IMG/VR virus record: IMGVR_UViG_3300028275_000006
Location: 124,001 to 188,000 of that record
Reading direction: 5' to 3' (one strand)
Length of the DNA: 64,000 nucleotides
Shown here: positions 1 to 64,000 of the stretch, piece after piece
How positions within the stretch are numbered: position 1 is the first letter of the stretch
How the letters are laid out: the number at the start of each line of letters is the position of its first letter
Position numbers and translations under genes: made by a program
The notes under the pieces: generated by a model
What the model was told of the DNA's origin: nothing
The model's database searches: none
The model's input: only the letters and a program-made list of their open reading frames with translations

Positions 1-160
1 CCATTGCGGCTTCTTCTAACAAGTTAGCAATCTTGTCGGGCTTACCTTCTGTGACTGCTAACCTGCCAGGAATCTGCCTACGTATCTCTGCTCGTTTATA
101 CAAGCGGAACACTAGGCTTTGCTCTGCTACAGGCAAATGACTTTCATCTTCACATCTCAT
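1..160 (-). CDS. hypothetical protein, runs off window start
   Basis: ATG overlaps RNA ligase stop; open frame MRCEDESHLPVAEQ... to position 1. Confidence 0.55.
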   Translation of the reverse strand, partial: MRCEDESHLPVAEQSLVFRLYKRAEIRRQIPGRLAVTEGKPDKIANLLEEAAM

Positions 161-1041
161 ACTGTCTCCATATAGTTGCGTACCCAAGATAAACGAGCTT
201 GCTCGTCCATAGCAGTATACTCCTCAATGTTAGCACGGATAGCATCCACTAGTGGATAGTATTCTTCGTCTAAATTGTGCTTGATGTCTTTGTTCAAGTC
301 TACTAACTTGTCTGTGCGTGGATTGCGAGCAACCCACTTTGAAGTCAAGTAGTAAGGTGACTTGATCTTAGAACCAACGCCGTCCTTAGTATAGAATACA
401 AAACCTTCGTGCTTAACAGTCTTTACTAGAGCCTTTAACTCGCCTACTGTAGTAGTAAAGATATCCACAGGGAGGCATCCAAGATGCTTGCCCAAAGGTT
501 CTAGCGTAAACTTTTCGTAGTATAACTTACCGTTCCAGTCTTTGTGACGGAATCCGATAAAGTACAGTCCAGGTTCTTCAGGTATGATGTGTGGGTCAGT
601 TGGATGAACGCACTCAAACATAAAAGTAAAATCTGGGGCACATCTTAGTACATCACGGAAGTTATCAGTGATATATTCCTTTGCCATATCGACAAACTCG
701 CCTGAAGTAGAACCTGTTGTTGAAACTAGGATATCTCCATTGTGCCAAGTCATAGCAACCATAAAGCCGTTAACTTTACGAAGTGCTGTGATCTCAGTAT
801 CGTCGGATAGCACTGGTGCTTCCTTTTCAATACCATAGTTATAGATCTTTGTGAATGGTCGTTGTACTACATTAAACTCAGAGTCTACAATAGTACCTCG
901 ACATTCGGCGATGTATTCGTTCCACAAGTTATCGTAGAACACTTTCTTCTTGTACTTTAGCACATAGATACCATCGCCACATTCTTTCATGTTGACTAGG
1001 TTACTAGTGTTTACATACTCCTTCAATTCATCTTTAAACAT
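157..1041 (-). CDS. T4 Rnl1-like RNA ligase
   Basis: Ligase motifs KVNG (I), FECVH (III), EGFV (IV), KIKS (V); start trimmed to MFKDEL. Confidence 0.85.
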   Translation of the reverse strand: MFKDELKEYVNTSNLVNMKECGDGIYVLKYKKKVFYDNLWNEYIAECRGTIVDSEFNVVQRPFTKIYNYGIEKEAPVLSDDTEITALRKVNGFMVAMTWHNGDILVSTTGSTSGEFVDMAKEYITDNFRDVLRCAPDFTFMFECVHPTDPHIIPEEPGLYFIGFRHKDWNGKLYYEKFTLEPLGKHLGCLPVDIFTTTVGELKALVKTVKHEGFVFYTKDGVGSKIKSPYYLTSKWVARNPRTDKLVDLNKDIKHNLDEEYYPLVDAIRANIEEYTAMDEQARLSWVRNYMETV

Positions 1042-1582
1042 GATGACCCTTAATTTCGTTGTTTTTAATTCTGCCAATCGCATATTCCATTGACACAACA
1101 ATCTCACCGGTTGAATCCATACCTACATCGAATGCACGATACTTTTCTAATCCACTAACACCTCCGTGTAAGTGACCATGAAAATGTAATGCTCCTCTGT
1201 GCATTTGATCCCACTCAGCAATCGGATAGTGAAACATGACAATCTTGTGACCATCATATGTAATATCCAAATACTCGTGTACTTCTGCAAACGCACCACG
1301 GAACGTTTCGTCCATCAATGTCTTACGGTCATGATTTCCTCTAATTAAAATCTTTGTGCCATTCAAACGCTTTACCATTCTACCAGCATCACTACCTGAC
1401 ATGAACGCTACATCGCCTAAGATGTAGACTGTGTCTTCAGGTTTGACTTTATGGTTCCATTCTTCGGCCATGGCGTTGTTCATATATGCAACGTCGTCTT
1501 TAAATCGTGCTCTCGTCACTGGACAGAACTTCATGATGTTCTTATGTCCAAAGTGTAAGTCGCTTGTAATCCATGTTTTCAT
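1034..1582 (-). CDS. calcineurin-like metallophosphoesterase
   Basis: DLHFGH, GD, GNHD, HGHLH motifs; start MKTWITSD just downstream of a consensus promoter. Confidence 0.9.
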   Translation of the reverse strand: MKTWITSDLHFGHKNIMKFCPVTRARFKDDVAYMNNAMAEEWNHKVKPEDTVYILGDVAFMSGSDAGRMVKRLNGTKILIRGNHDRKTLMDETFRGAFAEVHEYLDITYDGHKIVMFHYPIAEWDQMHRGALHFHGHLHGGVSGLEKYRAFDVGMDSTGEIVVSMEYAIGRIKNNEIKGHHV

Positions 1583-1606
1583 TTTTTCGCTCTTCTTTCT
1601 TGTTAT

Positions 1607-1635
1607 ATTATACAGCCAAAAGAACGCCCTGTCAA
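1607..1635 (-). promoter_or_regulatory. sigma70-type early promoter
   Basis: TTGACA-17nt-TATAAT. Confidence 0.85.
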
Positions 1636-1662
1636 CTCTCGAAGACAGGGCAAATGTTGTTT

Positions 1663-2130
1663 TTATACAACGGGCTTGTATGTGCGCCAATCGTCGATGT
1701 TGGGCTTTTCGTCCGCATCGTAGGTCCAACCCAAGGCTCGCATCATTCTGTGCTTAACGAGCAGATTAGGGCTTCTAAACCGCCCTGTATCCTGAAAGCC
1801 CAGCATTACGCCTACTTCGCATACAGCACCGCTACGACAAATTCCAGCAAAACAATGAACAACAACGTTCATTTTGTTATCCAAAGCGTGTTGTAAAAGA
1901 GCCACAAGTTGATTGGCTTGTTCTTGACTACACTTCATTGCTTCGTCGTCTACGTGGTCGTTTTCCTCCACGTCCAAAAATTCAAAGTTATGAATTTCCT
2001 TGAACTTATGGGCAGGAGTAGGACGCCAGCTCGCCGGGTCAACGATACTAATCAGCATACTATTTTCGCCTGCTTCGTGATGAAATCTTTTTGGGATATC
2101 ATCGGCGGCTACATTTTCAATCCAAGGCAT
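1663..2130 (-). CDS. tyrosine/dual-specificity phosphatase-like protein
   Basis: P-loop HCFAGICRS (HCxxGxxR). Confidence 0.8.
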   Translation of the reverse strand: MPWIENVAADDIPKRFHHEAGENSMLISIVDPASWRPTPAHKFKEIHNFEFLDVEENDHVDDEAMKCSQEQANQLVALLQHALDNKMNVVVHCFAGICRSGAVCEVGVMLGFQDTGRFRSPNLLVKHRMMRALGWTYDADEKPNIDDWRTYKPVV

Positions 2131-2139
2131 AATGCCTCC

Positions 2140-2508
2140 TTATTTTTTCATTGCTTCCATCATTCCGAAAAGTTCAGCCCATTGTTCACTAGGCTTTTGA
2201 CCTTCGTTAAGATTCATAATAGCAAGAAAATCCTTGTAGTTTTCTGGAACCTTGAAATAGATGTTAGCATAAGTGCAGTCAAATGAGTCGTCCTCATCAT
2301 GACTGTACCAAGGATGTTCTGACATTTCATCAAAAACATCTTCGTAGTCTTCACGGTTACCACCACCATTACGTGTATGAACAACAATGTAACCTTCATC
2401 CATATAGACATTACGGAAACGACCAAAGTCGCTTGCAGTTTTGCCTAGAATTTCAAGTAACTTTCCGCTATCGGGATTCATGCCAAATATCATGTTGTAC
2501 ATTGACAT
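2140..2508 (-). CDS. hypothetical protein
   Basis: ORF with RBS, in tandem with neighbours. Confidence 0.7.
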   Translation of the reverse strand: MSMYNMIFGMNPDSGKLLEILGKTASDFGRFRNVYMDEGYIVVHTRNGGGNREDYEDVFDEMSEHPWYSHDEDDSFDCTYANIYFKVPENYKDFLAIMNLNEGQKPSEQWAELFGMMEAMKK

Positions 2509-2510
2509 AA

Positions 2511-2882
2511 TTACTCCTTTACAAAATCAACTCTTTCACTGTAATAGCCATTCGATTGACCTAGCCAACGAATGTCCACATAACCCTTGCGAGTTGCAAA
2601 CTTGTAGAAAGTCCATGTGTAAGACTCGTATGCTTCGAAGTCGGCTGGGCTTTCGCCATCAACTTCTTCTGCTATTAGAATCTCTGAACCTACTAAGTCC
2701 TGCAAATCGCCGACTATGCTTTCTATGCTTACGCTTTCGCAACAGTCTTGCTCGTGATACATACGATAGCGTTCGCCATCTGTGGTTTCAAAAACGATCT
2801 CGTCGCCACTCTCGTTGATGTTGGACAAAGTCTTGCCCTTCAACACATCAACGTTACAATATTCTCTGTCCCAATATCCCAT
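2511..2882 (-). CDS. hypothetical acidic phage protein
   Basis: ORF with RBS; YHEQDCCE and SNGYYSE motifs. Confidence 0.7.
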   Translation of the reverse strand: MGYWDREYCNVDVLKGKTLSNINESGDEIVFETTDGERYRMYHEQDCCESVSIESIVGDLQDLVGSEILIAEEVDGESPADFEAYESYTWTFYKFATRKGYVDIRWLGQSNGYYSERVDFVKE

Positions 2883-2891
2883 GATATCTCC

Positions 2892-3110
2892 TTACTGCTT
2901 TCGCCGTTTCATCCAGGTGTAATCTACACCGTCTGGACACTTTCCATCTACAATGCTGTCAGCACCAAACATGCCAACAATTTCGTATTCGCTACTTTTG
3001 ATAGTTACAAATACTGCCAATGTTTTTGCCCAATCCATTGCTGGGCCAAGATTATCAAAATCTCGTTCGTAAACATTCTTGTTTACATCTTTCCATATTA
3101 CTTTATACAT
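2892..3110 (-). CDS. hypothetical protein
   Basis: ORF immediately downstream of promoter 3117-3145. Confidence 0.7.
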   Translation of the reverse strand: MYKVIWKDVNKNVYERDFDNLGPAMDWAKTLAVFVTIKSSEYEIVGMFGADSIVDGKCPDGVDYTWMKRRKQ

Positions 3111-3116
3111 TCAATT

Positions 3117-3145
3117 ATTATATCTTCACTTCAATATTTTGTCAA
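3117..3145 (-). promoter_or_regulatory. sigma70-type promoter
   Basis: TTGACA-17nt-TATAAT. Confidence 0.85.
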
Positions 3146-3146
3146 T

Positions 3147-3221
3147 TGGTCCCGCTACTACGAATCGAACGTAGACTTACTCTTTAGGAGAGAGTCGTTC
3201 TATCCATTGAACTATAGCGAG
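3147..3221 (-). tRNA. tRNA-Arg(CCT)
   Basis: Cloverleaf, loop CT-CCT-AA, encoded CCA. Confidence 0.9.
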
Positions 3222-3231
3222 GGAGGGAATT

Positions 3232-3339
3232 TGGTGTGACCGGGAGGGTTCGAACCTCCAAGGACGGCATATCGCCTAGTCCCGACCCACGGAGTGTTTC
3301 ACAACAGTCCTGGAGCTCTGCCTATTCGCTCACGGTCAC
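3232..3339 (-). ncRNA. atypical 108-nt tRNA-like RNA with expanded anticodon/variable region
   Basis: Acceptor GTGACCG/CGGTCAC-A-CCA, D arm and T arm GGAGG-TTCGAAC-CCTCC; no canonical anticodon arm. Confidence 0.7.
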
Positions 3340-3345
3340 ATACTA

Positions 3346-3374
3346 AGTATATAACCTTTTCAGCAGTTTGTCAA
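3346..3374 (-). promoter_or_regulatory. sigma70-type promoter for the 3339/3221 RNAs
   Basis: TTGACA-17nt-TATACT. Confidence 0.8.
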
Positions 3375-3811
3375 CGGGTTATGAGGTATTCGTAGTTCAC
3401 TGTGTTGTCGTTTTCTTGCAACACACAGGCACCATTTCTGATATGGAACTTGTAGGCCATTTCAGTTTTTGGGCTAAGTGTTACAAAACGATTAACAGTT
3501 GGGAAAAGTTCTTTTATTTGATCCACTACACCAAAAAGTAGCTCTGCGGCCGCACCCGGCGCATAACTCCAAATTGTATAGAAGATTGCTGTAGTTGGTT
3601 CTGTGGGTGTTTTAGCCAAATCTTCAACAGTTGTTGGCACAAAATCGTGCAGACTAACACAGACCATTGCACGTGGTTTTTCGCCTTCTACAGTGGTGGC
3701 GACAAATCTGCTACCGCTAACACGAAATTCTTTGGGAATTTCTGGACGTACTGGATCATCCTTGATATAGTCAAGTAATGGATTAGTAGTTTCTCTGATT
3801 AATGTTAGCAT
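3371..3811 (-). CDS. hypothetical protein, possibly GNAT-like fold
   Basis: ORF preceded by TAAATA; FYTIWSY..GAA and RFVTLSP motifs; fold is a guess. Confidence 0.6.
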   Translation of the reverse strand: MLTLIRETTNPLLDYIKDDPVRPEIPKEFRVSGSRFVATTVEGEKPRAMVCVSLHDFVPTTVEDLAKTPTEPTTAIFYTIWSYAPGAAAELLFGVVDQIKELFPTVNRFVTLSPKTEMAYKFHIRNGACVLQENDNTVNYEYLITR

Positions 3812-3849
3812 ATAACTATTTAGCATTTAGTGGGCAGATTATGGTGTTA

Positions 3850-3924
3850 TGGTGGTAACGGTGAGATTCGAACTCACACCTTGCTCCGTATGAAGGAGGT
3901 GCACGACCATTATGCTACGTTACC
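3850..3924 (-). tRNA. tRNA-Met or Ile2 (CAT), elongator
   Basis: Cloverleaf, paired G1-C72, loop TT-CAT-AC, CCA. Confidence 0.85.
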
Positions 3925-3927
3925 AGA

Positions 3928-4163
3928 TTATTAGTAAGATGTCCCGAGAGTTTTGGTTTGGGTAAGGCCATCCGACGGTGCGATTCGTCCCTCTCTTTGT
4001 CTAGCCCAACATGAAGTTCTTGTAGTCTCAATCCGCTCACCTTGCACCGGCGCTTGATACATATACTCTACAGCATTAAAGTTTATAACTTCAATTAACA
4101 AAAACTTCCGATCTTTGTTAACTCCTTGCGGATGCTTTTAGAACCTTAACTACTTACTAATAA
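3928..4163 (-). ncRNA. candidate stem-closed ncRNA F
   Basis: 11-bp terminal inverted repeat TTATTAGTAAG/CTTACTAATAA; internal hairpins incl. CCGCAAGG. Confidence 0.45.
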
Positions 4164-4165
4164 AA

Positions 4166-4434
4166 GGGGTGGAGAGAGAAAGGCAAGTAATAGACTGGAC
4201 AATGTACAAGCGGGCTCTATAAAGATACCCTTAACAAGTCACAAGGCGCAAAGCACAGGGACCTGTATATTTCCAGTTAGCAACTCACAAAGTCGATTAA
4301 TATATAGAACTGGTTCACACAAGCACGAAACGTTTTCAAGACGTTTTGCCAGTAGTTGATGTTCGGTCTCTATAAGAGATCAAACCTTAGGCATGTAGCC
4401 TAAGTCTGTCTATCCTAATCTCCTTCTCTACTCC
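4166..4434. ncRNA. candidate stem-closed ncRNA G
   Basis: Ends complementary over ~30 nt (GGGGTGGAGAGAGAAAGG..TAGAC / GTCTATCCT..TCTCTACTCC); no convincing ORF. Confidence 0.45.
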
Positions 4435-4463
4435 AGGCTCGGGCTTTCGCCTTTGCCAAAACT

Positions 4464-4537
4464 TGGTTGCGGGACCTGGAATCGAACCAGGATCTAGAGC
4501 TTATGAGACTCTTGAGTTACCGTTTCTCTATCCCGCG
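4464..4537 (-). tRNA. initiator-type tRNA-fMet(CAT)
   Basis: C1:A72 mismatch, loop CT-CAT-AA, CCA. Confidence 0.85.
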
Positions 4538-4541
4538 ATAA

Positions 4542-4676
4542 CTTTATAGGTGCTCTCTGTTCGACTCGAACGAAACCTGCTGAGCTCCTTATCTTCCTGG
4601 CACTTTCGGTGGGTAGTCGACTTAGCACCTAACTCGTGTTATCCAGTGTAGTTCAGCTCAGAGAGCATTTATAAAG
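4542..4676 (-). ncRNA. candidate stem-closed ncRNA A with T-loop-like hairpin
   Basis: Terminal stem CTTTATAAATGCTCTCTG/CAGAGAGCACCTATAAAG; TTCG-TTCGAGT-CGAA hairpin. Confidence 0.5.
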
Positions 4677-4872
4677 TGTCTAGCCACTCCCACCACAGGA
4701 GCCCTAAACCGAGCTGTTACTCTGTCCACTAGCCTTTCCATTTAGACGGTGCTGAGGTCCGCCTTTGTGATTTCTCAAGTCGCTTTAAACAAGCCTTGCG
4801 GTAGATCCAATGCACCGAGCCATTAAGGTGTAGCAATTACCTAACTCTATCACGCTGAGTTAACGCGGGGTC
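4677..4872 (-). ncRNA. candidate structured ncRNA H sharing a motif with the GOLLD-like RNA
   Basis: TAGTGGACAGAGTAACAG (4714-4731) is 15/18 identical to 7212-7229; CCGCAAGG hairpin. Confidence 0.5.
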
Positions 4873-4874
4873 TG

Positions 4875-5447
4875 TTACAGTAAACCTTCTGCTTGCAGAA
4901 CTGCTTCTGTTTTGTCAGACAATTGGATAGTTGTCTGAACATTTAACTCTAGGATTTCATCCTGAAGTTTTTGTTTCTGCTTTTTAGCAGTTGCCACTCT
5001 ACGACGGAATCCGTCTAGATCTTCACGAGTGAGCACACTAGTGTCTACTGTGTCGTTGTAGCCATAGATGCTACGACGGTTTTCGCTTTTGTCGTTACGG
5101 ATCTTGTCCAAACGACCTGCTACAACCTTTGCGCTTTCGCGAACGGTCTTACTAGCCAATCCGTTGTAGAATTGGATTTGTTTTTCTAGATGTGCAACAT
5201 CGGCCAATCTAGTGTCGATTCTAACTTCTGTGTTAGCACCGCTGACACTTTTACGAATCTCGTAAAGTGCTTCCACTAACGCATCTCTGCGTGTAAGGTT
5301 GTCGCAGAGTGTTCCTGCAACTTTGGAAATTTCTTGTTCCGCTTCTTGGAACTCGTTGATTTTTACTGTGGTCTCAAACTGGAAACCTTTGACGGTATCG
5401 TTGATACTGTTCTGAAGTGCATTTGCCTTACGTAGGGAGATATTCAT
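4875..5447 (-). CDS. coiled-coil hypothetical protein
   Basis: Start MNISLRKANALQ with RBS; heptad-rich; loosely reminiscent of DIP1984-type proteins. Confidence 0.7.
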   Translation of the reverse strand: MNISLRKANALQNSINDTVKGFQFETTVKINEFQEAEQEISKVAGTLCDNLTRRDALVEALYEIRKSVSGANTEVRIDTRLADVAHLEKQIQFYNGLASKTVRESAKVVAGRLDKIRNDKSENRRSIYGYNDTVDTSVLTREDLDGFRRRVATAKKQKQKLQDEILELNVQTTIQLSDKTEAVLQAEGLL

Positions 5448-5513
5448 TTGTTTTTCCTTTAATGTTTCTATTATACAATCTTTTAAATCTAAATCAATGC
5501 CTTTTGGCAAAAC

Positions 5514-5589
5514 TGGAGCGGGAGACGAGGTTCGAACTCGCGACATTTACCTTGGCAAGGTAATGCTCTACCAACTGAGCTACTCCCGC
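5514..5589 (-). tRNA. tRNA-Gly(GCC)
   Basis: Canonical cloverleaf with CCA. Confidence 0.95.
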
Positions 5590-5637
5590 ATATGAAGAAC
5601 CTAAGGCAAAGTTTATAACTTATCCAAAGGCCATATA

Positions 5638-5713
5638 TGGTACACGGTACGGGAATCGAACCCGTCTTACTGACGTGAAAGGCCAGTGTCCTAAACCGAT
5701 AGACGAACCGTGC
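5638..5713 (-). tRNA. tRNA-Glu(TTC)
   Basis: Canonical cloverleaf with CCA. Confidence 0.95.
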
Positions 5714-5719
5714 ATTACT

Positions 5720-5795
5720 TGGCTCCCCAGGGTGGGATCGAACCACCGACACCCTGATTAACAGTCAGGTGCTACTACCGCTGAGCTACTAGGGA
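5720..5795 (-). tRNA. tRNA-Asn(GTT)
   Basis: Canonical cloverleaf with CCA. Confidence 0.95.
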
Positions 5796-5802
5796 ATAAA
5801 CT

Positions 5803-5877
5803 TGGTACCTGGTGACAGTTTCGAACTGCCGACCCTCTCGGTGTAAACGAGACGCTCTACCACTGAGCTAACCAGGC
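5803..5877 (-). tRNA. tRNA-Val(TAC)
   Basis: Canonical cloverleaf with CCA. Confidence 0.95.
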
Positions 5878-5887
5878 AAACTAACAT

Positions 5888-5964
<77 letters not shown>

Positions 5965-5969
5965 AATGA

Positions 5970-6045
5970 TGGAGCGGGAGGCGAGAGTTGAACTCGTCTA
6001 TTTCAGTTTGGAAGACTGACGTGTAACCACAAACACTTCACCCGC
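5970..6045 (-). tRNA. tRNA-Gly(TCC)
   Basis: Cloverleaf, loop CT-TCC-AA, CCA. Confidence 0.9.
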
Positions 6046-6051
6046 ATATTT

Positions 6052-6135
6052 TGGTGCCCCAGGAGAGACTCGAACTCTCACGGCTCTCGCCACTGGCTTC
6101 TAAGACCAGCGTGTCTACCATTCCACCACCAGGGC
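6052..6135 (-). tRNA. tRNA-Leu(TAG)
   Basis: Class II cloverleaf with long variable arm, CCA. Confidence 0.95.
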
Positions 6136-6136
6136 A

Positions 6137-6940
6137 TTAACTGACAATACTATTTAAGTATTCCTGAATTGTCGTTGCAATTTTTTCTTGCACAGACAAT
6201 TTAATTTTTGCATTCTCACCATTAGCACTCATATACTGTTTTCCGTATTCAGTACAATCTATACCAGTGTGCATAAACTCTTTAAAAATTTCTGAGTTGT
6301 CAGGATTAGGATCTCCAAACCTAACAGTCGTCCATTTAATATTTTGAGAATCTAAAAACTTAATTAACATATTGTAACCATTTCTATGTCTACGAATATG
6401 CCAATCTTTGCTTTGACTTTTTTGAAAAGCAATACCGTTTAATCGCTTTTTATGAACTTCAATTGGATATCTATCTGGATTCCATTCTCCGTCTACATAA
6501 TTTTCACGTTCAAATACATATCGTTGATTGTTATATTTGAAACTGTGTGCTATATGACTAAACGTGTAATCTGTAACTAATACATGATCCGGTTTAGGAT
6601 TCTCTGCTAGGTACTGTTTTAATCTTTTGTGATGACCTATAAAATGTCCACCGTTAATAGATATATTAACTACATTGGAAACATTTAAGAAATTAGGCCA
6701 TGCGGCTTTTTGTTCTTCTTCCCATAGATAATGCCAAACAACATTTTCCATATTGCCATTGGGCATAGGTGTTGTAACATTGTTTTCTTTTCTATGTTTT
6801 AGATACCATTTAAAAACACTTCTAAAATCATTATGGAAACGTAGACTCCAAGTCCTCGGAGCATCGTCGTTGACTATGTCACCAGCCAAACAATTATTGC
6901 CATTACTTTGGCAATCTCCTAAAATTAAAAGTGTTTTCAT
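6137..6940 (-). CDS. hypothetical AT-rich protein with GDSL-like N-terminus, inserted in tRNA array
   Basis: 267 aa ORF; LILGDCQSNG resembles the SGNH block I motif. Confidence 0.65.
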   Translation of the reverse strand: MKTLLILGDCQSNGNNCLAGDIVNDDAPRTWSLRFHNDFRSVFKWYLKHRKENNVTTPMPNGNMENVVWHYLWEEEQKAAWPNFLNVSNVVNISINGGHFIGHHKRLKQYLAENPKPDHVLVTDYTFSHIAHSFKYNNQRYVFERENYVDGEWNPDRYPIEVHKKRLNGIAFQKSQSKDWHIRRHRNGYNMLIKFLDSQNIKWTTVRFGDPNPDNSEIFKEFMHTGIDCTEYGKQYMSANGENAKIKLSVQEKIATTIQEYLNSIVS

Positions 6941-6954
6941 ATTAATAGTTATCT

Positions 6955-7031
6955 TGGCGCACCGTAGGGGACTTGAACCCCTGGCCTCCGACGTGACAGG
7001 CCGGCGCTCTGACCAACTGAGCTAACGGTGC
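6955..7031 (-). tRNA. tRNA-Asp(GTC)
   Basis: Canonical cloverleaf with CCA. Confidence 0.95.
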
Positions 7032-7036
7032 AAATT

Positions 7037-7116
7037 CTATTCTGAAACACACTAACCAACTACCAGAAGCATTTATAATGCCGTTATTCGGTTCGAGCTA
7101 ATGTGTTTTAGAATAG
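7037..7116 (-). ncRNA. candidate stem-closed ncRNA C
   Basis: 20-nt terminal stem CTATTCTAAAACACATTAGC/GTTAGTGTGTTTCAGAATAG with one A:C mismatch. Confidence 0.5.
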
Positions 7117-8005
7117 TGCTAACGCTGAGATTATACGTTAGCCAATAGTGCCTCTAGCATTATAGTCAGCCTTGCGAGCCAACCTTCTCTAGACATCCAC
7201 ATAAGCCATTACTGTACCTATGTCCACTATCAGCATCGCCGTTTTTAAAGACAGGCAGTAGTCTTGTCGCCATATGCTATTCTACGCTATCTACTCCGTT
7301 GACCTTGCGAGCCATTCAGCGGCGCTAACCACTTACGAAACTTCCAGCATAAACAGATTTCACCTTGCGAGCTACGTCTGACTCGATTACCTTGCGGCTC
7401 GAGTATTAGATGCTTTTCACATATGACCGAGGCAGTCTTTGCATTTTATAATCGATAGTTGGGATCGAACCAACAGTCCATTGCTTAAGAGGCAATTGCG
7501 TTACCATTACGCTATATCAAACCTACCGCGATGAGCTGCCTCTGTTGCTCAATAACCTTTTGGATTACTGAATACAACTCACCACATACCTTTTGTCTCG
7601 CGGACTACTCAGTGATATTTCACGATCAATGTCCTGCATCAAAACAGTCCACTAACCATTAATATTGCATACAAGCCCTTAGGAGCGACCCCTTGGACAA
7701 ATACACTACCCTTTCTCATACCAATTCGCAAGTTGGTTTTGTTAGGAAGTCAGCACCACCCGTTACTTTTCATGCACCCTGGTTCCCTTGCGGGCCAGTC
7801 GATACACATTCTTTCCCTAACACTTGCTTCATTGTTACATCCACCGGTCTTCTCAGTGAACGCTACCTCGCGGTAGTGAGCAGGCTTGTTTACATGAACC
7901 ATTACTGGCGGAGTTGCGTAGGCTTACCTCCTTTGGGTTGATCACTCAACTTATTCTTCGTCAACGGCGAACCGCCAACAGGATAATAAACTACCCTTAA
8001 ATTTT
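7115..8005 (-). ncRNA. giant structured ncRNA, GOLLD-like, containing a tRNA
   Basis: ~900 nt without credible ORF; many GNRA-capped hairpins (CTCGCAAGG x3, CCGCAAGG x2, CCGCGAG x2); inside a phage tRNA cluster; boundaries approximate. Confidence 0.7.
7450..7521 (-). tRNA. tRNA-Lys(CTT) embedded in giant ncRNA, no encoded CCA
   Basis: Intact D, anticodon (ATTGC-CT-CTT-AA-GCAAT) and T arms; weak acceptor stem. Confidence 0.8.
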
Positions 8006-8171
8006 TACCATTAAAAAATAACATTACACCCTATGGGATGAAACGTATTTCTGAGTGGAGTTCGATTCTCCTCATAAGCCATTGTTCACGGTTTTCTCAG
8101 AAGGGTAAGATGGCCTTATCCTTCATAAGTCTATGCGTCCATAGACGATACCCGTCAATGCTATTTCTTAA

Positions 8172-8257
8172 TGGTGGATGCGGCTGGAGTCGAACCAGCA
8201 GTGCCGTAAGGCGGCGGATTTACAGTCCACTGGGGTTACCAATTTTCCTACACATCC
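8172..8257 (-). tRNA. tRNA-Tyr(GTA)
   Basis: Class II cloverleaf with CCA. Confidence 0.95.
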
Positions 8258-8344
8258 ATATCTGCTTGAAATTTTTAAAGAACTAGGTTAATTTCTTAAC
8301 TAGTCTCTATTGTATATGAACTTTAGAAACTAGTCAAGACATTT

Positions 8345-8439
8345 TGGCAGTGAGTAAGGGATTCGAACCCTTGATCCCCGTTTTTGCAGGAATGCCTTCT
8401 TAGCAGGAAGGTGCCTTCGACCAGCTCGGCCAACTCACT
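8345..8439 (-). tRNA. tRNA-Ser(GCT)
   Basis: Class II cloverleaf with CCA. Confidence 0.95.
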
Positions 8440-8447
8440 ATATTTGT

Positions 8448-8476
8448 ATTATACGATCAACTGTTAAACAAGTCAA
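8448..8476 (-). promoter_or_regulatory. internal sigma70-type promoter in tRNA array
   Basis: TTGACT-17nt-TATAAT; a similar TTGACT/TACAAT site lies near 8310-8338. Confidence 0.75.
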
Positions 8477-8483
8477 CACCTTT

Positions 8484-8573
8484 TGGCCGAAGCGGTGAGA
8501 TTCGAACTCACGGACCCTTTCGGATCGTCTGTTTTCAAGACAGGTGCAATAAACCGGACTCTGCCACGCTTCG
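8484..8573 (-). tRNA. tRNA-Ser(TGA)
   Basis: Class II cloverleaf with CCA. Confidence 0.95.
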
Positions 8574-8619
8574 TTGTTTTACTTGTATAATTCGTTGTAG
8601 ATAGAATCTGCTACAAATG

Positions 8620-8697
8620 TGGTACCCCTGCTCCGATTCGAACGGAGAGAACTTCTCCTTTTGAGAGAGACGACTTTACCAATTTGTCCACAGGGGT
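8620..8697 (-). tRNA. tRNA-Leu(CAA), short variable loop
   Basis: Loop CT-CAA-AA, 6-nt variable region, CCA. Confidence 0.85.
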
Positions 8698-8702
8698 ATA
8701 TC

Positions 8703-8776
8703 TGGTGCTCAAGGAAAGAATCGAACTTTCGATTGTGTCGTACCAAGACACTGGTATACCATTTACCTACAAGAGC
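8703..8776 (-). tRNA. tRNA-Thr(GGT)
   Basis: Loop TT-GGT-AC, two acceptor mismatches, CCA. Confidence 0.8.
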
Positions 8777-8778
8777 CT

Positions 8779-8850
8779 TGGCGCCTCTGAGTAGATTCGA
8801 ACTACTATAACCTGGTTTAGAAGACCTGGCACTGCTCCATCAGCAGAGGC
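8779..8850 (-). tRNA. tRNA-Arg(TCT), reduced D arm
   Basis: 72 nt, loop CT-TCT-AA, CCA. Confidence 0.8.
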
Positions 8851-8851
8851 A

Positions 8852-8928
8852 TGGTACCCTTGGTTGGATTCGAACCTACACACAACGGATTTTAAATCCA
8901 TTCGCATTACCAATTAGCGTACAAGGGC
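8852..8928 (-). tRNA. tRNA-Leu(TAA), short variable loop
   Basis: Loop TT-TAA-AA, 5-nt variable region, CCA. Confidence 0.85.
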
Positions 8929-8935
8929 ATAATTA

Positions 8936-9011
8936 TGGTGCCGCCCCTTGGGATCGAACCAAGTTCCTCGGTGCTTCAAACCGGTGCAATGACCACATTT
9001 GCTAAAGCGGC
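8936..9011 (-). tRNA. tRNA-Phe(GAA)
   Basis: Cloverleaf, loop TT-GAA-GC, CCA. Confidence 0.9.
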
Positions 9012-9017
9012 GATATT

Positions 9018-9092
9018 TGGGGTGAAGCCGGGAATCGAACCCTGCCTTACTGTTTCACAGACAGCCGTGCGGACCACTACACTAGCAACACC
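9018..9092 (-). tRNA. tRNA-His(GTG)
   Basis: G-1:C73, loop CT-GTG-AA, CCA. Confidence 0.9.
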
Positions 9093-9094
9093 AT

Positions 9095-9171
9095 TGGCCG
9101 GCCCTGAGAGACTCGAACTCCCAACCTCCAGTTTCGAAGACTGGCACTCTAATCCATTGAGTTAAGGACCG
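9095..9171 (-). tRNA. tRNA-Arg(TCG)
   Basis: Cloverleaf, A20, CCA. Confidence 0.92.
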
Positions 9172-9178
9172 TTAAAAT

Positions 9179-9252
9179 TGGCAGGCCTACCAGGACTCGA
9201 ACCTGGAACGACTGAGTCAAAGTCAGTTGTGTTACCATTACACCATAGGCCA
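9179..9252 (-). tRNA. tRNA-Gln(TTG)
   Basis: Cloverleaf, weak 1:72 pair, CCA. Confidence 0.93.
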
Positions 9253-9262
9253 ACAGATTGAA

Positions 9263-9475
9263 TTTGTAAGTAGTTGCCCCATCGTTATAGCAACCATTCA
9301 CCCATGTATATAAAGCCGGCTGGGACTCGGTACGTCACTTGGGATACTAGTCCAGTTAGCAACCAATCTGCAGGGATCTTCCGATCCCCCGGGAGTTGAA
9401 CCCGTCCCCTTTTACTATTAAGGTAGTTCGAACTTACCTACAATAGCGTGACATTCTCTTGCTGACACTTACAAA
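9263..9475 (-). ncRNA. candidate stem-closed ncRNA E
   Basis: Terminal TTTGTAAGT/ACTTACAAA; internal CGGG-TTCAACT-CCCG T-arm-like hairpin and GGGATCGGAAGATCCC hairpin. Confidence 0.5.
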
Positions 9476-9478
9476 ACT

Positions 9479-9553
9479 TGGTGCCCCAGGATGGAATCGA
9501 ACCACCACACCCTGCTTACAAAACAGGACCTCTACCACTAAGGATACAAGGGC
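9479..9553 (-). tRNA. tRNA-Thr(TGT)
   Basis: Cloverleaf with CCA. Confidence 0.92.
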
Positions 9554-9558
9554 AAAAT

Positions 9559-9636
9559 TGGTCTCCACGGTACGATTCGAACGTACAGCCTCCTGACTCC
9601 AGATCAGGCCGTCTACCAGATTGACATTACGCAGAG
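9559..9636 (-). tRNA. tRNA-Pro(TGG) variant with C33 and A37
   Basis: Stem CCTGA/TCAGG, loop TC-TGG-AG, CCA. Confidence 0.75.
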
Positions 9637-9646
9637 ATAAAAATAA

Positions 9647-9722
9647 TTGCGACCGAAGGACTCGAACCTTCGCGGTAATCTAGAATGCCCCGGCAAGGCC
9701 GGTTAACCCACCATTGTCGCAA
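9647..9722 (-). pseudogene. tRNA-like element without CCA or valid anticodon arm
   Basis: TTGCGAC/GTCGCAA stem plus perfect T arm GAAGG-TTCGAGT-CCTTC. Confidence 0.5.
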
Positions 9723-9725
9723 ATT

Positions 9726-9800
9726 TGGTGGAGGCCGAGGAAATCGAATCCTTCTAGACATCTTCCTTGCAAGGGAAGACCGTAGCCCACTACTGCCCCC
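9726..9800 (-). tRNA. tRNA-Ala(TGC), reduced D loop
   Basis: G3:U70, loop CT-TGC-AA, D hairpin GTAG-TGGG-CTAC, CCA. Confidence 0.8.
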
Positions 9801-9885
9801 AAATTGGTGTTAGTTTCTATACCACCCATTGAAACTAACAAACATTGAGAGAACATGGATGAACCCACAAGATCTCTATTTGCTC

Positions 9886-9960
9886 TGGTATAGCGTACGG
9901 GGATCGAACCCGCCTAGTCACCTTGAAAGGGTGATGACCTCCCCAGAAGTCGAACGCTAT
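9886..9960 (-). tRNA. tRNA-Glu(TTC), second copy
   Basis: Cloverleaf, loop CT-TTC-AA, CCA. Confidence 0.9.
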
Positions 9961-9966
9961 GTAAAT

Positions 9967-10040
9967 TGGTTCCTGGACCGAGAATTGAACTCAGAATGAC
10001 CGGTTATCAGCCGATTGTTATACCATTTAACTATCCAGGA
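9967..10040 (-). tRNA. tRNA-Ile(GAT)
   Basis: Cloverleaf with CCA. Confidence 0.93.
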
Positions 10041-10130
10041 ATAATACTATACAAAAAGAAACTAACGACAATGCGCTATGCACCCAGAGTCTATAGTTCC
10101 TGGCTGTGGTTAGTTTGTTTTTATACACTA

Positions 10131-10225
10131 CCATATGGAAGCACTCTTATGCCTTTTTCGTCATAAGATGGTGGCCCGTCCTTACTACTGACGCTATGCG
10201 ACCAGTTAAGAATGCTTTCATATGG
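10131..10225 (-). ncRNA. candidate stem-closed ncRNA B
   Basis: CCATATGAAAGCATTCTTA/TAAGAGTGCTTCCATATGG with one A:C mismatch; begins at the CCA of tRNA-Lys(TTT). Confidence 0.5.
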
Positions 10226-10297
10226 TAGGGGCACAGAGAATCGAACTCTGATTTACGGGTTAAAAGCCCGCTACTTTAACCATTAAGTTATACCCCC
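10223..10297 (-). tRNA. tRNA-Lys(TTT)
   Basis: Cloverleaf with CCA. Confidence 0.93.
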
Positions 10298-10300
10298 ATA

Positions 10301-10376
10301 TGGTCCCTGCTGTGAGATTCGAACTCACACCTCATTGATTAAGAGTCAAGTGCGCTACCATTGACGCTAAACAGGG
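10301..10376 (-). tRNA. tRNA-Lys(CTT)
   Basis: Cloverleaf with CCA. Confidence 0.92.
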
Positions 10377-10438
10377 TTGTACGTATTGATTTGATTTTAC
10401 GTGCCAACCCTAGACCATACGGGAGATCTAGAGTGACA

Positions 10439-10459
10439 CTAACGTTTAGCACGTTTCAT
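10439..10459 (-). CDS. micro-ORF MKRAKR-amber
   Basis: Strong SD AAGGAGAG; TAG stop leads into a long hairpin. Confidence 0.4.
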   Translation of the reverse strand: MKRAKR

Positions 10460-10471
10460 GCTACTCTCCTT

Positions 10472-10534
10472 TTAATATTTTTTCAAAACTTGATACAACA
10501 CGAACATTATAACTAACACTACAAGTACTGCCAT
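10472..10534 (-). CDS. 20-aa hydrophobic micro-protein MAVLVVLVIMFVLYQVLKKY
   Basis: SD TAAGGAG, single TM-like stretch. Confidence 0.55.
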   Translation of the reverse strand: MAVLVVLVIMFVLYQVLKKY

Positions 10535-10547
10535 AATATTCTCCTTA

Positions 10548-10637
10548 TGGTCCCCCGTTGAGGAATCGAACCTCATCCTGGACCTTATCTAGATTAATCG
10601 GTTATAAGCCGACCTGCTCTCCATGAGCTAACGGGGG
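10548..10637 (-). tRNA. tRNA-Ile(TAT) with 21-nt variable insertion
   Basis: Stem GTCGG/CCGAT, loop CT-TAT-AA, 90 nt, CCA. Confidence 0.8.
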
Positions 10638-10645
10638 ATATAACC

Positions 10646-10723
10646 TGGAGCAACGGGTCAGATTTGAACTGACGGTTTTACGGATTTGCAATCCGTTGCA
10701 TTGGGCCTCTCTGCCACCGTTGC
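10646..10723 (-). tRNA. tRNA-Cys(GCA)
   Basis: Cloverleaf, U73, CCA. Confidence 0.93.
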
Positions 10724-10728
10724 ATTAT

Positions 10729-10803
10729 TGGCGTACCCCCAGGGACTCGAACCCCGACTAGCAGTTTTGGAGACTGTCGTGCTGCCATTAACACTAGGGA
10801 TAC
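10729..10803 (-). tRNA. tRNA-Trp(CCA)
   Basis: Cloverleaf, G73, CCA. Confidence 0.93.
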
Positions 10804-10826
10804 ATAACACTCTCTTTCGAAAGTGT

Positions 10827-10888
10827 GTATTAAAGCATACTACTCATCGGCTACTGCCATTTGATTGTTCGGCAGTATGCTTTAATAC
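10827..10888 (-). ncRNA. candidate stem-closed ncRNA D
   Basis: Perfect 15-bp stem GTATTAAAGCATACT/AGTATGCTTTAATAC around a 32-nt loop. Confidence 0.45.
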
Positions 10889-11003
10889 GCTACCTTTTTA
10901 CACATTCTAGTTATCGCCTAGAACTTACCATCCGGTAGGCCGCCCACATTAAGCCCATGTTTTACGTGCAGGCAGGGTCGCGTTCCCTATAACACGTTTG
11001 AGA

Positions 11004-11174
11004 TTAGTCTTGCTCTACGAGCTCAACTTCTCTCTTGTAAAGTGCTGTGTGATAAGCACGAGCACGATTAAACTTTTCTTCGATGAGTTTTTCAAAAGCA
11101 TCGTCGTCCAGTTCATGCTCACTTAGCACTTTGGCACTTTTCTGTTTTCTAAAATCTTCAAAATTCATTTTCAT
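11004..11174 (-). CDS. 56-aa hypothetical protein (not in ORF track)
   Basis: MKMNFEDFRKQKSAKVLSEHELDDDAFEKLIEEKFNRARAYHTALYKREVELVEQD; first gene after the attenuator. Confidence 0.6.
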   Translation of the reverse strand: MKMNFEDFRKQKSAKVLSEHELDDDAFEKLIEEKFNRARAYHTALYKREVELVEQD

Positions 11175-11192
11175 TTCCAAATCTTACAAAAC

Positions 11193-11224
11193 AAAAAACC
11201 CTGGGTTTTTAGTCCAGGGTTCTT
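11193..11224 (-). terminator. intrinsic terminator of putative attenuator
   Basis: AAGAACCCTGG-ACTAAAAAC-CCAGGGTTTTTT. Confidence 0.8.
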
Positions 11225-11247
11225 AAAAGTTATTGTGTATGTTACTG

Positions 11248-11409
11248 TTAACTTACACGATCCTCCAAGAACCCTACGATAATCTCAGGTGTACGATCAT
11301 TACCTAGACCTAGCCCGACATTACTAAACTGTGACCAATAGGCGGACATACATGCCGGCGCTTTGGCTTGTTTAGATATCGTTTGTCTATGTAAACTAAT
11401 CGTTTGCAT
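11248..11409 (-). CDS. 53-aa putative leader peptide
   Basis: MQTISLHRQTISKQAKAPACMSAYWSQFSNVGLGLGNDRTPEIIVGFLEDRVS; contains the antiterminator segment 11267-11276. Confidence 0.6.
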   Translation of the reverse strand: MQTISLHRQTISKQAKAPACMSAYWSQFSNVGLGLGNDRTPEIIVGFLEDRVS

Positions 11410-11467
11410 TTTGTTTCTCTTTTTCTTACCTTCTTAAAAGTTGTAGCGGAATTGCTACTGTCTTTGT

Positions 11468-11589
11468 ATTGTAATGCCTTTCAACATCTTTGTCAACATC
11501 TTTTTGTCTTTTTTGGACAACCTAATGTTTTGTGGAAAGTGATTGCTTTACAATATTTGTATTATATGAGTATTTATAAAACTTGTCAA
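11468..11589 (-). promoter_or_regulatory. tandem sigma70 promoters driving leader and tRNA array
   Basis: TTGACA-17-TATAAT (11561-11589) and TTGACA-17-TACAAT (11468-11496). Confidence 0.85.
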
Positions 11590-11646
11590 TACCTATGTTG
11601 AAATGTGGCGATTTTGCAACATTTTGAAAACCGCCACACTTTTGTA

Positions 11647-12165
11647 TTAACCGTTTAGTACTTTTGCTAGACTATTGATCACTGCGGCAATACGTCCGAT
11701 GTCACGAAGTTGTTCTACGGTGTAGCCTTCCTTCTTCAATGTTTCGTAGTGCGCCTTAACACAGAAATGACACTTGCCAACAATACTTGCGGCAAGACTG
11801 TATGCTTCAAAGCGAGCCTTGGTAGTTCCGCCATGGCTTGCGATAGCGTTCATGCGTAACTGTGCTGGCAAGCCCTTTAGTTGCTCATCGTCTGCCATCT
11901 CAACATATGGATACCAAACGTTGTTCTGTGCCATAATTGAACCAGCGGTCATCGCGGCATCACGTTCTTTTTCGTCTGTGATGTTGCTCATGATGAAACT
12001 AATCAATTTTCCATTGCCGGTGCTCATAGCCGCGGCCAATGCACAACCTTCTGCTTCTACAACATCTGATAGTGTACTACGCTTGATTACTGCATCCAGA
12101 TTTAGTTTTGTGTCCTTGGCGTATTCTGGTAAACCTTCTTTTAATTGATCAACCCATTGTGTCAT
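11647..12165 (-). CDS. ahpD: alkyl hydroperoxide reductase AhpD
   Basis: N-terminal LPEYAKDTKLNL, SIVGKCHFCVKAH CxxC motif; same operon as ahpC. Confidence 0.9.
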   Translation of the reverse strand: MTQWVDQLKEGLPEYAKDTKLNLDAVIKRSTLSDVVEAEGCALAAAMSTGNGKLISFIMSNITDEKERDAAMTAGSIMAQNNVWYPYVEMADDEQLKGLPAQLRMNAIASHGGTTKARFEAYSLAASIVGKCHFCVKAHYETLKKEGYTVEQLRDIGRIAAVINSLAKVLNG

Positions 12166-12599
12166 AGTGTGTCTCCTTTAGTTGCTTTGGCTATGCTTTT
12201 ATAGCCTTTGTAAGTTGGGTGTACGTGATCCGGGCTAGTTTCGTGCTTTCTAGCATCTATTACAAAGTCCTTGTATTTTTCTGCTACTGCAAGAACTGCC
12301 CGTCTCTTATCGTCCTTGATATTAGGTACAATCCAATAAACACGAGTGGCGTCTACTAGTTGTCTTAGACTGTCTAGTTCCTCCACTGTGTTTATTTTTG
12401 CTGTATCGTTTGACCCTAGACTAATGATTACATTTTTTGCCTGTGTAGTGCCCTGAGTGTGTAACACATGACGATTAACATAGTCATAACTGTTAATGCC
12501 ACTCTTAGCACGAGTAACACATTCTGTACGAACTTGTCCTACTCCTACTGCTAGGCTATCGCCTAGGATTAAACAATCAAGCATAATTGATCCTATCAA
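12162..12599 (-). CDS. SGNH/GDSL hydrolase
   Basis: GDSL, SLGSND and DHVHP motifs. Confidence 0.8.
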   Translation of the reverse strand: MIGSIMLDCLILGDSLAVGVGQVRTECVTRAKSGINSYDYVNRHVLHTQGTTQAKNVIISLGSNDTAKINTVEELDSLRQLVDATRVYWIVPNIKDDKRRAVLAVAEKYKDFVIDARKHETSPDHVHPTYKGYKSIAKATKGDTL

Positions 12600-13135
12600 A
12601 GAGTTTCGCCGCCTACTGTACGGTTACAAGCGCACAACTCACCAGTTTGTAGCGCATCAAGAATACGTAAAGTTTCTTCTGGGCTACGACCAACGTTCAA
12701 GTTGTTGACAGTAACGTGCTGGATAACGTTCTCTGGGTCAACAATAAATGTAGCACGTAGAGCCGCACCTGCTGGAGCATAAAATACACCCAACTGCTCA
12801 ATCAATGACAACTCGCCACGCTGTGTGTCTGCAAATTGTGTATGTGTAATTTTCTGTAAGTCTGGGTGTGCTTTTTGCCATGCGATTTTACAAAACTCGT
12901 TATCTGTGCTACCTGTTAGCAATACTGCGTCACGGTCAGCAAAGTCACCTGCTAGTTTATCGTAGGCTACAATCTCTGTAGGGCAAACGAATGTGAAGTC
13001 CTTTGGGTAGTAAACGATTACTTTCCACTTGCCAGCAAAACTTTCATCTGTAATGTCAAAGAAAGCATCTTCTGGTTGTCCTGGCTTAACACCAGTAATT
13101 GCGAATTTTTCTAATTTATGTCCAACTGTTTTCAT
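12596..13135 (-). CDS. ahpC: peroxiredoxin AhpC
   Basis: YYPKDFTFVCPTE peroxidatic Cys; ELCAC resolving Cys. Confidence 0.95.
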   Translation of the reverse strand: MKTVGHKLEKFAITGVKPGQPEDAFFDITDESFAGKWKVIVYYPKDFTFVCPTEIVAYDKLAGDFADRDAVLLTGSTDNEFCKIAWQKAHPDLQKITHTQFADTQRGELSLIEQLGVFYAPAGAALRATFIVDPENVIQHVTVNNLNVGRSPEETLRILDALQTGELCACNRTVGGETL

Positions 13136-13219
13136 TTGTTTCTCCTTGTGTGTGTTTGAAAACTATAACAACTCTTCGTTGTATGTGTATATTATATATC
13201 CTATTAAAATGCAAAATCA

Positions 13220-13268
13220 ATAGGTTTTTCCAATAATTATTTTAATAACGCTTATAGGTTTTTTCAAT
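13220..13268. promoter_or_regulatory. OxyR-like operator upstream of ahpC
   Basis: Two ATAG-N7-CAAT boxes next to the -35 of the ahpC promoter. Confidence 0.55.
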
Positions 13269-13271
13269 AAC

Positions 13272-13293
13272 AAAAGGGCCCGAAGGCCCTTTA
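13272..13293 (-). terminator. intrinsic terminator
   Basis: AAAGGGCC-CGAA-GGCCCTTT hairpin with T-run. Confidence 0.75.
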
Positions 13294-13308
13294 TTAATTT
13301 TGGTTTGA

Positions 13309-13869
13309 TTAGAAACCGTACTTGTAACCAACACTTACTACGTTACTGTTGATATCACCTTCCTGGCGATCAAATCCAAGAAAGGCTGTACCATTTTTAG
13401 TAACACCGTAGTCAGCACCAATTCTCCAAGTGCGTGTCATGTAGTTGTCGCCACTGGAGAAACCAGTACGATAACGATAACCAGCTCTTAGACCAAAACG
13501 ATCATTAACTGCAATCTTAACACCTGGTTCAACAGAGTAGTAATCGAAACGATTACCAACTTGCCATTTCTCACCGACTGCACCGCGAACATATCCGCTT
13601 AGTTTGTCTGTAATACCAACTGTTGGAGTAACACCAACTTCTAGTTTACTAGAGTTTGCACCGTTACCATTTGTGTACATGTTTTCACCTTTTAGGTCAA
13701 CACCAACATTTGATGCGGCTTGTGTACCGATAGTAAACTCATAACCTTGTTGGTTGGCTCCTGTGCCACGTGGATCTTCGAATTTATATTCCAATCCAAC
13801 TACGTTACCTGCCGCAGAAGCGACACCGGCAACAGCGGCAAACAGAGTTGCAATAACAAATTTTTTCAT
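13309..13869 (-). CDS. outer-membrane beta-barrel protein
   Basis: Signal peptide, alternating beta pattern, C-terminal GYKYGF signature. Confidence 0.8.
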   Translation of the reverse strand: MKKFVIATLFAAVAGVASAAGNVVGLEYKFEDPRGTGANQQGYEFTIGTQAASNVGVDLKGENMYTNGNGANSSKLEVGVTPTVGITDKLSGYVRGAVGEKWQVGNRFDYYSVEPGVKIAVNDRFGLRAGYRYRTGFSSGDNYMTRTWRIGADYGVTKNGTAFLGFDRQEGDINSNVVSVGYKYGF

Positions 13870-14004
13870 TTTAAATTTTCCTTATGTGTAAACCGTACGG
13901 CAAATTTACATACCTTCCGTACGGCAATTAAAAGCGATTATACTAAATCACTTTGTATAGTATATATAAGTGTAAATCAGTAGTCAATATATTTTAGTGC
14001 CAAA

Positions 14005-14544
14005 TCAACTATATTCAAACGGTGTACTTGGGTGTCCATAGTCGACATGTAAATTGGATCCTTTAGTGTCATCGTATTGTGTGTAGTACGACTCGTTTGG
14101 TTTAACTTCTCTCCAATCATCATACTTGAGTTGGGCGAACGTTACTTGTTTCCTATCCAAAAGATCACAAATAATAAATGTACTAGTACATCTACCTTGA
14201 ATGTATTTCATAGGACCGTGCTTGTATTCGTTAGCCAACAATGCTTTGTGCATTTCGCTATGAGGTCTAAACATAATTCTAGTAATACCTAACTTTTGGT
14301 TACGTAGTCTAAATTTATCTATTAACGTGAGTTCGGAGATTTGAGCATTGTTTTCATCGTCGACACGTAATAGTACGTTCTTGACTTTAATGCTACCTTT
14401 TGTATGACTGTTGTCTGGTGTTTCCTTGGTGCTCCAAGCAACTGTACAGTCTACGTGATTGACATATAATGTCTCCCCATGAAATTTTAAGACCCACATA
14501 GGTATGGTCTGATCTTCTAAGTGTTTTTTGTTAAAATGGAACAC
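14005..14544 (-). CDS. hypothetical protein
   Basis: 179 aa ORF, coding-like composition. Confidence 0.65.
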   Translation of the reverse strand: MFHFNKKHLEDQTIPMWVLKFHGETLYVNHVDCTVAWSTKETPDNSHTKGSIKVKNVLLRVDDENNAQISELTLIDKFRLRNQKLGITRIMFRPHSEMHKALLANEYKHGPMKYIQGRCTSTFIICDLLDRKQVTFAQLKYDDWREVKPNESYYTQYDDTKGSNLHVDYGHPSTPFEYS

Positions 14545-14625
14545 TAGGTCCTTACAAGCATATTCAATCTATTTCATTTTCGTTTCCTTTAGTTAAAGGG
14601 GGACTTTCACCCCCCGTGTTTTTAT

Positions 14626-15384
14626 TTACGCAAATATTTCTAATGCAGTACCGCATTCTGAACAGAACTTAGCGTGAGCTTTATTCTGCTTGCCGCAAGT
14701 TACGCATTTTGGTTTGGCTTTAACTGTCACTGCCTTTTCAACAGGTTTGTTATCTCCCAAGTCGCCTACTAGTCTCAGCACAATATTGTGTACTGTAGAT
14801 TCTAGTGCGCCAACTGTGACATGTTGGAATGACTGAGTGGACTTGCTACCTGGAACAGTAATGCCGGTTTCATTTTTAAAACTTGCGGCACTTGCTGTTA
14901 CATTCATACTGTTAAGACTGGCATTGGTAGAGTAAGTAGCACCCATCGGGCTTGCCCAATCTCCTGTACTACCACTAATACCCCTAGTAAGAGTAGTTGA
15001 GCTCCAAGTAGGAATGTTTAGAATAGGGCGTGGAATTTCAAATTGATATTCAACACGGATTAACCCGTCTTCTAGTTTGATACCACGTGGACCATCTTCA
15101 ATTGCACTTGTGCGTTCGATAAACTTAAACTTGTTACCTTCGGAGAGATTGCCGTTTTTAATCCAACGCTCTAAGTCGACAGTCCGACCCGGGTCAATGA
15201 CCAATCCGCCAGGGACGACATTCTCTCCGTCGATAAACACATTTACGACAGCACGAGTTGTATTAAGATTTTTGAGTAAGATACTATATTCGCTAGCGAA
15301 CGGAATATAGACTGTGTCCTTGAATTCACGGAGCACTTTGCCTTTTGATTTGATAGAGGCTACTAGTTTTTGATTATACATCAT
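14626..15384 (-). CDS. hypothetical protein with C-terminal zinc ribbon
   Basis: CVTCG...FCSECG. Confidence 0.8.
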   Translation of the reverse strand: MMYNQKLVASIKSKGKVLREFKDTVYIPFASEYSILLKNLNTTRAVVNVFIDGENVVPGGLVIDPGRTVDLERWIKNGNLSEGNKFKFIERTSAIEDGPRGIKLEDGLIRVEYQFEIPRPILNIPTWSSTTLTRGISGSTGDWASPMGATYSTNASLNSMNVTASAASFKNETGITVPGSKSTQSFQHVTVGALESTVHNIVLRLVGDLGDNKPVEKAVTVKAKPKCVTCGKQNKAHAKFCSECGTALEIFA

Positions 15385-15463
15385 GGTTCTTCCTTTTTAC
15401 GGCGTACACTCTAAACGCCTAGTTATTAAAGAGTGTTAGTGTAGGACCACCCTACAAATTTAT

Positions 15464-15688
15464 TTATATCGGCACTTCGATCAGTTGAAAAATTCTCCAA
15501 TCTCTGCGATCAGCCACTTTTTTCTTCTTGTTCTCTTCCTGAACATACTTCAAGAAGCTCTGTGCCTGTTCCATAGTACCGTAGAAGATGTCATTACCGT
15601 AAGCATAAGTTCCTACCGAGCCGGTTTCGCCTTCCCAGTAATGTCCTACTGCGTAGTTAAACTGTTTTGCTTGTTTCTTCTTTGCCAT
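15464..15688 (-). CDS. hypothetical protein
   Basis: ORF in tandem run. Confidence 0.6.
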   Translation of the reverse strand: MAKKKQAKQFNYAVGHYWEGETGSVGTYAYGNDIFYGTMEQAQSFLKYVQEENKKKKVADRRDWRIFQLIEVPI

Positions 15689-15905
15689 GATTGTCTTTCA
15701 TATATGGCGGAATCTTTTCAGATTCTTCTTGTGTCATAAACCGTTGTGGTTCATGTGCCCAATGTGGCATCCATGACCAACCCCACGACTTCCAATATTT
15801 GGCAACTAAGTTATTAGCGATAAGAATACCGCCTAGGATTATCAAGAATCCTAAAACTGTTAAAACTGATCCGGCTAAAAATACTGCCGCCTGATCCATA
15901 TCCAT
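15657..15905 (-). CDS. small membrane protein
   Basis: One hydrophobic segment. Confidence 0.6.
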   Translation of the reverse strand: MDMDQAAVFLAGSVLTVLGFLIILGGILIANNLVAKYWKSWGWSWMPHWAHEPQRFMTQEESEKIPPYMKDNHGKEETSKTV

Positions 15906-15926
15906 ACTACTTCTCTTTCTTAAAAA

Positions 15927-16000
15927 TGGTGCGCTAGACAGGAATCGAACCTGCTATCGGGAGTTTAGAAGTCCCTGCCTATCCATTGAGCTTCAAGCGC
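15927..16000 (-). tRNA. Arg(TCT)-derived tRNA; best-paired register gives anticodon CTA
   Basis: 74 nt; GGGAC-TTCTAAA-CTCCC arm; A20; CCA. Confidence 0.7.
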
Positions 16001-16001
16001 A

Positions 16002-16211
16002 TTATCGTTCCCAAATTGTAGTCATGTTGAGCCAACGTGCTACGGGTTTAACTACCAGCGGAATCATTAAGCAAAGAATCCAAACCATTTGGATGTATTC
16101 TGCTTCTGTAAATTTGTAGGCAATGTTAGCAAAGCCAACTACTAGATAAATGGCGGACAGCCAAAAGAGGTAATGTCCGCCACTGCGTTGCCAAAGTAAA
16201 CGTTTTAACAT
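16002..16211 (-). CDS. small two-TM membrane protein
   Basis: Two hydrophobic segments. Confidence 0.6.
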   Translation of the reverse strand: MLKRLLWQRSGGHYLFWLSAIYLVVGFANIAYKFTEAEYIQMVWILCLMIPLVVKPVARWLNMTTIWER

Positions 16212-16212
16212 A

Positions 16213-17013
16213 TTACTTACCGTTGGTAGTAACAGTAGGAGTTACAACACCGTTGATAACCAAAGTTTGACCTTTGAAGTTGGCAATAGCATCGGGCAAC
16301 TTACGCATGGCTTCTGCTTCTGCCTCCGCCTTCAACAATGGAATTGCCATCGGATTGGCCTGCATCGATTCGTTACGTTTCTTAGCAGTAGCAACTTTGA
16401 CTTCTTCGGTCTTGTACTCGTTCTTGGCTTTGACCAATTCGTTGGCGCTGGCTACAACAGAGTCTGCAGGCACAATGTTACGAATAAGAACTTGTCCAAT
16501 TACAATAGTACCATCCAACTTTTCTTCAGCCAGTGTACGAGTAACTTGTTCTTTGATTTCAGTTTCCATTGCTTGACGTGCATCACCCATTTCCAATGCT
16601 TCATACTTACGTGCGGCTTTGTAGATAGCATTACGTGAAGCATTAAAGATGTAATTATACATCAAGTAAACATCGCCATTATGACTAGCGTGGAATGATT
16701 TATTTTTTGTATTATAAATCTCGGCCACTTGTGCTTGATTGATATTATAAGTAACCAACGCATCAAAGTCCTTCATTGTGCTATTATCTTTAGCCAATGG
16801 AGTCATGTCTTCAACTTTGACACTAATTTCCTTAGTTGGGAATGTAAGTACATCGCCGATAATAGTTTGGTTAAACGAACCAGGAAGCAATTCCTCATTC
16901 TTGACCTGCTTGTCAAAACCGACACGGAGACCAACTTCACCAGTTTCGATACGAGTACAACCCGTTGCCAAAACTGCGGCGGCAAGAATAGAGAGAGTTA
17001 AAATACGCTTCAT
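16213..17013 (-). CDS. SPFH/band 7 (prohibitin-like) lipoprotein
   Basis: Lipobox LATGC; RIETGEVGLRV SPFH start; coiled-coil tail. Confidence 0.85.
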   Translation of the reverse strand: MKRILTLSILAAAVLATGCTRIETGEVGLRVGFDKQVKNEELLPGSFNQTIIGDVLTFPTKEISVKVEDMTPLAKDNSTMKDFDALVTYNINQAQVAEIYNTKNKSFHASHNGDVYLMYNYIFNASRNAIYKAARKYEALEMGDARQAMETEIKEQVTRTLAEEKLDGTIVIGQVLIRNIVPADSVVASANELVKAKNEYKTEEVKVATAKKRNESMQANPMAIPLLKAEAEAEAMRKLPDAIANFKGQTLVINGVVTPTVTTNGK

Positions 17014-17022
17014 TGTTTTTCC

Positions 17023-17199
17023 TTAAAATAAAATTACGATTGCTGTCATCACCATTAGTGCTAACAGTGAAACAATTATACTATAGGCCAATGACTTTGT
17101 CAATGACCAACGCTCCTTGCCCTCCATTTTCCTCCAGGTAGTAATACCTAAATGGATCAGGACGGCAAGGATTGCAAAGACTAGCCAAAGTCTAATCAT
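17023..17199 (-). CDS. 58-aa two-TM protein (not in ORF track)
   Basis: MIRLWLVFAILAVL...; overlaps rIIB stop; contains consensus promoter 17075-17103. Confidence 0.6.
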   Translation of the reverse strand: MIRLWLVFAILAVLIHLGITTWRKMEGKERWSLTKSLAYSIIVSLLALMVMTAIVILF

Positions 17200-17993
17200 T
17201 GTGTTACCTTAAGAGCGGCATCGACTGCGGCCTTAACAGCGGCATCCAACTGCTCTTGTGTGTAGGCTTCATCCTGGACAGGTGCTTTGAAAGCATCGTC
17301 TGGATGTACGCCCAATTCACCAATAACTTCGTAGCGGCAAGCACGACCCTTAGACGCATTGTAGTCAGTAGGAATGCTTACAACATCACGTGGATTGATC
17401 TTAAGGATCACTGTACGTTCACCACCAAAGTGGTCCAAGTACTCACGTGAGCAGAAGTGCAGACCAGAACTACAAGTGTTTTCGGCCTTGTCGTCAACTT
17501 GGTTGCGCTCCATTTCAACAATCTGTCCAACAGAGTTATCCATTGTACCACTGTGGCAATCCTTATAGTCCTTACGAACTTTCTTGTATGCCAAGAAGTG
17601 ACCGTCATTGGTAATTGGCAAATTACCCTTTTCCAAAAACTTGTACAGTTCTGTAACAGCACGATGACTTGGGTTGCTCATCAAGTTCTCCATAAACTGA
17701 ACCATAGGCTCAATTGGGAAACCATCTTGGTACATAGAAATAATTCTATCTGCCAATGTGTTGTGGAACTCTTGTCCCTTCCAGTAGAACTTGTCTCCTT
17801 GGATAGCGATGTTACCAGCACCATATTCGAGCACAATTTTCTTTGGCTCAATTACTTCCTGTACTGTGTCCCAGTCACCTGTCTTAATTGCTTCTTTGAC
17901 TTTCTCATAGGCAATATGAGTAGAAGTAATTGTATGTGGATTGTTGTTAATTACAACAACAATATTTTTGCCTTGAATCAAATATGGAAACAT
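17196..17993 (-). CDS. rIIB: rIIB-like protein
   Basis: LPITNDGHFLAYKKV, CSSGLHF, KINPRDVVSIP, KGRACRYEV; adjacent to rIIA. Confidence 0.9.
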   Translation of the reverse strand: MFPYLIQGKNIVVVINNNPHTITSTHIAYEKVKEAIKTGDWDTVQEVIEPKKIVLEYGAGNIAIQGDKFYWKGQEFHNTLADRIISMYQDGFPIEPMVQFMENLMSNPSHRAVTELYKFLEKGNLPITNDGHFLAYKKVRKDYKDCHSGTMDNSVGQIVEMERNQVDDKAENTCSSGLHFCSREYLDHFGGERTVILKINPRDVVSIPTDYNASKGRACRYEVIGELGVHPDDAFKAPVQDEAYTQEQLDAAVKAAVDAALKVTQ

Positions 17994-17994
17994 T

Positions 17995-20157
17995 TTAAAC
18001 ACCTTTCTGTGTGTCAATCAAATTAACGTACTCAGCAACTTCATGATTTGGCGCACTACGCAAGTATGCCAACAACGGATAACGCTTACTAATGGTTGCA
18101 CATTCATCAGTAAACTTCTGCACTTGAGCTTCTGGACTAAAGGTTACACCAGGAGCATAACGATTGCACAAACGCTTCAAACTTTGTTCACTGTACTTAA
18201 TCTTTTCATAGCCCTTGAACTGTTTTACCAATTCAACATACGGACTATTTTTGTTAGTAACATTAAACATGATGCTTTCATTATACTGCAACAGGTTGAA
18301 ATTGTCAACAGCCTGCAATACCAAACTCATAACAAGTTTATTATCAATTGGCTTGCTCAAAACACTAACAATGTGCTCTTCAATGTTGACCCAATTCTTT
18401 TGAGTCTTAATAAACTCAATGTCGCCTTTACGCACACCGTAGATTGTAGTCTTCAAACCAGTTAAACCACAGTCTTTCAAATCGTTGTAAAACTCTTTGA
18501 CGTTGCTCATACCATACTTACTTTGAACTTCAAAACCGCTCAAAGGCAAGTAGTAGTAAGTAGTAGCATCATCAAAACTGTCAGCCTTACCAGCATCACG
18601 CCAAACCATTTCGCGTTCACGATAGTAGCCACCTGTGCCACGTTCTTGCAAACACAAGATTGTAACGTTCTTTGCCAAACCAACTTGACGTTCTTTCTTC
18701 GACAACGAACTGGCTTTTACAATACGATCCTCTGGAGGATTAGCAATAGCCTTAAAGAACGCCTTAGTGTTCATGACTTTGTCTTTGTTTAATTTATCTA
18801 AGACAAAGACTGTAGCACTATTGTCTGGCTTAGTTTCACGATAGTGGAACTTGGCACGTTCAAGGGCACCGATATTGGTATCATTAACGATAAACTGTAC
18901 ACGGTCCTCTACAGTAATGCCCCAGTAGGCAAACATATCGTAATGCCCTTGAGCGTTCTTGTTATCACTGTATTGTGTGTCAGCCTTACGGTTAGGATAT
19001 GCCTTAGTGTGCTTGGCATAGTTAAAACCTCTGATAACGATGTTGTATTTCTTAGCAAGATCTTCAACACCCATTTTGAAAGTCTTAGTACCGCCGTAAC
19101 GGCTGTCATCGAATGTAGACAGGTTAGTGTCTGCTACATACTTCTTAACCGCCGCTTGCCACAAACCATTATGATACTTCTTAGTCAAGAAGATAGCACG
19201 ATCCCACAGGTTAGGAATAGCATCTGCTTCTTTGGCTACGTGAACAGCCAACTGAGCATTTACTGCCTCTAACTTGCGCTTGATGGCATCTACAGTCTGA
19301 GGAATGTATGACAAACCTTCACGGCTTGCTTGGAAGTCTAATTCGCCAATAGCAAAGTGCATTTCCAAACCACAGTTCAACAACAGGCGCAATTCGCCCA
19401 TAGCCTGTTCTGTGTTAGGAACATCTATAGGATAGGCAATATTGCCCATGATGGCTACAGCACGACGGTGTCCGTCTGTGTATGAGTGAACGCCTGGAAT
19501 GATATCCTTAGCATCATATTCTACATCACGGAAACGGAAGTCGCTGACACCGCTGATAACTGGGCGCAGAGCAAAATAAGTGTAGACATATCGTGCTTCT
19601 TCTTGGAACTTACTAAAGTCCCAACGGTCACTGACTGAGAATTTAACTTCGACACCGTCGGGTTCGCTGGTTTGTTCTTCACCCATCTTGGCAATACTAG
19701 GCACACCTGCTTCGTTAATAAAAGCAGAGTAAACACCTTTAACGCCGTCTTTGATTGCGGTTACCGTGAAGTTATCTGTATAACTAAAAGGACTCTTAGA
19801 ACCCAAACCTAATGCGCCGATAAAATCGTTGCTGTTGGTCTTAGTACTTTCAAAGTATGTGGTATAGATGTTTGTAACTTGTTCGTGGCTCAAACCAGTA
19901 CCATAGTCACGAATACTAAACCAAGGTTCCAATTGGTTGGGCAAGTGTACATCAAAAGGAGTATCTTGTTTGCCTGCGGCAGTATGGCTATCTACTGCGT
20001 TACAACTCAGTTCACGGATGATAGCACGGATCTTGTTAGCATACAAGCCTGAACTCAAAATGTTAAATGCCTTAGCAGAGTTGCGAATACGGAACTCGCC
20101 CACTTCACTTACATTACTCAAAATTGCTTCGTTTTGCGGAGCATTGTTAATAATCAT
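17995..20157 (-). CDS. rIIA: rIIA-like protein (GHKL ATPase N-domain)
   Basis: AIIRELSCNAVDSH, IRDYGTGL, GALGLGSKS. Confidence 0.9.
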   Translation of the reverse strand: MIINNAPQNEAILSNVSEVGEFRIRNSAKAFNILSSGLYANKIRAIIRELSCNAVDSHTAAGKQDTPFDVHLPNQLEPWFSIRDYGTGLSHEQVTNIYTTYFESTKTNSNDFIGALGLGSKSPFSYTDNFTVTAIKDGVKGVYSAFINEAGVPSIAKMGEEQTSEPDGVEVKFSVSDRWDFSKFQEEARYVYTYFALRPVISGVSDFRFRDVEYDAKDIIPGVHSYTDGHRRAVAIMGNIAYPIDVPNTEQAMGELRLLLNCGLEMHFAIGELDFQASREGLSYIPQTVDAIKRKLEAVNAQLAVHVAKEADAIPNLWDRAIFLTKKYHNGLWQAAVKKYVADTNLSTFDDSRYGGTKTFKMGVEDLAKKYNIVIRGFNYAKHTKAYPNRKADTQYSDNKNAQGHYDMFAYWGITVEDRVQFIVNDTNIGALERAKFHYRETKPDNSATVFVLDKLNKDKVMNTKAFFKAIANPPEDRIVKASSLSKKERQVGLAKNVTILCLQERGTGGYYREREMVWRDAGKADSFDDATTYYYLPLSGFEVQSKYGMSNVKEFYNDLKDCGLTGLKTTIYGVRKGDIEFIKTQKNWVNIEEHIVSVLSKPIDNKLVMSLVLQAVDNFNLLQYNESIMFNVTNKNSPYVELVKQFKGYEKIKYSEQSLKRLCNRYAPGVTFSPEAQVQKFTDECATISKRYPLLAYLRSAPNHEVAEYVNLIDTQKGV

Positions 20158-20197
20158 CTTTAGCCTTTCTGCGCCTAGTTGTTTACTGTATGTGTAT

Positions 20198-20226
20198 ATT
20201 ATAGCAAATGAACTGTGGTCTGTCAA
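20198..20226 (-). promoter_or_regulatory. sigma70-type promoter for rIIA
   Basis: TTGACA-17nt-TATAAT. Confidence 0.85.
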
Positions 20227-20265
20227 CTGTCGATGAGTCCAAAATATGAACCCATCGACACAAGA

Positions 20266-20457
20266 TTAACCAATTTGATCTATGCGGGCTCTCCAATAGA
20301 TCTCATAAGTGCCTTGATTACAGGCTTCTGCGTAGGTTTCGGCCTCTTCGCGGGTAGTGAAGAATTTGGTTTCTTCTGGGCAAGGACGCTGTCCCCATCC
20401 TGCTTCGTACTCAGTTACGGTGACTTTGTACAGGGTGCTAACTCTAACTTCGGACAT
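20266..20457 (-). CDS. hypothetical protein
   Basis: RBS AAGGAG, own promoter near 20485-20513. Confidence 0.65.
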   Translation of the reverse strand: MSEVRVSTLYKVTVTEYEAGWGQRPCPEETKFFTTREEAETYAEACNQGTYEIYWRARIDQIG

Positions 20458-20552
20458 TTTGGGCTCCTTTCTTACTAGGCTTTTAGTATAAGCGATCTAG
20501 TAAGAAATGTCAATCGTAAAAAAGGTGTTGTATTTCTACAACACCCTTGCGC

Positions 20553-21632
20553 TTAAAAAGCGTCCCAGTAAGAGTAAGTCTTCTCTTTAACTTTGGTAAG
20601 GATAAGGCTTGCACCTTCCTTGTTAGTGAACACGTACTTGGTACCATTGTCATCAATCTTCTTCAACTCGTCCGGAGTGAATCGGATACCCTGCCAATCC
20701 CAATCTTCGTCACCAGTTTCTTCGTCACGTTCAATAACCTTGTAAGAAATGTTGACATTCTTGTTAAGAGGATTGCCTTCCCATTCCTTGTCTTCAAAAT
20801 TGTTTTCTTTGACTTCTTCGCCATTGATAACCAACTTGATTGCATAACGAGAAGTCGAACCGTATTCTGGTTTGGCATTCAGCATAGTCATTGCTTCCTG
20901 CGGAGTTTCGTCGAAACGATTCATTTCTTCAACCAATGCCTTCAGCATGTCAAAGTTGAATTGGTCAAACGTACCAGCAATACCTACAATCTTTTCAATG
21001 TGTTCTTTGTTTTGAAGATTGTCCATGCAGTATTCACGAATGAAGTCTGCATCCAAGCCCTTATACTCAAGGCTGTAATAAACACGACCAGGACGATTAC
21101 GCATATGGCTATTAACACGCCATTTGTCGTTACAAGTAAGCACAAACAACTTTTTGGTTGGGTACACACCGTCCAGCAGAGTCAGCATCTGTTCTTGCTC
21201 GTGTTCATCATAGACTTTTTCAAATTCATCAAACACTACAATTACAGGTTGTTCAATACTTTGAATGAACGCATTGAATTGGTCTCCACACCAAGGAGCA
21301 TTGATTACAATAGTAGGAATACCTTTGTCATATCCCTTGACAGAAAGCATCTTAGCCAATAGTGTTTTGCCAGAACCTTTTTCACCAGTAAGCATTACGC
21401 CAGTAGTACTGGGACGATCCTCAAACGCATAAAGAATACGGTCGGCACGTTTGTTTGTATCGCCGTAAATCTTGCCTTTGATTTCGAACTTGTCAATTGT
21501 TTCAAGAAACAACTGCCCAGACATCTCGTCCTTTTTAACGACATAGTTACCAGCCGGCAACTTCTCTTGAATATCAAGTGCTTCTTTTTTGGATACTCGG
21601 TAAGTGCTACCTTGCTTTAGGAAATAGGTCAT
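20553..21632 (-). CDS. AAA+ ATPase
   Basis: Walker A GEKGSGKT, Walker B VVFDEFEK, NRPGR; promoter 21669-21697. Confidence 0.9.
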   Translation of the reverse strand: MTYFLKQGSTYRVSKKEALDIQEKLPAGNYVVKKDEMSGQLFLETIDKFEIKGKIYGDTNKRADRILYAFEDRPSTTGVMLTGEKGSGKTLLAKMLSVKGYDKGIPTIVINAPWCGDQFNAFIQSIEQPVIVVFDEFEKVYDEHEQEQMLTLLDGVYPTKKLFVLTCNDKWRVNSHMRNRPGRVYYSLEYKGLDADFIREYCMDNLQNKEHIEKIVGIAGTFDQFNFDMLKALVEEMNRFDETPQEAMTMLNAKPEYGSTSRYAIKLVINGEEVKENNFEDKEWEGNPLNKNVNISYKVIERDEETGDEDWDWQGIRFTPDELKKIDDNGTKYVFTNKEGASLILTKVKEKTYSYWDAF

Positions 21633-21712
21633 GTGATCTTTCTATGAAATAAAACTGCGATACTGTGTATTATAGGCTCGGACAGGGCATCTGTCAATGT
21701 GTTTGGTAAAAT

Positions 21713-21735
21713 AAAAAAGGGCCCGAAGGCCCTTT
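21713..21735 (-). terminator. terminator after tmRNA
   Basis: AAAGGGCC-TTCG-GGCCC hairpin followed by T6. Confidence 0.8.
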
Positions 21736-21739
21736 GGTT

Positions 21740-22066
21740 GTTTGGGTTACAAGGTAAGTCCTACCCCGGAGTTGCAGTTTCTTAGGCTGCTACTAGACCA
21801 TTGTCGGCTGTGAAGCCTTCAACAGTGAAGTACTCAAATGTAGATGCGTTTGCATTTACTAGTTTTGCTTGATTTACGGTCATCGCCTACCGTGTTGCCG
21901 TCTCTACTATCTACCCCTGTCGAAACCATGGCAGGCCCATCATAAAAACACAATACCAAAGTAAATTTACAATGAATACCAAAGTAAATTTATGTCCTTA
22001 TGGTGGACCTGGCGGGAGTCGAACCCGCGTCCAGAAGTCCTTCGCTTTGAAGGGATTACAACAATT
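21740..22066 (-). ncRNA. ssrA: circularly permuted (two-piece) tmRNA
   Basis: Acceptor piece ending GGTTCGACTCCCGCCAGGTCCACCA (22001) precedes coding piece starting GGGCCTG (21938); G3:U70; tag frame 21782-21853 ANASTFEYFTVEGFTADNGLVAA*. Confidence 0.9.
21952..21992. repeat. 18-nt tandem direct repeat in tmRNA intervening segment
   Basis: AATACCAAAGTAAATTTA at 21952-21969 and 21975-21992. Confidence 0.9.
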
Positions 22067-22068
22067 CT

Positions 22069-22647
22069 TTAAACGCCTGCCTTTGCTAATGTGCCAAATA
22101 TCCAAGGTTTTGGATCTAAGTCAATTGTCCAAGATGTCGGTTCATTTCTCATATCTTTTTTGTACACAATATTTATTTGGTCGTGTGTTAGTTTGACTAA
22201 GAAGCCGTCTGTTAATTGTTTTAGATTAGCCTTAACTGTTGCGTAATCTACAAAGGCAACAGCGAATGTTCCTTTAATTTGGACTATCATTAAATGATTA
22301 AAAACTTTGTCTAGTGTAGTTCTTTGATTCTTACTTTCGTAAACATTTTTTAATTTAAGACTGATTGTCTTTTTAGGAGTTCCTGACTTTGCGTAGAACA
22401 AAGGTTCGTTGCCAGTTTTAACTTCTACGTCGCCATTGGTCCAATCGGTAAATTTTATATCGTAATCGCGAACGTCAGTCCACTCGATGTTCTTTTTATG
22501 ATTAGATAATTGCATTGCCGCAATAATGAATTTTTCTTTCATCATTCGATTTGTGGATTCATTTAATACTGTCTGATGACAGATGTTATTACAAGCATCT
22601 GAAAACTTGTCAATATCTACCCAATCTAAAAATTCATTGTACTGCAT
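22069..22647 (-). CDS. hypothetical protein, possible PD-(D/E)xK nuclease fold
   Basis: AT-rich; D..GDVEVKT motif. Confidence 0.55.
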   Translation of the reverse strand: MQYNEFLDWVDIDKFSDACNNICHQTVLNESTNRMMKEKFIIAAMQLSNHKKNIEWTDVRDYDIKFTDWTNGDVEVKTGNEPLFYAKSGTPKKTISLKLKNVYESKNQRTTLDKVFNHLMIVQIKGTFAVAFVDYATVKANLKQLTDGFLVKLTHDQINIVYKKDMRNEPTSWTIDLDPKPWIFGTLAKAGV

Positions 22648-22649
22648 TG

Positions 22650-22745
22650 TTATTCGCCATCTGGAAATTTATCGTGCCAGTCCATGATCCACCAAATGAC
22701 CCAACCGACCACTGCGGCGATAATTAACCAGAACAGCAACGTCAT
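22650..22745 (-). CDS. 31-aa membrane micro-protein
   Basis: MTLLFWLIIAAVVGWVIWWIMDWHDKFPDGE, coupled to upstream stop. Confidence 0.5.
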   Translation of the reverse strand: MTLLFWLIIAAVVGWVIWWIMDWHDKFPDGE

Positions 22746-22927
22746 AATAAATCTAAGTCCTTCTTAAATTTTTCAATTTCATCTTTAAGATGTAATTTTT
22801 CTTTTTTAAGATTACTTACTGCTTTGTCGTCTTGGTATCTATTAAACTCTTCTTGAATTAAACGATCCAATTCGTCGTGCTTCTTTTGTAAATGCTTAAT
22901 GTGGTGTTGAATTTTTTCACGATCCAT
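22742..22927 (-). CDS. DUF465/YdcH-like coiled-coil protein
   Basis: HDELD..I and LKKEKLHLKDEI pattern. Confidence 0.7.
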   Translation of the reverse strand: MDREKIQHHIKHLQKKHDELDRLIQEEFNRYQDDKAVSNLKKEKLHLKDEIEKFKKDLDLL

Positions 22928-23126
22928 TGCTACTCCTATTCATTGCATTTCTAATTATATCAAGTTCGCTTTTTAAACGACTGCGTTCTCGATTTATATA
23001 CTCAACGCTTTCCTGTAACAGTCGAACCTGCTCTTGAAGTTGTCGAACCTGTTGCTCCAGCGGAAGAAGATTTGGATCTTTTTCATGTACATGAATCTTT
23101 ACTTCTTCACTGTATGCTGGAATCAT
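22917..23126 (-). CDS. coiled-coil hypothetical protein
   Basis: Leucine-zipper-like repeats. Confidence 0.6.
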   Translation of the reverse strand: MIPAYSEEVKIHVHEKDPNLLPLEQQVRQLQEQVRLLQESVEYINRERSRLKSELDIIRNAMNRSSNGS

Positions 23127-23506
23127 TGTGCTACTTCCTCTTTTGCTGGCTCTTCTGCCGGTGCTTCTGTATTTACTTCAGGCTTAGGAGCTCTTGCTTC
23201 AAATCCACTGAGTAAGTTGGCTCTTGCAGTTTGGACTATTGTATCTAATTCTGCATCACTAACACGACCTCTAGTAAATTCTTTTAGTACATCAGCAAAG
23301 GCCGCCCCAACTACTGCGGCAATATCTGCTACTGTACCAATTGGCTTGCCTTCATTATGTTTTACTAATACTGCGGTTCTGCCATAGATGAAATGCTGAA
23401 TGTCGCGATCCAATGTTACTAGTACATCTGGTGTAGGATCGTTCATTAACTCCTTGAGCATATGAGCGAATGTTGCTACATCGCGTTTGATTTCTTTTTT
23501 ATCCAT
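23123..23506 (-). CDS. hypothetical protein
   Basis: Coupled ORF. Confidence 0.65.
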   Translation of the reverse strand: MDKKEIKRDVATFAHMLKELMNDPTPDVLVTLDRDIQHFIYGRTAVLVKHNEGKPIGTVADIAAVVGAAFADVLKEFTRGRVSDAELDTIVQTARANLLSGFEARAPKPEVNTEAPAEEPAKEEVAQ

Positions 23507-23706
23507 TACTTACCTGCGGATTCTTTACGTTCGTTCTTTACTGCGGTTACATCGTTACGAACTTCTTTACATAGTTTGGCTAACTCTTGTAAGTGCTTGC
23601 GAACACGAGTACCTGCGGCATTAACACCCTTGTCATAGAACTTTTCAAAGTCACCTTCTGCGGCTTCGATTAGTTTTGAAAAATCTTGAAATCTGTTTGT
23701 TGCCAT
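23506..23706 (-). CDS. histone H1-like Hc1-family protein
   Basis: DFEKFYDKGVNAAGTRVRKHLQEL signature; start trimmed to MATNRF with RBS. Confidence 0.75.
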   Translation of the reverse strand: MATNRFQDFSKLIEAAEGDFEKFYDKGVNAAGTRVRKHLQELAKLCKEVRNDVTAVKNERKESAGK

Positions 23707-23738
23707 AATGTTTCTCCTTGTTATTATGTTTATTACTT

Positions 23739-23906
23739 TTAGCCAACTTGGCTGGGCTTTTCTGGCCGTGTAGTACAGAATTGACACTCTGGATCCTTGC
23801 ACGGTTCTTCTAGCCACTTATTACACAACTCGCAAAAATACGCATCGTACTTGTTGCTATATTGTTTCTCACTTTCACAGACAGGACACTTATAACTTAT
23901 GTCCAT
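23739..23906 (-). CDS. 55-aa Cys-rich putative zinc-binding protein (not in ORF track)
   Basis: MDISYKCPVCESEKQYSNKYDAYFCELCNKWLEEPCKDPECQFCTTRPEKPSQVG. Confidence 0.7.
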   Translation of the reverse strand: MDISYKCPVCESEKQYSNKYDAYFCELCNKWLEEPCKDPECQFCTTRPEKPSQVG

Positions 23907-24733
23907 AATCCGTGCCTCACTTTGATTAGGCGAATCATCATAGCCTCATCTTCTTTTTCATAGTCTGCTTCGATTTTACGAAGTAACTTGTGTGCTTTAT
24001 CGCTCATCTTTCTAAGTTCAGGAGTCTTGTCATTACTGAAACTTAATTTGCCACCGTTGGCTAAACGTGCGGCTTCACAGTAAGCAGTCCAGCCACTTGC
24101 TTCCATCGGCTCTGGACGATTACGATATACCTGTGTCCACCATGTGTACAAGTCTAAGATTTCCTGCGCTTTGACTGCCTGCGGAGTAAGTTCGCCAAGG
24201 TTCTTACTGTCTGGTCCAACTTCGTCTTCTTTCCAACGTAGATTACGTTGCCATTCAAGGTTGTCAAGTCCGGCTTGAGGACAACGCCAAGTGCGCCATC
24301 TGAACCAACCAGTAGCCCAAAACGGTGCTTTGTATTTTTCTCTTTCACTCTTGTCACTCCATGCTATGTGCCACCAGGCTAGTTCAACCTCGACAAAATC
24401 TTGAAGTTCATTAAAGAGACAAGGTAAAAAACGATTACCAACATCGTGCCAATCACCGGGCTTGATATCACGAGGATGAGCGGTAAGGGCATGAGTTTTA
24501 GTAACCCAACGGTTGTTAATGTAATATTTGAGAGCATGTAGTTTATCCGGAATAAAAAATACAACTGTTTGTAAATGATCCAATCCTTCTTCTGCTAACC
24601 ACCAACGGATAGGATACGCGGCTTTAGCACGAGATTCCCACTCGTCCCACTCTTCGCTAGTCCCACACTTTAGTTTAGTAGTACCACGAAGCCAATCTGC
24701 AAATTTTGAACAAGTCCAATAATGATTACGCAT
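23897..24733 (-). CDS. Trp-rich hypothetical phage protein
   Basis: 278 aa ORF. Confidence 0.75.
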   Translation of the reverse strand: MRNHYWTCSKFADWLRGTTKLKCGTSEEWDEWESRAKAAYPIRWWLAEEGLDHLQTVVFFIPDKLHALKYYINNRWVTKTHALTAHPRDIKPGDWHDVGNRFLPCLFNELQDFVEVELAWWHIAWSDKSEREKYKAPFWATGWFRWRTWRCPQAGLDNLEWQRNLRWKEDEVGPDSKNLGELTPQAVKAQEILDLYTWWTQVYRNRPEPMEASGWTAYCEAARLANGGKLSFSNDKTPELRKMSDKAHKLLRKIEADYEKEDEAMMIRLIKVRHGLWT

Positions 24734-24734
24734 T

Positions 24735-24869
24735 TTAATCTATCTTATCTATTCCGTAGAGTTGCATGAAGCCGACCTTGTACACCGAAAACTCTATTGC
24801 CTCACTTAGTGTAGCAAACGTTCTCGATGAAAGTGTTCCAGCAGTCATGTAGTATCTTACCTTATACAT
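24735..24869 (-). CDS. 44-aa hypothetical protein
   Basis: MYKVRYYMTAG... fills gap between neighbours. Confidence 0.5.
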   Translation of the reverse strand: MYKVRYYMTAGTLSSRTFATLSEAIEFSVYKVGFMQLYGIDKID

Positions 24870-24871
24870 CA

Positions 24872-25435
24872 CTATACTATATGATCCGCTACCCCAAAGT
24901 CAACCACTTCTTGTGCAGTTAGGTAAACATCGCTGGCTGGTAGTAGTTTTGCTTTAACTCTACTTTTAACCAAGCCTGTTGTTTCGGTTAGAATTGTTAT
25001 CATCTTTTCATTTAACAATTCGGTTTCTTTCATTTCTGCTTTTAGGTCGTGATACTTAGCATCCATTCCGGATGTAAATTGGTGACACATAAAACTAGTA
25101 TTACTAGCCGCATAACGATGCTTTTTATCACCGCAGGCAAAAATTAAAAATGCCGCACTCATGACAGCACCAATTCCAATAGTTCTTACAATATGTGGAC
25201 TGCTACGCATTACATCAATTAACGCTAGAGCCTGATACAAATCTCCGCCCGTGCTGTTAATATACAAGGTCAAAGTTCTACCTTCGCCTTGTAAATTTTC
25301 ATAGAGAATCCATTTGATGGCTTCGCCTACTGTATCTTCATCTATCTCTCCATTCAAATAAAAAGTAGAATTTTCCAGTAATCTAAGATCAATTCTATCT
25401 TCCGCATTGAACTCATCAATTTTTTTCATTTTCAC
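24872..25435 (-). CDS. clpP: ClpP-family protease subunit
   Basis: LYINSTGG, GAVMSAA (catalytic Ser), MCHQ (His), YLTAQE..DFG..D. Confidence 0.88.
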   Translation of the reverse strand: MKMKKIDEFNAEDRIDLRLLENSTFYLNGEIDEDTVGEAIKWILYENLQGEGRTLTLYINSTGGDLYQALALIDVMRSSPHIVRTIGIGAVMSAAFLIFACGDKKHRYAASNTSFMCHQFTSGMDAKYHDLKAEMKETELLNEKMITILTETTGLVKSRVKAKLLPASDVYLTAQEVVDFGVADHIV

Positions 25436-25719
25436 TCCGGTATATATTGTCCAAAGCCGTTCTCTTGGAAGTGTGTGTATACGGCATCTTTATCTATTTC
25501 ATCTAATGCTTTTACTTCTTGTGCAAATGTATTAATGTTAATAGTTCCGTTTGAACTTTTAGAACTTTTTAACATTTGGAGTATATCTGCTAAATGGCCT
25601 AATCTTTCCAATCCAACATCTACTTCTCCATCTTCAAATAACTTGTATGCCCTTTCGGCATGGTCCGAGCAATACTCAAACATAGATGCTTCGAACTTCT
25701 GAACGTGTGCTTGTGACAT
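25432..25719 (-). CDS. hypothetical protein
   Basis: ORF downstream of promoter near 25748-25775. Confidence 0.6.
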   Translation of the reverse strand: MSQAHVQKFEASMFEYCSDHAERAYKLFEDGEVDVGLERLGHLADILQMLKSSKSSNGTININTFAQEVKALDEIDKDAVYTHFQENGFGQYIPE

Positions 25720-25825
25720 GATTCCTTACTTTATTAAGTGCTACTATTATAACACATTTATTTAACCTGTCAAATACTTATCTACTCAGTTAACATAAAT
25801 ACACGTATAAAGAGCGGAGCGTAAA

Positions 25826-26107
25826 ATGGGTGATATATTCAAAATAATTGGTGATTTGGGTATGCCGGTAGCGGCGGCATTGGCAGGTGGATACTTTGTT
25901 TACCTAACAATCAAATTACTACTACAAGGTGTTTTGGGAAGTATCAAAGGTATGGCCGGTATTATTACTGCGTTAGACAATCGTGTAAAAACAATGAACC
26001 ACGATGTTGTACGTATTGATACTATTGTGTCCAACGCATTAGGTTTACGCCCTGACGTAGATCGTATTGCTAGAGCAGATGGTAAGAACGATGCTAGACG
26101 AGACTAA
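25826..26107 (+). CDS. single-TM protein, holin-like candidate
   Basis: N-terminal TM (GMPVAAALAGGYFVY) plus coiled coil; TAAATA upstream. Confidence 0.6.
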   Translation: MGDIFKIIGDLGMPVAAALAGGYFVYLTIKLLLQGVLGSIKGMAGIITALDNRVKTMNHDVVRIDTIVSNALGLRPDVDRIARADGKNDARRD

Positions 26108-26261
26108 TACAAAATTACAAGATGCAATTATAACGTTGCATGACATAGCCAGACTAATTGAACAAGAAGTTGGCCGAGGTAACCTTAGTGACGATATTAG
26201 AAACTGTGCTAATAGAGTCAATGTATTGATTAAGGAAAGAGTCGAAAATGCTGTATGTTGA
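26091..26261 (+). CDS. hypothetical protein
   Basis: MLDETNTKLQ... coupled ORF. Confidence 0.5.
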   Translation: MLDETNTKLQDAIITLHDIARLIEQEVGRGNLSDDIRNCANRVNVLIKERVENAVC

Positions 26262-26445
26262 TTACAGTTGGGATTTAAATCCTAGCGGTATCATATTCGA
26301 TGAAGAACTTGATATTGATAAGTTAGGTTGGAAGCACGGCGATTGCTTTAGAATTACCAACGTTAATGGTAAGGCAATGCTGGTTAAAATGCACCCAGTA
26401 GAGCAATTTGTAAAAGGATACCCAGTAAATGTTCAAGAAGAATAA
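26248..26445 (+). CDS. hypothetical protein
   Basis: 65 aa ORF, RBS. Confidence 0.65.
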   Translation: MLYVDYSWDLNPSGIIFDEELDIDKLGWKHGDCFRITNVNGKAMLVKMHPVEQFVKGYPVNVQEE

Positions 26446-26587
26446 ATGGCAGTTGTGGTATGATGCACAACCCCAACACATCAAAGATTGGATGGATCAG
26501 CCAAGAGCAATTTGGTATGACAGCGATATGTGGAAGGCTGGCATTACTGGATTAGTTGTTGGTTTAATAATAGGGATGATTATATAA
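26429..26587 (+). CDS. 52-aa protein with C-terminal TM (not in ORF track)
   Basis: MFKKNKWQLWYDAQPQHIKDWMDQPRAIWYDSDMWKAGITGLVVGLIIGMII. Confidence 0.6.
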   Translation: MFKKNKWQLWYDAQPQHIKDWMDQPRAIWYDSDMWKAGITGLVVGLIIGMII

Positions 26588-26964
26588 TGGATGTCGTAGA
26601 GTTAGTCAATAAGTATGGGTTTCCAATCGTTATGGCGGTTGGTATGGGTTTCATTATCAAATACGTTTGGGAATGGGCCACAAAAGAAGTTAAGCCAGTT
26701 ATCAGCGATGCTAATACTGTGTTGATTGCTCTTATCGACCGTATCCGTATGCTAGACAATGACTTGATTCGTCTTAACCAAAAAGTTAATACAGTCTTAC
26801 ACCTACGTGGTAAGATGATTGAATCGGATCGTGTTATGGAAACTGCACTTGTAGAAGCACAGGCTAACAAGAAGTTCCACGAAGCAATGGAAGAAGCAGA
26901 CAAGATTGGCGCAAAGAAAGTTGACCCGGACGATAAAAAGACTGCGGCCGCTGGCGAGAGTTAA
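26587..26964 (+). CDS. single-TM protein, paralogue of 25826-26107
   Basis: MDVVELVNKYGFPIVMAVGMGF; ALIDRIRMLDNDLIR parallels ALDNRVKTMNHDVVR. Confidence 0.65.
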   Translation: MDVVELVNKYGFPIVMAVGMGFIIKYVWEWATKEVKPVISDANTVLIALIDRIRMLDNDLIRLNQKVNTVLHLRGKMIESDRVMETALVEAQANKKFHEAMEEADKIGAKKVDPDDKKTAAAGES

Positions 26965-26966
26965 TA

Positions 26967-27671
26967 ATGTCAACAATTATAGCCACCTTGGTGATGGTTC
27001 AAATCACCATAGCCTGTGTTACCCTTTATCTTCATAGAGGACAAACACACAGAGCAGTAACATTCCATCCAGCAGTAAATCACTTCATGCGTTTTTGGCT
27101 TTGGCTTACAACAGGTATGGTTACCAAGCAATGGGTAGCAATACATCGCAAACATCATCAAGCCAGCGATACAGATTTAGATCCGCACAGTCCACAAGTT
27201 TACGGTATTAAAACTGTGCTATTCAAAGGCTGGAGTTTATATCACTCTGCCAGTAAAGATACCGCAATGGTTGAAAAGTTAGGAGTAGGTACTCCTGATG
27301 ATTGGCTAGAGCGTAATGTTTACACCCTACACAGCCGCCTTGGAATTCTCTTAATGTTAGTCATAGACTTATTGTTCTTTGGTCCTTGGGGTATTCTTGT
27401 GTGGGGCATTCAAATGATATGGATTCCATTCTGGGCCGCTGGTGTTATTAATGGACTGGCACATTGGTGGGGATATCGTAATACTGACACCAAAGACACT
27501 AGCCGTAACTTATGGCCTTGGGCTATTTGGATCGGTGGTGAGGAACTACATAACAATCATCATGCCGATGGGGCCAATGCTAGTTTCCGTCAACGTTGGT
27601 TTGAATTAGATATCGGTTGGATCTATATTAAGGTACTACGCTTCTTTAACCTTGCACAGGTTAGGAATTAA
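26967..27671 (+). CDS. membrane fatty acid (delta-9-type) desaturase
   Basis: His boxes HRGQTH, HRKHH, HNNHH; several TM segments. Confidence 0.92.
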   Translation: MSTIIATLVMVQITIACVTLYLHRGQTHRAVTFHPAVNHFMRFWLWLTTGMVTKQWVAIHRKHHQASDTDLDPHSPQVYGIKTVLFKGWSLYHSASKDTAMVEKLGVGTPDDWLERNVYTLHSRLGILLMLVIDLLFFGPWGILVWGIQMIWIPFWAAGVINGLAHWWGYRNTDTKDTSRNLWPWAIWIGGEELHNNHHADGANASFRQRWFELDIGWIYIKVLRFFNLAQVRN

Positions 27672-28410
27672 CAGCAATAAACTCTGCTTCAGGAATACGT
27701 GTCTTAGTATTCTTACTTCCTAGTACTACTACAATTCTGCGTCCTATTTCTGTATCCAACATCATTACTATGCAACCTCCACTGGCTCTTATGTAGCCAG
27801 TTTTGCTGACAATAAATTCATGACGCTTGCCAATAATTGGATTAGTATTATTAAAGATAAACCACTTTTTCTTTATCTTAATTTTAACCTGCGGTGTGCG
27901 TGATGCTTCAATAATCTCTGCGTAGTTCTTTGCCGCTAGAACTAGTTTAATTAAATCAGTGGCTGTGCTTACATTAAACACACTAAGCCCTGTAGGTTCG
28001 ACATACTTTGTGTCGTGCATACCTAACAGATGTGCTTTAGTATTCATTGCTCTAACACAGGCATCCTTACCATTAGGATAGTATTGACACAGTAGATCAG
28101 CCGCTTTGTTGTCGCTGTGTACTAATGCTAGTTGTATTGTTTCGGCTCGGGTATACTTACCGATTTGTTCATCTAAGTTTTGATTAGCATCTAACACAAC
28201 CATTGCCGTCATTAGTTTAGTAATGCTGGCAATACTACGCTGTTGATCTATGTTTTCGCTTTGAATAATTCTGCCGGATTCATCGGCCACGAGCCAGCTC
28301 TGAGCGGTGATAGACAGAGGTTTGGCAGTGGCGGCGCTTGTTTGCCCATGATGTAAAAAGGCAAAAAATACCAATATAGATATAACTCTACACATCTGTC
28401 TATTGTACAC
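27661..28410 (-). CDS. peptidase S11 D-Ala-D-Ala carboxy/endopeptidase (PbpG-like)
   Basis: SITK (SxxK), SDN (SxN), KTG; signal peptide. Confidence 0.9.
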   Translation of the reverse strand: MYNRQMCRVISILVFFAFLHHGQTSAATAKPLSITAQSWLVADESGRIIQSENIDQQRSIASITKLMTAMVVLDANQNLDEQIGKYTRAETIQLALVHSDNKAADLLCQYYPNGKDACVRAMNTKAHLLGMHDTKYVEPTGLSVFNVSTATDLIKLVLAAKNYAEIIEASRTPQVKIKIKKKWFIFNNTNPIIGKRHEFIVSKTGYIRASGGCIVMMLDTEIGRRIVVVLGSKNTKTRIPEAEFIAVNS

Positions 28411-28431
28411 TCTGCTATAATCTCTGTCAAA

Positions 28432-30483
28432 TTATTTTTCATGTGCTATGAATTCACCATTCCAATTATCTGGAAGGTTCTGTTCTTTCATAAACTCGCA
28501 ACGTTCAATCCAGATTTTGTAGTACTTGTCCATTTGTCCACCAAAGTTGCCTTTTAGTTTTTTACACATAGCGGCTGCTTCGTCGAACTTCTTTTGTTTA
28601 TACAAGGCATGCATCAACTCGTGCTGTACTTTATCTTTACTGTAATCTTCACCTTTGGTTCTTAATGCTGTATAGATTAAGTCTGCTACAGTTTTGCCTT
28701 TAGGTTGTAAGTTATCTAGCATTAGATAGAAGAAGTCATCTTTAGTACGGTTGTAAGTTTCAGCACCGATGATACATAACACGCCATAGGCCTTACAACG
28801 TGCTTCTAAACGAGCGGCGGTTGAAACCATGTCACCTAAGATGTCGTAACTATGTCTGTCAGTTGATCCCATCTCACCAATAAAGCCAATACCTGAGTTA
28901 CAACCCCAACCCATTGCGGCTGGTGGTAAGCCTTGTGCTTCCATTAGTTTAGTATACTCATCAACAGCATCTAACATCTGTAAACCAACAGCAACAATAG
29001 TACGGGCATGATTAGGATCTTCAATCGGAGCACCGTGTATGTGCATACTTGCGTCACCTACATACTTTATGACCATACCCTTGTTGTCCATGATAGGCTG
29101 ACTAATAGCATCCATGTAACCGTTCATATACTTGCCTAATCCAGCAACATCATCACCGTAGTGTTCTCCAATGGGTGTAAAGCCACGCAAGTCACTGAAC
29201 ATAACGGATACGTCTTTACGCACACCACGCTTGATTAGGTCTGGATCTTTTTGTAGCATTTCTACTACTTCCTTACTACAGTATCCAGCGAACTGTTTCT
29301 TAATTGCCTGTTTCTGTAAAAACTCGCTTATAAACTTAACGCCATAACAATGAAGAGCAACGATAATAAGGCCAAACGCGATCGCAGTCGCGTCTCCCAA
29401 GACGAGCCAATTATTGAAAGCGTAGATAGTACCAGGAACGATGGCACCAACAATAACCACAGTAGCACCAATGCCAACATAAGTCCACCTCGATAAGAAA
29501 ATTAATAATATGCCAAGTGATACTAATGCTAAAATTTCAACCCCGTCGGCATAGTCGGGACGTTGAATAACAATGCCGTTAACCATTGTACCAATTACTG
29601 CGGCCTGCACTTCGTGAGGAAATACAGCACCTTTGCTTGTCGGTAACGGATTACTAATACCAGCGGCAGTAGGACCTACAATAACGACGGCGCCACCTAA
29701 ATCTTTTGGAAGTTTAACAGCACTAACGCTATGAGCTTCTTGGCTCCAATCGATCCAAATTCTTCCTAAACTATCTGTAGCAATAGGACCAAACTTTGGA
29801 ATACGCATTTTCTCAACGCCGCCTTCAAAAAGTTTTACTTGGAAGGTAGAGTCTCCTGCGGCGACTCTAAGTGTCTCTAAACTCAATGCTGGATATAATT
29901 TGCCGTCTACAGTAACAATTAACGGCATGCGGCGATTAACACCATCTACTTCTGGAAGTGTTCCTGTAATGCCAACACCTGCGGCATTTTGTTCTAGTTG
30001 AGGAACGTTGGCGATTAGTCCCGGGTATTGAATAATTTGATCTAGATGTTCTGGACCTAGTACAGCCGATCCTGGAACACGTGGTGTATTCTTTGTTTTC
30101 TGTGCTGGCGCACTTCCTAGTACTACAGGGAACTCTTTTAGAGTTTGTCCTAGCGCACCATCTCCACCAGTACGATCTGTCTCTGGCATAAGAACATTAA
30201 GTACAACAAGTCCTGCATTTCTTTGGTATAGTTCCTTCACAAGTTTAGCATATTCTGCTCTTGGTAAGGGCCACTGACCATATTTGTCTAACGTGGCTTC
30301 GTCGATATTTACAGTAACTATGTTGTTAACTGTAACTTCTTTACTTGTAATTAATGTGTCAAAATAACGTAGTCTTACGCTTTCAACAAATGTAGGATCT
30401 GCAACTCTGACACCAACAACTAGTGCTAGAGTTAGTAAAGCAGTCCATGGACTTACTAGTATTTTTTTGAATTGTATTTTCAT
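28432..30483 (-). CDS. CHASE2-domain class III adenylate cyclase
   Basis: N-TM, CHASE2 (VNIDEATLDKYGQWP), 3 TM, FSDLRGFT / KYVGD / GDMVSTAARLE. Confidence 0.9.
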   Translation of the reverse strand: MKIQFKKILVSPWTALLTLALVVGVRVADPTFVESVRLRYFDTLITSKEVTVNNIVTVNIDEATLDKYGQWPLPRAEYAKLVKELYQRNAGLVVLNVLMPETDRTGGDGALGQTLKEFPVVLGSAPAQKTKNTPRVPGSAVLGPEHLDQIIQYPGLIANVPQLEQNAAGVGITGTLPEVDGVNRRMPLIVTVDGKLYPALSLETLRVAAGDSTFQVKLFEGGVEKMRIPKFGPIATDSLGRIWIDWSQEAHSVSAVKLPKDLGGAVVIVGPTAAGISNPLPTSKGAVFPHEVQAAVIGTMVNGIVIQRPDYADGVEILALVSLGILLIFLSRWTYVGIGATVVIVGAIVPGTIYAFNNWLVLGDATAIAFGLIIVALHCYGVKFISEFLQKQAIKKQFAGYCSKEVVEMLQKDPDLIKRGVRKDVSVMFSDLRGFTPIGEHYGDDVAGLGKYMNGYMDAISQPIMDNKGMVIKYVGDASMHIHGAPIEDPNHARTIVAVGLQMLDAVDEYTKLMEAQGLPPAAMGWGCNSGIGFIGEMGSTDRHSYDILGDMVSTAARLEARCKAYGVLCIIGAETYNRTKDDFFYLMLDNLQPKGKTVADLIYTALRTKGEDYSKDKVQHELMHALYKQKKFDEAAAMCKKLKGNFGGQMDKYYKIWIERCEFMKEQNLPDNWNGEFIAHEK

Positions 30484-31016
30484 TTTTTAAATCCTGGCTT
30501 TGGTAAGTGGTTGCGGCCGTAACTAATTCTACTGCCTATAATTTGTTCTAATGCTGTATGTAAGGCTTGTCCTGATAAATGTTTACGCAACCATTTTTCT
30601 GCTAAGTTGTTAATAATCTTTTCATTAGCGTGTGCAAAGCCGCCTTTACTTTTAGCGTGTACATAAGCGTGATATGCTTCGTGGGCCGCAACAGCAACGT
30701 CTCGTGCCGCGGTGCTGTCTAGATTTGGTAAGTTGATACTGCCAACGCCGTCGCCTGTATCCCTAAACATTGGATCTCCGCTACTCTGGTAGACATAATA
30801 CATTCCAGGACCTAATTCGTCATCATCGTCAGTTACTCTATCTCTACCTAGAATATTTCTAACTACATCATATGCTGTCCAAAGCGTGGCTGCAGGTTCT
30901 CTGCTTAATTTTGTAGTTGGAAGCATTATTTTATCTTCAGGATCGAAGTCACCATATCTTGCTTTTAAATCGGCGTCACTTGCTTCTGCTTCTTTTATAA
31001 ATTCTTTTGCTCTCAT
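30480..31016 (-). CDS. putative virion-packaged protein with HExxH motif
   Basis: Start MRAKEFIKEA; AHEAYH. Confidence 0.65.
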   Translation of the reverse strand: MRAKEFIKEAEASDADLKARYGDFDPEDKIMLPTTKLSREPAATLWTAYDVVRNILGRDRVTDDDDELGPGMYYVYQSSGDPMFRDTGDGVGSINLPNLDSTAARDVAVAAHEAYHAYVHAKSKGGFAHANEKIINNLAEKWLRKHLSGQALHTALEQIIGSRISYGRNHLPKPGFKK

Positions 31017-31021
31017 GATCT

Positions 31022-31110
31022 TGGTGCCGCGCCGTTTCGAGTAGCAGGATCCCATGAGTGGCAACCCTTGGGTCGTCCGTCTTTGTCGCAAAATGCTATT
31101 CCGGCGCAGC
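31022..31110 (-). ncRNA. 89-nt GC-rich RNA with 9-bp acceptor-like stem and ACCA end
   Basis: GCTGCGCCG/CGGCGCGGC-A-CCA; internal TAGCA/TGCTA junction with two hairpins. Confidence 0.55.
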
Positions 31111-31174
31111 CTGCTAAGGTTGTAATAATTGCTAATATTAAGATGTTTTTCAGCATCCAATATTTAGTTAGATT

Positions 31175-33568
31175 TTATTGGCGAACAACTGTGCTACAAC
31201 CCGCTGGATTTGTACAACTTTGAATGATGCTAAATGATTTGCCGCCTGTTTGTTGCAGGTCAACACTGGCTGGGCCACCTGCGTTAGTTACATCAATAAC
31301 TGCTCTGTTAGCAGTATTTCCTGTTTGTGTCACTAGTGCTGAGTTGTTATTTCCTGTTAGTGTAATATCAGCGAAATGGCCAGCACCGCCAGACTGTGTA
31401 GTGTTTACAGTATTAATATCGCCTGTAACTTTACTGAACAATATGTGATTACCGGTTTGTGTATGATTTACAGTATTACCATTTCCTTGTATTTTAGTTT
31501 CAGCATAATTTGAACCACTAGCATTTGACTGATTAGTAGTTATGTTATTGCCCCACCCAGGCACTTCTTGCTTTAAGTAGTTACTGCCAGTTTGAGTATT
31601 ATTAACAATATTGTTGTTTCCTTCTAAGGTAAATTCGATTTTGTTCTTAGTACCACTTTGTGTAATAGTTACATTATTGTTAGTACCGTATGTTTGTGTG
31701 ATGTACAATTCGTTATTGTAGTTTTGTGTACCGTTGTTCCAAGTATTAATTCTAGTTTGTTTAACATCTATATCTGCTGGAGGAACGTATGAGCCACCGC
31801 TACCTATAACTTGATCACCAGGCGCATTTGTTTGTGTAATTGTTCCACCTTCAACTACTGGTCCTAATAAAACTGTTGTACCCGACACGTCAACTACTGC
31901 GCTGTTAGAATAAACAAATCCACTAGTGTCAATTGTATTTGTTTCAGTAATCCACCCTGTAGTAAATGCAGAGTTAGGTACGTTCATACGGCCTGCACCG
32001 TAGTCCCATTGAAAACGTAGTCCATAGCCGCCGGTGTCGTTCCAGTACCATGCTTCAAAATTATAAGTCTGTCCTGCTACTATGTCTATCCAGCCAGACG
32101 CTGTATAGCCACCTATACTCTGAAGTTGGAATGTAGATCTATCGTTGATAACTGTTTGTCCGTTTACACTCATAACAAATCCGTCATCGCTGTTGCTATA
32201 GAAGTATAATCTATATACAGTACCTGCAGGATAATTTTGTGTCGTCGGAGCAGTAATCGTTCCGTTGAATCTAACTAAGGTACCAGTGTCCATATTTGGA
32301 AAACTGCCGTTAGTCGGAACATAAACTCCGTTACTAGTTGTACCAATACTAACAGGCTGTCCACCAGGTGGCATATCAGGTACACGATATGGCCCTAACC
32401 AGTTTTTAATACAACCTAACCAACCGCAGTTATAAGTGTAAGGATCGAATTTGTAGACTTTATAGTTTAATCCCTGCTGTATGTTTTGTGTTGTAGTTGT
32501 TGCTGTGCCGTTTGCTTCTATGGTGCTGCCATTAACGCCGGTTGTAGTAACTGTATTAATTGGTGTTGTAGTTGTTGTCAGAACACCGTTTACAATTTTT
32601 GTAGTTACTACGTTAGACGCAACCTTAGTTTGATATACTGCTTCAGTACCATTTGTACTTGTGCTAGTTCCGTCGCTGTAAGTTGTTGTAGTTACAGGTG
32701 TGCGATAAACAGTAGTTGTATTACCATTAACCACAGTTCTAGTTGTATAAGTTACACTAGTTCCTGTTACTGTAGGAGTCGGAGCAGGAGCCGCACCGGC
32801 AGTTGCGCCCGTGCCAGCATTGGTCACTGACATTGTGTTATTATATCCACCAGCAGTACCACTAGTAGTACCACCAGTAGCACTAGGGCCGCCACCGTTA
32901 GCGTTAGCAACTAAGCCAACTGTACTCGAACCAGGCACTCCATCGCTGTTAACGATACAGGCATTTGATCCGCCCCATGCACCTTGACAAGCACCGAACC
33001 CTGGATTTGATACCCAACCTTGTGCTGTTATATTATTATAAGGCCCAAACTCCGGGTTATACAATAAGTTGCCGCCGCCATTAAGTTGGAATGTAGGAGC
33101 ACGATACCAAGGACCATAATCACCTGCCCAGTAACTTCCATCAATACCGTACATACTGACTGTGGCATAGGCTACTTGGCTTGCTTGTGCCGCAGTAAGC
33201 GTTGCACTGATAGTTACTGTAGTCCAAGGTACCGCAGTATCAATACAAGGATTACCACACACAGCATTTGGGTTTGGTAAGTTAGCAGAGTTAGTTGAGT
33301 TTACGCTAGTGATTAATCCACCACTGCTGTTATAGAACTGTATCTTTACGTTAGCCGTATCACTTTGTCCTGCACGGCCGCCGCCGTTGTGTGCTAGTAC
33401 ACTCATTGTAAATGTACCGCCTTGTTGCATATTACTATCAAACACTACTTGTTGACTAATTGTAGTAGTAACATAAGCAGTAGCAATAGCATTATAAGTC
33501 ACAGCCTGACTATGTGCGCTAATGCACACAGTTAAAAACACAAGGAACTGTAATAAACGTTTTATCAT
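31175..33568 (-). CDS. large secreted protein: PA14-like domain plus C-terminal curlin-like repeats
   Basis: Signal peptide; YSNSDDGF PA14 motif; QxGxxN repeats at C-terminus. Confidence 0.75.
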   Translation of the reverse strand: MIKRLLQFLVFLTVCISAHSQAVTYNAIATAYVTTTISQQVVFDSNMQQGGTFTMSVLAHNGGGRAGQSDTANVKIQFYNSSGGLITSVNSTNSANLPNPNAVCGNPCIDTAVPWTTVTISATLTAAQASQVAYATVSMYGIDGSYWAGDYGPWYRAPTFQLNGGGNLLYNPEFGPYNNITAQGWVSNPGFGACQGAWGGSNACIVNSDGVPGSSTVGLVANANGGGPSATGGTTSGTAGGYNNTMSVTNAGTGATAGAAPAPTPTVTGTSVTYTTRTVVNGNTTTVYRTPVTTTTYSDGTSTSTNGTEAVYQTKVASNVVTTKIVNGVLTTTTTPINTVTTTGVNGSTIEANGTATTTTQNIQQGLNYKVYKFDPYTYNCGWLGCIKNWLGPYRVPDMPPGGQPVSIGTTSNGVYVPTNGSFPNMDTGTLVRFNGTITAPTTQNYPAGTVYRLYFYSNSDDGFVMSVNGQTVINDRSTFQLQSIGGYTASGWIDIVAGQTYNFEAWYWNDTGGYGLRFQWDYGAGRMNVPNSAFTTGWITETNTIDTSGFVYSNSAVVDVSGTTVLLGPVVEGGTITQTNAPGDQVIGSGGSYVPPADIDVKQTRINTWNNGTQNYNNELYITQTYGTNNNVTITQSGTKNKIEFTLEGNNNIVNNTQTGSNYLKQEVPGWGNNITTNQSNASGSNYAETKIQGNGNTVNHTQTGNHILFSKVTGDINTVNTTQSGGAGHFADITLTGNNNSALVTQTGNTANRAVIDVTNAGGPASVDLQQTGGKSFSIIQSCTNPAGCSTVVRQ

Positions 33569-34671
33569 TTTTGTATCAAGGTAATAATAGTATTACCTCC
33601 CTGATTTATTCTGTTCTTAAATTCTAAATTGCCCTGTGTTTGTAATATTGTTGAGTTTTGTGTGAGTGGTGTTTTAACACATTGTATGTCAGCACCGTTG
33701 TCGCGACAGAGTTCAACACTCATATCATCTTTGTAGGCTATAATGCCACTGGACTTTTTATAGTCTGGTAGCACAGGATCTACAGGATCTAAAAACTTTT
33801 GATCCAGTATGTTTCCCACAATGTCGAATAAGTTAGCAAGGAAATCATTAGACAAAAAGTTTTTGGCTAACTTATCTTCATAAATCATATTGGCCTGCAT
33901 ATCTAAATAATTCTCCAAACCTTTCTCTTTTAAAAAGTCAAAGTCTAAAGCATTAAATGTTCTCTGTTGTTCTTGTTGTGCTTGTTTGACTTCGCGCGGA
34001 GGACTGACAATTAACATATTGCCAATGGCCATTTCACTTAGATTTAATACTTTAGGCGGTGTAGGAGGTTGTGTTCTACTTTGAACTTTAGTTACTTGGA
34101 AGGGTTGATTTAGTATTACAGTACCTACATCATTGCTAACTTCAATACTGCCAGTCTTACAGTTAGTTTCAATATCTCTAACTGAGCGTGTTGGTCTATC
34201 ATTAGGACAACTAGGTAAAAGAATAATTGTACTTTCGCCTAGCTCGTCTACAGTGGCAGTAAAGTCAGTACCGCGTACAGCAACAGTAGCACTAGGAGTA
34301 GAAAGGGCCACATTCTGAGGCGAATTCTTAGCAATCTGTCCAGACGCATAACGAACTGTGCCAAGAGCAATCTTAGCACCTAGTTTACCCGCCTTACTTT
34401 TTGGATCATAAACGAAATCATCAATTACAAGTTTAGAATTTTCATTGACTTGGACTTTAGTATCGTCCTCAAATGTTATCCCCACCTTGCCCTGCTGGGT
34501 CTTGATCGCATCGTTCATTTCCACTCCAGTCCCTTTCGACGCCGTTAGTGTCGAATTCTGTCTCTGGATAGTCGGGGGTGTATTGATTTGTTCCGTTACT
34601 TTGCCTATCGCGGCGTAGGCCAACGATGTACTCAGCAACGGAACGCATAATACTACCATCCATAATTTCAT
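33565..34671 (-). CDS. FecR-domain periplasmic protein
   Basis: Signal peptide; ITFEDDT.V.V.ENS, TPSATVAVRGTDF. Confidence 0.85.
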   Translation of the reverse strand: MKLWMVVLCVPLLSTSLAYAAIGKVTEQINTPPTIQRQNSTLTASKGTGVEMNDAIKTQQGKVGITFEDDTKVQVNENSKLVIDDFVYDPKSKAGKLGAKIALGTVRYASGQIAKNSPQNVALSTPSATVAVRGTDFTATVDELGESTIILLPSCPNDRPTRSVRDIETNCKTGSIEVSNDVGTVILNQPFQVTKVQSRTQPPTPPKVLNLSEMAIGNMLIVSPPREVKQAQQEQQRTFNALDFDFLKEKGLENYLDMQANMIYEDKLAKNFLSNDFLANLFDIVGNILDQKFLDPVDPVLPDYKKSSGIIAYKDDMSVELCRDNGADIQCVKTPLTQNSTILQTQGNLEFKNRINQGGNTIITLIQK

Positions 34672-34680
34672 GGAACCCTC

Positions 34681-35655
34681 TTAGTTTTTCTGTAAAATAG
34701 TGTAAGTGTTGCCACTTCCTGATATAGCAAGATTAGTTAGATTGCTAACTGATCCTTGTTGTGTAATACCAATAGTATTAGTACTACCTGTTACAGATAA
34801 CGTTGTGCTGTGTCCAGTAGCAGATCCACCTGTTTGTGCAAGTGTAATGCCATTGCTACCGCCTGTTACAGTAATACTAGCATAGTGATCGTACGCACCA
34901 GTTTGTGTTACGTCTGTAGTATTACCAGAACCTGTGATGTTGATAATTGCTTGAGCACCAGTTACACCGTATGCACTCTGTGTTACAGATGTAGTGTTAG
35001 TTGCACCAACAGTTGTTAGACTAACTTGACCTTTGTTTCCGGTCATGTTAAGTGTAGTTGCGTTGCCGCCGCCACCTGTTTGACTAACAGTTGCTACAGT
35101 TTCATCAGCGTTGATTGTACCTGTAAATGTGTTGTTAGCACCACCACTAGTTCCAACAGTTAATTGGTTACTTGTACCAGTCATGTTAAGTGTTGTAGTT
35201 GCACTACCGCCACTTTGAACAAAACTAACAACGTTACCACTGGCTGTGCCTGTACCATTATTGTTAATATTAATGTAACCTGTGTTTCCACCACCACTTA
35301 CTTGGTAATTTAAATTCACACCAATATTAGCATAACCTTGTACAGTACCACCTTGTGTTGAGTTAACACCTAACGCCAATACGTTAGTTGCTCCTGTTTG
35401 CTCAATGTTGATAGTCTGTGCGGCACCAGTTAGTTTAGCAGGATCAGTTGTTCCACCTGCTGTGCCATTTAATAATATACCCTTTACTTTGTTTCCTGCT
35501 CCGTCTTGAGTCATAGTAATAGTACTATTATCGCCGGACTGATCAATGTAAATGCTATTGTCAGCCGCATAACCCAATGTTGTCATTGCAGACAACACCA
35601 GAATTGTGAGTAATTTTCTCGACAACCCACCAGCGCCTGTGATTCTCTTATGCAT
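34681..35655 (-). CDS. curlin-repeat protein (CsgA/CsgB-like)
   Basis: Signal peptide; DNSIYIDQSGDN and repeated [ST]xxQxGxxN units. Confidence 0.8.
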   Translation of the reverse strand: MHKRITGAGGLSRKLLTILVLSAMTTLGYAADNSIYIDQSGDNSTITMTQDGAGNKVKGILLNGTAGGTTDPAKLTGAAQTINIEQTGATNVLALGVNSTQGGTVQGYANIGVNLNYQVSGGGNTGYININNNGTGTASGNVVSFVQSGGSATTTLNMTGTSNQLTVGTSGGANNTFTGTINADETVATVSQTGGGGNATTLNMTGNKGQVSLTTVGATNTTSVTQSAYGVTGAQAIINITGSGNTTDVTQTGAYDHYASITVTGGSNGITLAQTGGSATGHSTTLSVTGSTNTIGITQQGSVSNLTNLAISGSGNTYTILQKN

Positions 35656-35738
35656 CGTTTTTACAGAATTAGGTTATCTTCCCTAACTCGCTCCTTGGTC
35701 TAAGACCATTAAAAAATTTAAAGTGCTACCTCTCTTTC

Positions 35739-36908
35739 TTATTTTTGTTTGTTAACTACTTCTTTTTTAACAAACCCTTTACGCTTCTCTACGTCCTGCA
35801 CTTGTACCCAATCACCTTCGCTCCCGGTTATGAATACTCGTGTATTTGGCTTAAACTGCCAAGTCCTTTGACTCTTTTCGTTTGGCTCCTTGTATATAAA
35901 CTGAGCATCCTTTAGAATTGCTTCTGTAGGTAACTTCTCTAGTTCTTTTGCGGCGGTACTGGGTACGGCCTTGGTTTCGGTTTCGGATTTGGTTTGTGAT
36001 TGAACCACGACATCTTTCTTCTCCTCTACTTTAACTTCTTCTTTAATCTCAGAGCTAATTACCGGCTGGGCCGCTGGTGCTGGTACAGGTGCCTTGGCCG
36101 CTGGTGCGGATTCTGGTTTAAACTCCCATACACCTTTACGTTGTCCTTCCTTAATTAACTCTACGACTGCCATTTCAATAGTTGCCTTTGTAGCGTAAGT
36201 GCCAGGTTCATTGATAGTTAAACCTGCTTCTGCTTCAAATGCCTTAGTGCCTGCGTCAAAGAATTTTAATGCAGATACGCTGTCTGCTGAACTTAAGATA
36301 GTCTTTTGTACTGTCACTGTGGCTAATACCTTACCAGTGTTTACGCTAACTGCTCGTAAACTTACTGTTACTGTATCAGTGCTCCACTGTGTATTTTTGC
36401 CTATGCCAAATATACGTTGACCTACACCACCGCTGGTAGTGCTTTGATCGTAGCCTACTATTCCGCCTTCTACAATAATTCCAGCGAATTGCATTGGTAG
36501 CAATGGTTTAGCATCTTTACCTTCATATGCTTCGCGCATTTGCCTAATAATTAAACGTTCTTTAGTTAGGTTATCAATGCCCACACGTTCTACAACGTCG
36601 AACCATTGACCGCGTCCTACATTTTGTAATGCCTGTATTAAGAATGTTTCTGCACCCTGTGTCACTGCTGTTGATAAACTGGCAATGTTTGCCTGCGGTC
36701 TACGTTGACCTGTTTTATCAGTAAAACTATAAACGGCCACGCTTAGTGGTCTTCCAGCGATTGGACTAGGTATTGTATCAAATTCTTTCTTAACATTAGT
36801 CATTTGCCCTGTAACTTCAGGACTCTTGTCTAGTACTCCAGTTGTCTGCATAACAGCACAACCTGAAAGCATAGTTAAAACTGCTAGGGATAGTATTGTC
36901 TTTTTCAT
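35739..36908 (-). CDS. csgG: curli secretion channel CsgG with C-terminal SH3-like domain
   Basis: Lipobox LSGC; AVYSFTDKTGQRRP, STAVTQGA, WFDVVER..IDNLTKER. Confidence 0.9.
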   Translation of the reverse strand: MKKTILSLAVLTMLSGCAVMQTTGVLDKSPEVTGQMTNVKKEFDTIPSPIAGRPLSVAVYSFTDKTGQRRPQANIASLSTAVTQGAETFLIQALQNVGRGQWFDVVERVGIDNLTKERLIIRQMREAYEGKDAKPLLPMQFAGIIVEGGIVGYDQSTTSGGVGQRIFGIGKNTQWSTDTVTVSLRAVSVNTGKVLATVTVQKTILSSADSVSALKFFDAGTKAFEAEAGLTINEPGTYATKATIEMAVVELIKEGQRKGVWEFKPESAPAAKAPVPAPAAQPVISSEIKEEVKVEEKKDVVVQSQTKSETETKAVPSTAAKELEKLPTEAILKDAQFIYKEPNEKSQRTWQFKPNTRVFITGSEGDWVQVQDVEKRKGFVKKEVVNKQK

Positions 36909-36911
36909 GTC

Positions 36912-37451
36912 TTAGTTCCCCGGCATTTGGAATGAACTTAATGGAACATACACACAACTCATTCCAGTGTCTGTGCATGATGCTGTACTTGGGTTAGTGG
37001 CTGTAGGATCTGCAATCTTTAACATAATGCAGTATCCGTAGGCTGTTGAACAGTTAGCATCGTTAGCACTACTAACTCTGCCCCAACTAATATAGTTGCC
37101 CTGGAAGTCAATGTTGCCAGAACAGTTTGTGTTGCTACTTGCTGTACAGTTGTTATTGGCAAACATAGCGGTTGCTACGTTCTGACTAATCTGTGCATAG
37201 ATACGTGATTCTAAGTTACTAACAAACTTAGCAAGGTTGGTGTTTTTCTTATCTGCGGCTGCTTTGTCAATTTCAGCCTGTAGTTTATCTGCACGTTCTT
37301 TCTGACGTGTGCGCTCTTGATTCTCAATGGTTAATACATGACTGCTGTAACCTACGCCGTTAAAGGCAGGACTCTTAAAGGTGTAATCACCTAAAGGTGC
37401 TGCCGATACAATCATAGGCAATAATGCTATAAGTGATAATAGTTTTTTCAT
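36912..37451 (-). CDS. csgF: curli assembly protein CsgF-like
   Basis: Signal peptide; FKSPAFNG, LAKFVSNLESRIYAQIS; next to csgG. Confidence 0.75.
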   Translation of the reverse strand: MKKLLSLIALLPMIVSAAPLGDYTFKSPAFNGVGYSSHVLTIENQERTRQKERADKLQAEIDKAAADKKNTNLAKFVSNLESRIYAQISQNVATAMFANNNCTASSNTNCSGNIDFQGNYISWGRVSSANDANCSTAYGYCIMLKIADPTATNPSTASCTDTGMSCVYVPLSSFQMPGN

Positions 37452-37520
37452 TCGGTTCGCTCCCGGCTATCTCACTATTATTTAATCTAGAGCAAGAAAG
37501 ATTCTATTACCACATAATAA

Positions 37521-37545
37521 AAAAGGGCTCCGAAGAGCCCTTTTA
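37521..37545 (-). terminator. intrinsic terminator
   Basis: AAAAGGGCTC-TTCG-GAGCCCTTTTT. Confidence 0.8.
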
Positions 37546-37565
37546 TTAATTAACATACTAGTTAA

Positions 37566-38255
37566 TTATTTTCTATCACCAAACAACTGTAGTAAATTAA
37601 TGAACAGATTAATAAAATCCATATATAGTGTTAATGCACCTGTTACTTCGGTTGCAGGATCAGAGTCGATTGAAACCATTTCTCGTATTTGCTGTGTATC
37701 GTAAGCAGTTAATCCTAGAAAGATAATAATTGCTAATGCACTGATAACCATGGCCATTACACTACTACCAATAAAGATGTTAACAATACTGGCAATAACA
37801 ATAGCAATCAATCCAATGAACATAAACTGTCCAAGACTTTCCAAACTACGTTTTGTAAAGTATCCATAGAAGCTCATTGTACCAAACAAGATCGCCGCAC
37901 CCATAAACGCACTAACAATACTGCCCATGGTAAAGATAGCAAAAATTGTAGCAAAGCTCAAACCCATTAATGCCGCAAAACCATGTAAGCATAGTTGGGC
38001 GACTTGTTTACTAGGGTTATTAGATAGTACCATGCTAACACCAAAGATAGCAACCAGTGGTGCAAAAATTACAATCCACTTCATTACACCTGTAAAGAAG
38101 AATTGTAACAATTCTGGGCTAGTACCTACAAAGTAACTAACAATCATAGACACAAGAACTGCTAGGCTCATGTGTCCATAGACACGACCCATTGCTTCAT
38201 TGATCTGTGCGGCTGAACGGTAAATTCCAGTACCTGTGTAACTTGCACCAAACAT
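37566..38255 (-). CDS. Bax inhibitor-1/YccA family membrane protein
   Basis: 7 TM; AYDTQQIR and LTLYMDFINLFINLLQLFG. Confidence 0.9.
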   Translation of the reverse strand: MFGASYTGTGIYRSAAQINEAMGRVYGHMSLAVLVSMIVSYFVGTSPELLQFFFTGVMKWIVIFAPLVAIFGVSMVLSNNPSKQVAQLCLHGFAALMGLSFATIFAIFTMGSIVSAFMGAAILFGTMSFYGYFTKRSLESLGQFMFIGLIAIVIASIVNIFIGSSVMAMVISALAIIIFLGLTAYDTQQIREMVSIDSDPATEVTGALTLYMDFINLFINLLQLFGDRK

Positions 38256-38277
38256 AAATTTCTCCTGAAGTTAAAAA

Positions 38278-38353
38278 TGGTGCCCCTTGTCCGACTCGAA
38301 CAGACCACCTACTGATTACAAATCAGTTGCTCTACCAGATGAGCTAAAGGGGC
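38278..38353 (-). tRNA. tRNA-Thr(TGT), orphan copy
   Basis: Canonical cloverleaf with CCA; own promoter near 38364-38393. Confidence 0.95.
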
Positions 38354-38403
38354 AATGTTTTTATTATATATGAACTTCGTAAGATTTGTCAACTAGATTT
38401 GGC

Positions 38404-39957
38404 TTAACGGATTGCGAAACCCATTTTACCAACTGGTCTTCTTGTAGCGTAGAAGTTACTGCTGGCATCCAATTTAATTGTGCCCGTGAATACTGGAGGA
38501 TAGATAACTTCAAAATTGGAGAAGTATGCTCCATTTGATGGTTTACCTTCAGCGTCCTTAGTAGGCTTCTGTTGTAATGAAGTTTTGACTTGTAACATAT
38601 TGGAACGTTCCAGAACTGCTTTGAAGAAAGCATCTGTCTTGTAGTCCTTGTTTACTTTATTTGCTGTGCCAGTTGCTACTGCGGCTAATAAATGCCAACC
38701 AATTCTGTAGTCTGGTCTTGTCGAATCGTCTGTGCCTTTATAAACTAACAATCCTTTTAAGTCGCCTAGTGTTTCGTCATCAACATGCGGCTGATCGCTG
38801 TCAATGATTTCCATAATTTTTTCTGCTTGTGTACCATCGATGATGCCTACTTTGACACCTAATTCTAATGCACCAGCAATAGAACCATTTCGTTTCCATT
38901 GTGCGCTTTTAGCCACATAACTCATGTCAGGGTCTTTAATAATGTTTACAATGTCTAGTAGCTCTTGGAAGCCTGGGTTGACTTTAGGATCAAACAATCC
39001 TTCATAACGTTGCGGGTATGCCGCTATATCGTCTACCACACCAGATACAGATGCCTTTGCGCCGCCTTGCTTGTCTTTGGAACTTACACGAATCTTCACA
39101 TCACCTGAAAACTTCAAATAACTATCGTATAGTTTTTCAGCAGGATCGTTTGGAAATTCTACACCAACGGCTTCTTCAAACTTCAAACCCATTCCGGCTT
39201 CGGCCTGTTGCCATGCACCACTTAAGAACTTTTTCTTAATTAATGAAATTGGTGCGGCTGTTTCACCTAAATCAATTTCGTAACTCTTAGCATAGTCGCC
39301 GGCGCCGGGGACAGGATTACTGCTACCAGAAGCAACAGCCTGCAATAGTTGTACTACCTGTTGTTTAATAGCATCTGCTAGATCATCACGCTCTTGAATA
39401 GAACCTTGCACTTGTGTAGGAATATCATCTACAGCAATGGTTGTATTAGTAGGAATAATTCCAACAGGTTTTAAATTAGTTAGAGCACGTTGTTGTACTC
39501 CAGAAATTTTATCTTCCTCTCCTGCTTTGCCGCTTAGTTGTACATAACCAGTTAGGTCTGAAAACTGTTTAGTCTGTAAGAAGATTGGATAAGCACCTGG
39601 CTTCTTAGCAGGCTTAAGAGCGATCCATGCTATGTTCTTTTTAGATTTTTCATCTTTAAAAATCATTACTAATGCGGCACCTGCTTTTTCAGGTATGCTT
39701 AGTCCGCCCACTGGCGGAAGTGTTAGTGCGTTAGATACTGCTACATTGTTAGCCTTCACATAGTCCATAATCTCTGGAACTAGTTCTTGATAATTGTCTC
39801 GCTTGTCTACGTCTTGTGGAAACACTTGAGATGCAATCATATGAATAACATTTCCATCTGCATTTTTAAATGCTACACGTTTGCCACGGCCGGCTTCTTC
39901 TGCACGGCGGGCCATGCCGCCTTCAGATTCAAATAAAATAAATTCTTTTGCTCTCAT
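38404..39957 (-). CDS. putative virion-packaged protein, possible nuclease-like fold
   Basis: Start MRAKEFILFES; LYDSY...RVSSK segment. Confidence 0.65.
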   Translation of the reverse strand: MRAKEFILFESEGGMARRAEEAGRGKRVAFKNADGNVIHMIASQVFPQDVDKRDNYQELVPEIMDYVKANNVAVSNALTLPPVGGLSIPEKAGAALVMIFKDEKSKKNIAWIALKPAKKPGAYPIFLQTKQFSDLTGYVQLSGKAGEEDKISGVQQRALTNLKPVGIIPTNTTIAVDDIPTQVQGSIQERDDLADAIKQQVVQLLQAVASGSSNPVPGAGDYAKSYEIDLGETAAPISLIKKKFLSGAWQQAEAGMGLKFEEAVGVEFPNDPAEKLYDSYLKFSGDVKIRVSSKDKQGGAKASVSGVVDDIAAYPQRYEGLFDPKVNPGFQELLDIVNIIKDPDMSYVAKSAQWKRNGSIAGALELGVKVGIIDGTQAEKIMEIIDSDQPHVDDETLGDLKGLLVYKGTDDSTRPDYRIGWHLLAAVATGTANKVNKDYKTDAFFKAVLERSNMLQVKTSLQQKPTKDAEGKPSNGAYFSNFEVIYPPVFTGTIKLDASSNFYATRRPVGKMGFAIR

Positions 39958-40862
39958 TCACAGTTCCAACGTTTACGTGCTTTGCAGATTGCCTTGTCTG
40001 GTGTCTTAGTGCAATCAATATTGTGCATTTTCTTTTGGCCATCACTTCTAGCACAAAAACTTGATCTACGCTTACTTGCCTTAGATCCTTTCTTTAATTT
40101 GCTAGGAGGTGTAGTGACTGCTGTTTTTAATTTACTACCAGGATGTTCTCTACGATATGCTTTAACGGCTTTACTGCTCATGCCATCGGTTTTGTCTTTC
40201 TTATTAACCTTCTGCCAATCTTCTGACATACCTTCTGGGCCAATTTGAACTAACCATTCTAATTCATCGTCTGCATCTCTAACACTGAAGAATTTAACAT
40301 TAGGAATCTTCTTAGCCGCAAACCATTTGTTAGCCACTTTAACCATTAGGGCACGATGTTGACGATCATTAACATCCGGTTCATATCCGCCTGTTAAGTT
40401 TGCCCACAATGCACTTGGATTGCCATGGCGATCGTAACCCAACAATTCACGCCATTGTTGTTGTAAGCGATCTGGCACATACTGATCCAATTCAGTGTCG
40501 CTCATCCACTCTCGGCCAATATCGACACCTTCCGCCATGGCGGCTTCAGTTAAGTCTTCTGGGGCAAAACCAATATAACTCTTACCATGCTCATCGCCAG
40601 ACTGCACAACAAATGCGCCGCCTTCTTCTGATTCGATTTCGCCAATTTCCCAACCCATACGATTTAATAGTTTTTCAACTTTTTGTTGTATGTCGTCATC
40701 GCCATTGTACCAAATACGAGCGTACTTGAGTAATGTTTCTTCTTCGTCGCCACTATTATCCGGCGCAAATTCTTTTACATTTTGCTTTTTCTTTTTAGCA
40801 ATAGCGATAGCGGCTTGTTGTGCGGCATTGGTTGCTTCTGTGATGAATTCTTTTGCTCTCAT
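39954..40862 (-). CDS. mosaic putative internal head protein
   Basis: Start MRAKEFITEA; basic Cys-containing C-terminal domain (SFCARS...ARKRWNC). Confidence 0.65.
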   Translation of the reverse strand: MRAKEFITEATNAAQQAAIAIAKKKKQNVKEFAPDNSGDEEETLLKYARIWYNGDDDIQQKVEKLLNRMGWEIGEIESEEGGAFVVQSGDEHGKSYIGFAPEDLTEAAMAEGVDIGREWMSDTELDQYVPDRLQQQWRELLGYDRHGNPSALWANLTGGYEPDVNDRQHRALMVKVANKWFAAKKIPNVKFFSVRDADDELEWLVQIGPEGMSEDWQKVNKKDKTDGMSSKAVKAYRREHPGSKLKTAVTTPPSKLKKGSKASKRRSSFCARSDGQKKMHNIDCTKTPDKAICKARKRWNCE

Positions 40863-40885
40863 GGTAAAATCCGTCTATTCTGTAT

Positions 40886-41566
40886 TTAGCGAATTTCTGG
40901 GAACAAACATTCCTGTATGAATACCCTAACATCCTCTTCATCTAAGCCTAAACTAGCCATTACACGTGGAGTATGTGGGTTACATTTTTGATTGATTGCG
41001 TAGTAGTTCTGCGCTTCTGTGGTATTTTCAGTAGTATTATTAGTTTCTGCTACAGTTTCTAAGTAATGTGCCAGTGTATCTTTAGCCATTTCTATAATCT
41101 GCGCTAGTTCTTCTTCGCTCTGCACATTACCTGCGGCTACCATGCTAGGGCTGAATATGTTGGTAGCCCATTCTGGTAGTTGGCGTTCTCTGCGCCATTC
41201 GAGTCGTTTAACATAATCAGCAAACCATTCCATCATAGGATGATTAGAATCTCCTGCTTTGCTGTAATCATGAAAACAGCCAGTAATCTTATTCTTGCCT
41301 GCTACAACGTCAAAGCCGTAAATTGGTGCTGGATTGTGTAAGTGTGGGAAGATGCAACAATGCATCATCCAGAGTCCTTTGGTTTCTCTAGCATCCACAA
41401 CATCAACGTGAGCACGGCGATAAGACCCACTGGTCCAAACACGATTAACCCAACCAGGCTGATTAAAGCGATCCATGCCCGGTTCAAAGATTTCTGTTCC
41501 TGTTTCATTAAAACTGCTTTCTAAAAGATGCTGAACTTCAATCAGCGTGTCCCATACTTTACTCAT
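40886..41566 (-). CDS. pcyX: ferredoxin-dependent bilin reductase, PcyX/PcyA type
   Basis: RRAHVDVV, WMMHCCIFP, YGFDVVAG, LPEWA.NIFS, QKCNPHT. Confidence 0.8.
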   Translation of the reverse strand: MSKVWDTLIEVQHLLESSFNETGTEIFEPGMDRFNQPGWVNRVWTSGSYRRAHVDVVDARETKGLWMMHCCIFPHLHNPAPIYGFDVVAGKNKITGCFHDYSKAGDSNHPMMEWFADYVKRLEWRRERQLPEWATNIFSPSMVAAGNVQSEEELAQIIEMAKDTLAHYLETVAETNNTTENTTEAQNYYAINQKCNPHTPRVMASLGLDEEDVRVFIQECLFPEIR

Positions 41567-42113
41567 AGTGTGGAACTATATCCATCATTTGATCAAAGAA
41601 TTTTGCCGCAAAATCAAAACATACTCTTGCTTCATCTGCTAGACTATCATCTAGTTTTGCACGAATTGCTTCTTTGATCTTTTCAGGTTCGTCTCCAAAC
41701 TGATAGTATTTGCCACTGCCTGGAACTCTTTTAGCAATCATTTGACCGCCTGATAAATCTCCCATGTGACGTACATAAATGTGTGCCATCAACTTTTTAG
41801 GATCATCTTTGATGCTGAGAATATATTTGATATATTCATCCACTACCGGACACATTTTTGGTTCTTCAGGATTGTCTGAGCCCCATAGTTCTATGAAGTC
41901 AGATAAAATTGCAGGTGCTCTGCGTATCTCTGGTAGACCGGAAAGTAATCCATGTGGCATAGCACAGACTTCTAAAATCTCATACATTGGATGTTGATTT
42001 TTTAGATATGTTGCGTATAGTTTAGGATTTACATTTCCTGAAAATAAGACTTTAACAAAAGGCCTTGTTTCTGCTCTGCGATGTTGCTCGTGTGTAAGTT
42101 CTTTTAGACTCAT
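41559..42113 (-). CDS. hemO: heme oxygenase
   Basis: LKELTHEQHRRAE, AHIYVRHMGDLSGGQMI. Confidence 0.92.
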   Translation of the reverse strand: MSLKELTHEQHRRAETRPFVKVLFSGNVNPKLYATYLKNQHPMYEILEVCAMPHGLLSGLPEIRRAPAILSDFIELWGSDNPEEPKMCPVVDEYIKYILSIKDDPKKLMAHIYVRHMGDLSGGQMIAKRVPGSGKYYQFGDEPEKIKEAIRAKLDDSLADEARVCFDFAAKFFDQMMDIVPHYE

Positions 42114-42418
42114 TCGGAATCCACTTTAATTTGTAATGGGAAGCCTGCTTGACGTGCAAGGTGTGTTGCCTCAACACCTTTCTGCTCGGCGATCTCGTAG
42201 GTATAAACACCTACTACTGCTGAACCTTCATTGTGTACAGTTAATGTAATCTGTTCAGCATTTTCTCTGGAGTGCTTAAACACAGTCATTAGTAATTCAA
42301 TAACAAAGTCGATTGGAGTTTTGTTATCATTTAAAAACAATACCTTGTAACGCTTAGGTTCAGTGATATCGATTTTAATCTTTTCGTCAATTTTAATTTC
42401 GGTGTCTACAGTTGGCAT
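42110..42418 (-). CDS. clpS: ClpS adaptor
   Basis: YKVLFLNDNKTPIDFV, VHNEG.AVVGVY, FPLQIKV. Confidence 0.93.
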   Translation of the reverse strand: MPTVDTEIKIDEKIKIDITEPKRYKVLFLNDNKTPIDFVIELLMTVFKHSRENAEQITLTVHNEGSAVVGVYTYEIAEQKGVEATHLARQAGFPLQIKVDSE

Positions 42419-42473
42419 ATTGGCCCTCCATTCTTAATGGTATTTATTAGTGGGGGCCGGAGCCCCCGATTTT

Positions 42474-42920
42474 TTACTTAACTTCTTTCACTTCAATCTT
42501 ACGTGGCAGAAGTGCTTCAGGAACAATGCGCTCGATTTGAATTGTAAGCACACCATCCTTAATTTCTGCTGACTTGATTTCCATGTGTTCTGCTAGAGTA
42601 AATCTACGTTCGAAATCACGGAAAGCAAGACCTCTGTGTAAGTACTCAACTTGGTATTCGCCTTCGTTAGCATTGATTGCCTTCTCGCCGCGAATAGTTA
42701 ATTGATCACCTTCCACTTCTACTGCAACTTCATCTTTACCGAATCCTGCTACAGCAACAACTATATTATACTGGTTTTCTCCAGACTTTTCAATATTATA
42801 TGGAGGATAGTTGTTCGAAATCTGATGTGCAAAGCGTGTTTCGAAAGTATCGAATAGATTGTCGAAACCGATTAATGCTCTGTTTAGAGCGGCTGTGTCA
42901 AAACGTGTTAATTGTGTCAT
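42474..42920 (-). CDS. small heat shock protein Hsp20/IbpA-like
   Basis: NYPPYNI, YLHRGLA.RDF.R.F.LAE, DGVL. Confidence 0.93.
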   Translation of the reverse strand: MTQLTRFDTAALNRALIGFDNLFDTFETRFAHQISNNYPPYNIEKSGENQYNIVVAVAGFGKDEVAVEVEGDQLTIRGEKAINANEGEYQVEYLHRGLAFRDFERRFTLAEHMEIKSAEIKDGVLTIQIERIVPEALLPRKIEVKEVK

Positions 42921-42926
42921 TTTATA

Positions 42927-42946
42927 TCTCCTTTAATTAAGCAAGA
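42927..42946 (-). promoter_or_regulatory. ROSE-like thermometer hairpin (hsp20)
   Basis: TCTTGCTT-AATT-AAAGGAGA masks SD with bulged G. Confidence 0.6.
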
Positions 42947-42986
42947 ATTTTAGTAGGGCCCCACCCGGGCACCCTACATAACGAGT

Positions 42987-44852
42987 TTAGTTTGTTTCCT
43001 TAAACTCGGCATTGATTGCATCTTCCTGAACAGGTTCAAATGGCTTGTCCTGTTTGGCCTGTGCAATCGCTTGACTGGCCACTGCTAGTTCGCTAGTCTT
43101 TTGTACGATAGCGTCTTTGTCAGAACCTGTCAATTCTGTTTGAAGTGCTTTAACAGCATCTTCGATCTTTGTTTTATCTGTGTCTGAAAGTGTTGTTTCT
43201 TTCATGTCGTTTTCAACATTGTTGATCAACGCCTCGGCTGTGTTCCTAGCATCGATAAGTTCACGTGCCTTCTTATCTGATTCGGCATTAACTTCTGCAT
43301 CACGAACCATTTGTTCGATCTGCTCTTTGCTTAGACCACTGTCACTCTTAATTGTGATTTGATTTTCTTTGCCGGTGTTTTTATCTTTAGCACTAATTTT
43401 CATAATGCCGTTAGCATCGATGTCAAATGTAACTTCAATCTGTGGAGTGCCACGACGTGCTGGAGCAATACCGTCTAACTTAAACTCACCCAGGAGTTTG
43501 TTGTATTGGAATAGTTCACGCTCGCCTTGTGCTACTTTGATATCAACTGCTGGTTGATTATCTTCTGCTGTGCTAAACACTTGGCTAGCCTTAGTAGGTA
43601 TAGTTGTGTTCTTTTGTACAAGTTTAGTAAACACACCTCCCATAGTTTCAATGCCTAGTGACAATGGTGTTACGTCTAACAATAGAACGTCTGTACGATC
43701 ACCTGCTAGTACTGAACCTTGAATAGCCGCACCAACTGCTACTGCTTCGTCTGGGTTAACGTCTTTGCGTGGAGCCTTACCGAATAGTTTTTCAACTGCT
43801 TCTTGTACCTTGGGCATACGTGTTTGCCCACCAACAAGAATAACTTCGTCAATTTCTGATGGAGTAACACCTGCATCCTTCATAGCAACCTTACATGGTT
43901 CGATACTACGTTGGATTAGTTCTTCTACCAATGCTTCTAACTTAGCACGAGTAATCTTAACATTCATGTGCTTAGGACCACTTGCGTCTGCTGTGATGTA
44001 AGGTAAGTTAACATCAGTGCTGGCACTGCTAGATAACTCAATCTTGGCTTTTTCAGCGGCTTCTTTTAGACGTTGTAAGGCCAACATGTCTTTCTTAAGG
44101 TTCATGCCTGACTCTTTCTTAAACTCGTCGACCAAGTAGTCCATAATACGTTGGTCAAAGTCTTCACCACCTAAGAATGTGTCGCCGTTAGTGCTTAGTA
44201 CTTCGATTTGTTTTTCGCCATCCACGTTGGCAATTTCAATGATCGATACATCGAAAGTACCACCACCAAGGTCATAAACAGCAACTTTGCGATCTGCTTT
44301 GTCGTTTTTATCAACACCATAAGCAAGAGCTGCCGCAGTAGGCTCGTTAATAATACGCAATACTTCCAAGCCTGCGATTTTTCCAGCATCCTTAGTTGCC
44401 TGTCTTTGGCTGTCATTAAAGTATGCGGGAACTGTGATAACTGCTTGAGTAACTTTTTCACCTAAATAATCCTCTGCTGTCTTTTTCATCTTACGCAGAA
44501 CTTCAGCACTAATCTGCGGAGGTGCTAATTCTTTACCCTGTGCGCGAACCCATGCATCTCCATTCTTGGATTCCATGATTTCGTAAGGCATTAGGTCAAT
44601 ATCTTTTTGTACAGCCTGTTCTTTGAACTTACGTCCAATAAGACGCTTGGCCGCATAGATTGTGTTTTTGGGATTTGTTACTGCTTGACGTTTAGCACTA
44701 GCACCTACAAGTACTTCGTCTGTAGAATAGGCAACAATACTAGGTGTAGTTCTTGCACCTTCGCTGTTTTCAATAACTTTGGAATTTCCTGACTCGATGA
44801 CTGCTACGCATGAATTGGTAGTACCCAAGTCGATACCGATGACTTTGCTCAT
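42987..44852 (-). CDS. dnaK: Hsp70 chaperone DnaK
   Basis: [33 protein letters not shown]. Confidence 0.98.
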
Positions 44853-44858
44853 AACATT

Positions 44859-44879
44859 TCTCCTTATAATTAAGCAAGA
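44859..44879 (-). promoter_or_regulatory. ROSE-like thermometer hairpin (dnaK)
   Basis: TCTTGCTT-AATTA-TAAGGAGA, near-identical to hsp20 leader. Confidence 0.55.
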
Positions 44880-44942
44880 TTTTAATTGTGGGCAACTGCC
44901 CGTTTCGTAAAACCCTATTGGCGTTCTACAAAATTATTTATA

Positions 44943-45227
44943 TCAGATTTTATCTAAATTTGGTATTTTAGACCATTTTTTTAACTTTTCGACTTTTGCC
45001 CTTTTTGCTTCGTGCAATTTGCCCCAACTGACTACTTCGTTGATCATTAGTATATCAATCATAGCCAGCATATCCCCTAGTTCTTCTTCTAGGTGCTGTC
45101 GATTGGTCTGCTCTGTTCCGTGTTTAGCATTGTCTATGCCAAAACGCCTAATTTTACTTACTGCTTGAATAACTTCTGCACACTCTTCCTGCAGAATGTC
45201 CATAACTTCGTTATTTTGTTCGTCCAT
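44943..45227 (-). CDS. MazG-like nucleotide pyrophosphohydrolase
   Basis: QEECAEVIQAVSK...LEEELGD. Confidence 0.8.
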   Translation of the reverse strand: MDEQNNEVMDILQEECAEVIQAVSKIRRFGIDNAKHGTEQTNRQHLEEELGDMLAMIDILMINEVVSWGKLHEAKRAKVEKLKKWSKIPNLDKI

Positions 45228-45229
45228 TT

Positions 45230-45463
45230 TTAATACATTTTTTTAGGTAGTTGTTGTTTACGCAGTTCTTTTTGCCAACGATTCTTAGCCGCAGACTTTG
45301 CTCGCTTACGAGCAGTTGTTGGCTTTTCATAGAACTCGCGATCTCTTAGTTCCTGCAATAATCCGCTATCCTGTATTTTCTTTTTGAAACGGCGTAGAGC
45401 TCTTTCAACGGGTTCACCGTCTTTTACAGTAACTCCACTACCACGTAGTTGTTTATCCCTCAT
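45230..45463 (-). CDS. rpsU: ribosomal protein bS21
   Basis: ERALRRFKKK...RDREFYEKPT..RKRAK.AA. Confidence 0.9.
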   Translation of the reverse strand: MRDKQLRGSGVTVKDGEPVERALRRFKKKIQDSGLLQELRDREFYEKPTTARKRAKSAAKNRWQKELRKQQLPKKMY

Positions 45464-45845
45464 TATCTTCCTCTGTTAATTTTGGAAAGTCGTAAAAACG
45501 ATTTTTATTTATTAAATCCCAAGGTGCTTGCATATTCGTGCATCTATAGTATGTAGTAGGAATACTCAAAATGTAAGCAAAGAACTGGCTTATACTTACA
45601 GGACTATTATCCATATCTATAAGAATAGTGTCGACGGAATTGGCTACGCTGAGTAACCATGCTATGTTGTCTTCGTCGCCTGTGTACAGATATATGTTTA
45701 AGTGTTCACTACAGTCTAAAGCATATTCCTGTACAGCGTCTTTGAGTGTGTCGCTAGGAGTAATAACTAGCATTGTTTGACTTTGATCGTATATACGATC
45801 CGGAGCGGTTATGATTTTGATTTTCTTCTTTGTATTCTCTGCCAT
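45453..45845 (-). CDS. hypothetical protein
   Basis: 130 aa ORF. Confidence 0.65.
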   Translation of the reverse strand: MAENTKKKIKIITAPDRIYDQSQTMLVITPSDTLKDAVQEYALDCSEHLNIYLYTGDEDNIAWLLSVANSVDTILIDMDNSPVSISQFFAYILSIPTTYYRCTNMQAPWDLINKNRFYDFPKLTEEDNEG

Positions 45846-45882
45846 AATGTCTCTGTGTCTTGTTCAGCGTTTTGGACGTAGG

Positions 45883-47250
45883 TTACTCCTTGGTCTTGGT
45901 CACTTGTTGATTCTGTTCCTTCACTATGTAGGTTGTCTTTTTTTTTGAACTGTCAGGTTCTATGACTTCTGTAAGATCGGGCTTGTATCTGTCTCCTGTT
46001 ACTTCGGATATATAATCCCCAGGACGCTCGTCCAAAGTTTCCTTCCAAGGTAACTCTTCAATTACACCAGATTCTTTTAATTTTTCCTGATGCTTAATAG
46101 TGTCATCTGGATTCTGTTCCTTCCAAATGCGCTTGGCTTCTTTTTCTTTTTCAAGTTCGCGTTCTGCTTCTTCAATCATTTTATTCCATTGCTCTAGTCC
46201 AATGTCTTCAACAATGTCCTTTTCTTCTTCTGGAATATAAGATCTAGCATGTTCTACTATTTCAGCATCTTCATCGTCGGCATCTTCTACTTGATAGTTT
46301 TGGATGTCTGCGTGTTTAGGATACATCCAACCAATTGGATGCGGATCAGCACTTTCTTTAATCTGTTCGACTTGCTCTTCGACTAATGGACCATCGTCTG
46401 CTTCGTATTTAGGTTCATTCTGTGCATCAATTGGAGTTGGCACAATTGGCGCTGGCTCAGGTTCTTCCTCTTCTTGTTTCCTAAACCATTGGAAACTATA
46501 TTGGCTAGCCAGCAACAAAATAACAGCCAATGGGTCAAATACTATAACAATAATAATGATTACCCAGGTAACTGCTTTTTCTAAAATCGTTTCATTTGTC
46601 TCGCCATAGACAAACGATGCGATATACTTAATTGGACCAACTTCGGCTTCGACCTTGCGTACCTCGGCGGCAATAGGCGCACGGGCATCATTAAGTTCCG
46701 CGATAGACTTCTGCGACTGTGATATTTCTGCTTGAAGTCTAGCACGTTCTTTCTGCTGGGACTTACGCAAAGCCACAGCCTTGTCGGCACCTTTTTCATC
46801 TGCTGAGCGACCCAATACTTGGTCCACTCCTTCATCCATCTGTTTAAGTGCTTTACGGTTTGCTTCAATATTTTCTTTTTCGGTTTTGATCTTTTCATCA
46901 TAGATAGCAATCTTACTTTGAACATCGCCGCTTACTAGACTTTGGTCACTGTGTGCTTTGGATAAGAAACCAAAAATACCCATAGAGGTAATAAGCATTA
47001 GTATAGCAATAGCGGATAATAGATAACCTCTAATAAAGTTAGGTGCCCTGGACCAATTTTGTTTTAGCCAAACAGTTGCGGCTAACTTACTAACTTCTAG
47101 GGCTACACCCATAACAATGATAGGAATAACAGCCGCAGAGAAAATGGCCATTAGGCCCGCTACGCTGTAATAAATGGCTACAGCGGATATGGTTAATCCG
47201 CTGAACAATGTTAGCCAAGCAATTAGTTTGTCACTAGTTTGATATCGCAT
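45883..47250 (-). CDS. multi-TM protein with coiled coil and acidic tail
   Basis: 3 N-terminal TM, coiled coil, TM IIVIVFDPLAV, acidic C-terminus. Confidence 0.75.
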   Translation of the reverse strand: MRYQTSDKLIAWLTLFSGLTISAVAIYYSVAGLMAIFSAAVIPIIVMGVALEVSKLAATVWLKQNWSRAPNFIRGYLLSAIAILMLITSMGIFGFLSKAHSDQSLVSGDVQSKIAIYDEKIKTEKENIEANRKALKQMDEGVDQVLGRSADEKGADKAVALRKSQQKERARLQAEISQSQKSIAELNDARAPIAAEVRKVEAEVGPIKYIASFVYGETNETILEKAVTWVIIIIVIVFDPLAVILLLASQYSFQWFRKQEEEEPEPAPIVPTPIDAQNEPKYEADDGPLVEEQVEQIKESADPHPIGWMYPKHADIQNYQVEDADDEDAEIVEHARSYIPEEEKDIVEDIGLEQWNKMIEEAERELEKEKEAKRIWKEQNPDDTIKHQEKLKESGVIEELPWKETLDERPGDYISEVTGDRYKPDLTEVIEPDSSKKKTTYIVKEQNQQVTKTKE

Positions 47251-47260
47251 AATCTATTAT

Positions 47261-47719
47261 TTATTGGCGAGCAAAAGTCCAAAACTGACTATCTAATGTA
47301 TAGCAACCAACTTCTTCATATTCTCTACTTTTGCCTTGTTTATAAACTAGAGTAATTAATTTACGGCATACACCGCCTTGAACATGCCAAGACAATACCG
47401 GTTTAATTTTACCCCACGATTCTTCTGTGTTGTTATACCACTCCATAACCTGTCCATCTGGTACAGATTCTAATGTTAGTATAACAGCATTTGTGTGTCT
47501 ACGTCTATCTTCTTTACTCAATGCGCCATCCCAACTTTTAATTAGGTTGGCAAAAACACTAACAGCACTTCCAGGATAATCGTAATCATTTCTCACACCT
47601 CCGGTTGCACTTAATGGAACACGGAGATCTGAAGCCTGACTAGTTTGACAGATTAGCAGGGTCAGAAATGTAAACGTAATGACCTTGACGATGTGTTTCG
47701 CAAACATAGTTTCTTCCAT
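47261..47719 (-). CDS. 17-kDa surface-antigen-like exported protein
   Basis: LESVPDGQ..EWYN...CR pattern; start uncertain. Confidence 0.6.
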   Translation of the reverse strand: MEETMFAKHIVKVITFTFLTLLICQTSQASDLRVPLSATGGVRNDYDYPGSAVSVFANLIKSWDGALSKEDRRRHTNAVILTLESVPDGQVMEWYNNTEESWGKIKPVLSWHVQGGVCRKLITLVYKQGKSREYEEVGCYTLDSQFWTFARQ

Positions 47720-47978
47720 ATTGTGTAACTACAGGACGACAATTTTGATCTACGCCAATTCTTGCAGGAACATGACGTTCAATAAAATCATCGGAGCATC
47801 TTACAGTAGTTTTGCTAGACACATTGGCTCCATCGACTACTTCGATAGTTTTTGATGTGTTACAAAACTGTGCCGTTTTAGTAGGAGCAGAACTACAGCC
47901 CGAGAGTAGAGCAATAATCACAAACATTACAATTATTGCTAACCACAGATAGTTCTTAACTGTATAAGGGTGTGTCAT
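47640..47978 (-). CDS. lipoprotein
   Basis: Lipobox LSGC; four further Cys. Confidence 0.7.
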   Translation of the reverse strand: MTHPYTVKNYLWLAIIVMFVIIALLSGCSSAPTKTAQFCNTSKTIEVVDGANVSSKTTVRCSDDFIERHVPARIGVDQNCRPVVTQYGRNYVCETHRQGHYVYISDPANLSN

Positions 47979-48442
47979 TACTGAGCCTTTGCCTTAAGAC
48001 GATTGAAAGTATCTTCAGTCATTTTCAAACGAACATAAGTGTAATATTGTCCGTTTAACGAGTACTGATGTTTCTTAGACTCTAATTGATCTTGTATCAA
48101 TTGGTTACCAGTAGATGTTTCTACTCGGGTCTGAGTAGCCTTTCGTTCGTCGATAATTTCTACTTTAGTCAAAGAATTGACTCGACTACCTAAGCGTTTG
48201 GCAAAGCCGTCTAATGCAAAGGCATCTGCTTGTGCTTCTGATGCTTGCTGGTAACGACTTTCGCCCATACCGCAAGAATAGACATAACCCTCACGTGCCC
48301 AAAACCAGCCTTCTTTGCCTCGTTGTTCGCAATCAGCATACCAACTTGGGTGTGCCGCAGTTTTACGGACTTCAATTTCCTTCATGCTTGAACAAGCAGA
48401 AAGAATACTTACCATAGATATTGCCAAAAGTGCCTTTTTCAT
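47978..48442 (-). CDS. LPP20-like lipoprotein
   Basis: Lipobox LSAC; promoter 48484-48512. Confidence 0.7.
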   Translation of the reverse strand: MKKALLAISMVSILSACSSMKEIEVRKTAAHPSWYADCEQRGKEGWFWAREGYVYSCGMGESRYQQASEAQADAFALDGFAKRLGSRVNSLTKVEIIDERKATQTRVETSTGNQLIQDQLESKKHQYSLNGQYYTYVRLKMTEDTFNRLKAKAQ

Positions 48443-48483
48443 AATGTGCCTTTCTGTGTGTGAAACAATTTACGACAGTTAAA

Positions 48484-48512
48484 AGTATAACACCACCCGA
48501 AGGTGGTGTCAA
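48484..48512 (-). promoter_or_regulatory. sigma70 promoter whose spacer is a hairpin (overlapping terminator)
   Basis: TTGACA-17-TATACT; ACACCACC-TTCG-GGTGGTGT. Confidence 0.7.
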
Positions 48513-48529
48513 CTGGTTTGGTAATCGAA

Positions 48530-48832
48530 TTACTTAAAGAATATCAATGCCATTAAAACGGCTTGAACAATAAAACCAAAGCCAATTGTAACTACATTTA
48601 GCATATCCTTTTGGACAGCGGCTTTGACAAACAACAGCGCAAGTCCGGACCAAACTAACAGTACCAAATCAACTGCTGGTAGTCTATCTGTAAGTCCACT
48701 CATTACTGCTAACAAACTTGGAATGGTACTAGCGTGTAATACAATGACTGCTAACCAACCAAATGTTTCTGCGGAAATTTGAGATACTTTGGTAGTAACA
48801 AACTCTTTGAGTTGATCAATATTATTAATCAT
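48530..48832 (-). CDS. small three-TM membrane protein
   Basis: Three hydrophobic helices. Confidence 0.7.
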   Translation of the reverse strand: MINNIDQLKEFVTTKVSQISAETFGWLAVIVLHASTIPSLLAVMSGLTDRLPAVDLVLLVWSGLALLFVKAAVQKDMLNVVTIGFGFIVQAVLMALIFFK

Positions 48833-49383
48833 ATTTTGGTTTCCTTGCCTTTATAAAAAATGTGTTGTCCAATTTTGCCTATTTTTTCCAAATTCCATCT
48901 TGGGTTGACGTAGGAGGCATGATAGTATAAAGCATCTTTGAGAACGTCCAATCTGAAATTCTCAAGTAAAACCTTCTTAGCAACTTCGTAACTTTCATTA
49001 TAAGCCTCCTTGTTTACAGGTTTAGTTTTTGCCGCAGAGTCACATGCCCATGAAAATTGGCACACAACTTTTTCCATAATTACGTTCTTTTGGTAAACGA
49101 CACCGCAGACATCTTGTCCAAATTTGCCTGATGCAACACGGTTCATTGTTACTTGGGCAACAGCAACCTTACCTTCGAATGGCTCATAACCTGCTTCGCG
49201 ATAAATGTTGATTGCCAAACAATCTAATTGACGCTCTCGTGTCTTGATAGACACTACGTCCTGTGAGTATAGCCCGCCTCGTTCACGCAATGACTGAAAC
49301 TTTGTAGTCGTTACAGTTTGAACCAAAACGGCAACCATAACTAATCCTAAAAAATAGGATACTAATCTAAATGACTTTTCCAT
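48829..49383 (-). CDS. SleB/CwlJ-family cell wall hydrolase
   Basis: CLAINIYREA, VAQVTMNRV, VCQFSW, YYHASYVNP.W, IGQHIFY. Confidence 0.92.
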   Translation of the reverse strand: MEKSFRLVSYFLGLVMVAVLVQTVTTTKFQSLRERGGLYSQDVVSIKTRERQLDCLAINIYREAGYEPFEGKVAVAQVTMNRVASGKFGQDVCGVVYQKNVIMEKVVCQFSWACDSAAKTKPVNKEAYNESYEVAKKVLLENFRLDVLKDALYYHASYVNPRWNLEKIGKIGQHIFYKGKETKI

Positions 49384-49394
49384 AAGTCCTCCTT

Positions 49395-49625
49395 TCACTT
49401 AGTGTTATTTTGGGCATAATATTGCACCGCAACAACATTACATTAAGGGAGTTAACTTCACGAGGCTCAATTAAAGAACCCTGGGTTCGTGTAGTTGTCT
49501 CCATTGGACGCACAATCTCATAACTTGTGTGCCTTTGGCGAACTTGACCGCCCGAATCTCACGGGTTTCCAATTGGCCAAGACTCGCAGGATTGTTTCTG
49601 CTTGTGACATACTTTAATCCAACTA
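49395..49625 (-). ncRNA. structured 5' leader of SleB gene, riboswitch/cis-RNA candidate
   Basis: Multi-hairpin junction (TTGG/CCAA, CCG/CGG, GGCG/CGCC, GCACACAA/TTGTGCGT, CACGA/TCGTG), no ORF. Confidence 0.45.
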
Positions 49626-49692
49626 TCTTAGTTTCTTTGCGAAACGTACAAATATATAGTTCATAATTCCAAAATCACTAGTTAAATAGGCC

Positions 49693-50094
49693 CTATCTTC
49701 TCATTTTGGAGATTTCTACGGCTTCTTCATTACTAAAAATTGGAACTGCATTACTCTTGTGCATAGTACCGATGCCTTTGATCATTGTGCCTGTATAAAC
49801 TTTATCTGGTGCTTTTAAACAAGGACCGCCAGTAAATGGTAAACTAGCAATCTTTGGTGTTTCTCTAACGAATGGCTTGTTGACTACCGGATTCATCGTC
49901 GGTGCCGCTAGTCCACGCTTACGTTTTTTATCTTCGGCTTCGATGGCCCACTTCTTTTGAAGTGCCTTCCAACTTTCGTCTAACTCTCTAGCCTTTTTGG
50001 CATGTTCAGCAGAACGAAACTTTTGTTTGCCTTTCTTTTTGCCAGTGGTACTAAGCCACGGGCCTTCTAAGTGCATACTCAAAGTTACCTCCAA
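49693..50094 (-). CDS. basic hypothetical protein
   Basis: YTGTMIKGIGTMHKSNAVP; real start probably near 50076-50082. Confidence 0.7.
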   Translation of the reverse strand: MEVTLSMHLEGPWLSTTGKKKGKQKFRSAEHAKKARELDESWKALQKKWAIEAEDKKRKRGLAAPTMNPVVNKPFVRETPKIASLPFTGGPCLKAPDKVYTGTMIKGIGTMHKSNAVPIFSNEEAVEISKMRR

Positions 50095-50152
50095 ATATTG
50101 TTACTATAGGATTATTATATAACAACTTTTGGTAACTGTCAAGTGTTTTGGT

Positions 50153-50473
50153 TTATACTCGAAATGACTCGCCACAGCCACAACGGTCACGTTCATTTGG
50201 ATTGGTAAAGTCAAATCCTTCGTTAAGACCTTTCTTTACCCATTCAACTTGTACACCGTCCAGGTATGCTAGACTTTTTGGATCAACAAATACGTGTACA
50301 CCGTGACTAACAAAACTCATATCTTCTTTTGTGGGCTCGTCAACAAATTCAATCATATAAGCCATTCCACTACAGCCTGTAGTTTTAACACCTAATCGAA
50401 TGCCTAGCCCTTTGCCCCTACGGTCTAGTGTAATCTTTACTCGCTCTGCGGCTTTCTCAGACAGTGATATCAT
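50153..50473 (-). CDS. iscA: Fe-S assembly A-type carrier IscA
   Basis: [20 protein letters not shown]. Confidence 0.93.
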
Positions 50474-50846
50474 TTTTTGCCTTGTAGTCTGCTACTGCGG
50501 CTTTGATAGCATCTTCCGCAAGAATTGAACAATGGATTTTAACGGGTGGAAGTGCAAGTTCTTCGGCAATCGCGCTGTTCTTAATCTCTCCCGCTTGATC
50601 CAACGTTTTTCCTTTGAGCCACTCGGTGACCAACGATGAACTAGCAATAGCACTTCCGCATCCGTATGTCTTGAATTTCGCATCCTCAATAATGCCCTCG
50701 TTATTAACTTTAATTTGTAACTTCATCACGTCGCCGCAAGCAGGTGCTCCCACCATGCCTGTGCCAACGCCTTCCTCGTCTTTAGGGAAACTACCTACGT
50801 TGCGAGGATTTTCGTAGTGATCTATAACTCTATCGGAATAAGCCAT
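50457..50846 (-). CDS. iscU: Fe-S scaffold IscU
   Basis: [26 protein letters not shown]. Confidence 0.96.
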
Positions 50847-50855
50847 TTAATCTCC

Positions 50856-51161
50856 TTAAACTGAAAACGAACTTCCACATCCACAAGTTGTTTGTGCATT
50901 TGGATTTTCAATATTAAAACTAGAGCCCATTAAGTCATCGATAAAGTCGACTTTGGCTCCTTGCAAATAGTTCATGCTCATTGAATCTATTAATATTCTA
51001 CCAAATTCAAAGTCGTCTTCTTCTTTGTTTTTTGCAAAATCGAACACGTAATTAAATCCCGAACATCCTCCACCTTCTATTGCAATTCTAAGGTATTTTT
51101 CTTTGCTTTCATCCAGCACCATTTGAATTTCTTTTTCAGCGGTTTCTGTTATTGTAATCAT
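50856..51161 (-). CDS. erpA: ErpA/IscA-family Fe-S carrier
   Basis: GGGCSGF, NPNAQTTCGCGSSF. Confidence 0.85.
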   Translation of the reverse strand: MITITETAEKEIQMVLDESKEKYLRIAIEGGGCSGFNYVFDFAKNKEEDDFEFGRILIDSMSMNYLQGAKVDFIDDLMGSSFNIENPNAQTTCGCGSSFSV

Positions 51162-51241
51162 GTCGTGTCTCCGTTGTAGTAATATTTATCGCACAATTAT
51201 CGTAGTTTAGTATTATTTTTGGTAGTTGTCAACCGATAAAT

Positions 51242-51565
51242 ATGAATATGCCAGCACTAGCAAGATTAACAGATTTGGGAGAAGGAAAATGTCCTTTGCA
51301 CTCCCCTAGCCCACCGGTAGATTATACTACCACACACATTGCCGGATGCAGTACTGTGTTTACAAACAACCTAGCACAACTAGTAGCCACTAGAGATCCT
51401 GGCGAACAATCCTGCGGACATACTAGCCAAACACTTACTGGATCTGCTACTGTGTTTGCAGAAAACTTGCCTGTGCATCGTATTGGAGATACAGGCCTTG
51501 GACAAGGCGGAGATACATATACAACTATCACCGGAAGTTCTAATGTGTTTAATGACGGAGCGTAA
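51242..51565 (+). CDS. PAAR-family spike protein (T4 gp5.4-like)
   Basis: PALARLTD, C..H, CGH, GSATVFAENLPVHRIGD; TAAATA upstream. Confidence 0.8.
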   Translation: MNMPALARLTDLGEGKCPLHSPSPPVDYTTTHIAGCSTVFTNNLAQLVATRDPGEQSCGHTSQTLTGSATVFAENLPVHRIGDTGLGQGGDTYTTITGSSNVFNDGA

Positions 51566-51567
51566 CA

Positions 51568-53229
51568 ATGCCTTTACTAAATTTACCTAGCCCACCAGAT
51601 GGGTTTGATTTTGCTACTAATGGATTTGGTCAACAAACCGGTACATTAATCAAATCTGCGGCTAGTATAGTTAATGATGCGGCAAAGAAGATAGCCAGTT
51701 CATTTCCTAAGCCTCCTGCAGATGCAGGCACATTTACTCCCCCGGCAGATTCTAATGGTCCTAGTTTAAATGCTACTATAGATGCTATTAAAAATGGATC
51801 TATTAATAAAAGTATTACCGCTTCGATTAATAAAATCGGCGACGTTGCTGGATCATTGCCTTCTGATGTCAGCGAAGGACTTGCTTCTGCACAGGCCGCA
51901 GTAGCCGCAAAGATGGCCGCGGCGCAGGCGCAACTTCCTAAATTAATGGCAGTAGCACAGGCTAATATGGATCTAACAACTAAGAAAGCATTAGCAGCCG
52001 GTGCACCACCAACTGAAGAACAACTAAAAGCCGCCAGCGGTGCATTGGCTATATTTCAAGATGGACCTGCCGCTCTAAAAGCACAGGCAGAGGCTGTTAG
52101 TAAAACTGTAGCACAGGCAGGAGCAGACTTTGGTGCAAAACTTCCTGCGGCATTAAACACCGCATCTAATTTTGCTAAGGCAGGTTTAGATAAAGTATCA
52201 AGTCTTGCCACCGGCGCAGGCGCATCAATTACTTCGTTTGCTAATAGTGTACCTCCGCAGACTATCCCGGATCCACAGAATCCCAGTGGTCCTCCTATTA
52301 CTAATCCGGCATATACTACATTTGCCGCTAATCCTGATAATGCCAGTAAGTTAAGTAGTCTAGCAAATTTAAAAACTGCTATGACTACTGCGGGTGCTGG
52401 TCTTACTGCGGCATTTGGTGCAATCGAAACTAAAGCCAATACGGCTGTTAGTGCAGGTGTTGCAGATTTAAAGGCATTTGCATTTGCTAATCAATTGGCT
52501 CAACCTGCAGGTGGCATTATGGCCACGGCCAGGGCCGCTACGATTGATGCTAGTCAAGTTAGTGCCGCACAAATTAATAAAGTTGTTGCACAGGCCGCTG
52601 CCAGCAATCCAGCACAACCGCCTAAGTCTCCAGAGTCTGAGATTAAAGAAACAAAAATTAAAGAACCTGAAACTACTACTACAACTACACCTAAAACAGG
52701 AATCTTTGGCAAAGATCCTAATGAAAAAATTTCAGAGGCATTTGTTGAAGCCTATGCAATAAAATGGAGACAAATTAGGACTTACTTCGAGACTATTACT
52801 GCCAAAGATAATTTTGAAAAAAATCTTAATGCTTGGTACCCTGGATATGTTGCTATACGAGATAAAGGAAGACAAGTAGTAAAAGACAAACCAGATCCTG
52901 CTACTAGAACAGCCGAAGAAACGTATTACTCAGATAAGCGTGATAAACTTAACGCAAACTTCCAAGAATATTCTGTTTTTTGGAAAGGTGCTAGTCGTAC
53001 TCAAGCTCAAACTAATGAGAGAGCACGTCAGTGGCAATTGCTTAAAAAGTTATTTGACGAAAATAAAACATACGGCGAAGCACCGTTGAGTATTGAAACT
53101 GCTATTAAAACATCGGCTGTATTATCCGATGAAGAGGAAGCAAAATATTTTAAAACGTATGCGGATTTGATAAAGGCAAAGCCTGAAGCGGCCTTGCCTA
53201 GTAGTTTAGATCAACCGTTTTCAGCGTAA
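51568..53229 (+). CDS. Ala-rich hypothetical protein, likely virion-associated
   Basis: 553 aa, co-transcribed with PAAR. Confidence 0.7.
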   Translation: MPLLNLPSPPDGFDFATNGFGQQTGTLIKSAASIVNDAAKKIASSFPKPPADAGTFTPPADSNGPSLNATIDAIKNGSINKSITASINKIGDVAGSLPSDVSEGLASAQAAVAAKMAAAQAQLPKLMAVAQANMDLTTKKALAAGAPPTEEQLKAASGALAIFQDGPAALKAQAEAVSKTVAQAGADFGAKLPAALNTASNFAKAGLDKVSSLATGAGASITSFANSVPPQTIPDPQNPSGPPITNPAYTTFAANPDNASKLSSLANLKTAMTTAGAGLTAAFGAIETKANTAVSAGVADLKAFAFANQLAQPAGGIMATARAATIDASQVSAAQINKVVAQAAASNPAQPPKSPESEIKETKIKEPETTTTTTPKTGIFGKDPNEKISEAFVEAYAIKWRQIRTYFETITAKDNFEKNLNAWYPGYVAIRDKGRQVVKDKPDPATRTAEETYYSDKRDKLNANFQEYSVFWKGASRTQAQTNERARQWQLLKKLFDENKTYGEAPLSIETAIKTSAVLSDEEEAKYFKTYADLIKAKPEAALPSSLDQPFSA

Positions 53230-53523
53230 TTAAGACGCTAACGTGATCCCAGTTGTTGTTTGAATGAACTGATCTGCAAACTGTTTGTCTGTTGCTTCTG
53301 CTACAGTTACAGTAGTCTTAAGTAGTTTAACTTCTTTGTCGGGACTTACTGTAAACAAATACGGCATAAGTCCTGGTCCTTTTGCACCCATACCAATAAC
53401 CATTGGCTTACTCAACTTATAGTAAGTTGCTGTTTCCTCTGTAAGTTTGGCTACTAATTCTTCTCCTGAAGTTAGTTTAAGTGTAATTACTTCGCCTACT
53501 GATACGCCTTTGTCAATTAACAT
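53230..53523 (-). CDS. conserved phage protein, Sm-like fold candidate
   Basis: ITLKLTSGEELVAK pattern. Confidence 0.65.
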   Translation of the reverse strand: MLIDKGVSVGEVITLKLTSGEELVAKLTEETATYYKLSKPMVIGMGAKGPGLMPYLFTVSPDKEVKLLKTTVTVAEATDKQFADQFIQTTTGITLAS

Positions 53524-53524
53524 A

Positions 53525-53767
53525 TTATCCCTTTAATGTTTCAAAAAATGCTTCGTCTTTACCTGCTAGGCCCTGATAGCCACCAGGAAGGAGAACGCCA
53601 TCCTTAAAAATTTGTGGAACACTACGCAAGCCTTGATCCATAAGGAACTCACGTGCATCTGGTTCATCTTCCATCATAATTGTTTTAAATGGAATACCTT
53701 TGCTTTCTAACAATGCTTTTGCTCTGTCACAAAACGGACAGTTTTGTTTTGAATATACTGTAATCAT
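53525..53767 (-). CDS. glutaredoxin/NrdH
   Basis: CPFC, SVPQIF; next to nrdB. Confidence 0.92.
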   Translation of the reverse strand: MITVYSKQNCPFCDRAKALLESKGIPFKTIMMEDEPDAREFLMDQGLRSVPQIFKDGVLLPGGYQGLAGKDEAFFETLKG

Positions 53768-53776
53768 ACTTCTCTC

Positions 53777-54877
53777 TTATAAATTTGGTAATGCGTCATA
53801 ATCGATTGCATCGCTCATAACGCCAATAACGTAGTTAGTGCTTTCATTCTCTTGTAGAGCAGTTTGTTTTTTACTAGTATCGCTGTGCTTGTTAAACCAA
53901 GGAATAGGAGTTGTCTTAGGTGCAGGGTTAGTGTACTTAATGCCAATCTCCTTGAGTGCGTTATATGCGGTGTAATCTACAAAGTCTTTAAGAATGTTAG
54001 CGTTTAATCCAATCACTGGTCCTTTTTGGAACAAGTAGTCGGCCCATGCTTTTTCTTCACGTATTACATCCATATATAGCGCCAAGACTTCTGCTTCACA
54101 CTCTGTCTTGATTCGAGCAAAGCGTGGATCTTCTTTGACTACTTGATTGATCAAATAGGCAGTCCAACCTTTGTGTAGTAATTCATCTTGTAGAATTAAA
54201 CTGATAATGTTGCCATTACCAATAAAGATTTTATTTTCTACCATTGCTAGACTTGTAGCAAACGATACCATAAAGCGGAATGCTTCTAAGGCATAACTTG
54301 CGTTCAACGCTAACCAAATTGACTTGACGTGTTCTACTTCGGAAATTTCTTCGCCTAGTTCTTTGCGGCAGTTAATTAAGTGTAGGTCGTCATAATACTT
54401 GCCTACACTACTAGCCATGTCTACAATCTCTTTAGTGTCGTGGATAGTATTGAATACTTCTTTAGGCACATTATAGATGTTACGGATGATATGACTGTAA
54501 CTACGACTATGAATATTTGTTTCAAAGAATGTCCAGTTGTAAACCAGTGCTTCTAGTTCTGGCAGACTTACGACCGGAGTAAAGATTTGACTTGGGCCAC
54601 GGCCTTGTAAACTATCTAACGCTGTTTGACGCAACAAGTTAGATGTAAAGATATGTTTTACGGCATCGCTGGCATCTTTAAAGTCCTGTGCGTCCTTAGT
54701 TAAACTAATTTCTTCAGGTACCCAAAAGAAGCCGCGAGCAGTAGTTTCGAAATTTTGAATTTTAGGATACTTTACTTCCTCAAATCTTTGAATAGTAACA
54801 GGACCCTGTGGGTCCAAGAACATCTTACGATTAAGATAGTCTGTCTTTGTGTTTAAATTGTATTGCGCTTTACTCAT
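53777..54877 (-). CDS. nrdB: ribonucleotide reductase class Ia beta subunit
   Basis: FWVPEEI, LDSLQGR, ETNIHSRSY, LEAFRF, DELLH, C-terminal Y. Confidence 0.95.
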   Translation of the reverse strand: MSKAQYNLNTKTDYLNRKMFLDPQGPVTIQRFEEVKYPKIQNFETTARGFFWVPEEISLTKDAQDFKDASDAVKHIFTSNLLRQTALDSLQGRGPSQIFTPVVSLPELEALVYNWTFFETNIHSRSYSHIIRNIYNVPKEVFNTIHDTKEIVDMASSVGKYYDDLHLINCRKELGEEISEVEHVKSIWLALNASYALEAFRFMVSFATSLAMVENKIFIGNGNIISLILQDELLHKGWTAYLINQVVKEDPRFARIKTECEAEVLALYMDVIREEKAWADYLFQKGPVIGLNANILKDFVDYTAYNALKEIGIKYTNPAPKTTPIPWFNKHSDTSKKQTALQENESTNYVIGVMSDAIDYDALPNL

Positions 54878-55047
54878 TTTGTTTCCAATGTTATTTGTCC
54901 GTCTACGATTGTTACACGTTTAACTGGACGGCCATCGACGTACACAGGAACTTCAGTAAAGTTTTTCTTAATATTCGTAGCATCGGCCTTGTGTGCCAAC
55001 TGTTGCCACGCTTTAAATATTTCTTGATGTATGTCGTAAGCGTCCAT
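54874..55047 (-). CDS. 57-aa hypothetical protein between nrdA and nrdB
   Basis: MDAYDIHQEIFKAW..., overlaps both neighbours by start/stop coupling. Confidence 0.6.
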   Translation of the reverse strand: MDAYDIHQEIFKAWQQLAHKADATNIKKNFTEVPVYVDGRPVKRVTIVDGQITLETK

Positions 55048-57374
55048 TATAATTTACATGCCTCACAATCGTCTTCTAAATCTACTTCTACATAATTCTG
55101 TGCTACAGTTTGTACTAGTTCTTCTTCTTTGGCTTTACTACCTGCCTTGTTGATTAGGCTATAATAGAAAGTTTTTAGTCCCCAGTAGTGTGCCTGCATC
55201 AAGTTCTTAGCAATCAATGTAGTTGGCACTTTACGATCCGCAAAGTGTGCTGGATTGTAGAATGTGTTTGTACTAATTGACTGGTCAACATAGGCCGCAA
55301 GTACAGCCGCAGTCTTTAAGTAACCATCGCAGTCTTTCTGTTCCCACATCATTTGATATTTGTTCTTGAGTTTATGATACTCGGGGACAACTTGTACAAA
55401 GGAACCTGCTTTGCTTTCCTTAACTGAAATAAGCGACATAGGCATTTCAATGCCATTAGTGCTGTTAATGACAACACTAGAACTTTCAACAGGGGCAATG
55501 GCCATAAGTGTAGCATTTCTAACTCCGTGTTCTAACATCTCGCCACGCAAAGTTTCCCAATCAAGTTCCGGAGTAAAGTCTGCTAGTTCATTAACACCTT
55601 TAGCACGTAACTCCCAAGGAAACTCTCCCTGACCGTATCGTGTATGTGCGCTATGCAGACAAGGTCCACGTTCTTTGGCCAATTCAACTGTGGCTTCTGT
55701 TAGGTAGTAGGCTTGATGCTCCATCCATGTCTTGACATCTTGTAGTGCATCTTTTTCGCCATACTTGAGTCCACGCTTGGCGTGCCAGTATGCTAAGTTA
55801 GTAACGCCAATACCCAATGGTTGGATTTCGTCGTTGCTTAGTTTACTTTGAATACTTAGGAAGTCTTGGTAGTCCAGTATGTTGCATAGACTACGCTGAA
55901 GGATGCGGCAAGCTCTACGCATATCCTCAGGATTGCGGAATGCTCCCCAATTAATGGAGCCCAGAGTACAGAGAGCGATACGACCAGCATCGTCATCGAG
56001 ACGCTTAAATGGCTTAGTAGGTAATAGTATTTCACAGCACAAATTACTTTGATAGATTGTATGATACTCAGGATCAAATGGACCTTGGTTCATTACGTTG
56101 TCTACAAACACAAGATAGATACGTCCTGTGTCTGTACGTTCTTTTAGAATACCGCCTTTAAAAACTTCTTCTGCTGAAATTACTTTCTTGCGAAGATCTT
56201 TTTGCTTTTCATATTTGACATATAATTCTTCAAATAGTTTAGTATCCTGATAAAATGCTTCGTACAAATCTGGTACTTCATTAGGATCAAAGAATGTTAT
56301 GTTTTCTTTGTTCTTGAATCGGCGCCAAAAGAACGCTGAGAGGACGACTCCGTAGTCCATGTGGCGGACTCTTGTCTCCTCAGTTCCTTGATTATTCTTG
56401 AGAACAATAAGATCATCGAACTGATGATGCCAAATAGGATAAAACACAGTAGCACTTGCATTACGAATGCCTCCTTGACTGCAACTCCTTAAATCACCGA
56501 ACCACTTCTTCAAGAAGGGGATCATGCCAGTGTGCATGATTTCTCCACCACGGATCGGGGAGCCCAATGGGCGTAGTCGACCGATTTCCAATCCAATCCC
56601 CGCTCTCTTACTGGCGTACTTAGCCATCATCTCTCCAGAAGCAAATATGCTATCCAGATCGTCGTCACTGCGGATAAGAACACAACTAGAAAACTGCTTA
56701 GTTGGAGTGCCAAGCCCTGCCAACACAGGTGTAGCAAGAGTAAACAAACCATCGGATGCTGCCGCATAGTATTCTTTAATGTAACGCATTCTTGCACTAT
56801 TCGGTTCTTCCTTATGGAAGACTGTAGCCGCGGCCACCATATATCTAACCTGTGGAGTTTCATAAATTTCCTTTGTCGCACGATTGCGTACCAAATACTT
56901 CTCTATTAACTGCTCAATAGCCGCATAACTATACTCTTCATCTTTAGAATGGTCTAACATATCATCCATTCTATTCCAATCATCTTCGCTATACCAATTC
57001 ATTAGTTCTGGTGTGTATAGTCCGACTTCAATATTTTTCTTTACGATCTCGTAGAGGCGAGGAGGCTCGTATTCGCCATATACATCCTTACGTAGCATAC
57101 TCAAGCGTTGCTTGCCTGCTACATATTGATAATTTACATGACCTACATCTGGATTATGTTCAACGTCAATTAAATCTACAATCGCTCGTAGTGTAATTTC
57201 ATCGATTTCTTGAGTAGTAATGCCATCATAGAAATGAGGCTGTGCTTTAATTTCAATCATCGACTGACTTACGTCTGCAATACCAGCACATACTTTCGCT
57301 ACCTGTGCCTGCCACTTTTCAATCGTTAATTTCTCTCTGTTACCGTTTCTTTTTATTACTGTTATATTTGTCAT
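55047..57374 (-). CDS. nrdA: ribonucleotide reductase class Ia alpha subunit
   Basis: ATP cone VIKRNG, SSCV, QSNLCCEI, YY, C-terminal CEAC. Confidence 0.97.
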   Translation of the reverse strand: MTNITVIKRNGNREKLTIEKWQAQVAKVCAGIADVSQSMIEIKAQPHFYDGITTQEIDEITLRAIVDLIDVEHNPDVGHVNYQYVAGKQRLSMLRKDVYGEYEPPRLYEIVKKNIEVGLYTPELMNWYSEDDWNRMDDMLDHSKDEEYSYAAIEQLIEKYLVRNRATKEIYETPQVRYMVAAATVFHKEEPNSARMRYIKEYYAAASDGLFTLATPVLAGLGTPTKQFSSCVLIRSDDDLDSIFASGEMMAKYASKRAGIGLEIGRLRPLGSPIRGGEIMHTGMIPFLKKWFGDLRSCSQGGIRNASATVFYPIWHHQFDDLIVLKNNQGTEETRVRHMDYGVVLSAFFWRRFKNKENITFFDPNEVPDLYEAFYQDTKLFEELYVKYEKQKDLRKKVISAEEVFKGGILKERTDTGRIYLVFVDNVMNQGPFDPEYHTIYQSNLCCEILLPTKPFKRLDDDAGRIALCTLGSINWGAFRNPEDMRRACRILQRSLCNILDYQDFLSIQSKLSNDEIQPLGIGVTNLAYWHAKRGLKYGEKDALQDVKTWMEHQAYYLTEATVELAKERGPCLHSAHTRYGQGEFPWELRAKGVNELADFTPELDWETLRGEMLEHGVRNATLMAIAPVESSSVVINSTNGIEMPMSLISVKESKAGSFVQVVPEYHKLKNKYQMMWEQKDCDGYLKTAAVLAAYVDQSISTNTFYNPAHFADRKVPTTLIAKNLMQAHYWGLKTFYYSLINKAGSKAKEEELVQTVAQNYVEVDLEDDCEACKL

Positions 57375-57411
57375 TTACGCCTCGATTGCAAAGTATGATA
57401 TTTAGTACTGT

Positions 57412-57837
57412 TCAAAACTGTTCGGACAATACATGAGTTTTTTCTATATGTATGTTCTTTGGAATGTCTTTAATATGCACACTTTTTTCTTGGTCTAGTC
57501 CTATTACACGGTCGCCCGCAATTAACATATAATATAACTTGGACTGTTCTTTGTCAAGGCCAACTTGAATCTCATAATGCCAATCTTTAAATTTTTCAGT
57601 TAGCATTAATGTATATCCAATTGCCAGTGTTGCGGTGTACTCGCAATAGACATTCTCCTCAATCATCTCCCATGGATCTGGCCATGTTGTTTGGTCATAA
57701 GGATCGATGTTACGCACAGATTTTGGAATTGTGTTCCAAAAGTCTATGGCTGTTTGAATTGGATCAGTGTCAGAGGTTAATTGGTCTCTGAGACCTCTCC
57801 AGGCGGCTAGGCGATCTTCGAATCGTTTGAGAACCAT
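57412..57837 (-). CDS. hypothetical protein
   Basis: WPDPWEMI...YCE motif; TAAATA-region gene. Confidence 0.7.
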   Translation of the reverse strand: MVLKRFEDRLAAWRGLRDQLTSDTDPIQTAIDFWNTIPKSVRNIDPYDQTTWPDPWEMIEENVYCEYTATLAIGYTLMLTEKFKDWHYEIQVGLDKEQSKLYYMLIAGDRVIGLDQEKSVHIKDIPKNIHIEKTHVLSEQF

Positions 57838-57840
57838 GTA

Positions 57841-59469
57841 TTAACTAATTGTTTCGTACCAATAGTTAATATAACCATCCTCAGAGACTGCTGTATTTGT
57901 ATATCTAACAAACACAGTTGGATCATTGGTAAATGTTCCTGCGTTTTCTAAAGTTGCTGAAAAACTTAGGTCTTCAATGTTTGAAGAATTACCAATGGTA
58001 CTACAGTCGTCTGTAAGGTGTACTAGATCATTTTCTCTATCTACATTAACAAAAATAGTTCCTTGTCTTGTAACGGCCTGTGCAGGGCTTGTATAGAAAT
58101 AATGAATGATGTGAGAAGTGCTGGTATTAGCAGGCAGTTTAATAAACGGACTACCAGTTGCACCCGAGTCGATATAAATTTCGTTGTTGTATTTGTGTTC
58201 CGATTTTACTATGCCTTTTACTTCTGGAATATAAGGAATAGAATTCAAGTATGTTGGATTAGAAGTTAATTCGATACTTCTTTCAAAGTAATCGTTAGTA
58301 GAAACGTTACCGCCTGAAACAAAATTAACTACTTCATAGGTTGCAGTTTCTTCAGTACCGCCGTCATTACCAACTTGTACATAGGTATTGCTTTCAGATA
58401 CGTTGCCTGTACCTGCAATAATTTCGTATCCAGTTTCTGTAATTCTAGAAAAACGTGAATGTGTAACTTTGTTTTCGTGCGGACCATACTGACGTCCACT
58501 GGCTAATGAATCTACGTTGTGGCCAAATCTAATTCCTCTACGTAGTTCATAGAATGTACTGTTGGTAAAATGATTAGATTCGATGTCGTATGTACTGTCG
58601 ATACCATAAGCAAAGTTTGTAATGTCAACATTGTCAAACAAATTACCAGTACAAGATACGCTGGCTGATTTTGCCACTAATCTTAATCCAACGCTGTCTG
58701 CATTTAAGGCTGTACTTGGGTATGCCCATACACCTTTAATCTTTAGATTACTAAATGTAGAATTTTTAGCGGCTATTAATTCTAAGCCAGGCTTATTTGC
58801 CACAGTATTTTCTAAGGTCATGTCGGACATGCCTATTAACTGTGGTTGATTTAAACTGGTCATAGTAGATGTGTCTGTATAGACACCTGGAGTACTGTCG
58901 CTACCAACTGTATATGCTACTGCAAATGCACCTGTCTGGCGAATCACTGTTTTATCTTTGCCAGCACCTTGTAAGTTTGCATAAGGAGGAATACGTAGTG
59001 GAGAAGTAATTTTATAGATACCTGCTTCAAACACTAATTTAATTCTGCTGGCTGTAGATCCTTTGGTAGCATCGTTTAGATATAATTGATCAATAGCACG
59101 TTGAATGGCTAATGTATCGTCTGTAGTACCATTTCCCACAGCACCAAATGCTCTAACAGAAACTACATCATCAAGACGTTCTTGAACAGTACGTTGTATC
59201 GGTTGCGCGGCGCTTGGACCTGTTTGGATTGTGGCATCATTTCTCTTGTACTGATATTGTAATGCTAGGTCAAGAATGTTGTCGTGTTCTGTAATAATTT
59301 TAGTGTTGCCCACATACGGAGCACCTTCACTAACACTACCATTACCTATGAACAATTCTTGCGTGTCAATTGCCCAACCAATTTCTCCGCTGGCTAACTG
59401 CGGTAAACTAGTACCTGAATTTTTACGTCCTCTTCGATGCTGAATTTTTGATATTTGCACTACAGCCAT
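57841..59469 (-). CDS. tail fibre/spike with beta-helix (pectate lyase 3-like) domain
   Basis: N-terminal QHRRG..LPQLASGEIGW; VSVRAFGAVGNGTTDDT. Confidence 0.8.
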   Translation of the reverse strand: MAVVQISKIQHRRGRKNSGTSLPQLASGEIGWAIDTQELFIGNGSVSEGAPYVGNTKIITEHDNILDLALQYQYKRNDATIQTGPSAAQPIQRTVQERLDDVVSVRAFGAVGNGTTDDTLAIQRAIDQLYLNDATKGSTASRIKLVFEAGIYKITSPLRIPPYANLQGAGKDKTVIRQTGAFAVAYTVGSDSTPGVYTDTSTMTSLNQPQLIGMSDMTLENTVANKPGLELIAAKNSTFSNLKIKGVWAYPSTALNADSVGLRLVAKSASVSCTGNLFDNVDITNFAYGIDSTYDIESNHFTNSTFYELRRGIRFGHNVDSLASGRQYGPHENKVTHSRFSRITETGYEIIAGTGNVSESNTYVQVGNDGGTEETATYEVVNFVSGGNVSTNDYFERSIELTSNPTYLNSIPYIPEVKGIVKSEHKYNNEIYIDSGATGSPFIKLPANTSTSHIIHYFYTSPAQAVTRQGTIFVNVDRENDLVHLTDDCSTIGNSSNIEDLSFSATLENAGTFTNDPTVFVRYTNTAVSEDGYINYWYETIS

Positions 59470-59502
59470 AATCTACACTCCGTTATGACTGTATTTATGT
59501 GT

Positions 59503-60195
59503 TTAGGGTAGTCTATAATATTGTGCCACCCTGTCACACCAGCGATTTGTCCAGTAGTCAAAATCTGAAGGTTCTAATATAAACTCTTGATATTCGTAGT
59601 CTTTGCTACACATTAAAATAACACCCTTGCGTATATTAGTGCCGTGTATTTCGTTGTGTGCTAGAGCGTAGGCTGTTAACTGTAAAAAGTAATCCTCGAT
59701 CCACTCAAGTTTCTTGGGTTTGTTAGTCTGCTTAAAGTCTAGGATACTTTCGTCGCCTTCGTGTATGCCTACACAGTCTGTGGTTCCTGCATATAATTCT
59801 GGGAAATACAAAGGAACTTCACTGCCCCATACTTCCTTAATTTTAGGGAATCCTTGTGCAATAACAATCTTAGCCATGTCCAGGCTTTGTTGTGCATAAG
59901 GGTTACTCACACTTTCTTTTAGTGGCTCACCTTTAATGTAGTTTTCTAGGTATGTGTGCATCCTAGTTCCGCGACTGGCGGCTTCGGTGGTAATCTGTTG
60001 TGCTTTTTGTTCGCCAACAGCCTTTTTCCAATTAGCCAGTGCTTCACGGGCTTCTGCTGGTTTAGTTTTATCTAGGATTGTTGTTACACTGGGAACTTTA
60101 AACCCATCTGGGCAAGCATATAAACGCTTGCCAGTGGATTCATCTCTATTAAGTTTAGTGTAGGTATATTTTGGCTGTAATAATGTCGTAGTCAT
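59503..60195 (-). CDS. PD-(D/E)xK exonuclease (Cas4/lambda-exo-like)
   Basis: PSVTTIL, RGT.MH, YAGTTD, ILDFKQT, QLTAY. Confidence 0.85.
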   Translation of the reverse strand: MTTTLLQPKYTYTKLNRDESTGKRLYACPDGFKVPSVTTILDKTKPAEAREALANWKKAVGEQKAQQITTEAASRGTRMHTYLENYIKGEPLKESVSNPYAQQSLDMAKIVIAQGFPKIKEVWGSEVPLYFPELYAGTTDCVGIHEGDESILDFKQTNKPKKLEWIEDYFLQLTAYALAHNEIHGTNIRKGVILMCSKDYEYQEFILEPSDFDYWTNRWCDRVAQYYRLP

Positions 60196-60226
60196 GACGC
60201 AATTATAACATTATGTTTACAGCCTG

Positions 60227-60559
60227 TCAAGAGGCCATTGCTGTATTTGTTGCGTGTTTTGCCATTTGTGCAACAGCGTCACTGCCTGTGTCGCCGTCTA
60301 CTGGACCTTGTGGTGGTGTTTGATTTTTAGTCTTTAGTTCAATGCCGTTTTGATCAAATCGTGCTACTAATTTTTGTAGATTAGGATCTGCATCGAAGGT
60401 TAATTTAAATGTGTCGTAGTCGAATTCTTCTTGGCCAATGTTTGTCATGAAACGATTAATTTCGTCCCATCTAAAATTGCCTGGAATGTTTTTGCTATCG
60501 GCTTTACCGATCAAACTCCTAAGAATTAGGATTAGGTTTGGATCGGTTGCCTCAATTAC
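60227..60559 (-). CDS. -1 frame extension of 60556-61443 (no independent strong start)
   Basis: Frame open from the slippery site AAAAAAG; the track start is only a TTG. Confidence 0.7.
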   Translation of the reverse strand, partial: VIEATDPNLILILRSLIGKADSKNIPGNFRWDEINRFMTNIGQEEFDYDTFKLTFDADPNLQKLVARFDQNGIELKTKNQTPPQGPVDGDTGSDAVAQMAKHATNTAMAS

Positions 60560-61443
60560 TTTTTTTTTGGTGCTAGTAAACTTGCTAGTTTACGGCTAAA
60601 CTCGATTGATTCACGAGTAGCACGACCTGCGGGCTCTTCGCCACCTGCCGCTGGAGCAGCCGCTCCTGCTTCTTCTTCACCGCCAACTACTGTGCCTGAT
60701 TCAGCACCTGCTTCTGGTTCTTCTGCGCCTGCTTCTGGTGCTGGCTCTGCGCCCATTGTTGGAGCGGCTCCTTCACCTTCGCCTGTTAAGATAGCAACTG
60801 CTTGTGTTAGTTGCTGACGTGAACTTTCTAATGCTGTGTAGATAGTTGCAAGGGCTGGTTTAACAACTCCCTCGAACTCCATTGATGTATCACTGCCCAT
60901 TTCGTCTCTTATAGAGTCAATTAATTCTAACATTGATTCGGCCTGCATATTTGCTGTGTCTTCCATCCAGCCTGTAACGCGGTCAACCATGTCACGAGCG
61001 GCCATGATTAACTCGGCCTTTTCTTCTTCGCCTTCACGTAGTACAGATTCTACTTGTACTACGGCTTTGTTCTTATTAACTTTATTCTGTAATTCTTCTG
61101 GAAGATCTTCAAATGCGATAACACCTTGCTCTACTTTTTCTAATACCATGCTTTCCATTTCAGTATAGCCGCTGTCAGTAGTCATTTCGTTGCTACGCTC
61201 TTCGATAGCACGATTTAACACATCTAGGAACAGTTTGTTCTTAGAATATGTTTCGTCTTCGTAGACAGCATTGTAGCTCTCGCTGGCTTCAAACTGACTA
61301 ATCTTTGTACGTAACTTGTTACGTGCATCTTCTAACTGTTCAAGAGTGAAACTCTCTAAATCAATTTTCTGTCCAAATTGCTGGGCTACGCTTTCGTTTA
61401 ACGCCTTGGCAGTTAATGGTTTGTTAAGTTCTGTAATACGCAT
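60556..61443 (-). CDS. acidic late protein, prohead core/scaffold-like, ends at slippery site
   Basis: MRITEL start, TAAATA upstream, Glu/Ala/Pro-rich, ends CCA AAA AAA AAG TAA. Confidence 0.75.
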   Translation of the reverse strand: MRITELNKPLTAKALNESVAQQFGQKIDLESFTLEQLEDARNKLRTKISQFEASESYNAVYEDETYSKNKLFLDVLNRAIEERSNEMTTDSGYTEMESMVLEKVEQGVIAFEDLPEELQNKVNKNKAVVQVESVLREGEEEKAELIMAARDMVDRVTGWMEDTANMQAESMLELIDSIRDEMGSDTSMEFEGVVKPALATIYTALESSRQQLTQAVAILTGEGEGAAPTMGAEPAPEAGAEEPEAGAESGTVVGGEEEAGAAAPAAGGEEPAGRATRESIEFSRKLASLLAPKKK

Positions 61444-61476
61444 GGTTAAAATCTTCCTGTGAAGTTGTTTTATTAT

Positions 61477-61920
61477 TTATACAATCGACGAGTAGAACAG
61501 GTTGTCGATTCGAGCCTTGGCTGTCTTAGCATAATCCTTGACTAACTCAAATCTCCAGTAAGCACTTTCCCTAGTCACAGGGTCCTTTGCGTTCTGGGCT
61601 GTTTTTCTGTAAAACTGTGAATCTATATAGTTCTTTCTAAAAATCTCATCGTTGTTTTTAATATCATCGATGCTGTGTTTTTTGCCTTTTTCGTGCATTT
61701 TGCATATAGCAAAAGCACTTACTTTTAAAAATACTGTGGCCACGTGAATTTTGCGTTTGTCTGCTAAAATTACGTTCCAATTATCGTCTGTACCTTTTAC
61801 AATGATATACTTCTTGTATCGTATCTGACGTTTGTTTACTGCTACAAAGATGCCCTGCTTGACAACTATGTCATAGAGCATGGAATCTAAATCTGCGGCG
61901 GCTTGTTTAATATCAAACAT
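61477..61920 (-). CDS. hypothetical protein
   Basis: 147 aa coupled ORF. Confidence 0.7.
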   Translation of the reverse strand: MFDIKQAAADLDSMLYDIVVKQGIFVAVNKRQIRYKKYIIVKGTDDNWNVILADKRKIHVATVFLKVSAFAICKMHEKGKKHSIDDIKNNDEIFRKNYIDSQFYRKTAQNAKDPVTRESAYWRFELVKDYAKTAKARIDNLFYSSIV

Positions 61921-62113
61921 TTGGATATACGTAAGAAGAATGTTTACCTTGTACTTTAATTAACAGACTCTTACGTATAAGACTTTCGATTATGGATTGC
62001 TCTCTTTCATTAAATCCTGCTAAGATGCTGGGCTCAGTGATAGTTTCAAGAAGTTCTTGTTCCTCCTTGCTGGTCCATACATCTATTTTTCTTACAAATT
62101 CGTTAATTTTCAT
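61913..62113 (-). CDS. small hypothetical protein
   Basis: MKINEF start, coupled ORF. Confidence 0.65.
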   Translation of the reverse strand: MKINEFVRKIDVWTSKEEQELLETITEPSILAGFNEREQSIIESLIRKSLLIKVQGKHSSYVYPNV

Positions 62114-62373
62114 TTTAATTCAGCCATCTGCTTTTTAAGGTCAGTTATCTGTTTTGTTAAATCAGCGATTTGATCAGTAATTTCTTTTTTCTTGTCTTGC
62201 ACTTCTTTTTGATGCTGTGCTATCTGTAACTGCATTTGTTTTTGCTGTGCGGCAGGATCCTGAGCAACCATTTGATTATTAGGATCCAGTGTGGCTCCTT
62301 GCGCTGTGGCTCCTGGAGCGGGCGCGGCACCTGGTGCTGGGGGTACTGCTTCTAATAAGTCTGATATTTTCAT
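62110..62373 (-). CDS. small coiled-coil protein
   Basis: MKISDLLEA start. Confidence 0.65.
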   Translation of the reverse strand: MKISDLLEAVPPAPGAAPAPGATAQGATLDPNNQMVAQDPAAQQKQMQLQIAQHQKEVQDKKKEITDQIADLTKQITDLKKQMAELK

Positions 62374-63098
62374 AGTTGTCTCTGCTCTATACTTAATTCT
62401 TGATCTTGTAGTGTGTTAATATGATCATTGAGTTTTTCGATCCATCCCTGACTGCGTAGCATTTTGAATACTAAATTCTCTGTGCCAAATTCTCCATCAC
62501 GGGCTAGACCTGCCTGTCGCATACGTTTTATGTCTTTCCACATATCTTCTGCTAGGGCAATGTCATTGTCGCCTAACACTACAATAATTCTATCTCTGTA
62601 GTTCTTGTACTTATCCTTAACATCCTGTGTGTTAATATCTACATCTTGTCGTGTGGGTTTTTCAATCCAACGACTCCTTAACACGCTGTAAATTCCCAAA
62701 CTGTGGTGCTCTTGGTTTACGTCCTGGGCATATAGCTCTACGTCTATACCTCGCACTTTGATGTCATGTCTAGCATTATATACATTTTTCTTGGCATCCA
62801 GCAGTTCGCGGAATTCTGGCTTGTCTGGTACAGCAACAACAATGTGCAGATCCAAGTCACTCTGTGGAGTATAACTGAATGCCGCGTTACTGCCGCTGAC
62901 TGTGATATCTTTAACGTCTAACTCAACTCCTATGAAATCTTTAAAGTGGCGAGCAATATCAATCAACGCTCTGCGTACTTCCCCGTGCATCATACCCGAC
63001 TCAGTGAACAATTTAGGGTTCAGTATGTCGTGGAAGACCACAGCATTACTAATGCTAAAGTCGGGACTAGGAATACCAGTTAATTCTGTGACGTTCAT
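62370..63098 (-). CDS. Pol-beta-superfamily nucleotidyltransferase
   Basis: SGSNA...SDLDLH (GS-x-DxD) and downstream DVELY; start MNVTEL after TAAATA. Confidence 0.75.
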   Translation of the reverse strand: MNVTELTGIPSPDFSISNAVVFHDILNPKLFTESGMMHGEVRRALIDIARHFKDFIGVELDVKDITVSGSNAAFSYTPQSDLDLHIVVAVPDKPEFRELLDAKKNVYNARHDIKVRGIDVELYAQDVNQEHHSLGIYSVLRSRWIEKPTRQDVDINTQDVKDKYKNYRDRIIVVLGDNDIALAEDMWKDIKRMRQAGLARDGEFGTENLVFKMLRSQGWIEKLNDHINTLQDQELSIEQRQL

Positions 63099-63105
63099 AC
63101 TATAT

Positions 63106-63531
63106 TTATTCGTCGTCCGACGCAAAAATTACTGTGTTCTTGTGCTGTGGAGATTTAGTATCCAGCAGAGCACGTTCCAAGTCTGCTGTTTCGTTCAAGT
63201 CTACAATCATTGGAATGAAGTTTAAATCTTCAATTAACAGACCTGCATTGTTTCCTTCTGCATCTTTGTATCCGTCAGCATACTCTATGCTAAACTTAAA
63301 TGTCCAGATATTGTGCTGGCCTTTGTAGGCAGATCCAAATCCATAGTCCTTGACATCATCTTCCCTAAGTTTGGGACTGTTGATGTAGTGCGGGTTTACA
63401 CGCATACCTATGGTTTGAATCAACATTGTAAAGTTTTGATTTTGGAAATAGTCTATTTCCTTGCCCGGCTCTTTTCTTCGCTGTCCAGTCTCAGTAATAT
63501 CTACTAACGTCTGTATGGTAAACTCTTTCAT
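63106..63531 (-). CDS. hypothetical late protein
   Basis: Start MKEFTIQTLVDIT after TAAATA. Confidence 0.7.
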   Translation of the reverse strand: MKEFTIQTLVDITETGQRRKEPGKEIDYFQNQNFTMLIQTIGMRVNPHYINSPKLREDDVKDYGFGSAYKGQHNIWTFKFSIEYADGYKDAEGNNAGLLIEDLNFIPMIVDLNETADLERALLDTKSPQHKNTVIFASDDE

Positions 63532-63595
63532 GTGAGTATTTAACAGCCACAAAAAAAGCCCTAGTTAAACTAGAGCTTTAATGTATCCTGTTGGT

Positions 63596-63838
63596 TCAAC
63601 CCATCTTTAATAAGATTGCTACTACTAACGAAATAACGCCTGCAATGATAGTGCCGGCTGTGCCAATAATAACTTTGGTTAAACTCTTTTGACCTTCGAT
63701 GATATCGTTATGCACTGACTCTACTTTTTCTTCAAGTGCAGTTAAACGACCTTCAAGTTGTCCATAGCGTAAAGCACAAAGGTCAACGTGTGCTTCTAAA
63801 CTAGTTTTTTCTAATTCTGTTGTAGGCGCTGTAGCCAT
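63596..63838 (-). CDS. coiled-coil plus C-terminal TM protein (XhlA/holin-like)
   Basis: SLEAHVDLCALRY, coiled coil, C-terminal TM. Confidence 0.65.
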   Translation of the reverse strand: MATAPTTELEKTSLEAHVDLCALRYGQLEGRLTALEEKVESVHNDIIEGQKSLTKVIIGTAGTIIAGVISLVVAILLKMG

Positions 63839-64000
63839 GTTTTATCTCCAAAATAAAAATACATGCCTAGTTGTGTGCCTTTGTTATATTTATTTATCGG
63901 TATTGACCGATTTGCGACCTTTGACAAAGTCTTTGATGTCTCGAAGTTCCACCAAGACTTCACCAACATTGTCTCTAGTTTTATCCCACTGGTGTACTAG

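What the first reader, a model, noticed from the sequence alone, without database searches (positions are those of the whole stretch)
15927..16000. Orphan Arg-type tRNA whose best fold presents a CUA (amber) anticodon
Seen: 74 nt, about 2 nt short. The register GGGAC-TTCTAAA-CTCCC gives 4 Watson-Crick pairs and a centred CUA. The Arg(UCU) register AGGGA/ACTCC has two mismatches and breaks the D stem. A20 (Arg identity) is kept. Inference: a 2-nt deletion turned Arg(UCU) into a potential amber suppressor or a dual-register tRNA. Genome-wide TAG recoding is not supported, so any role would be selective read-through.
Basis: partly seen in the sequence, partly recalled or inferred. Interest (0 to 1): 0.65.

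Follow-up and report, generated by a model that had tools for sequence, protein, structure and literature searches.

The report
Jumbo-phage amber-suppressor-type tRNA(CUA)
This is a real, well-conserved phage tRNA gene whose anticodon reads the UAG stop codon; it belongs to a family already seen in other large phages that use the normal genetic code, and it did not arise from an arginine tRNA by a recent 2-base deletion.

Summary
Window 15927-16000 (minus strand) holds a genuine 74-nt tRNA gene with encoded CCA and a CUA anticodon in a normal 7-nt loop (U33, A37, A38). ARAGORN and Rfam both call it.

The window is part of a 212-kb fragment of an uncultured jumbo phage that also carries 32 other tRNAs, a GOLLD RNA, a two-piece tmRNA and rIIA/rIIB.

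The same tRNA occurs in more than 25 independent contigs. Compensatory changes in the anticodon and acceptor stems fit only the CUA register.

About 490 kb from two diverged lineages is read in the standard code. TAG is a rare but ordinary stop (3-9%), not conserved between orthologues, with no conserved read-through extensions.

More distant relatives carry normal-length (73-76 nt) CUA tRNAs with loop CUCUAAA and a non-Watson-Crick 31·39 position (the base pair closing the anticodon loop). Cultured standard-code phages do too: XacN1, Xoo-sp13, RAS14, Arash and cluster C mycobacteriophages. So CUA is ancestral in this family, and the Arg(UCU) look of this lineage is secondary.

The origin by deletion and the dual-register idea are not supported. 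It is a new member of a known kind; its target and the amino acid it carries remain unknown.

The parts
15927..16000 (-). tRNA(CUA) gene, 74 nt, CCA encoded
   Evidence: ARAGORN. Rfam RF00005 at 38.4 bits. Present in more than 25 contigs with compensatory changes.
15966..15968 (-). Anticodon C34 U35 A36 (TAG on the plus strand)
   Evidence: Sequence. Invariant in all intact copies.
15959..15975 (-). Anticodon arm GGGAC-UUCUAAA-CUCCC, with C31·C39 unpaired
   Evidence: Compensatory pairs at 27:43 and 28:42. Position 31·39 is non-Watson-Crick in 19 of 21 family members.
16002..16211 (-). 69-aa membrane-like ORF whose TAA stop ends 1 nt before the tRNA
   Evidence: ORF list and sequence. No family match.
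15657..15905 (-). 82-aa membrane-like ORF starting 22 nt after the tRNA, preceded by a purine-rich ribosome-binding stretch
   Evidence: The tRNA therefore sits inside an operon.
16213..17013 (-). SPFH/Band 7 lipoprotein gene upstream in the same transcription direction
   Evidence: PF01145 at 4.8e-16 and phrog_200.
17075..17103 (-). Consensus sigma-70-like promoter (TTGACA-17-TATAAT, 12 of 12) that could drive the SPFH, 69-aa ORF, tRNA and 82-aa ORF unit
   Evidence: Pattern scan only. A consensus match, not evidence of function.
17196..20226 (-). rIIB (17196-18017) and rIIA (17995-20226) homologues
   Evidence: phrog_609 at 4e-82 and phrog_612 at 2e-138. The best cultured rIIA match is XacN1.
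20553..21632 (-). AAA ATPase used as a synteny anchor to find relatives
   Evidence: phrog_2376 at 9e-97. It found 50 related loci.
21691..22093 (-). Phage two-piece (permuted) tmRNA, 5.7 kb from the tRNA; the two genes lie close together in many relatives
   Evidence: ARAGORN. Rfam tmRNA_permuted at 138 bits.
3147..10803 (-). Main array of 31 tRNA genes, including its own Arg(UCU) at 8779-8850; the CUA tRNA is not part of it

Best explanation
The locus is a functional tRNA gene with a CUA anticodon. It belongs to a family of amber-suppressor-type tRNAs carried by large and jumbo phages that themselves use the standard code.

Shown here:
- It folds as a canonical cloverleaf in the CUA register.
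- It has been kept under purifying selection across phage lineages whose proteins are only about 53% identical.
- The phages do not use TAG as a sense codon.

Inferred:
- It is cut out of an operon transcript that also encodes small membrane proteins downstream of rIIA/rIIB.
- It is charged by a host synthetase. By E. coli identity rules U35 and A73 favour lysine, A20 and A73 allow arginine in this lineage, and glutamine mischarging is possible.
- It competes with release factor 1 at UAG codons.
- Only about 3-9% of the phage's genes end in TAG, so its own proteome is little affected. Read-through would fall mainly on host or rival-phage messages that end in UAG, or it would relieve ribosomes waiting at UAG.
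- The unpaired 31·39 position and the A36-A37-A38 run are family-wide features of the anticodon arm. They probably tune UAG decoding.

The biological target is unknown, as it is for the related XacN1 suppressors.
For: It is a real tRNA in the CUA register:
-.
- Covariation gives 2 compensatory pairs in the anticodon stem and 3 pair types at 6:67 in the acceptor stem. The UCU register gets none.

Conservation:
- It is 95% identical between V1 and V3 phages, whose 144 reciprocal-best proteins have a median identity of 53%. That ties it for the most conserved of 33 tRNAs; most of the others are about 65-85% identical.
- The flanking DNA cannot be aligned.
- There are 5 intact variants plus 10 more distant CUA relatives near the same ATPase.

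Standard code:
- Code-11 ORF coverage is 0.91-0.96 over 212 + 112 + 169 kb. Reading TAG through gains no more than reading TGA through.
- The split-gene candidates are explained by overlapping frames.
- TAG stops swap with TAA/TGA between orthologues. The one shared TAG has unrelated extensions.

Family membership:
- blastn with a distant member (L085) hits CUA tRNAs annotated tRNA-Sup or tRNA-TERM in XacN1, RAS14 and DLP_5, and unannotated or mis-annotated ones in Xoo-sp13, Arash and about 97 cluster C mycobacteriophages.
- Most members share the anticodon arm RGAGC-CUCUAAA-ACUCY, and 31·39 is non-Watson-Crick in 19 of 21.

Literature:
- XacN1 has two CUA suppressor tRNAs with no identifiable target among its 18 amber stops (PMC5852040).
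- RsoM2USA has one CUA suppressor (PMC8504454).
- Identity rules are from PMC9976931.

No phage release factor or candidate aminoacyl-tRNA synthetase was found in the parts held.
Against: - There is no direct evidence of expression, charging or suppression.
- The window's own variant has a U6·U67 mismatch in the acceptor stem, A8 instead of U8, and a weak D stem. All three could lower activity.
- V3 phages end about 9% of their genes in TAG, including a 781-aa protein. An efficient suppressor would extend these.
- TAG-terminated genes show no excess of close back-up stops.
- TAG scarcity is also typical of phages and bacteria that have no suppressor.
- CheckV rates the longest fragments 55-71% complete. 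Together they cover about 325 kb of an estimated 380 kb or so, so a small recoded block could have been missed.
Confidence: 0.6

Rival explanations
1. The tRNA serves true but local TAG recoding, or programmed read-through, of one or a few phage genes. These would lie in the unsampled part of the genome or be too short for my scan to see.
For: CheckV rates the records 55-71% complete. In recoded phages the recoded genes form blocks, and suppressor tRNAs go with recoding (bioRxiv 10.1101/2021.08.26.457843). TAG is depleted as a stop here: 3.4% of stops against about 30% of off-frame stop triplets.
Against: About 325 kb of the V1 phage and 169 kb of the V3 phage show no in-frame TAG in any gene with an orthologue. 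TAG ends conserved genes in V3. The complete XacN1 genome gave the same negative result in its authors' hands (PMC5852040).
Confidence: 0.1
2. The RNA is kept for a role other than decoding. Candidates are an RNase P/Z processing signal that splits the operon transcript, a decoy or antidote against a host tRNA-targeting defence, or a source of regulatory fragments. On this view the CUA anticodon is incidental.
For: It sits within 1 nt and 22 nt of the flanking ORFs, inside an operon. It has several non-standard features: A8, C13·A22 and an unpaired 31·39. No target codon could be found.
Against: The 7-nt loop, with U33, CUA and A37, stays fixed in 20 of 21 family members while the stems and acceptor sequences change freely. 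The one exception, phiM12, has UUA, which is also a stop anticodon. A processing signal or decoy would not need a stop-reading anticodon. The encoded CCA, G18G19 and the T loop are intact.
Confidence: 0.15
3. One reading: an Arg(UCU) tRNA that lost 2 nt and now reads UAG, or switches between UCU and CUA registers and still decodes AGA.
For: All annotated blastn neighbours of this variant are tRNA-Arg, and the five checked are Arg(UCU). The heptamer CUUCUAA of Arg(UCU) loops is present at positions 31-37. A20 is present. In variant V3 the UCU register also gives 4 Watson-Crick pairs. The phage's array Arg(UCU) has an abnormal D arm, and AGA is a common codon at 13.7 per 1000.
Against: Relatives of normal length already have CUA, and the nearest outgroup has a fully paired D stem using the same AGGC strand. 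The UCU register gets no covariation support and collapses in V4/V5. It leaves no nucleotide 26. In most relatives it would put C at position 33. No undeleted sibling exists in IMG/VR.
Confidence: 0.03

Closest known systems
CUA suppressor tRNAs of Xanthomonas jumbo phage XacN1 (two tandem genes; Yoshikawa et al. 2018, PMC5852040), with Xoo-sp13 and Stenotrophomonas RAS14
   Same: They are jumbo myovirus-type phages with standard-code genomes, dozens of tRNAs and a CUA tRNA with no identifiable target. Distant relatives of the window's tRNA (L064, L073, L084) share their anticodon arm RGAGC-CUCUAAA-ACUCC with C31·A39. XacN1 has a tmRNA about 1 kb away and gives the best cultured rIIA match.
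   Different: The window's lineage has loop UUCUAAA (U32), C31·C39, a 4-nt variable loop, 74 nt and a different acceptor stem. Overall tRNA identity to XacN1 is modest. The hosts differ, and the host here is unknown and freshwater.
CUA tRNA of cluster C mycobacteriophages (Bxz1/Catera type), annotated variously as tRNA-Arg, tRNA-Pyl or tRNA-OTHER
   Same: They share loop UUCUAA(C/A) with C31·C39, which gives the same Arg(UCU) versus CUA ambiguity. These phages also use the standard code and carry more than 30 tRNAs and a tmRNA (PMC4472892).
   Different: The acceptor and D arms are unrelated. The hosts are Actinobacteria. The genomes are about 155 kb.
Suppressor tRNA(CUA) of TAG-recoded phages (crAss-like, Lak; code 15)
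   Same: A phage-encoded CUA tRNA in a phage with many tRNAs. Borges et al. propose a path from stop-codon depletion, to gain of a suppressor, to recoding (bioRxiv 10.1101/2021.08.26.457843).
   Different: Here no gene uses TAG as a sense codon, no RF2 gene was found, and the standard-code-plus-suppressor state is stable across deeply diverged lineages rather than transitional.
Laboratory amber suppressors (E. coli supE, supF, Su7; phage T4 psu mutants)
   Same: The same CUA anticodon with U33 and A37-A38. The loop CUCUAAA of most family members equals the loop of tRNA-Trp(CCA) with C35 changed to U, or of tRNA-Lys(CUU) with U36 changed to A (my own knowledge).
   Different: Those arise by single anticodon mutations of known isoacceptors and are selected in the laboratory. 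This is a natural, conserved gene of unknown amino-acid identity with an unpaired 31·39.
Phage tRNA-Arg(UCU)
   Same: These are the nearest blastn neighbours of the window's variant, at 76-84% identity. They share a D-loop motif AAUGGAUA with A20, a T arm GCAGGUUCGA and the heptamer CUUCUAA.
   Different: In the structure that covariation supports, the anticodon is CUA, not UCU. The C35 determinant is lacking. The family as a whole does not keep A20.

Membership tests
tRNA (Rfam RF00005) | Cloverleaf with four helices, scoring above the curated threshold | tested here: met
   38.4 bits against a gathering score of 29. ARAGORN also calls it. 89.5% of pair cells are paired across 5 variants.
tRNA (Rfam RF00005) | Conserved elbow elements: G18G19 in the D loop, a UUCRA T loop and the G53-C61 pair | tested here: met
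   The D loop is AAUGGAU, the T loop is UUCGAUU and the T stem is GCAGG/CCUGU. A8 instead of U8 is atypical, but it is also seen in the phage Bobbio tRNA-Arg.
Amber suppressor tRNA | CUA anticodon centred in a 7-nt loop, with U33 and a purine at position 37 | tested here: met
   The loop is U32 U33 C34 U35 A36 A37 A38. The register is backed by compensatory changes.
Amber suppressor tRNA | Aminoacylation, and insertion of an amino acid at UAG in vivo | not testable with these tools
   This needs a reporter assay, an acid gel or mass spectrometry.
tRNA-Arg(UCU) | UCU anticodon in the structurally supported register, with the C35 identity determinant | tested here: not met
   In the UCU register 56% of cells pair and there are no compensatory pairs. 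In the CUA register the figures are 80% and 2 pairs. Position 35 is U.
tRNA-Arg(UCU) | A20 in the D loop (the main bacterial ArgRS determinant; PMC9976931) | tested here: inconclusive
   A follows G18G19 in V1-V5, L063, L065 and L070. It is U or C in L064, L073, L076, L085, XacN1, Arash and RAS14.
tRNA-Pyl (ARAGORN's label for any cta anticodon) | The unusual pylT architecture: 6-bp anticodon stem, 3-nt variable loop, small D loop without G18G19 and no T-psi-C motif (my own knowledge) | tested here: not met
   The sequence has a 5-position anticodon stem, a 4-nt variable loop, G18G19 and a UUCGA T loop. The pylS and pylBCD genes were not searched for.
Code-15-type recoding module (TAG read as sense in phage genes) | In-frame TAG codons inside conserved phage genes; coding density rises when TAG is read through | tested here: not met
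   The gain from TAG read-through equals that from TGA read-through, and no split genes were found.
Code-15-type recoding module (TAG read as sense in phage genes) | Phage RF2 or a dedicated aminoacyl-tRNA synthetase accompanying the suppressor (present in some recoded phages) | tested here: not met
   PF00472, PF00750, PF00152, PF00749 and PF00579 are all absent from G000, G001 and G002. The records are incomplete.
CUA tRNAs of standard-code large and jumbo phages (XacN1 type) | Homologous CUA tRNA, with a shared anticodon-arm signature, in a standard-code phage that has a large tRNA set | tested here: met
   The chain of relatives runs V1-V5, then L076, then L064, L073, L085 and L084, then XacN1, Arash and Xoo-sp13. 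Position 31·39 is non-Watson-Crick in 19 of 21.

The most novel reading that the evidence does not exclude
The CUA tRNA and the phage tmRNA, which lie 0-6 kb apart in many lineages, may form a two-part module that keeps ribosomes moving at UAG. This would matter if RF1-dependent termination is limiting, or is deliberately impaired, in infected cells. The tRNA would read UAG through to the next RF2-readable stop, and the tmRNA would rescue and tag what still stalls. The family-wide unpaired 31·39 would be a tuning element for this job. That would give a function to the unexplained suppressor tRNAs of standard-code jumbo phages.
Probability: 0.1. Interest if true: 0.7.

Novelty: new member of a known kind. 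Interest (0 to 1): 0.35.

Why it matters
Why phages that use the standard code keep a stop-codon-reading tRNA is an open question, raised for XacN1 in 2018 and still unanswered.

This locus shows that such a tRNA has been held by purifying selection across a deep clade of uncultured freshwater jumbo phages. It ties those phages to cultured, tractable ones (XacN1, cluster C mycobacteriophages), where a knockout is feasible.

It also points to three family-wide features that could guide experiments: the CUA loop, an unpaired 31·39 and nearness to a phage tmRNA.

There is a practical point too. The built-in UCUA motif explains why annotation pipelines label these genes inconsistently as Arg, Pyl, Phe, OTHER or Sup.

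Tried and rejected
- **Single-sequence folding**. The minimum-free-energy structure is not a cloverleaf (z = -0.89). This is uninformative for a tRNA.
- **Megablast of 8 kb around the locus against 50,697 phage records.** No match.
- **blastn of the tRNA against E. coli genomes.** No match.
- **Pattern search of 185,579 prokaryote genomes for this tRNA.** No hit, so no host or prophage clue.
- **Pattern search for an undeleted Arg(UCU) sibling with the same D and T arms in IMG/VR.** None.
- **Paralogue search within the phage.** No tRNA is more than 71% identical.
- **Split-gene scan for in-frame TAG.** The five candidates are all explained by overlapping frames or by lying in the tRNA array.
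- **Conserved TAG read-through.** One orthologous TAG/TAG pair exists, but its extensions are unrelated.
- **Back-up stop enrichment after TAG.** None.
- **Searches for a release factor, ArgRS, class II Lys/Asp/Asn RS, Gln/Glu RS and Trp/Tyr RS in three records.** None.
- **phiKp24 'tRNA-Sup-TTA of arginine identity'** (PMC8386662). It is an 85-nt sequence scoring 26.8 bits, unrelated to this tRNA.
- **blastn of the nearest outgroup tRNA (L076).** It gave no isotype clue.
- **Tools left unused.** Complex prediction, structure prediction and the large protein searches were not needed.

Full report
**What is there.** The window is bases 124001-188000 of a 212,542-bp IMG/VR virus record that CheckV rates 55% complete, with 39.6% G+C. 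It is a jumbo-phage fragment. It carries:
- 33 tRNA genes
- a two-piece tmRNA
- a GOLLD RNA
- rIIA and rIIB
- an SPFH lipoprotein, an AAA ATPase and ClpP

At 15927-16000 on the minus strand, ARAGORN finds a 74-nt tRNA with anticodon cta. Rfam's tRNA model scores it at 38.4 bits, above the threshold of 29, in the same register.

Read from the sequence, the parts are:
- acceptor stem GCGCUUG/CUAGCGC, with one U·U mismatch
- A8 A9
- D arm GCUC-AAUGGAU-AGGC
- A26
- anticodon stem GGGAC/CUCCC, four Watson-Crick pairs plus C31·C39
- loop UUCUAAA
- a 4-nt variable loop
- a standard T arm
- A73 and an encoded CCA

That includes its count for the alternative UCU register, which has two mismatches and one wobble pair and leaves no nucleotide 26.

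**It is not an artefact.** Pattern searches found the same gene in 12 further IMG/VR contigs and 13 metagenome contigs. One of those copies is cut at a contig end and one has a broken 5' part. At least ten independent assemblies have the identical sequence.

**Which register.** Five distinct intact variants exist (alignment A3).
- In the CUA register the anticodon helix has two pairs with compensatory changes: 27:43 and 28:42 both switch between G-C and A-U. 80% of its cells are paired.
- The acceptor pair 6:67 appears as U·U, A-U, G-C and U-A.
- In the UCU register only 56% of the cells pair and no pair covaries. In variants V4 and V5 it keeps one Watson-Crick pair and one G·U pair.

Only variant V3 would allow both registers. 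The dual-register idea is therefore not supported.

**Genetic code.** Three stretches were examined: the 212-kb record, a further 112 kb of the same phage from a 270-kb contig, and 169 kb of a diverged relative (V3).
- All are densely coding in the standard code, with coverage of 0.91-0.96.
- Reading TAG through lengthens ORFs no more than reading TGA through does.
- Candidate split genes turned out to be overlapping frames, for example IscU/IscA.
- TAG ends about 3% of genes in V1 and 9% in V3. It makes up about 30% of off-frame stop triplets.
- Among 144 reciprocal-best protein pairs (median identity 53%), TAG stops swap freely with TAA and TGA. The one shared TAG is followed by unrelated sequence.
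- TAG-terminated genes have no excess of nearby back-up stops.
- No release-factor or relevant aminoacyl-tRNA synthetase gene was found.

**Selection.** Between V1 and V3 phages the flanking DNA cannot be aligned, yet the tRNA is 95% identical. That ties it for the most conserved of the 33 tRNAs; most of the others are about 65-85% identical. It is not a recent copy of any tRNA in the same genome, since none is more than 71% identical.

**Origin.**
- blastn of this variant against 50,697 phage records hits only tRNA-Arg where the hits are annotated. The five I checked are Arg(UCU).
- Against them, two nucleotides are missing 5' of the loop.
- The wider family contradicts it. Using the neighbouring AAA ATPase as an anchor I fetched 50 related loci. 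CUA tRNAs of 73-76 nt lie near it in many of them.
- The nearest outgroup, L076, scores 82.6 bits with a model built from V1-V5, against 55.6 or less for any non-CUA tRNA. It has the same acceptor stem, A8A9 and T arm, and a fully paired D stem GCCU/AGGC. Its variable loop is 5 nt, its loop is CUCUAAA and its anticodon is CUA.
- The AGGC strand is therefore not a truncated GAGC, and CUA was present before this lineage arose.
- A U33 followed by CUA always spells UCUA. The Arg look of V1-V5 comes from U32 and C31 on top of that.
- A20 is not conserved in the family.
- An older link to Arg-type tRNA bodies cannot be excluded. A distant member weakly matches Arthrobacter phage Arg(UCU), and some mycobacteriophage copies are annotated as Arg.

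**A known family.**
- blastn with a distant member (L085) hits CUA tRNAs in cultured standard-code phages. These are XacN1 (two in tandem, labelled tRNA-Sup), Xoo-sp13, RAS14, DLP_5, Salmonella phage Arash (mislabelled Phe) and about 97 cluster C mycobacteriophages.
- It also hits UUA tRNAs in Sinorhizobium phiM12-type phages and in Lak megaphages.
- Across 21 sequences, pairs 28:42, 29:41 and 30:40 are always Watson-Crick and show covariation. Position 31·39 is C·A, C·C or A·C in 19 of them.
- The XacN1 authors reported that reading through its 18 amber stops revealed no target (PMC5852040). RsoM2USA is described similarly (PMC8504454).
- The best cultured match to this phage's rIIA is XacN1.

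**Mechanism.** I conclude that this is a working tRNA that pairs with UAG.
- It sits 1 nt after a 69-aa ORF and 22 nt before an 82-aa ORF. A consensus sigma-70-like promoter lies 1.1 kb upstream. It is probably processed out of an operon transcript.
- Charging must rely on a host enzyme. Published identity rules (PMC9976931) make lysine (U35, A73) the default guess. Arginine (A20, A73, but no C35) is possible in this lineage.
- Because the phage rarely ends genes in TAG, read-through would mostly hit other messages.
- The purpose is not shown. The Borges model (stop-codon depletion, then gain of a suppressor, then recoding) describes this state but treats it as transitional. Here it is stable across deep divergence, which points to a use of its own.

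**A possible lead.** The tRNA is always apart from the main tRNA array but near the phage tmRNA. The spacing from the tmRNA in each lineage is:

| Lineage | Distance between the CUA tRNA and the tmRNA |
|---|---|
| V1 | 5.7 kb |
| V3 | 5.2 kb |
| L064 | 3.6 kb |
| L073 | 3.2 kb |
| L070 | 1.1 kb |
| XacN1 | about 1 kb |
| V5 | 0.7 kb |
| V4 | directly abutting |

Many of the loci were chosen through a gene that lies next to the tmRNA, so the linkage is suggestive only.

**Verdict.** It is a new member of a known kind and of moderate interest.

Noticed in passing
window 7122-7585 (-): GOLLD RNA (Rfam RF02032, 207 bits) with a tRNA-Lys(CUU) gene (7449-7522) embedded in it, inside the phage tRNA array.
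   Followed up: no
window 21691-22093 (-): Two-piece (permuted) phage tmRNA with a long tag, ANASTFEYFTVEGFTADNGLVAA. Relatives carry different tags (ANDNVYALAA, AKASTFKYMQVPASVALAAIDGEFALAA). It lies close to the CUA tRNA in many lineages.
   Followed up: partly
window 8779-8850 (-): The array's own tRNA-Arg(UCU) is 72 nt with a reduced D arm. It is the only ARAGORN tRNA that Rfam misses at its gathering score, yet AGA is a common codon in the phage (13.7 per 1000).
   Followed up: partly
window 10548-10637 (-): tRNA-Ile(UAU) is 90 nt, unusually long for an Ile tRNA. The V1 phage has no tRNA-Ala, whereas the V3 relative has one.
   Followed up: no
L110:4072-4492 (XacN1, AP018399, about 37201-37621): ARAGORN finds a permuted tmRNA (tag ANANTFDYALAA) about 1 kb downstream of XacN1's two CUA tRNAs. 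No such feature is annotated in the stretch shown, and the XacN1 paper text does not mention a tmRNA.
   Followed up: partly
L111:1496-1570 (Arash); L114:38-111 (Catera); other cluster C mycobacteriophage records: The same kind of CUA tRNA is annotated inconsistently: tRNA-Phe in Salmonella phage Arash, and tRNA-Arg, tRNA-Pyl or tRNA-OTHER in about 97 mycobacteriophages. Catera has GGAGC-UUCUAAC-CCUCC, with the same C31·C39 and the same UCU/CUA ambiguity.
   Followed up: partly
L011:7508-7699 and 7693-7766: In V3 phages the upstream 63-aa ORF ends with a TAG that lies inside the 5' acceptor strand (GCGCUAG) of the CUA tRNA gene itself.
   Followed up: no
L030:1270-1400 (-): A copy of the CUA tRNA whose 5' acceptor strand and D stem are replaced by unrelated sequence. 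ARAGORN does not call it. It may be a recombination scar or a pseudogene on a 1.9-kb contig.
   Followed up: no
window 50153-51161 (-), 24872-25489 (-), 23506-23817 (-), 12596-13135 (-): Host-like auxiliary genes: IscU plus two IscA/HesB-like Fe-S assembly genes, ClpP (which ends in a TAG-TGA tandem stop), an Hc1 histone-like protein and an AhpC peroxiredoxin.
   Followed up: no
G000 whole record (outside the window): Giant stop-to-stop ORFs of 4695, 3104 and 2135 aa. A UvdE-like gene (genome 95077-96204) ends in TAG and is followed by a 74-codon stretch containing several more in-frame TAGs; it looks non-coding.
   Followed up: no

What the first reader, a model, noticed from the sequence alone, without database searches (positions are those of the whole stretch)
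21740..22066. Phage-encoded two-piece (permuted) tmRNA with a long unusual tag
Seen: the acceptor piece comes first, then a 62-nt intervening segment carrying an 18-nt tandem repeat, then the coding piece. G3:U70, helix AGGGGT/ACTTCT and a pk1-like ACGGT/ACCGT are present. The tag is ANASTFEYFTVEGFTADNGLVAA (23 aa). Known: permuted tmRNAs occur in Alphaproteobacteria, some Betaproteobacteria and some cyanobacteria, and tags are usually about 10 aa. Standard one-piece searches would miss it.
Basis: partly seen in the sequence, partly recalled or inferred. Interest (0 to 1): 0.75.

Follow-up and report, generated by a model that had tools for sequence, protein, structure and literature searches.

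The report
Jumbo-phage two-piece tmRNA, long tag
A giant river phage carries its own, highly expressed, two-piece ribosome-rescue RNA (tmRNA); phage tmRNAs of this form are already known, but this one belongs to a large group, so far seen only in phages, whose degradation tags are two to three times the usual length and share a conserved start.

Summary
On the minus strand, window 22065-21712 holds a circularly permuted tmRNA gene. ARAGORN gives the same 23-aa tag, and Rfam scores it at 138 bits (tmRNA_permuted) and 129 bits (beta_tmRNA). The order is acceptor piece, 62-nt intervening segment (IVS) with two exact 18-nt repeats, then coding piece. G3:U70, A73 and an encoded CCA are present.

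The helices are supported by compensatory changes across 39 homologues. In river metatranscriptomes the coding piece forms its own contig at about 190-200x depth, against 8-20x for neighbouring genes. The IVS is not covered at all.

The host genome is a 212-kb fragment of a jumbo phage of roughly 385 kb that resembles Xanthomonas phage XacN1. No SmpB gene was found in it or in complete relatives, so it must use the host's SmpB.

Phage two-piece tmRNAs are already documented, standard tools find this one, and it is of the beta type rather than a new permutation.

The new element is the tag. I found 63 distinct tags of 22-33 aa, all starting A[NKT]A[DNS]TF[DE][FY], in at least 119 viral contigs and in none of 185,579 bacterial species genomes. 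All stay in frame and synonymous changes predominate. The phage also encodes ClpA, ClpP, DnaJ and peptide deformylase. Why the tag is extended is unknown.

The parts
22097..22124 (-). Weak sigma-70-like promoter candidate (TTGACT, 16 nt, GATATT) inside the 3' end of the upstream ORF. It is a possible start of the tmRNA precursor. Read-through from the upstream ORF (stop codon at 22071-22069) is equally possible.
   Evidence: 9 of 12 consensus matches, no more sites than the shuffled control gives; it aligns with the promoter part of the beta_tmRNA model. This assignment is inferred, not shown.
22001..22065 (-). Acceptor piece. It contains the 5' strand of helix P2a (UGUUG, 22063-22059), the strand ACUUCUG, the T arm (22028-22012), the 3' acceptor strand CAGGUCC (22011-22005, with U70 at 22007), the discriminator A73 (22004) and an encoded CCA (22003-22001). 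Its 5' end is not mapped.
   Evidence: T arm and acceptor stem are 100% paired in 39 homologues, and U70 is invariant. RNA depth here is no higher than in the flanks. That result is uninformative, because an RNA of about 65 nt is expected to be lost in standard library preparation.
21939..22000 (-). Intervening segment (IVS) of 62 nt, removed from the precursor. An 11-bp closing stem begins directly after CCA and ends just before the leader UGAU. The core holds two exact 18-nt direct repeats (21992-21975 and 21969-21952).
   Evidence: length and repeats; closing stem 91% paired, 10 of 11 pairs with compensatory change; acceptor stem plus IVS folds at -29.7 kcal/mol, z = -5.9. RNA depth is 0 here in runs X20 and X21, and a strain in DNA run X1 has 21947-21996 replaced by 17 other bases; the same repeat-bearing cassette occurs in L003 and L034.
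21712..21938 (-). Coding piece. It contains the 5' acceptor strand GGGCCUG (21938-21932, with G3 at 21936), the strand CAGGGGU, the 3' strand of helix P2a (CAACA), PK1 (about 21892-21866), the tag reading frame, a post-tag hairpin and the terminator hairpin.
   Evidence: separate RNA contigs with no mismatch cover 21766-21919 (depth 198, X20) and 21743-21925 (depth 191, X21).
21782..21853 (-). Tag reading frame: resume codon GCA at 21853-21851, 23 codons (ANASTFEYFTVEGFTADNGLVAA), stop codon UAA at 21784-21782.
   Evidence: The resume codon sits at the position homologous to that of short-tag relatives (columns 300-310). All 63 unique long-tag frames are open and end in TAA.
21750..21768 (-). 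Hairpin after the stop codon, in the position of tmRNA helix 5: 7 bp with a 5-nt loop.
   Evidence: fold; relatives keep it through compensatory changes, for example U-A to C-G in L008 and L032.
21708..21735 (-). Intrinsic terminator of the tmRNA gene: 8-bp G+C-rich stem, 4-nt loop, then a run of U.
   Evidence: It aligns with the terminal hairpin of the beta_tmRNA model. RNA depth is 0 in X20 and X21 immediately downstream of it.

Best explanation
This is a functional, strongly expressed ssrA gene of a jumbo phage, in the circularly permuted beta-type form.

**Proposed mechanism.**
1. One precursor is transcribed. It starts either at a weak promoter inside the upstream ORF or by read-through from that ORF, and it stops at the terminator at 21735-21716.
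2. In the precursor the two acceptor strands pair. The IVS folds back on itself through a conserved closing stem, so that the acceptor stem and the IVS form one long hairpin.
3. Host RNase P cuts 5' of G1 (21938). Host nucleases trim the acceptor piece back to its encoded CCA (22001). The IVS is discarded.
4. Two RNAs remain, of about 65 nt and about 225 nt. They are held together by the 7-bp acceptor stem and the P2 helices.
5. Host alanyl-tRNA synthetase charges the RNA through G3:U70 and A73. Host SmpB and EF-Tu deliver it to stalled ribosomes; the phage has no SmpB gene.
6. Translation resumes at GCA (21853) and adds 23 residues ending in LVAA. This releases the ribosome and marks the protein for AAA+ proteases.

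**Shown here:** the gene's anatomy, structural conservation, selection on the tag peptide, accumulation of the coding piece and absence of the IVS from RNA.

**Inferred from what is known of tmRNA:** the processing enzymes, charging with alanine, use of host SmpB, tagging and degradation.

**Likely benefit.** The tmRNA keeps ribosomes free during infection. This phage also supplies 32 tRNAs and an amber-suppressor tRNA, whose read-through would by itself create ribosomes stalled at mRNA ends. The phage's own ClpA, ClpP, DnaJ and peptide deformylase may deal with the tagged products.
For: - **Detection.** ARAGORN and two Rfam models score far above threshold.
- **Structure.** In 39 homologues 89.6% of cells are paired, against 71% after shuffling and 40-48% with partners slid. 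Compensatory change is seen in 37 of 46 pairs. G3:U70 is invariant.
- **Expression.** Exact-match RNA contigs covering only the coding piece reach depth about 190-200, against 8-20 in the flanks. The IVS and the stretch beyond the terminator are uncovered.
- **Translation of the tag.** All 63 unique long tags are in frame from the homologous resume codon and all stop at TAA. Most end in ALAA-like residues. Codons 6-8 vary mainly at third positions. In the largest subgroup there are 1275 synonymous against 612 non-synonymous codon differences over 16 codons. Close relatives keep the pattern xVEGFTADxx[LI]VA.
- **No SmpB** in this record, in XacN1, or in two records that CheckV rates 100% complete.
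- **Phage origin.** rIIA/rIIB homologues and terminase genes in related records. The tag motif was not found in any tmRNA among 185,579 bacterial and archaeal species genomes.
- **Proteostasis genes in the same genome.** A ClpA homologue at 885 bits over its full length, ClpP at 259 bits (above the cut-off), DnaJ and peptide deformylase.
Against: - **RNA ends.** No RNA end is mapped. The contigs stop 13-19 nt short of the predicted 5' end and 31-54 nt short of the terminator's U run.
- **Limits of the RNA data.** The acceptor piece shows no raised depth. Depths come from assembled contigs without strand information, not from reads.
- **Biochemistry.** Charging, SmpB binding and tagging were not tested, and the host is unknown.
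- **Promoter.** The promoter candidate is no better than chance.
- **RNA-level constraint in the tag.** Codons 1, 3 and 5 of the tag show almost no synonymous variation. Part of the tag region also forms a hairpin with compensatory changes. So some of the conservation acts on the RNA, not the peptide.
- **ClpA link.** The ClpA gene tracks the roughly 350-kb phage group rather than tag length as such.
Confidence: 0.85

Rival explanations
1. It acts as a decoy rather than a tagger. The RNA would soak up host SmpB or block host trans-translation, as the tRNA-like-domain-only ssrA of mycobacteriophage DS6A is thought to do, and the reading frame would be incidental.
For: A precedent is cited in PMC4131195 and PMC11915505. 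The phage has no SmpB of its own, so its RNA must compete for the host's.
Against: The frame is kept open in 63 distinct versions, each with a canonical hydrophobic-AA end and a TAA stop, and synonymous change is in excess. PK1, the resume-codon context and the post-tag hairpin are all conserved. A decoy needs none of these.
Confidence: 0.05
2. The true tag is short. Translation would resume further downstream, and the first 10-20 'codons' would be an RNA spacer or structural element rather than coding sequence.
For: Several relatives end in a complete canonical 10-aa tag, for example ...ANESRFALAA and ...ANDAEFAIAA. Codons 1, 3 and 5 never or almost never vary even synonymously. The middle of this tag can form an 11-bp hairpin that shows compensatory changes in L188.
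Against: The resume codon lies at the same distance from PK1, and in the same UAAAU-GCA-AAC context, as in short-tag relatives. Every length variant between 22 and 33 codons keeps the frame from that codon to the stop, without internal stops. In this gene the C-terminal half (TADNGLVAA) is not a complete canonical tag and no second resume context is visible.
Confidence: 0.07
3. The two pieces are made as two separate transcripts. The repeat-bearing IVS would hold an internal promoter or a protein-binding site for the coding piece, rather than being spacer that is processed away.
For: Both 18-nt repeats are kept intact, while the 5-nt spacer between them differs, in L003 and (with one mismatch) L034. 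Each repeat contains the palindrome TAAATTTA. The coding piece is far more abundant than the upstream RNA. A TATGAT hexamer lies directly before G1.
Against: That hexamer abuts G1, so a transcript started from it would begin inside the acceptor strand. The promoter scan reports no site in the IVS. The 18-mer occurs nowhere else in the genome. A co-occurring strain replaces the repeats with an unrelated 17 nt. Across 165 homologues the IVS core falls into 74 unrelated cassettes, while the closing stem covaries. That pattern fits a processed hairpin.
Confidence: 0.06
4. It is a bacterial ssrA on a mis-binned contig or at a prophage border, or a recently captured host gene with no role for the phage.
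For: tmRNA genes are common integration sites, so some tmRNAs in 'viral contigs' may be host genes (PMC9004378). Part of the short-tag loci may be of that kind; I did not check them one by one.
Against: The gene lies 20 kb or more from either end of a 212-kb record, among rII genes, tRNA arrays and a GOLLD RNA. The identical gene occurs on a 270-kb viral contig, and 85%-identical or same-family genes occur on 265-383-kb contigs, four of which were tested and have a terminase gene. The motif scan of bacterial genomes found no such tmRNA.
Confidence: 0.02

Closest known systems
Betaproteobacterial two-piece tmRNA (Rfam RF01850; Sharkady and Williams 2004, cited from memory and through PMC9004378)
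   Same: The gene order is the same: acceptor piece, IVS, coding piece. The same helices are matched over the full length of the model, at 129 bits against a cut-off of 84. G3:U70, PK1 and the terminal hairpin are shared.
   Different: The carrier is a phage. The IVS is about twice the consensus length (the model alignment shows 51 inserted bases where the consensus has 18). The tag has 23 residues rather than about 10. In an even sample of 151 Pseudomonadota genomes none reached the model's cut-off. All 10 phage loci tested did.
tmRNA of Xanthomonas jumbo phage XacN1 (AP018399.1, 384,670 bp)
   Same: It is the nearest cultured relative found. It has a beta-type permuted gene (123 and 108 bits) and its tag starts with the same ANANTF[DE]Y. 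The genomic company is the same: a GOLLD RNA, tRNA arrays, amber-suppressor tRNAs and rIIA/rIIB. It has no SmpB.
   Different: The XacN1 tag has only 12 residues (ANANTFDYALAA). Its IVS is longer and unrelated. No ClpA-like gene was found in XacN1. rIIA identity to the window's protein is only 29.5%.
Two-piece tmRNAs of marine myophages (Melnitz, pelagimyophages; Buchholz et al. 2022, PMC9004378)
   Same: They are phage-encoded permuted ssrA genes in T4-like or large aquatic phages, found with ARAGORN.
   Different: The paper places those genes with the alphaproteobacterial lineage and reports a glutamine riboswitch at the 3' end. Here the gene is beta-type, no riboswitch was detected, and the tag is long.
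One-piece tmRNAs of mycobacteriophages (Bxz1 group) and Bacillus phage G (PMC4131195)
   Same: They are phage-borne ssrA genes in large phage genomes rich in tRNA genes.
   Different: They have the standard, unpermuted gene form.
Long ssrA tags of Mollicutes (Mesoplasma florum; PMC9382460)
   Same: The tag is much longer than 10-11 residues. In Mollicutes the extra length goes with a change of protease, to Lon.
   Different: They are bacterial one-piece tmRNAs whose tags end in NYAFA. The phage tags mostly keep the ClpX/ClpA-type ALAA-like end and add a different, conserved N-terminal module. This is a functional analogy only. No link between the phage tags and any protease was tested.

Membership tests
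tmRNA (ssrA) | tRNA-like domain with a 7-bp acceptor stem and a T arm | tested here: met
   Rfam alignments. Both helices are 100% paired in 39 homologues, with compensatory changes at 3 and 2 pairs respectively.
tmRNA (ssrA) | Alanine identity elements: G3:U70, discriminator A73 and a 3' CCA | tested here: met
   G21936 pairs with U22007, A73 is at 22004 and CCA at 22003-22001. The pair is U-G in 39 of 39 homologues. Charging itself was not tested.
tmRNA (ssrA) | Short reading frame without a start codon, resuming at an alanine codon downstream of PK1 and ending in hydrophobic residues plus a stop codon | tested here: met
   GCA at 21853, 23 codons, ending in LVAA, then UAA. The PK1 stem is 82% paired with compensatory changes; the second PK1 stem is only 64% paired in my alignment. 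The frame is conserved in 63 variants.
tmRNA (ssrA) | Works together with SmpB | not testable with these tools
   No SmpB gene in the phage or in complete relatives. Use of the host protein is inferred.
tmRNA (ssrA) | Adds the tag to proteins on stalled ribosomes | not testable with these tools
   Only indirect evidence: selection acting on the peptide.
Permuted (two-piece) tmRNA | The 3' acceptor half with its CCA is encoded upstream of the 5' acceptor half and the coding part, with an intervening segment between them | tested here: met
Permuted (two-piece) tmRNA | The precursor is processed into two RNAs and the intervening segment is lost | tested here: inconclusive
   The coding piece accumulates as its own RNA contig, and the IVS has depth 0 in two metatranscriptomes. 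That fits processing. The acceptor piece was not seen to be enriched, and no RNA end was mapped.
Beta-type permuted tmRNA (RF01850) | Full-length match above the curated score, and the best match within the Rfam clan | tested here: met
   129.4 bits against 84, model positions 1-331. The beta-specific helices P2a and ACUUCUG/CAGGGGU covary.
Beta-type permuted tmRNA (RF01850) | Carried by a betaproteobacterium | tested here: not met
   The carrier is a phage and its host is unknown. Cultured phages with the same type of gene infect Xanthomonas, Pseudomonas and Alcaligenes.

The most novel reading that the evidence does not exclude
The long tags form a phage-only branch of ssrA in which a conserved N-terminal module, A[NKT]A[DNS]TF[DE][FY] plus 10-20 further residues, has been placed in front of a canonical degron. 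On this reading the module serves the phage. It could hand rescued proteins to the phage's own ClpA/ClpP machinery, or to another protease such as Lon. That would give an infection-specific tagging and recycling pathway, separate from the host's, in phages that also bring tRNAs and an amber-suppressor tRNA. A second strand of the same reading is that the beta-type permuted gene with exchangeable IVS cassettes is mainly a phage-borne gene. It moves between unrelated jumbo phages and works in hosts whose own tmRNA is one-piece.
Probability: 0.2. Interest if true: 0.7.

Novelty: new variant of a known kind. Interest (0 to 1): 0.5.

Why it matters
Phage-borne tmRNAs are usually listed in genome papers and not examined further. 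Three results here go beyond that.
- One of them is among the most abundant phage RNAs in natural river samples.
- A whole group of phage tmRNAs has changed what is written onto rescued proteins, under selection acting on the peptide.
- The same phages carry their own ClpA, ClpP, DnaJ and peptide deformylase.

Together this gives a testable question: do large phages run their own protein quality-control or protein-recycling pathway during infection? It also offers a set of natural, possibly orthogonal degradation tags. The cultured relative XacN1 and its Xanthomonas host provide a system in which to start.

Tried and rejected
- **Near-identical phage genomes.** megablast of 20 kb of the window against 50,697 phage records found none. 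blastn of the gene matched cultured phages only over the T arm and acceptor region.
- **The 18-mer as a phage promoter or genome-wide motif.** Rejected: there are only the two copies.
- **A neighbouring gene as a dedicated partner.** Rejected. The downstream AAA ATPase belongs to a widespread phage family (phrog_2376) with its own perfect sigma-70 promoter. The ClpP-like ORF 3 kb away is divergent and is not shared with XacN1. Genes conserved next to long-tag tmRNAs in other contigs are ordinary auxiliary genes: ribonucleotide reductase, glutaredoxin, peroxiredoxin, DUF454, an aldolase and a porin-like protein.
- **Co-occurrence of suppressor tRNAs with tmRNAs.** Uninformative, because the fetched loci are too short.
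- **TAG recoding.** No evidence. TAG is simply a rare stop codon, ending 11 of 218 long ORFs.
- **Host inference and a phage-versus-bacteria tree.** An even sample of 151 Pseudomonadota genomes gave no beta-type gene to compare with.
- **ClpA as a marker of long tags.** Only partly true. It is present in 5 of 9 long-tag records and 2 of 18 short-tag records, and it tracks the roughly 350-kb phage group.
- **SspB.** Not found.
- **Literature.** The tag strings appear in no searchable paper. Sharkady and Williams 2004 could not be opened.

Full report
**What is in the sequence**

On the minus strand ARAGORN reports a permuted tmRNA (21691-22093) with the tag ANASTFEYFTVEGFTADNGLVAA. Rfam 15 reports tmRNA_permuted at 138.4 bits (cut-off 47) and beta_tmRNA at 129.4 bits (cut-off 84), the latter over all 331 model positions.

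Reading the strand gives this layout:
- **Acceptor piece**, about 22065-22001. It contains a T arm, the strand CAGGUCC, A73 and an encoded CCA.
- **Intervening segment (IVS)**, 62 nt, 22000-21939.
- **Coding piece**, from G1 at 21938. It contains GGGCCUG, the conserved UGGUUUCGAC, the P2 strands and the first pseudoknot (PK1).
- **Tag frame**, from the resume codon GCA at 21853 through 23 codons to UAA at 21784-21782.
- **A 7-bp hairpin** at 21768-21750.
- **An intrinsic terminator** at 21735-21716.

G3:U70 is 21936:22007. The IVS holds two exact copies of an 18-mer, 5 nt apart. These are the only two copies in the window and in the whole 212-kb record, where 0.03 would be expected by chance. 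Only 'tandem' is slightly loose, and the 3' boundary was set about 30 nt too early.

**Where it sits**

The window is bases 124001-188000 of a single 212,542-bp IMG/VR virus record with 39.6% G+C. CheckV rates it 55% complete, which implies a genome of about 385 kb.

The window holds 32 tRNA genes, one of them an amber-suppressor (anticodon CUA), and a GOLLD RNA. rIIA and rIIB homologues lie 1.5-4.5 kb downstream of the tmRNA.

The best match for rIIA is Xanthomonas jumbo phage XacN1 (384,670 bp). XacN1 has the same combination of GOLLD RNA, tRNA arrays, two CUA suppressor tRNAs and a permuted tmRNA. The DNA comes from river metagenomes. The host is unknown.

**Is the RNA structure real?**

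I collected permuted tmRNA genes from IMG/VR with a pattern that spans the T arm, CCA, a 50-80-nt gap and UGGUUUCGAC.

An alignment of 39 non-redundant genes, including four from cultured phages, was scored against the structure read from this gene:

| Measure | Result |
|---|---|
| Cells forming a standard pair | 89.6% |
| Same, after shuffling | 71% |
| Same, with partners slid by 1-3 columns | 40-48% |
| Pairs with compensatory change | 37 of 46 |
| Acceptor stem and T arm | always paired |
| G3:U70 | invariant |
| Helix ACUUCUG/CAGGGGU | 97.8% paired |
| Helix P2a | 93% paired |
| First PK1 stem | 82% paired |
| Second PK1 stem | 64% paired |

My alignment is weakest at the second PK1 stem.

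It begins right after CCA and ends just before the leader UGAU. It is 91% paired, with compensatory change at 10 of 11 pairs. With the acceptor stem it forms one long hairpin (-29.7 kcal/mol, z = -5.9).

**The intervening segment**

Only the closing stem is conserved. The cores of 165 IVSs fall into 74 unrelated sequence clusters, and the same core can occur with quite different tags.

The repeat-bearing core of this gene recurs in two other genes:
- L003, on a 383-kb contig, with a 24-aa tag.
- L034, with an ordinary 10-aa tag.

In both, the two repeats are kept (one mismatch in L034) while the 5-nt spacer between them differs. This hints at some constraint on the repeats.

Against that, a strain in the same river DNA sample replaces 21947-21996 with 17 unrelated bases. 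The 18-mer is not a genome-wide motif, and no promoter-like site lies in the IVS. I read the core as an exchangeable filler of a processed hairpin. What the repeats do, if anything, is unexplained.

**Expression**

Assembled contigs of three river metatranscriptomes and one DNA run were laid on 21401-22600.

| Region | RNA run X20 | RNA run X21 |
|---|---|---|
| Stand-alone coding-piece contig (no mismatch) | 21766-21919, depth 198 | 21743-21925, depth 191 |
| Flanking genes | depth 8-17 | depth 15-20 |
| IVS (21961-22000) | 0 | 0 |
| Beyond the terminator (21601-21720) | 0 | 0 |

The DNA run shows the phage at an even depth of 11-12. The coding piece is therefore roughly 10-20 times more abundant than neighbouring messages, and the IVS does not accumulate. 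That is what a processed two-piece tmRNA should look like.

The limits of this evidence are:
- The data are contigs, not reads, and carry no strand information.
- The contigs stop short of the predicted ends.
- The roughly 65-nt acceptor piece is not enriched, as expected for an RNA of that size in standard libraries.

**The tag**

The resume codon is not an ARAGORN guess. It lies at the same alignment position, in the same UAAAU-GCA-AAC context and at the same distance from PK1, as in relatives with ordinary tags.

A scan for the start of the frame plus the motif found 6 places in 185,579 bacterial and archaeal species genomes. None of them lies in a tmRNA. The same scan hit the 119-contig limit in viral contigs.

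Across all fetched loci there are 63 distinct long-tag frames:
- **Length and ends.** They are 22-33 codons long. All are open from the homologous resume codon and all end in TAA. 42 end in ALAA and most of the others in similar residues.
- **Conserved start.** The start reads A, N/K/T, A, D/N/S, T, F, D/E, F/Y.
- **Canonical C-terminal part.** Many tags then end in what looks like a complete ordinary tag, for example ...ANESRFALAA or ...ANDAEFAIAA. The family therefore looks like a phage module placed in front of a canonical degron.
- **XacN1.** It has the short version, ANANTFDYALAA.
- **This gene's subgroup.** It keeps the pattern xVEGFTADxx[LI]VA(A).

Selection acts partly on the peptide. 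Codons 6-8 vary mainly at third positions. In the largest subgroup, synonymous codon differences outnumber non-synonymous ones 1275 to 612 over 16 codons. These are pairwise counts, so they are not independent.

Selection also acts partly on the RNA. Codons 1, 3 and 5 are GCA, GCA and ACA in 62-63 of 63 sequences. The middle of this tag can form a hairpin that is kept by compensatory changes in L188.

**Partners**

No SmpB gene is present in this record, in XacN1, or in two related records rated 100% complete. No SspB was found either. The RNA must therefore use the host's SmpB, alanyl-tRNA synthetase, EF-Tu and processing enzymes.

Cultured phages of Xanthomonas, Pseudomonas and Alcaligenes carry the same beta-type permuted gene. 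By established knowledge, two-piece tmRNAs occur in Alphaproteobacteria, some Betaproteobacteria and some cyanobacteria (PMC11915505, PMC9004378). Xanthomonas and Pseudomonas should therefore have one-piece tmRNAs. The gene form does not identify the host, and the two-piece RNA presumably works with machinery that evolved for one-piece tmRNA.

Outside the window the same phage encodes:
- a full-length ClpA homologue (746 aa; TIGR02639 at 885 bits);
- peptide deformylase and DnaJ, next to ClpA;
- a canonical ClpP (207 aa, 259 bits, above the cut-off).

The window also holds a second, divergent ClpP-like ORF at 24872-25435.

ClpA-like genes occur in 5 of 9 long-tag records and in 2 of 18 short-tag records. 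The two short-tag exceptions also belong to the roughly 350-kb group. The link to long tags is thus confounded by relatedness, genome size and incomplete records.

**Spread between phages**

The 383-kb record with the 85%-identical tmRNA and the same IVS core has a terminase gene but no rII homologues. This phage and XacN1 do have rII homologues. This suggests that the gene moves between unrelated large phages.

**Comparison with what is known**

- Phage tmRNAs have been listed since at least 2014 (PMC4131195).
- Two-piece forms in phages were counted in 2022: 53 of 133 unique sequences, mostly from aquatic phages (PMC9004378).
- Huge phages are reported to carry tmRNAs and sometimes SmpB (PMC7162821).
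- The Rfam model that detects this gene best was published in 2025 (PMC11915505).

The kind is therefore known, and the gene is of the beta type rather than a fourth permutation.

I could not find the long-tag family described anywhere. None of six tag strings occurs in the searchable literature, and no cultured phage in the 50,697-record collection matches the coding piece.

The nearest functional analogy is the long Mollicutes tag that switched protease to Lon (PMC9382460). It remains an analogy only.

**Verdict**

This is a real, conserved and strongly expressed phage-encoded beta-type two-piece tmRNA that depends on the host's SmpB. As a kind it is ordinary. Its tag family, the exchangeable IVS cassettes and the proteostasis genes carried by the same phage make it a new variant that deserves a bench test. 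Confidence in the main reading is 0.85. The reading that the long tag defines a phage-specific degradation pathway has a probability of about 0.2.

Noticed in passing
window 7122-7585 (-): A GOLLD RNA (RF02032, 207 bits against a cut-off of 150) lies inside the tRNA array, and tRNA-Lys (7449-7522) sits within its span. XacN1 has a GOLLD RNA (227 bits) in the same position relative to its tRNAs and tmRNA (L120 1311-1724).
   Followed up: partly
window 3147-10803 (-), 15927-16000 (-), 38278-38353 (-): There are 32 tRNA genes on one strand. One of them has the anticodon CUA (an amber suppressor, which ARAGORN labels 'Pyl'). XacN1 has two such suppressor genes near its tmRNA. TAG ends only 11 of 218 long ORFs in this genome, and all 63 long tmRNA tags stop at TAA. 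Suppressor read-through would create extra demand for ribosome rescue, but this link was not tested.
   Followed up: partly
G000:C1 67475-69715, about 69700-71020 and 106296-106919 (outside the window; loci L263 and L262): The phage encodes a full-length ClpA homologue (746 aa), an adjacent peptide deformylase and DnaJ, and a canonical ClpP (207 aa). Related jumbo-phage records carry ClpA-like genes of 762-786 aa, and two of them also carry a ClpX-sized gene of 404-407 aa.
   Followed up: partly
window 24872-25435 (-): A second, divergent ClpP-family ORF of canonical size (187 aa; about 100 bits, against cut-offs of 228-249). It is neither clearly a ClpP orthologue nor a head-maturation protease (62 bits against a cut-off of 120). 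Its best phage match is Synechococcus phage BUCT-ZZ01, at 44% identity.
   Followed up: partly
window 21669-21697 (-): A perfect sigma-70 consensus promoter (TTGACA, 17 nt, TATAAT; 12 of 12 matches) lies immediately after the tmRNA terminator. It faces the AAA ATPase gene at 20553-21632 (phrog_2376; 58% identical to a Microbacterium phage protein).
   Followed up: no
window 16213-17013 (-); L122 2798-3047; L123 1-197: An SPFH/Band 7 (prohibitin-family) gene lies next to rIIB in the window. Prohibitin-family genes also lie within about 1.5 kb of the permuted tmRNA in Xanthomonas phage JGB6 and Alcaligenes phage QDWS595.
   Followed up: no
window 21947-21996, in DNA run X1: A strain in the same river sample has the repeat-bearing core of the IVS replaced by 17 other bases (assembler depth 9.5, against about 11-12 for the phage).
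   Followed up: partly
loci L001-L230 (IMG/VR contigs): The cores of the IVSs behave like exchangeable cassettes. Identical cores of 40-50 nt recur in tmRNA genes with different tags and acceptor stems. There are 74 clusters among 165 IVSs.
   Followed up: partly
L003 record (G001, 383,411 bp) compared with G000: G001 has a tmRNA 85% identical to the window's, with the same IVS cassette. It lacks the rIIA/rIIB homologues that G000 shares with XacN1. This suggests transfer of the tmRNA gene between unrelated jumbo phages.
   Followed up: partly
151 Pseudomonadota genomes: None reached the curated score of the 'betaproteobacterial' tmRNA model (best 72 bits). Every phage locus tested did. In the collections searched here, this gene type was easier to find in phage contigs than in an even sample of bacteria. 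The search filters were strict and the sample is small.
   Followed up: no

Follow-up and report, generated by a model that had tools for sequence, protein, structure and literature searches.

A riverine jumbo phage encoding a hemO-pcyX bilin cassette and a tail-fiber protein with predicted phycobiliprotein-like domains

We found that a giant river phage, which probably infects a non-photosynthetic bacterium, carries intact genes predicted to convert heme into a pink bilin pigment, and that elsewhere in the same genome its tail-fiber protein contains six domains resembling the pigment-binding proteins of cyanobacteria. Together, these findings offer a testable answer to why such phages make bilins. 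The stretch of DNA analyzed here, referred to as the window, comprises 64,000 nucleotides (positions 124,001 to 188,000 of IMG/VR record IMGVR_UViG_3300028275_000006) and lies in a 212.5-kb fragment of a riverine jumbo myovirus of roughly 350-390 kb, of which a second, overlapping assembly of 270 kb exists. A first-pass annotation, made from the sequence of the window alone, had described a translationally coupled heme oxygenase and PcyX-type bilin reductase in a phage without photosynthesis genes in view, and our analysis confirms that observation. Its statement that no bilin-binding protein is recognizable is correct for the window, but not for the genome, where a candidate acceptor is encoded just outside it.

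Cassettes of this kind are already known, whereas the proposed acceptor appears to be undescribed. The reason why phages of non-photosynthetic bacteria carry bilin-synthesis genes has been an open question since PcyX was described, and the latest paper on the topic still calls it enigmatic (PMC11480375).

The clpS-hemO-pcyX trio and its conserved neighborhood

The hemO stop and the pcyX start overlap by 8 nt (ATGAGTAA), while the clpS stop and the hemO start overlap by 4 nt (ATGA), so that the three genes form a translationally coupled trio. This trio lies inside a conserved mazG-dnaK-hsp20-clpS-hemO-pcyX module that is found in about 70 related contigs, and the 4-nt overlap between clpS and hemO is kept in 35 of 42 dereplicated related loci. 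The features of the region, together with other loci that bear on its interpretation, are listed in Table 1.

Table 1. Coordinates of the cassette, its module, and other relevant features (window positions unless stated otherwise)
Position	Strand	Feature	Supporting data
40886..41566	-	pcyX, AX-clade (PcyX-type) ferredoxin-dependent bilin reductase, 226 aa; predicted to reduce biliverdin IXalpha to phycoerythrobilin	Fe_bilin_red PF05996, E 2.2e-16, 60.6 bits (cut-off 31)
41559..42113	-	hemO, short canonical heme oxygenase, 184 aa	Heme_oxygenase PF01126, E 3.9e-23, 82.8 bits; HO-2 and HO-1 structures, E 1e-14
42110..42418	-	clpS, predicted Clp protease N-degron adaptor, 102 aa	PF02617, E 1e-29, 102.6 bits (above cut-off); all NCBIfam ClpS equivalogs below their cut-offs (best 95 bits against 149)
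42451..42468	.	GC-rich hairpin in the 55-nt hsp20-clpS spacer	T-run on the opposite strand; not a canonical terminator for the gene strand
42474..42920	-	hsp20, small heat-shock protein of the module	PF00011, E 7.6e-19; synteny
42987..44852	-	dnaK (Hsp70) of the module	Recognized from its translation alone; 74-93% identity in about 70 related loci
44943..45227	-	mazG-like pyrophosphohydrolase, upstream end of the module	PF03819, E 1.1e-6; synteny
38404..40862	-	Two proteins directly downstream of pcyX (302 aa with DUF6321, and 517 aa)	Both start with MRAKEFI; slot hypervariable in relatives but keeps an MR-x-x-[ED]-[FI] start
50153..51161	-	IscA-like / IscU / IscA-like Fe-S cluster assembly genes; possible sinks for heme-derived iron	IscU, TIGR01999, 225.6 bits (cut-off 192.4); PF01521 matched twice
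53777..57374	-	nrdB and nrdA, class I ribonucleotide reductase (di-iron small subunit)	
21712..22154	-	Permuted (two-piece) tmRNA of the betaproteobacterial type	RF01850, 129 bits (gathering score 84); alpha model 50 bits; cyano model 41 bits (gathering score 70)
G000:C1:85207-94515 (position in the genome record, about 30 kb before window position 1)	-	Tail-fiber protein, 3102 aa, with six repeats of roughly 150 aa	PHROG tail-fiber families

The PcyX assignment is well supported by sequence comparison. The reductase matches the solved PcyX_EBK42635 structure (5OWG) at E 1.6e-69, against 3e-11 for Synechocystis PcyA, and it reaches only 83.8 bits on the NCBIfam PcyA equivalog NF002760, whose cut-off is 206 bits. 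In a quick tree of 82 representatives, it falls in the AX clade, which is separated from the PcyA clade with SH-aLRT support of 100. The residues Asp55, Met67, His69, and Asp86 are invariant in 14 relatives; His69 and Asp86 correspond to the catalytic His88 and Asp105 of PcyA, and Asp55 occupies the position of PcyA Glu76, so that the signature H-D-M-H-D contrasts with H-E-V-H-D in the PcyA-type representatives. However, residue 55 varies (D/S/N/K/Q) and is polyphyletic within the clade, and phycoerythrobilin (PEB) as the product is therefore inferred only from the Asp55 match. In HemO, the proximal His11 and the H116-x-G-D-x-x-G-G distal-helix motif (G118, D119, G122, and G123) are likewise invariant in 14 relatives. 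Natural HemO-FDBR fusion proteins also exist.

Within the freshwater clade, PcyX shows a mean pairwise identity of 0.82, compared with 0.80 for DnaK and 0.55 for HemO, which has been swapped between two types that are only 35-45% identical. The high conservation of PcyX is partly an ascertainment effect, because the loci were chosen by PcyX similarity. Synonymous sites are saturated at these distances. Contigs from four riverine metatranscriptome libraries are 100% identical to the cassette, and in three of them a single contig runs across clpS and hemO and into pcyX, which indicates presence in RNA libraries rather than proven transcription, strand, or timing. A promoter and terminator scan found no more sites than in shuffled sequence. 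All genes were called with genetic code 11 only, although a tRNA with a CTA anticodon is present.

Among previously described systems, the PhiHemO-PhiPcyX mini-cassette of uncultured marine phages (Ledermann et al. 2016, 2018; structure 5OWG) is also phage-borne, has the same adjacent order of hemO then pcyX and the same Asp55/Met67/His69/Asp86 signature, shares about half of its residues between the crystallized enzyme and ours, and has PEB as its expected product. The cassette reported here differs in sitting in a freshwater jumbo myovirus, in being joined into the clpS-hemO-pcyX trio within a chaperone module, and in having a candidate acceptor encoded in its genome. The ho1 / pcyX-like / vAlaS genes of large freshwater phages of non-cyanobacterial hosts (Chen et al. 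2020 preprint; Nat Commun 2024, PMC11480375) also pair an adjacent ho1 with an AX-clade reductase; however, searches of our 212.5-kb record found neither ALA synthase nor pmoC, and the characterized CB_2 enzyme lacks Asp55 and makes phycocyanobilin, whereas ours keeps Asp55. The nearest cultured-phage homologues belong to Pelagibacter phage Mosig EXVC030M (PcyX 50%, HemO 45% identity), in which the genes also overlap and the host is also heterotrophic. Mosig is 141 kb, places the pair after 2OG-oxygenases and a ferrochelatase, has its own 2Fe-2S ferredoxin, and lacks the clpS coupling.

Phycobiliprotein-like repeats in the tail-fiber protein

Five of the six repeats of the tail-fiber protein carry the Cys-x-Arg-Asp chromophore motif, within a broader K-C-x-R-D-x-G-Y...G-G pattern at the Cys84 site of phycobiliproteins. 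One single repeat lies, for example, at residues 1132-1268 of the protein. The repeats were located by motif and HMM, as a BLAST comparison of the giant protein against itself found none, and a Pfam scan of the whole protein gave no hit. When a three-repeat segment was scanned alone, PF00502 scored 23.1 bits against a gathering score of 22.2. One single unit scored 19.1 bits, and the best single-unit E-value was 5e-4; single units fall below the Pfam cut-off, yet PF00502 was hit by 10 of 51 of them, while no other family was hit by more than 2. A profile of five repeats searched against all PDB sequences hit only phycocyanin alpha chains (best E 0.021), and the alignment places the repeat Cys, Arg, and Asp, invariant in these five repeats, on CpcA Cys84, Arg86, and Asp87. 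Across the lineage, C-x-R-D is kept in 55 of 76 unique units, and where it is lost, all three residues often go together.

Structure prediction points in the same direction. The AF2 model of the repeat has a pLDDT of 85 and a pTM of 0.82, and all rows in the Foldseek PDB top-50 list are phycobiliproteins or their derivatives, at probability 1.00 and TM 0.54-0.69. An independent search with VIA-align 2 returned phycobiliproteins as the top 8 hits (Z 12.9-15.7), and the top cluster in a protein-atlas feature search consists of Phycobilisome-domain proteins. Nevertheless, the fold match is to a common helical architecture, and the sequence signals are individually weak.

The cassette and the repeats co-occur in at least 10 records of the lineage, marine and freshwater, and in all four records that are at least 70% complete. 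Among 50,697 deposited phage genomes, the repeat was found in 285 records, almost only in cyanophage tail and baseplate proteins: 284 are cyanophages and one is labeled only “Marine.” The nearest cultured relatives by DNA polymerase (Phosso, Atu_ph07, and Rak2-like phages) matched neither the cassette nor the repeat in those searches. The link is not universal for PcyX phages, as Mosig has no such repeat in the 96 kb that holds its tail genes.

The giant tail and baseplate proteins of T4-like cyanophages, such as P-HM2 gp7 and S-PM2 p088, contain the same repeat domain, including K-C-x-R-D motifs, but those phages infect hosts that already make phycobilins; to our knowledge, and in the papers searched, the domain has not been linked to phycobiliproteins. 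Its presence in cyanophages could reflect common ancestry of tail modules rather than bilin use. Phycobiliprotein alpha subunits and the ApcE bilin-binding domain share the globin-type fold and the motif at the Cys84 site, and ApcE attaches its bilin autocatalytically. The phage domain differs in being repeated six times in one virion protein, without an alpha/beta partner or an identified lyase, at a sequence identity of only 13-26%. By analogy, the HO / pre-PcyA / BBAG clusters of heterotrophic bacteria (Rockwell et al. 2023) follow the same logic of a heme oxygenase, an FDBR, and a bilin-binding globin related to phycobiliproteins in a non-photosynthetic setting, and BBAGs self-attach bilin without a lyase. 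Here, however, the globin domains are tandem repeats inside a giant tail-fiber protein, are not clustered with the enzymes, and accompany PcyX rather than pre-PcyA.

Possible purposes of the cassette

Our best, though tentative, reading is that the cassette supplies PEB to the phage's own tail fiber. In this view, HemO would open host heme to biliverdin IXalpha, releasing Fe2+ and CO, and PcyX would use host ferredoxin for a four-electron reduction to PEB, both enzymes being made together with ClpS from overlapping reading frames. In established phycobiliprotein chemistry, only FDBR-reduced bilins have the A-ring ethylidene group that forms the thioether with the motif cysteine, which would explain why a reductase is kept and not just a heme oxygenase; iron release would then be a useful side benefit. 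What the analysis establishes is the integrity of the genes and their catalytic residues, the PcyX-type signature, the coupling and synteny, the predicted fold and motif of the repeats, the co-occurrence of cassette and repeats, and the absence of photosynthesis, ferredoxin, and CpeS- or CpeT-type lyase genes from the records searched. The activity of the enzymes, PEB as the product, host ferredoxin as the electron donor, covalent attachment of bilin to the repeats, and any effect of the pigment on the virion are inferred. No CpeT or CpeS family match was found in 7 records, so attachment would, on present evidence, have to be autocatalytic. In addition, the tail-fiber gene lies about 70 kb from the cassette rather than clustered with it.

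The first-pass annotation had inferred iron release for the Fe-S and NrdB genes, or bilin as a signal or antioxidant, and this interpretation is only partly supported. Its points on coupling, the PcyX type, the phage nature of the genome, and the lack of photosynthesis genes hold, but the repeats, which it could not see, shift the most likely purpose from a by-product or signal to a chromophore for the phage's own protein. Iron and heme economy is the main rival, plausible although we consider it somewhat less likely. ClpS would redirect host proteolysis, HemO would degrade freed or free heme to recover Fe2+ for the Fe-S assembly genes (IscU and two IscA), the RNR small subunit, and a di-iron fatty-acid desaturase also encoded in the window, and PcyX would only clear biliverdin so that HemO keeps turning over, leaving the bilin as waste and the repeats without chromophore. 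The conserved clpS coupling and the neighboring Fe-S genes are new supporting context for this reading, a ClpP-family protease and a tmRNA are also encoded, and iron supply has been discussed for this cassette (PMC11480375). In E. coli, the iron-storage protein Dps is a ClpS substrate, and biliverdin release limits heme oxygenase turnover. However, iron release explains HemO only and not why a specific four-electron reductase with the PcyX signature is, within this ascertainment-biased sample, about as conserved as DnaK while HemO itself has been swapped. Product clearance would not need a defined regiospecificity, no phage-encoded ferredoxin was found with the reductase, and Mosig pairs its cassette with a ferrochelatase, which consumes iron.

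It is less likely still that the bilin acts on the host, with PEB or biliverdin binding a sensor (a bacteriophytochrome, a BBAG-type globin, or another protein) to reprogram the cell, or serving as an antioxidant alongside the AhpC/AhpD-like peroxidase pair encoded in the window. Heterotrophic beta- and gammaproteobacteria are reported to carry HO/pre-PcyA/BBAG clusters (PMC13446030), and this possibility has been raised for freshwater phage PcyA (PMC11480375). With no host known, though, no target can be named, searches found no GAF or PHY protein encoded by the phage, and the idea offers no explanation for the phage's own phycobiliprotein-like domains. Very unlikely is that the phage is a cyanophage whose cassette boosts host phycobilisome pigment supply, as proposed for PebS/HO1 in marine cyanomyoviruses. 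The near restriction of the repeat to cyanophages among cultured phages, the presence of hsp20 and mazG, which are typical cyanomyovirus genes, and the occurrence of cyanobacteria in rivers favor it, whereas the gene content and host signals described below argue against it.

If the acceptor reading is true, it would provide the first bilin acceptor encoded by a phage, the first pigmented virion component, a mechanistic candidate for the unexplained light-dependent adsorption of marine cyanophages, and a new branch in the history of phycobiliproteins beyond BBAGs. A more speculative extension, which we regard as improbable but not excluded, is that the pigment-bearing virion may sense light. 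The domain shared with cyanomyovirus baseplate and tail-fiber giants would then be the long-sought basis of the unexplained light-dependent adsorption of marine cyanophages, and heterotroph-infecting jumbo phages would carry hemO-pcyX because their hosts cannot supply the chromophore.

Gene content and host signals

No photosynthesis gene is present in the window. Searches of the 212.5-kb record found no Photo_RC, hli, GAF, plant-type ferredoxin, pmoC, or ALA-synthase family match. Related records (6-9 per gene family, all incomplete, at 50-79%) yielded no psbA/psbD, hli, cpeT/cpeS, or petF-type ferredoxin, and no GAF apart from one sub-threshold match of 12.6 bits in a single related record.

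The host is very probably not a cyanobacterium. The tmRNA fits the beta model and fails the cyano model (Table 1), and a marine relative carries an alpha-type tmRNA at 145 bits. The phage also carries the curli secretion genes CsgG and CsgF, and its nearest cultured relatives by DNA polymerase are jumbo phages of Sinorhizobium, Agrobacterium (Rhizobiales), and enterobacteria. The betaproteobacteria-type tmRNA and the curli genes point to a proteobacterial host. A more precise assignment is weakly supported: 13 hits in species-representative genomes are phage contigs binned into MAGs of about 10 phyla, so the “Polynucleobacter” label is weak, and that MAG has no beta-type tmRNA. Only 3 of 151 sampled Burkholderiales genomes have one, and the closest to the phage tmRNA is that of a 2.0-Mb genome with about 40% GC around the tmRNA locus.

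The clpS, hemO and pcyX genes and their conserved context

[quoted passage not shown] The 184-aa product of the first matches the Pfam heme oxygenase family PF01126 (E 3.9e-23), and the 226-aa product of the second matches the ferredoxin-dependent bilin reductase family PF05996 (E 2.2e-16). The hemO stop and the reductase start share ATGAGTAA, and, one gene further up, the clpS stop and the hemO start share ATGA, so that three genes rather than two are read from overlapping frames.

The reductase matches the crystallised phage enzyme PcyX_EBK42635 (5OWG) at E 1.6e-69 but Synechocystis PcyA only at 3e-11, and it scores 84 bits on the NCBIfam PcyA equivalog, whose cut-off is 206. It has His69 and Asp86, the counterparts of PcyA His88 and Asp105, and Asp55 where PcyA has Glu76. 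This substitution is given as the hallmark of PcyX enzymes that make phycoerythrobilin (PEB) in a 2026 paper on pre-PcyA enzymes (PMC13446030), and its absence explains why the freshwater CB_2 enzyme makes phycocyanobilin instead (PMC11480375). These residues are invariant in 14 relatives, including the enzyme of Pelagibacter phage Mosig. A search of 1.84 billion cluster representatives returned 330 relatives, and the full-length ones split, with support of 100 in a quick tree, into a PcyA-type group with the signature H-E-V-H-D and an AX-type group in which the window protein sits with H-D-M-H-D. However, residue 55 varies within the AX group, and PEB as the product is therefore inferred from the Asp55 match. 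HemO keeps the proximal histidine and the distal G-D-x-x-G-G motif in all 14 relatives aligned. Three natural fusions were found in the AX-clade family (P0030, 504 aa; P0061, 391 aa; P0084, 410 aa): HemO and FDBR are joined in one polypeptide twice, which supports the functional coupling, and an FDBR is fused to a methyltransferase domain.

Among 79 IMG/VR loci chosen by PcyX similarity (77-100% identity), about 70 show the order mazG, dnaK, hsp20, clpS, hemO, pcyX. In 42 dereplicated loci, the 4-nt clpS-hemO overlap is kept in 35 and hemO and pcyX overlap in 41, while marine relatives with only 45-58% PcyX identity keep hsp20-clpS-hemO-pcyX. Mean pairwise identity in the freshwater set is 0.82 for PcyX, 0.80 for DnaK, 0.65 for ClpS, 0.60 for Hsp20 and 0.55 for HemO. 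HemO falls into two types that are only 35-45% identical to each other yet occupy the same slot between clpS and pcyX, while PcyX stays above 77% identical to the window protein, which suggests replacement of hemO by recombination. Although the PcyX figure is inflated by how the loci were chosen, the contrast with HemO suggests that the reductase, and not only the oxygenase, is under strong constraint. The slot right after pcyX is occupied in nearly every relative by a hypervariable 360-640-aa protein beginning M-R-x-x-[ED]-[FI], and in the window by two such proteins, both starting MRAKEFI; this start resembles the T4 capsid-targeting sequence of injected internal proteins.

Coordinates of the features described, as window positions unless another record or locus is named
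Feature	Position	Strand
Array of 31 tRNA genes	3147-10803	-
GOLLD RNA, full length (RF02032, 207 bits)	7122-7585	-
tRNA-Lys(CTT) embedded in the GOLLD RNA	7449-7522	-
AhpD-family protein and AhpC-type peroxiredoxin flanking a small GDSL-like ORF	11647-13135	-
Separate tRNA, anticodon CTA (amber-reading; labelled Pyl by ARAGORN)	15927-16000	-
Two-piece tmRNA, beta type	21712-22154	-
Chlamydial Hc1-like histone H1 protein	23506-23817	-
ClpP-family protease (host-like ClpP or head-maturation protease)	24872-25435	-
Envelope and signalling gene cluster	28432-37451	-
Bax-inhibitor/YccA-like membrane protein	37566-38255	-
Two proteins in the slot after pcyX	38404-40862	-
pcyX, bilin reductase	40886-41566	-
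hemO, heme oxygenase	41559-42113	-
Ribosomal protein S21	45230-45463	-
IscA-like, IscU (above the NCBIfam equivalog cut-off), IscA-like	50153-51161	-
Giant tail-fibre ORF, 3102 aa, in the window's record (G000)	G000:C1:85207-94515	-
tmRNA, alpha type, marine relative on a 335-kb contig (G003)	G003:C57:42038-42370	
Hypervariable slot after pcyX in related loci L002-L080	about 8690-10600	
HemO slot showing the two types (loci L012, L021-L026, L039, L042, L049, L058, L060, L064 and others)	about 7460-7975	
hemO and truncated pcyX, Shewanella surugensis DSM 17177, contig 69 (L105)	L105:7453-8225	

The phage genome and its probable host

The window, bases 124001-188000, belongs to a single 212,542-bp IMG/VR virus record that CheckV rates as 55% complete. 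The record encodes T4-like baseplate proteins and a family B DNA polymerase, whose nearest cultured relatives are those of Sinorhizobium phage Phosso (50%), Agrobacterium phage Atu_ph07 (47%) and the Rak2-like enterobacterial jumbo phages (44%). Related contigs of 245-280 kb are rated 70-79% complete, so the full genome is probably 350-390 kb. A second 270-kb assembly of the same phage (G158, IMGVR_UViG_3300024503_000015) overlaps the window's record at the tail-fibre gene with 100% identity and extends the other way; it holds a further 3837-aa ORF with at least 11 repeat units of the kind described below, and the two assemblies joined would give a nearly complete genome. The cassette region was found in 18 DNA runs and 6 metatranscriptome runs labelled riverine metagenome. 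Contigs from four of the RNA libraries are 100% identical to it, and in three of them a single contig runs across clpS, hemO and into pcyX, which shows presence in RNA libraries but does not prove transcription.

The window holds 33 tRNA genes and a tmRNA, 34 genes in all, and the GOLLD RNA lies inside the phage tRNA array. Despite the presence of a tRNA with anticodon CTA, the ORFs examined were intact under genetic code 11, which was used in all analyses. The envelope and signalling cluster comprises a CHASE2-adenylate/guanylate cyclase, an unannotated 226-aa ORF, two curlin-repeat proteins, a FecR-like protein, CsgG with an SH3 domain, and CsgF. The AhpD-family protein and AhpC-type peroxiredoxin represent a peroxide-defence pair in a phage.

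No photosystem genes, hli, cpeT or cpeS, or plant-type ferredoxin were found in the records searched; these are up to 79% complete, and because all phage records are incomplete such absences are provisional. The two-piece tmRNA scores 129 bits on the betaproteobacterial model (gathering score 84), 50 bits on the alpha model and 41 bits on the cyanobacterial model (gathering score 70), whereas a marine relative on a 335-kb contig carries, at a comparable place, an alpha-type tmRNA at 145 bits. The tmRNA type therefore differs among relatives, which we take as a sign that it follows the host class rather than the phage lineage; only 3 of 151 sampled Burkholderiales genomes have the beta type. 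The window also encodes the curli secretion proteins CsgG and CsgF. Of thirteen PcyX hits in species-representative bacterial genomes, twelve (L093-L104) are MAG contigs spread over about ten phyla, including a 335-kb contig in a Neomarinimicrobiota MAG. Most show the same phage synteny, so they are most likely mis-binned phage DNA and give no reliable host; the thirteenth is an isolate genome of Shewanella surugensis. We conclude that the host is very probably a proteobacterium, likely a betaproteobacterium with a two-piece tmRNA, and not a cyanobacterium.

Phycobiliprotein-like repeats predicted in a tail-fibre protein

A six-frame search of the whole record with the Pfam Phycobilisome model gave two sub-threshold hits inside one giant ORF, about 30 kb before window position 1 and about 70 kb from the cassette. 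The whole protein gave no Pfam hit, while a 451-aa segment scored 23.1 bits against a cut-off of 22.2. The protein contains six tandem repeats of about 150 aa, five of which have the motif C-x-R-D-x-[GAE]-[YF] followed by D-[LI]-x-[YF]-[GES]-G-[NT], with Cys, Arg and Asp invariant among these five. PHROGs classes the protein with tail-fibre families, and the repeats are the matching part.

Several lines of evidence point to phycobiliproteins. A profile of the five repeats, searched against all 177,635 distinct PDB sequences, returned 16 hits, all of them phycocyanin alpha chains aligned so that the repeat Cys, Arg and Asp fall on Cys84, Arg86 and Asp87, the chromophore-attachment site, although the best E of 0.021 is weak on its own. 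An AlphaFold2 model built from 51 repeat units is all-helical, with pLDDT 85.4 and pTM 0.82. In a Foldseek search of the PDB, all rows in the top-50 list were phycobiliproteins, smURFP or the ApcE bilin domain (probability 1.00, TM 0.54-0.69). An independent VIA-align 2 search of 48,161 representative chains gave phycobiliproteins as the top 8 (Z 12.9-15.7, rmsd 2-3 A over 116-130 residues), ahead of a photocobilin bilin domain (Z 12.5) and globin-coupled sensors. The structural match is to a common helical fold, however, and gains weight only from the agreeing sequence motif and the distribution. Ten of 51 units hit PF00502 individually, with no other family hit by more than two units, and a language-model feature search placed a cyanobacterial Phycobilisome-domain cluster first (score 0.86), which is a lead only.

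Across this phage lineage the repeat occurs many times in several giant ORFs per genome. In 76 unique units, C-x-R-D is kept in 55; of the rest, about ten have lost all three residues together and five have lost only the Cys, a pattern that fits a ligand site better than a purely structural role. Cassette and repeats co-occur in at least ten records, marine and freshwater, and in all four records that are at least 70% complete. Among 50,697 deposited phage genomes, tblastn found the repeat region in 285 records, of which 284 are cyanophages and one is labelled only "Marine". The matches lie in giant virion proteins such as P-HM2 gp7, S-PM2 p088 and proteins annotated as short tail fibres; those proteins also carry K-C-x-R-D motifs, and a structural search of predicted viral proteins agrees. 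The nearest cultured relatives of this phage by polymerase match neither the cassette nor the repeat in those searches. There is one clear counter-example, since Mosig has hemO-pcyX and its own 2Fe-2S ferredoxin but no repeat in the 96 kb that holds its tail and baseplate genes.

Possible roles of the cassette and comparison with known systems

From the established enzymology of these families, HemO would convert heme to biliverdin IXalpha, Fe2+ and CO, and PcyX would reduce biliverdin by four electrons to PEB. Both enzymes need reductant and, as no ferredoxin is encoded in the nine records searched, the host must supply it. In the reading that we tentatively prefer, though with less than even confidence, PEB, which unlike biliverdin has the A-ring ethylidene needed for thioether formation, attaches to the motif cysteine of the tail-fibre repeats. 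No lyase of the CpeT or CpeS family was found in the seven records searched, so attachment would probably be autocatalytic, as in ApcE and BBAGs (Rockwell et al. 2023). This reading would explain why a reductase is kept, why it is so conserved, and why a phage of a bilin-free host needs its own pathway while cyanophages with the same domain often do not. What our analysis establishes directly concerns the sequences, namely the intact genes with their catalytic residues, the overlaps and synteny, the motif and predicted fold of the repeats, and their co-occurrence with the cassette; enzyme activity, PEB as the product, host ferredoxin as donor and bilin attachment are inferred.

The interpretation in the first-pass annotation, iron release for the Fe-S and NrdB genes or bilin as a signal or antioxidant, is partly supported. 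An iron economy is the main rival and only somewhat more doubtful than the acceptor reading: ClpS-directed proteolysis and HemO would free iron for the IscA-IscU-IscA proteins, NrdB and desaturase of the phage, and PcyX would merely clear the product. The two readings are not exclusive. A host-directed signal or antioxidant role is unlikely, and a cyanobacterial host is very unlikely. A wider reading, which we also consider improbable, concerns cyanophages. P-HM2 and P-HM1 do not adsorb to their host in the dark, and P-HM2 gp7 is the top match to the repeat region; if the repeats bind bilin, they are a candidate virion photoreceptor.

The cassette belongs to the described HemO-PcyX kind, and similar pairs have been noted in large freshwater phages and in pelagimyophages, where their purpose is called enigmatic. 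Three features seem new against the literature that we could search: the conserved clpS coupling, with no paper found that links ClpS with a phage heme oxygenase and bilin reductase, the two-type HemO replacement, and the phycobiliprotein-like repeats in tail fibres. The closest analogue in logic is the HO / pre-PcyA / BBAG cluster of heterotrophic bacteria. PcyX is described in the literature as confined to phages; however, the isolate genome of Shewanella surugensis DSM 17177 carries an intact hemO overlapping a pcyX that is cut off after 74 codons, just past the catalytic His, with transposase-like ORFs on both sides.
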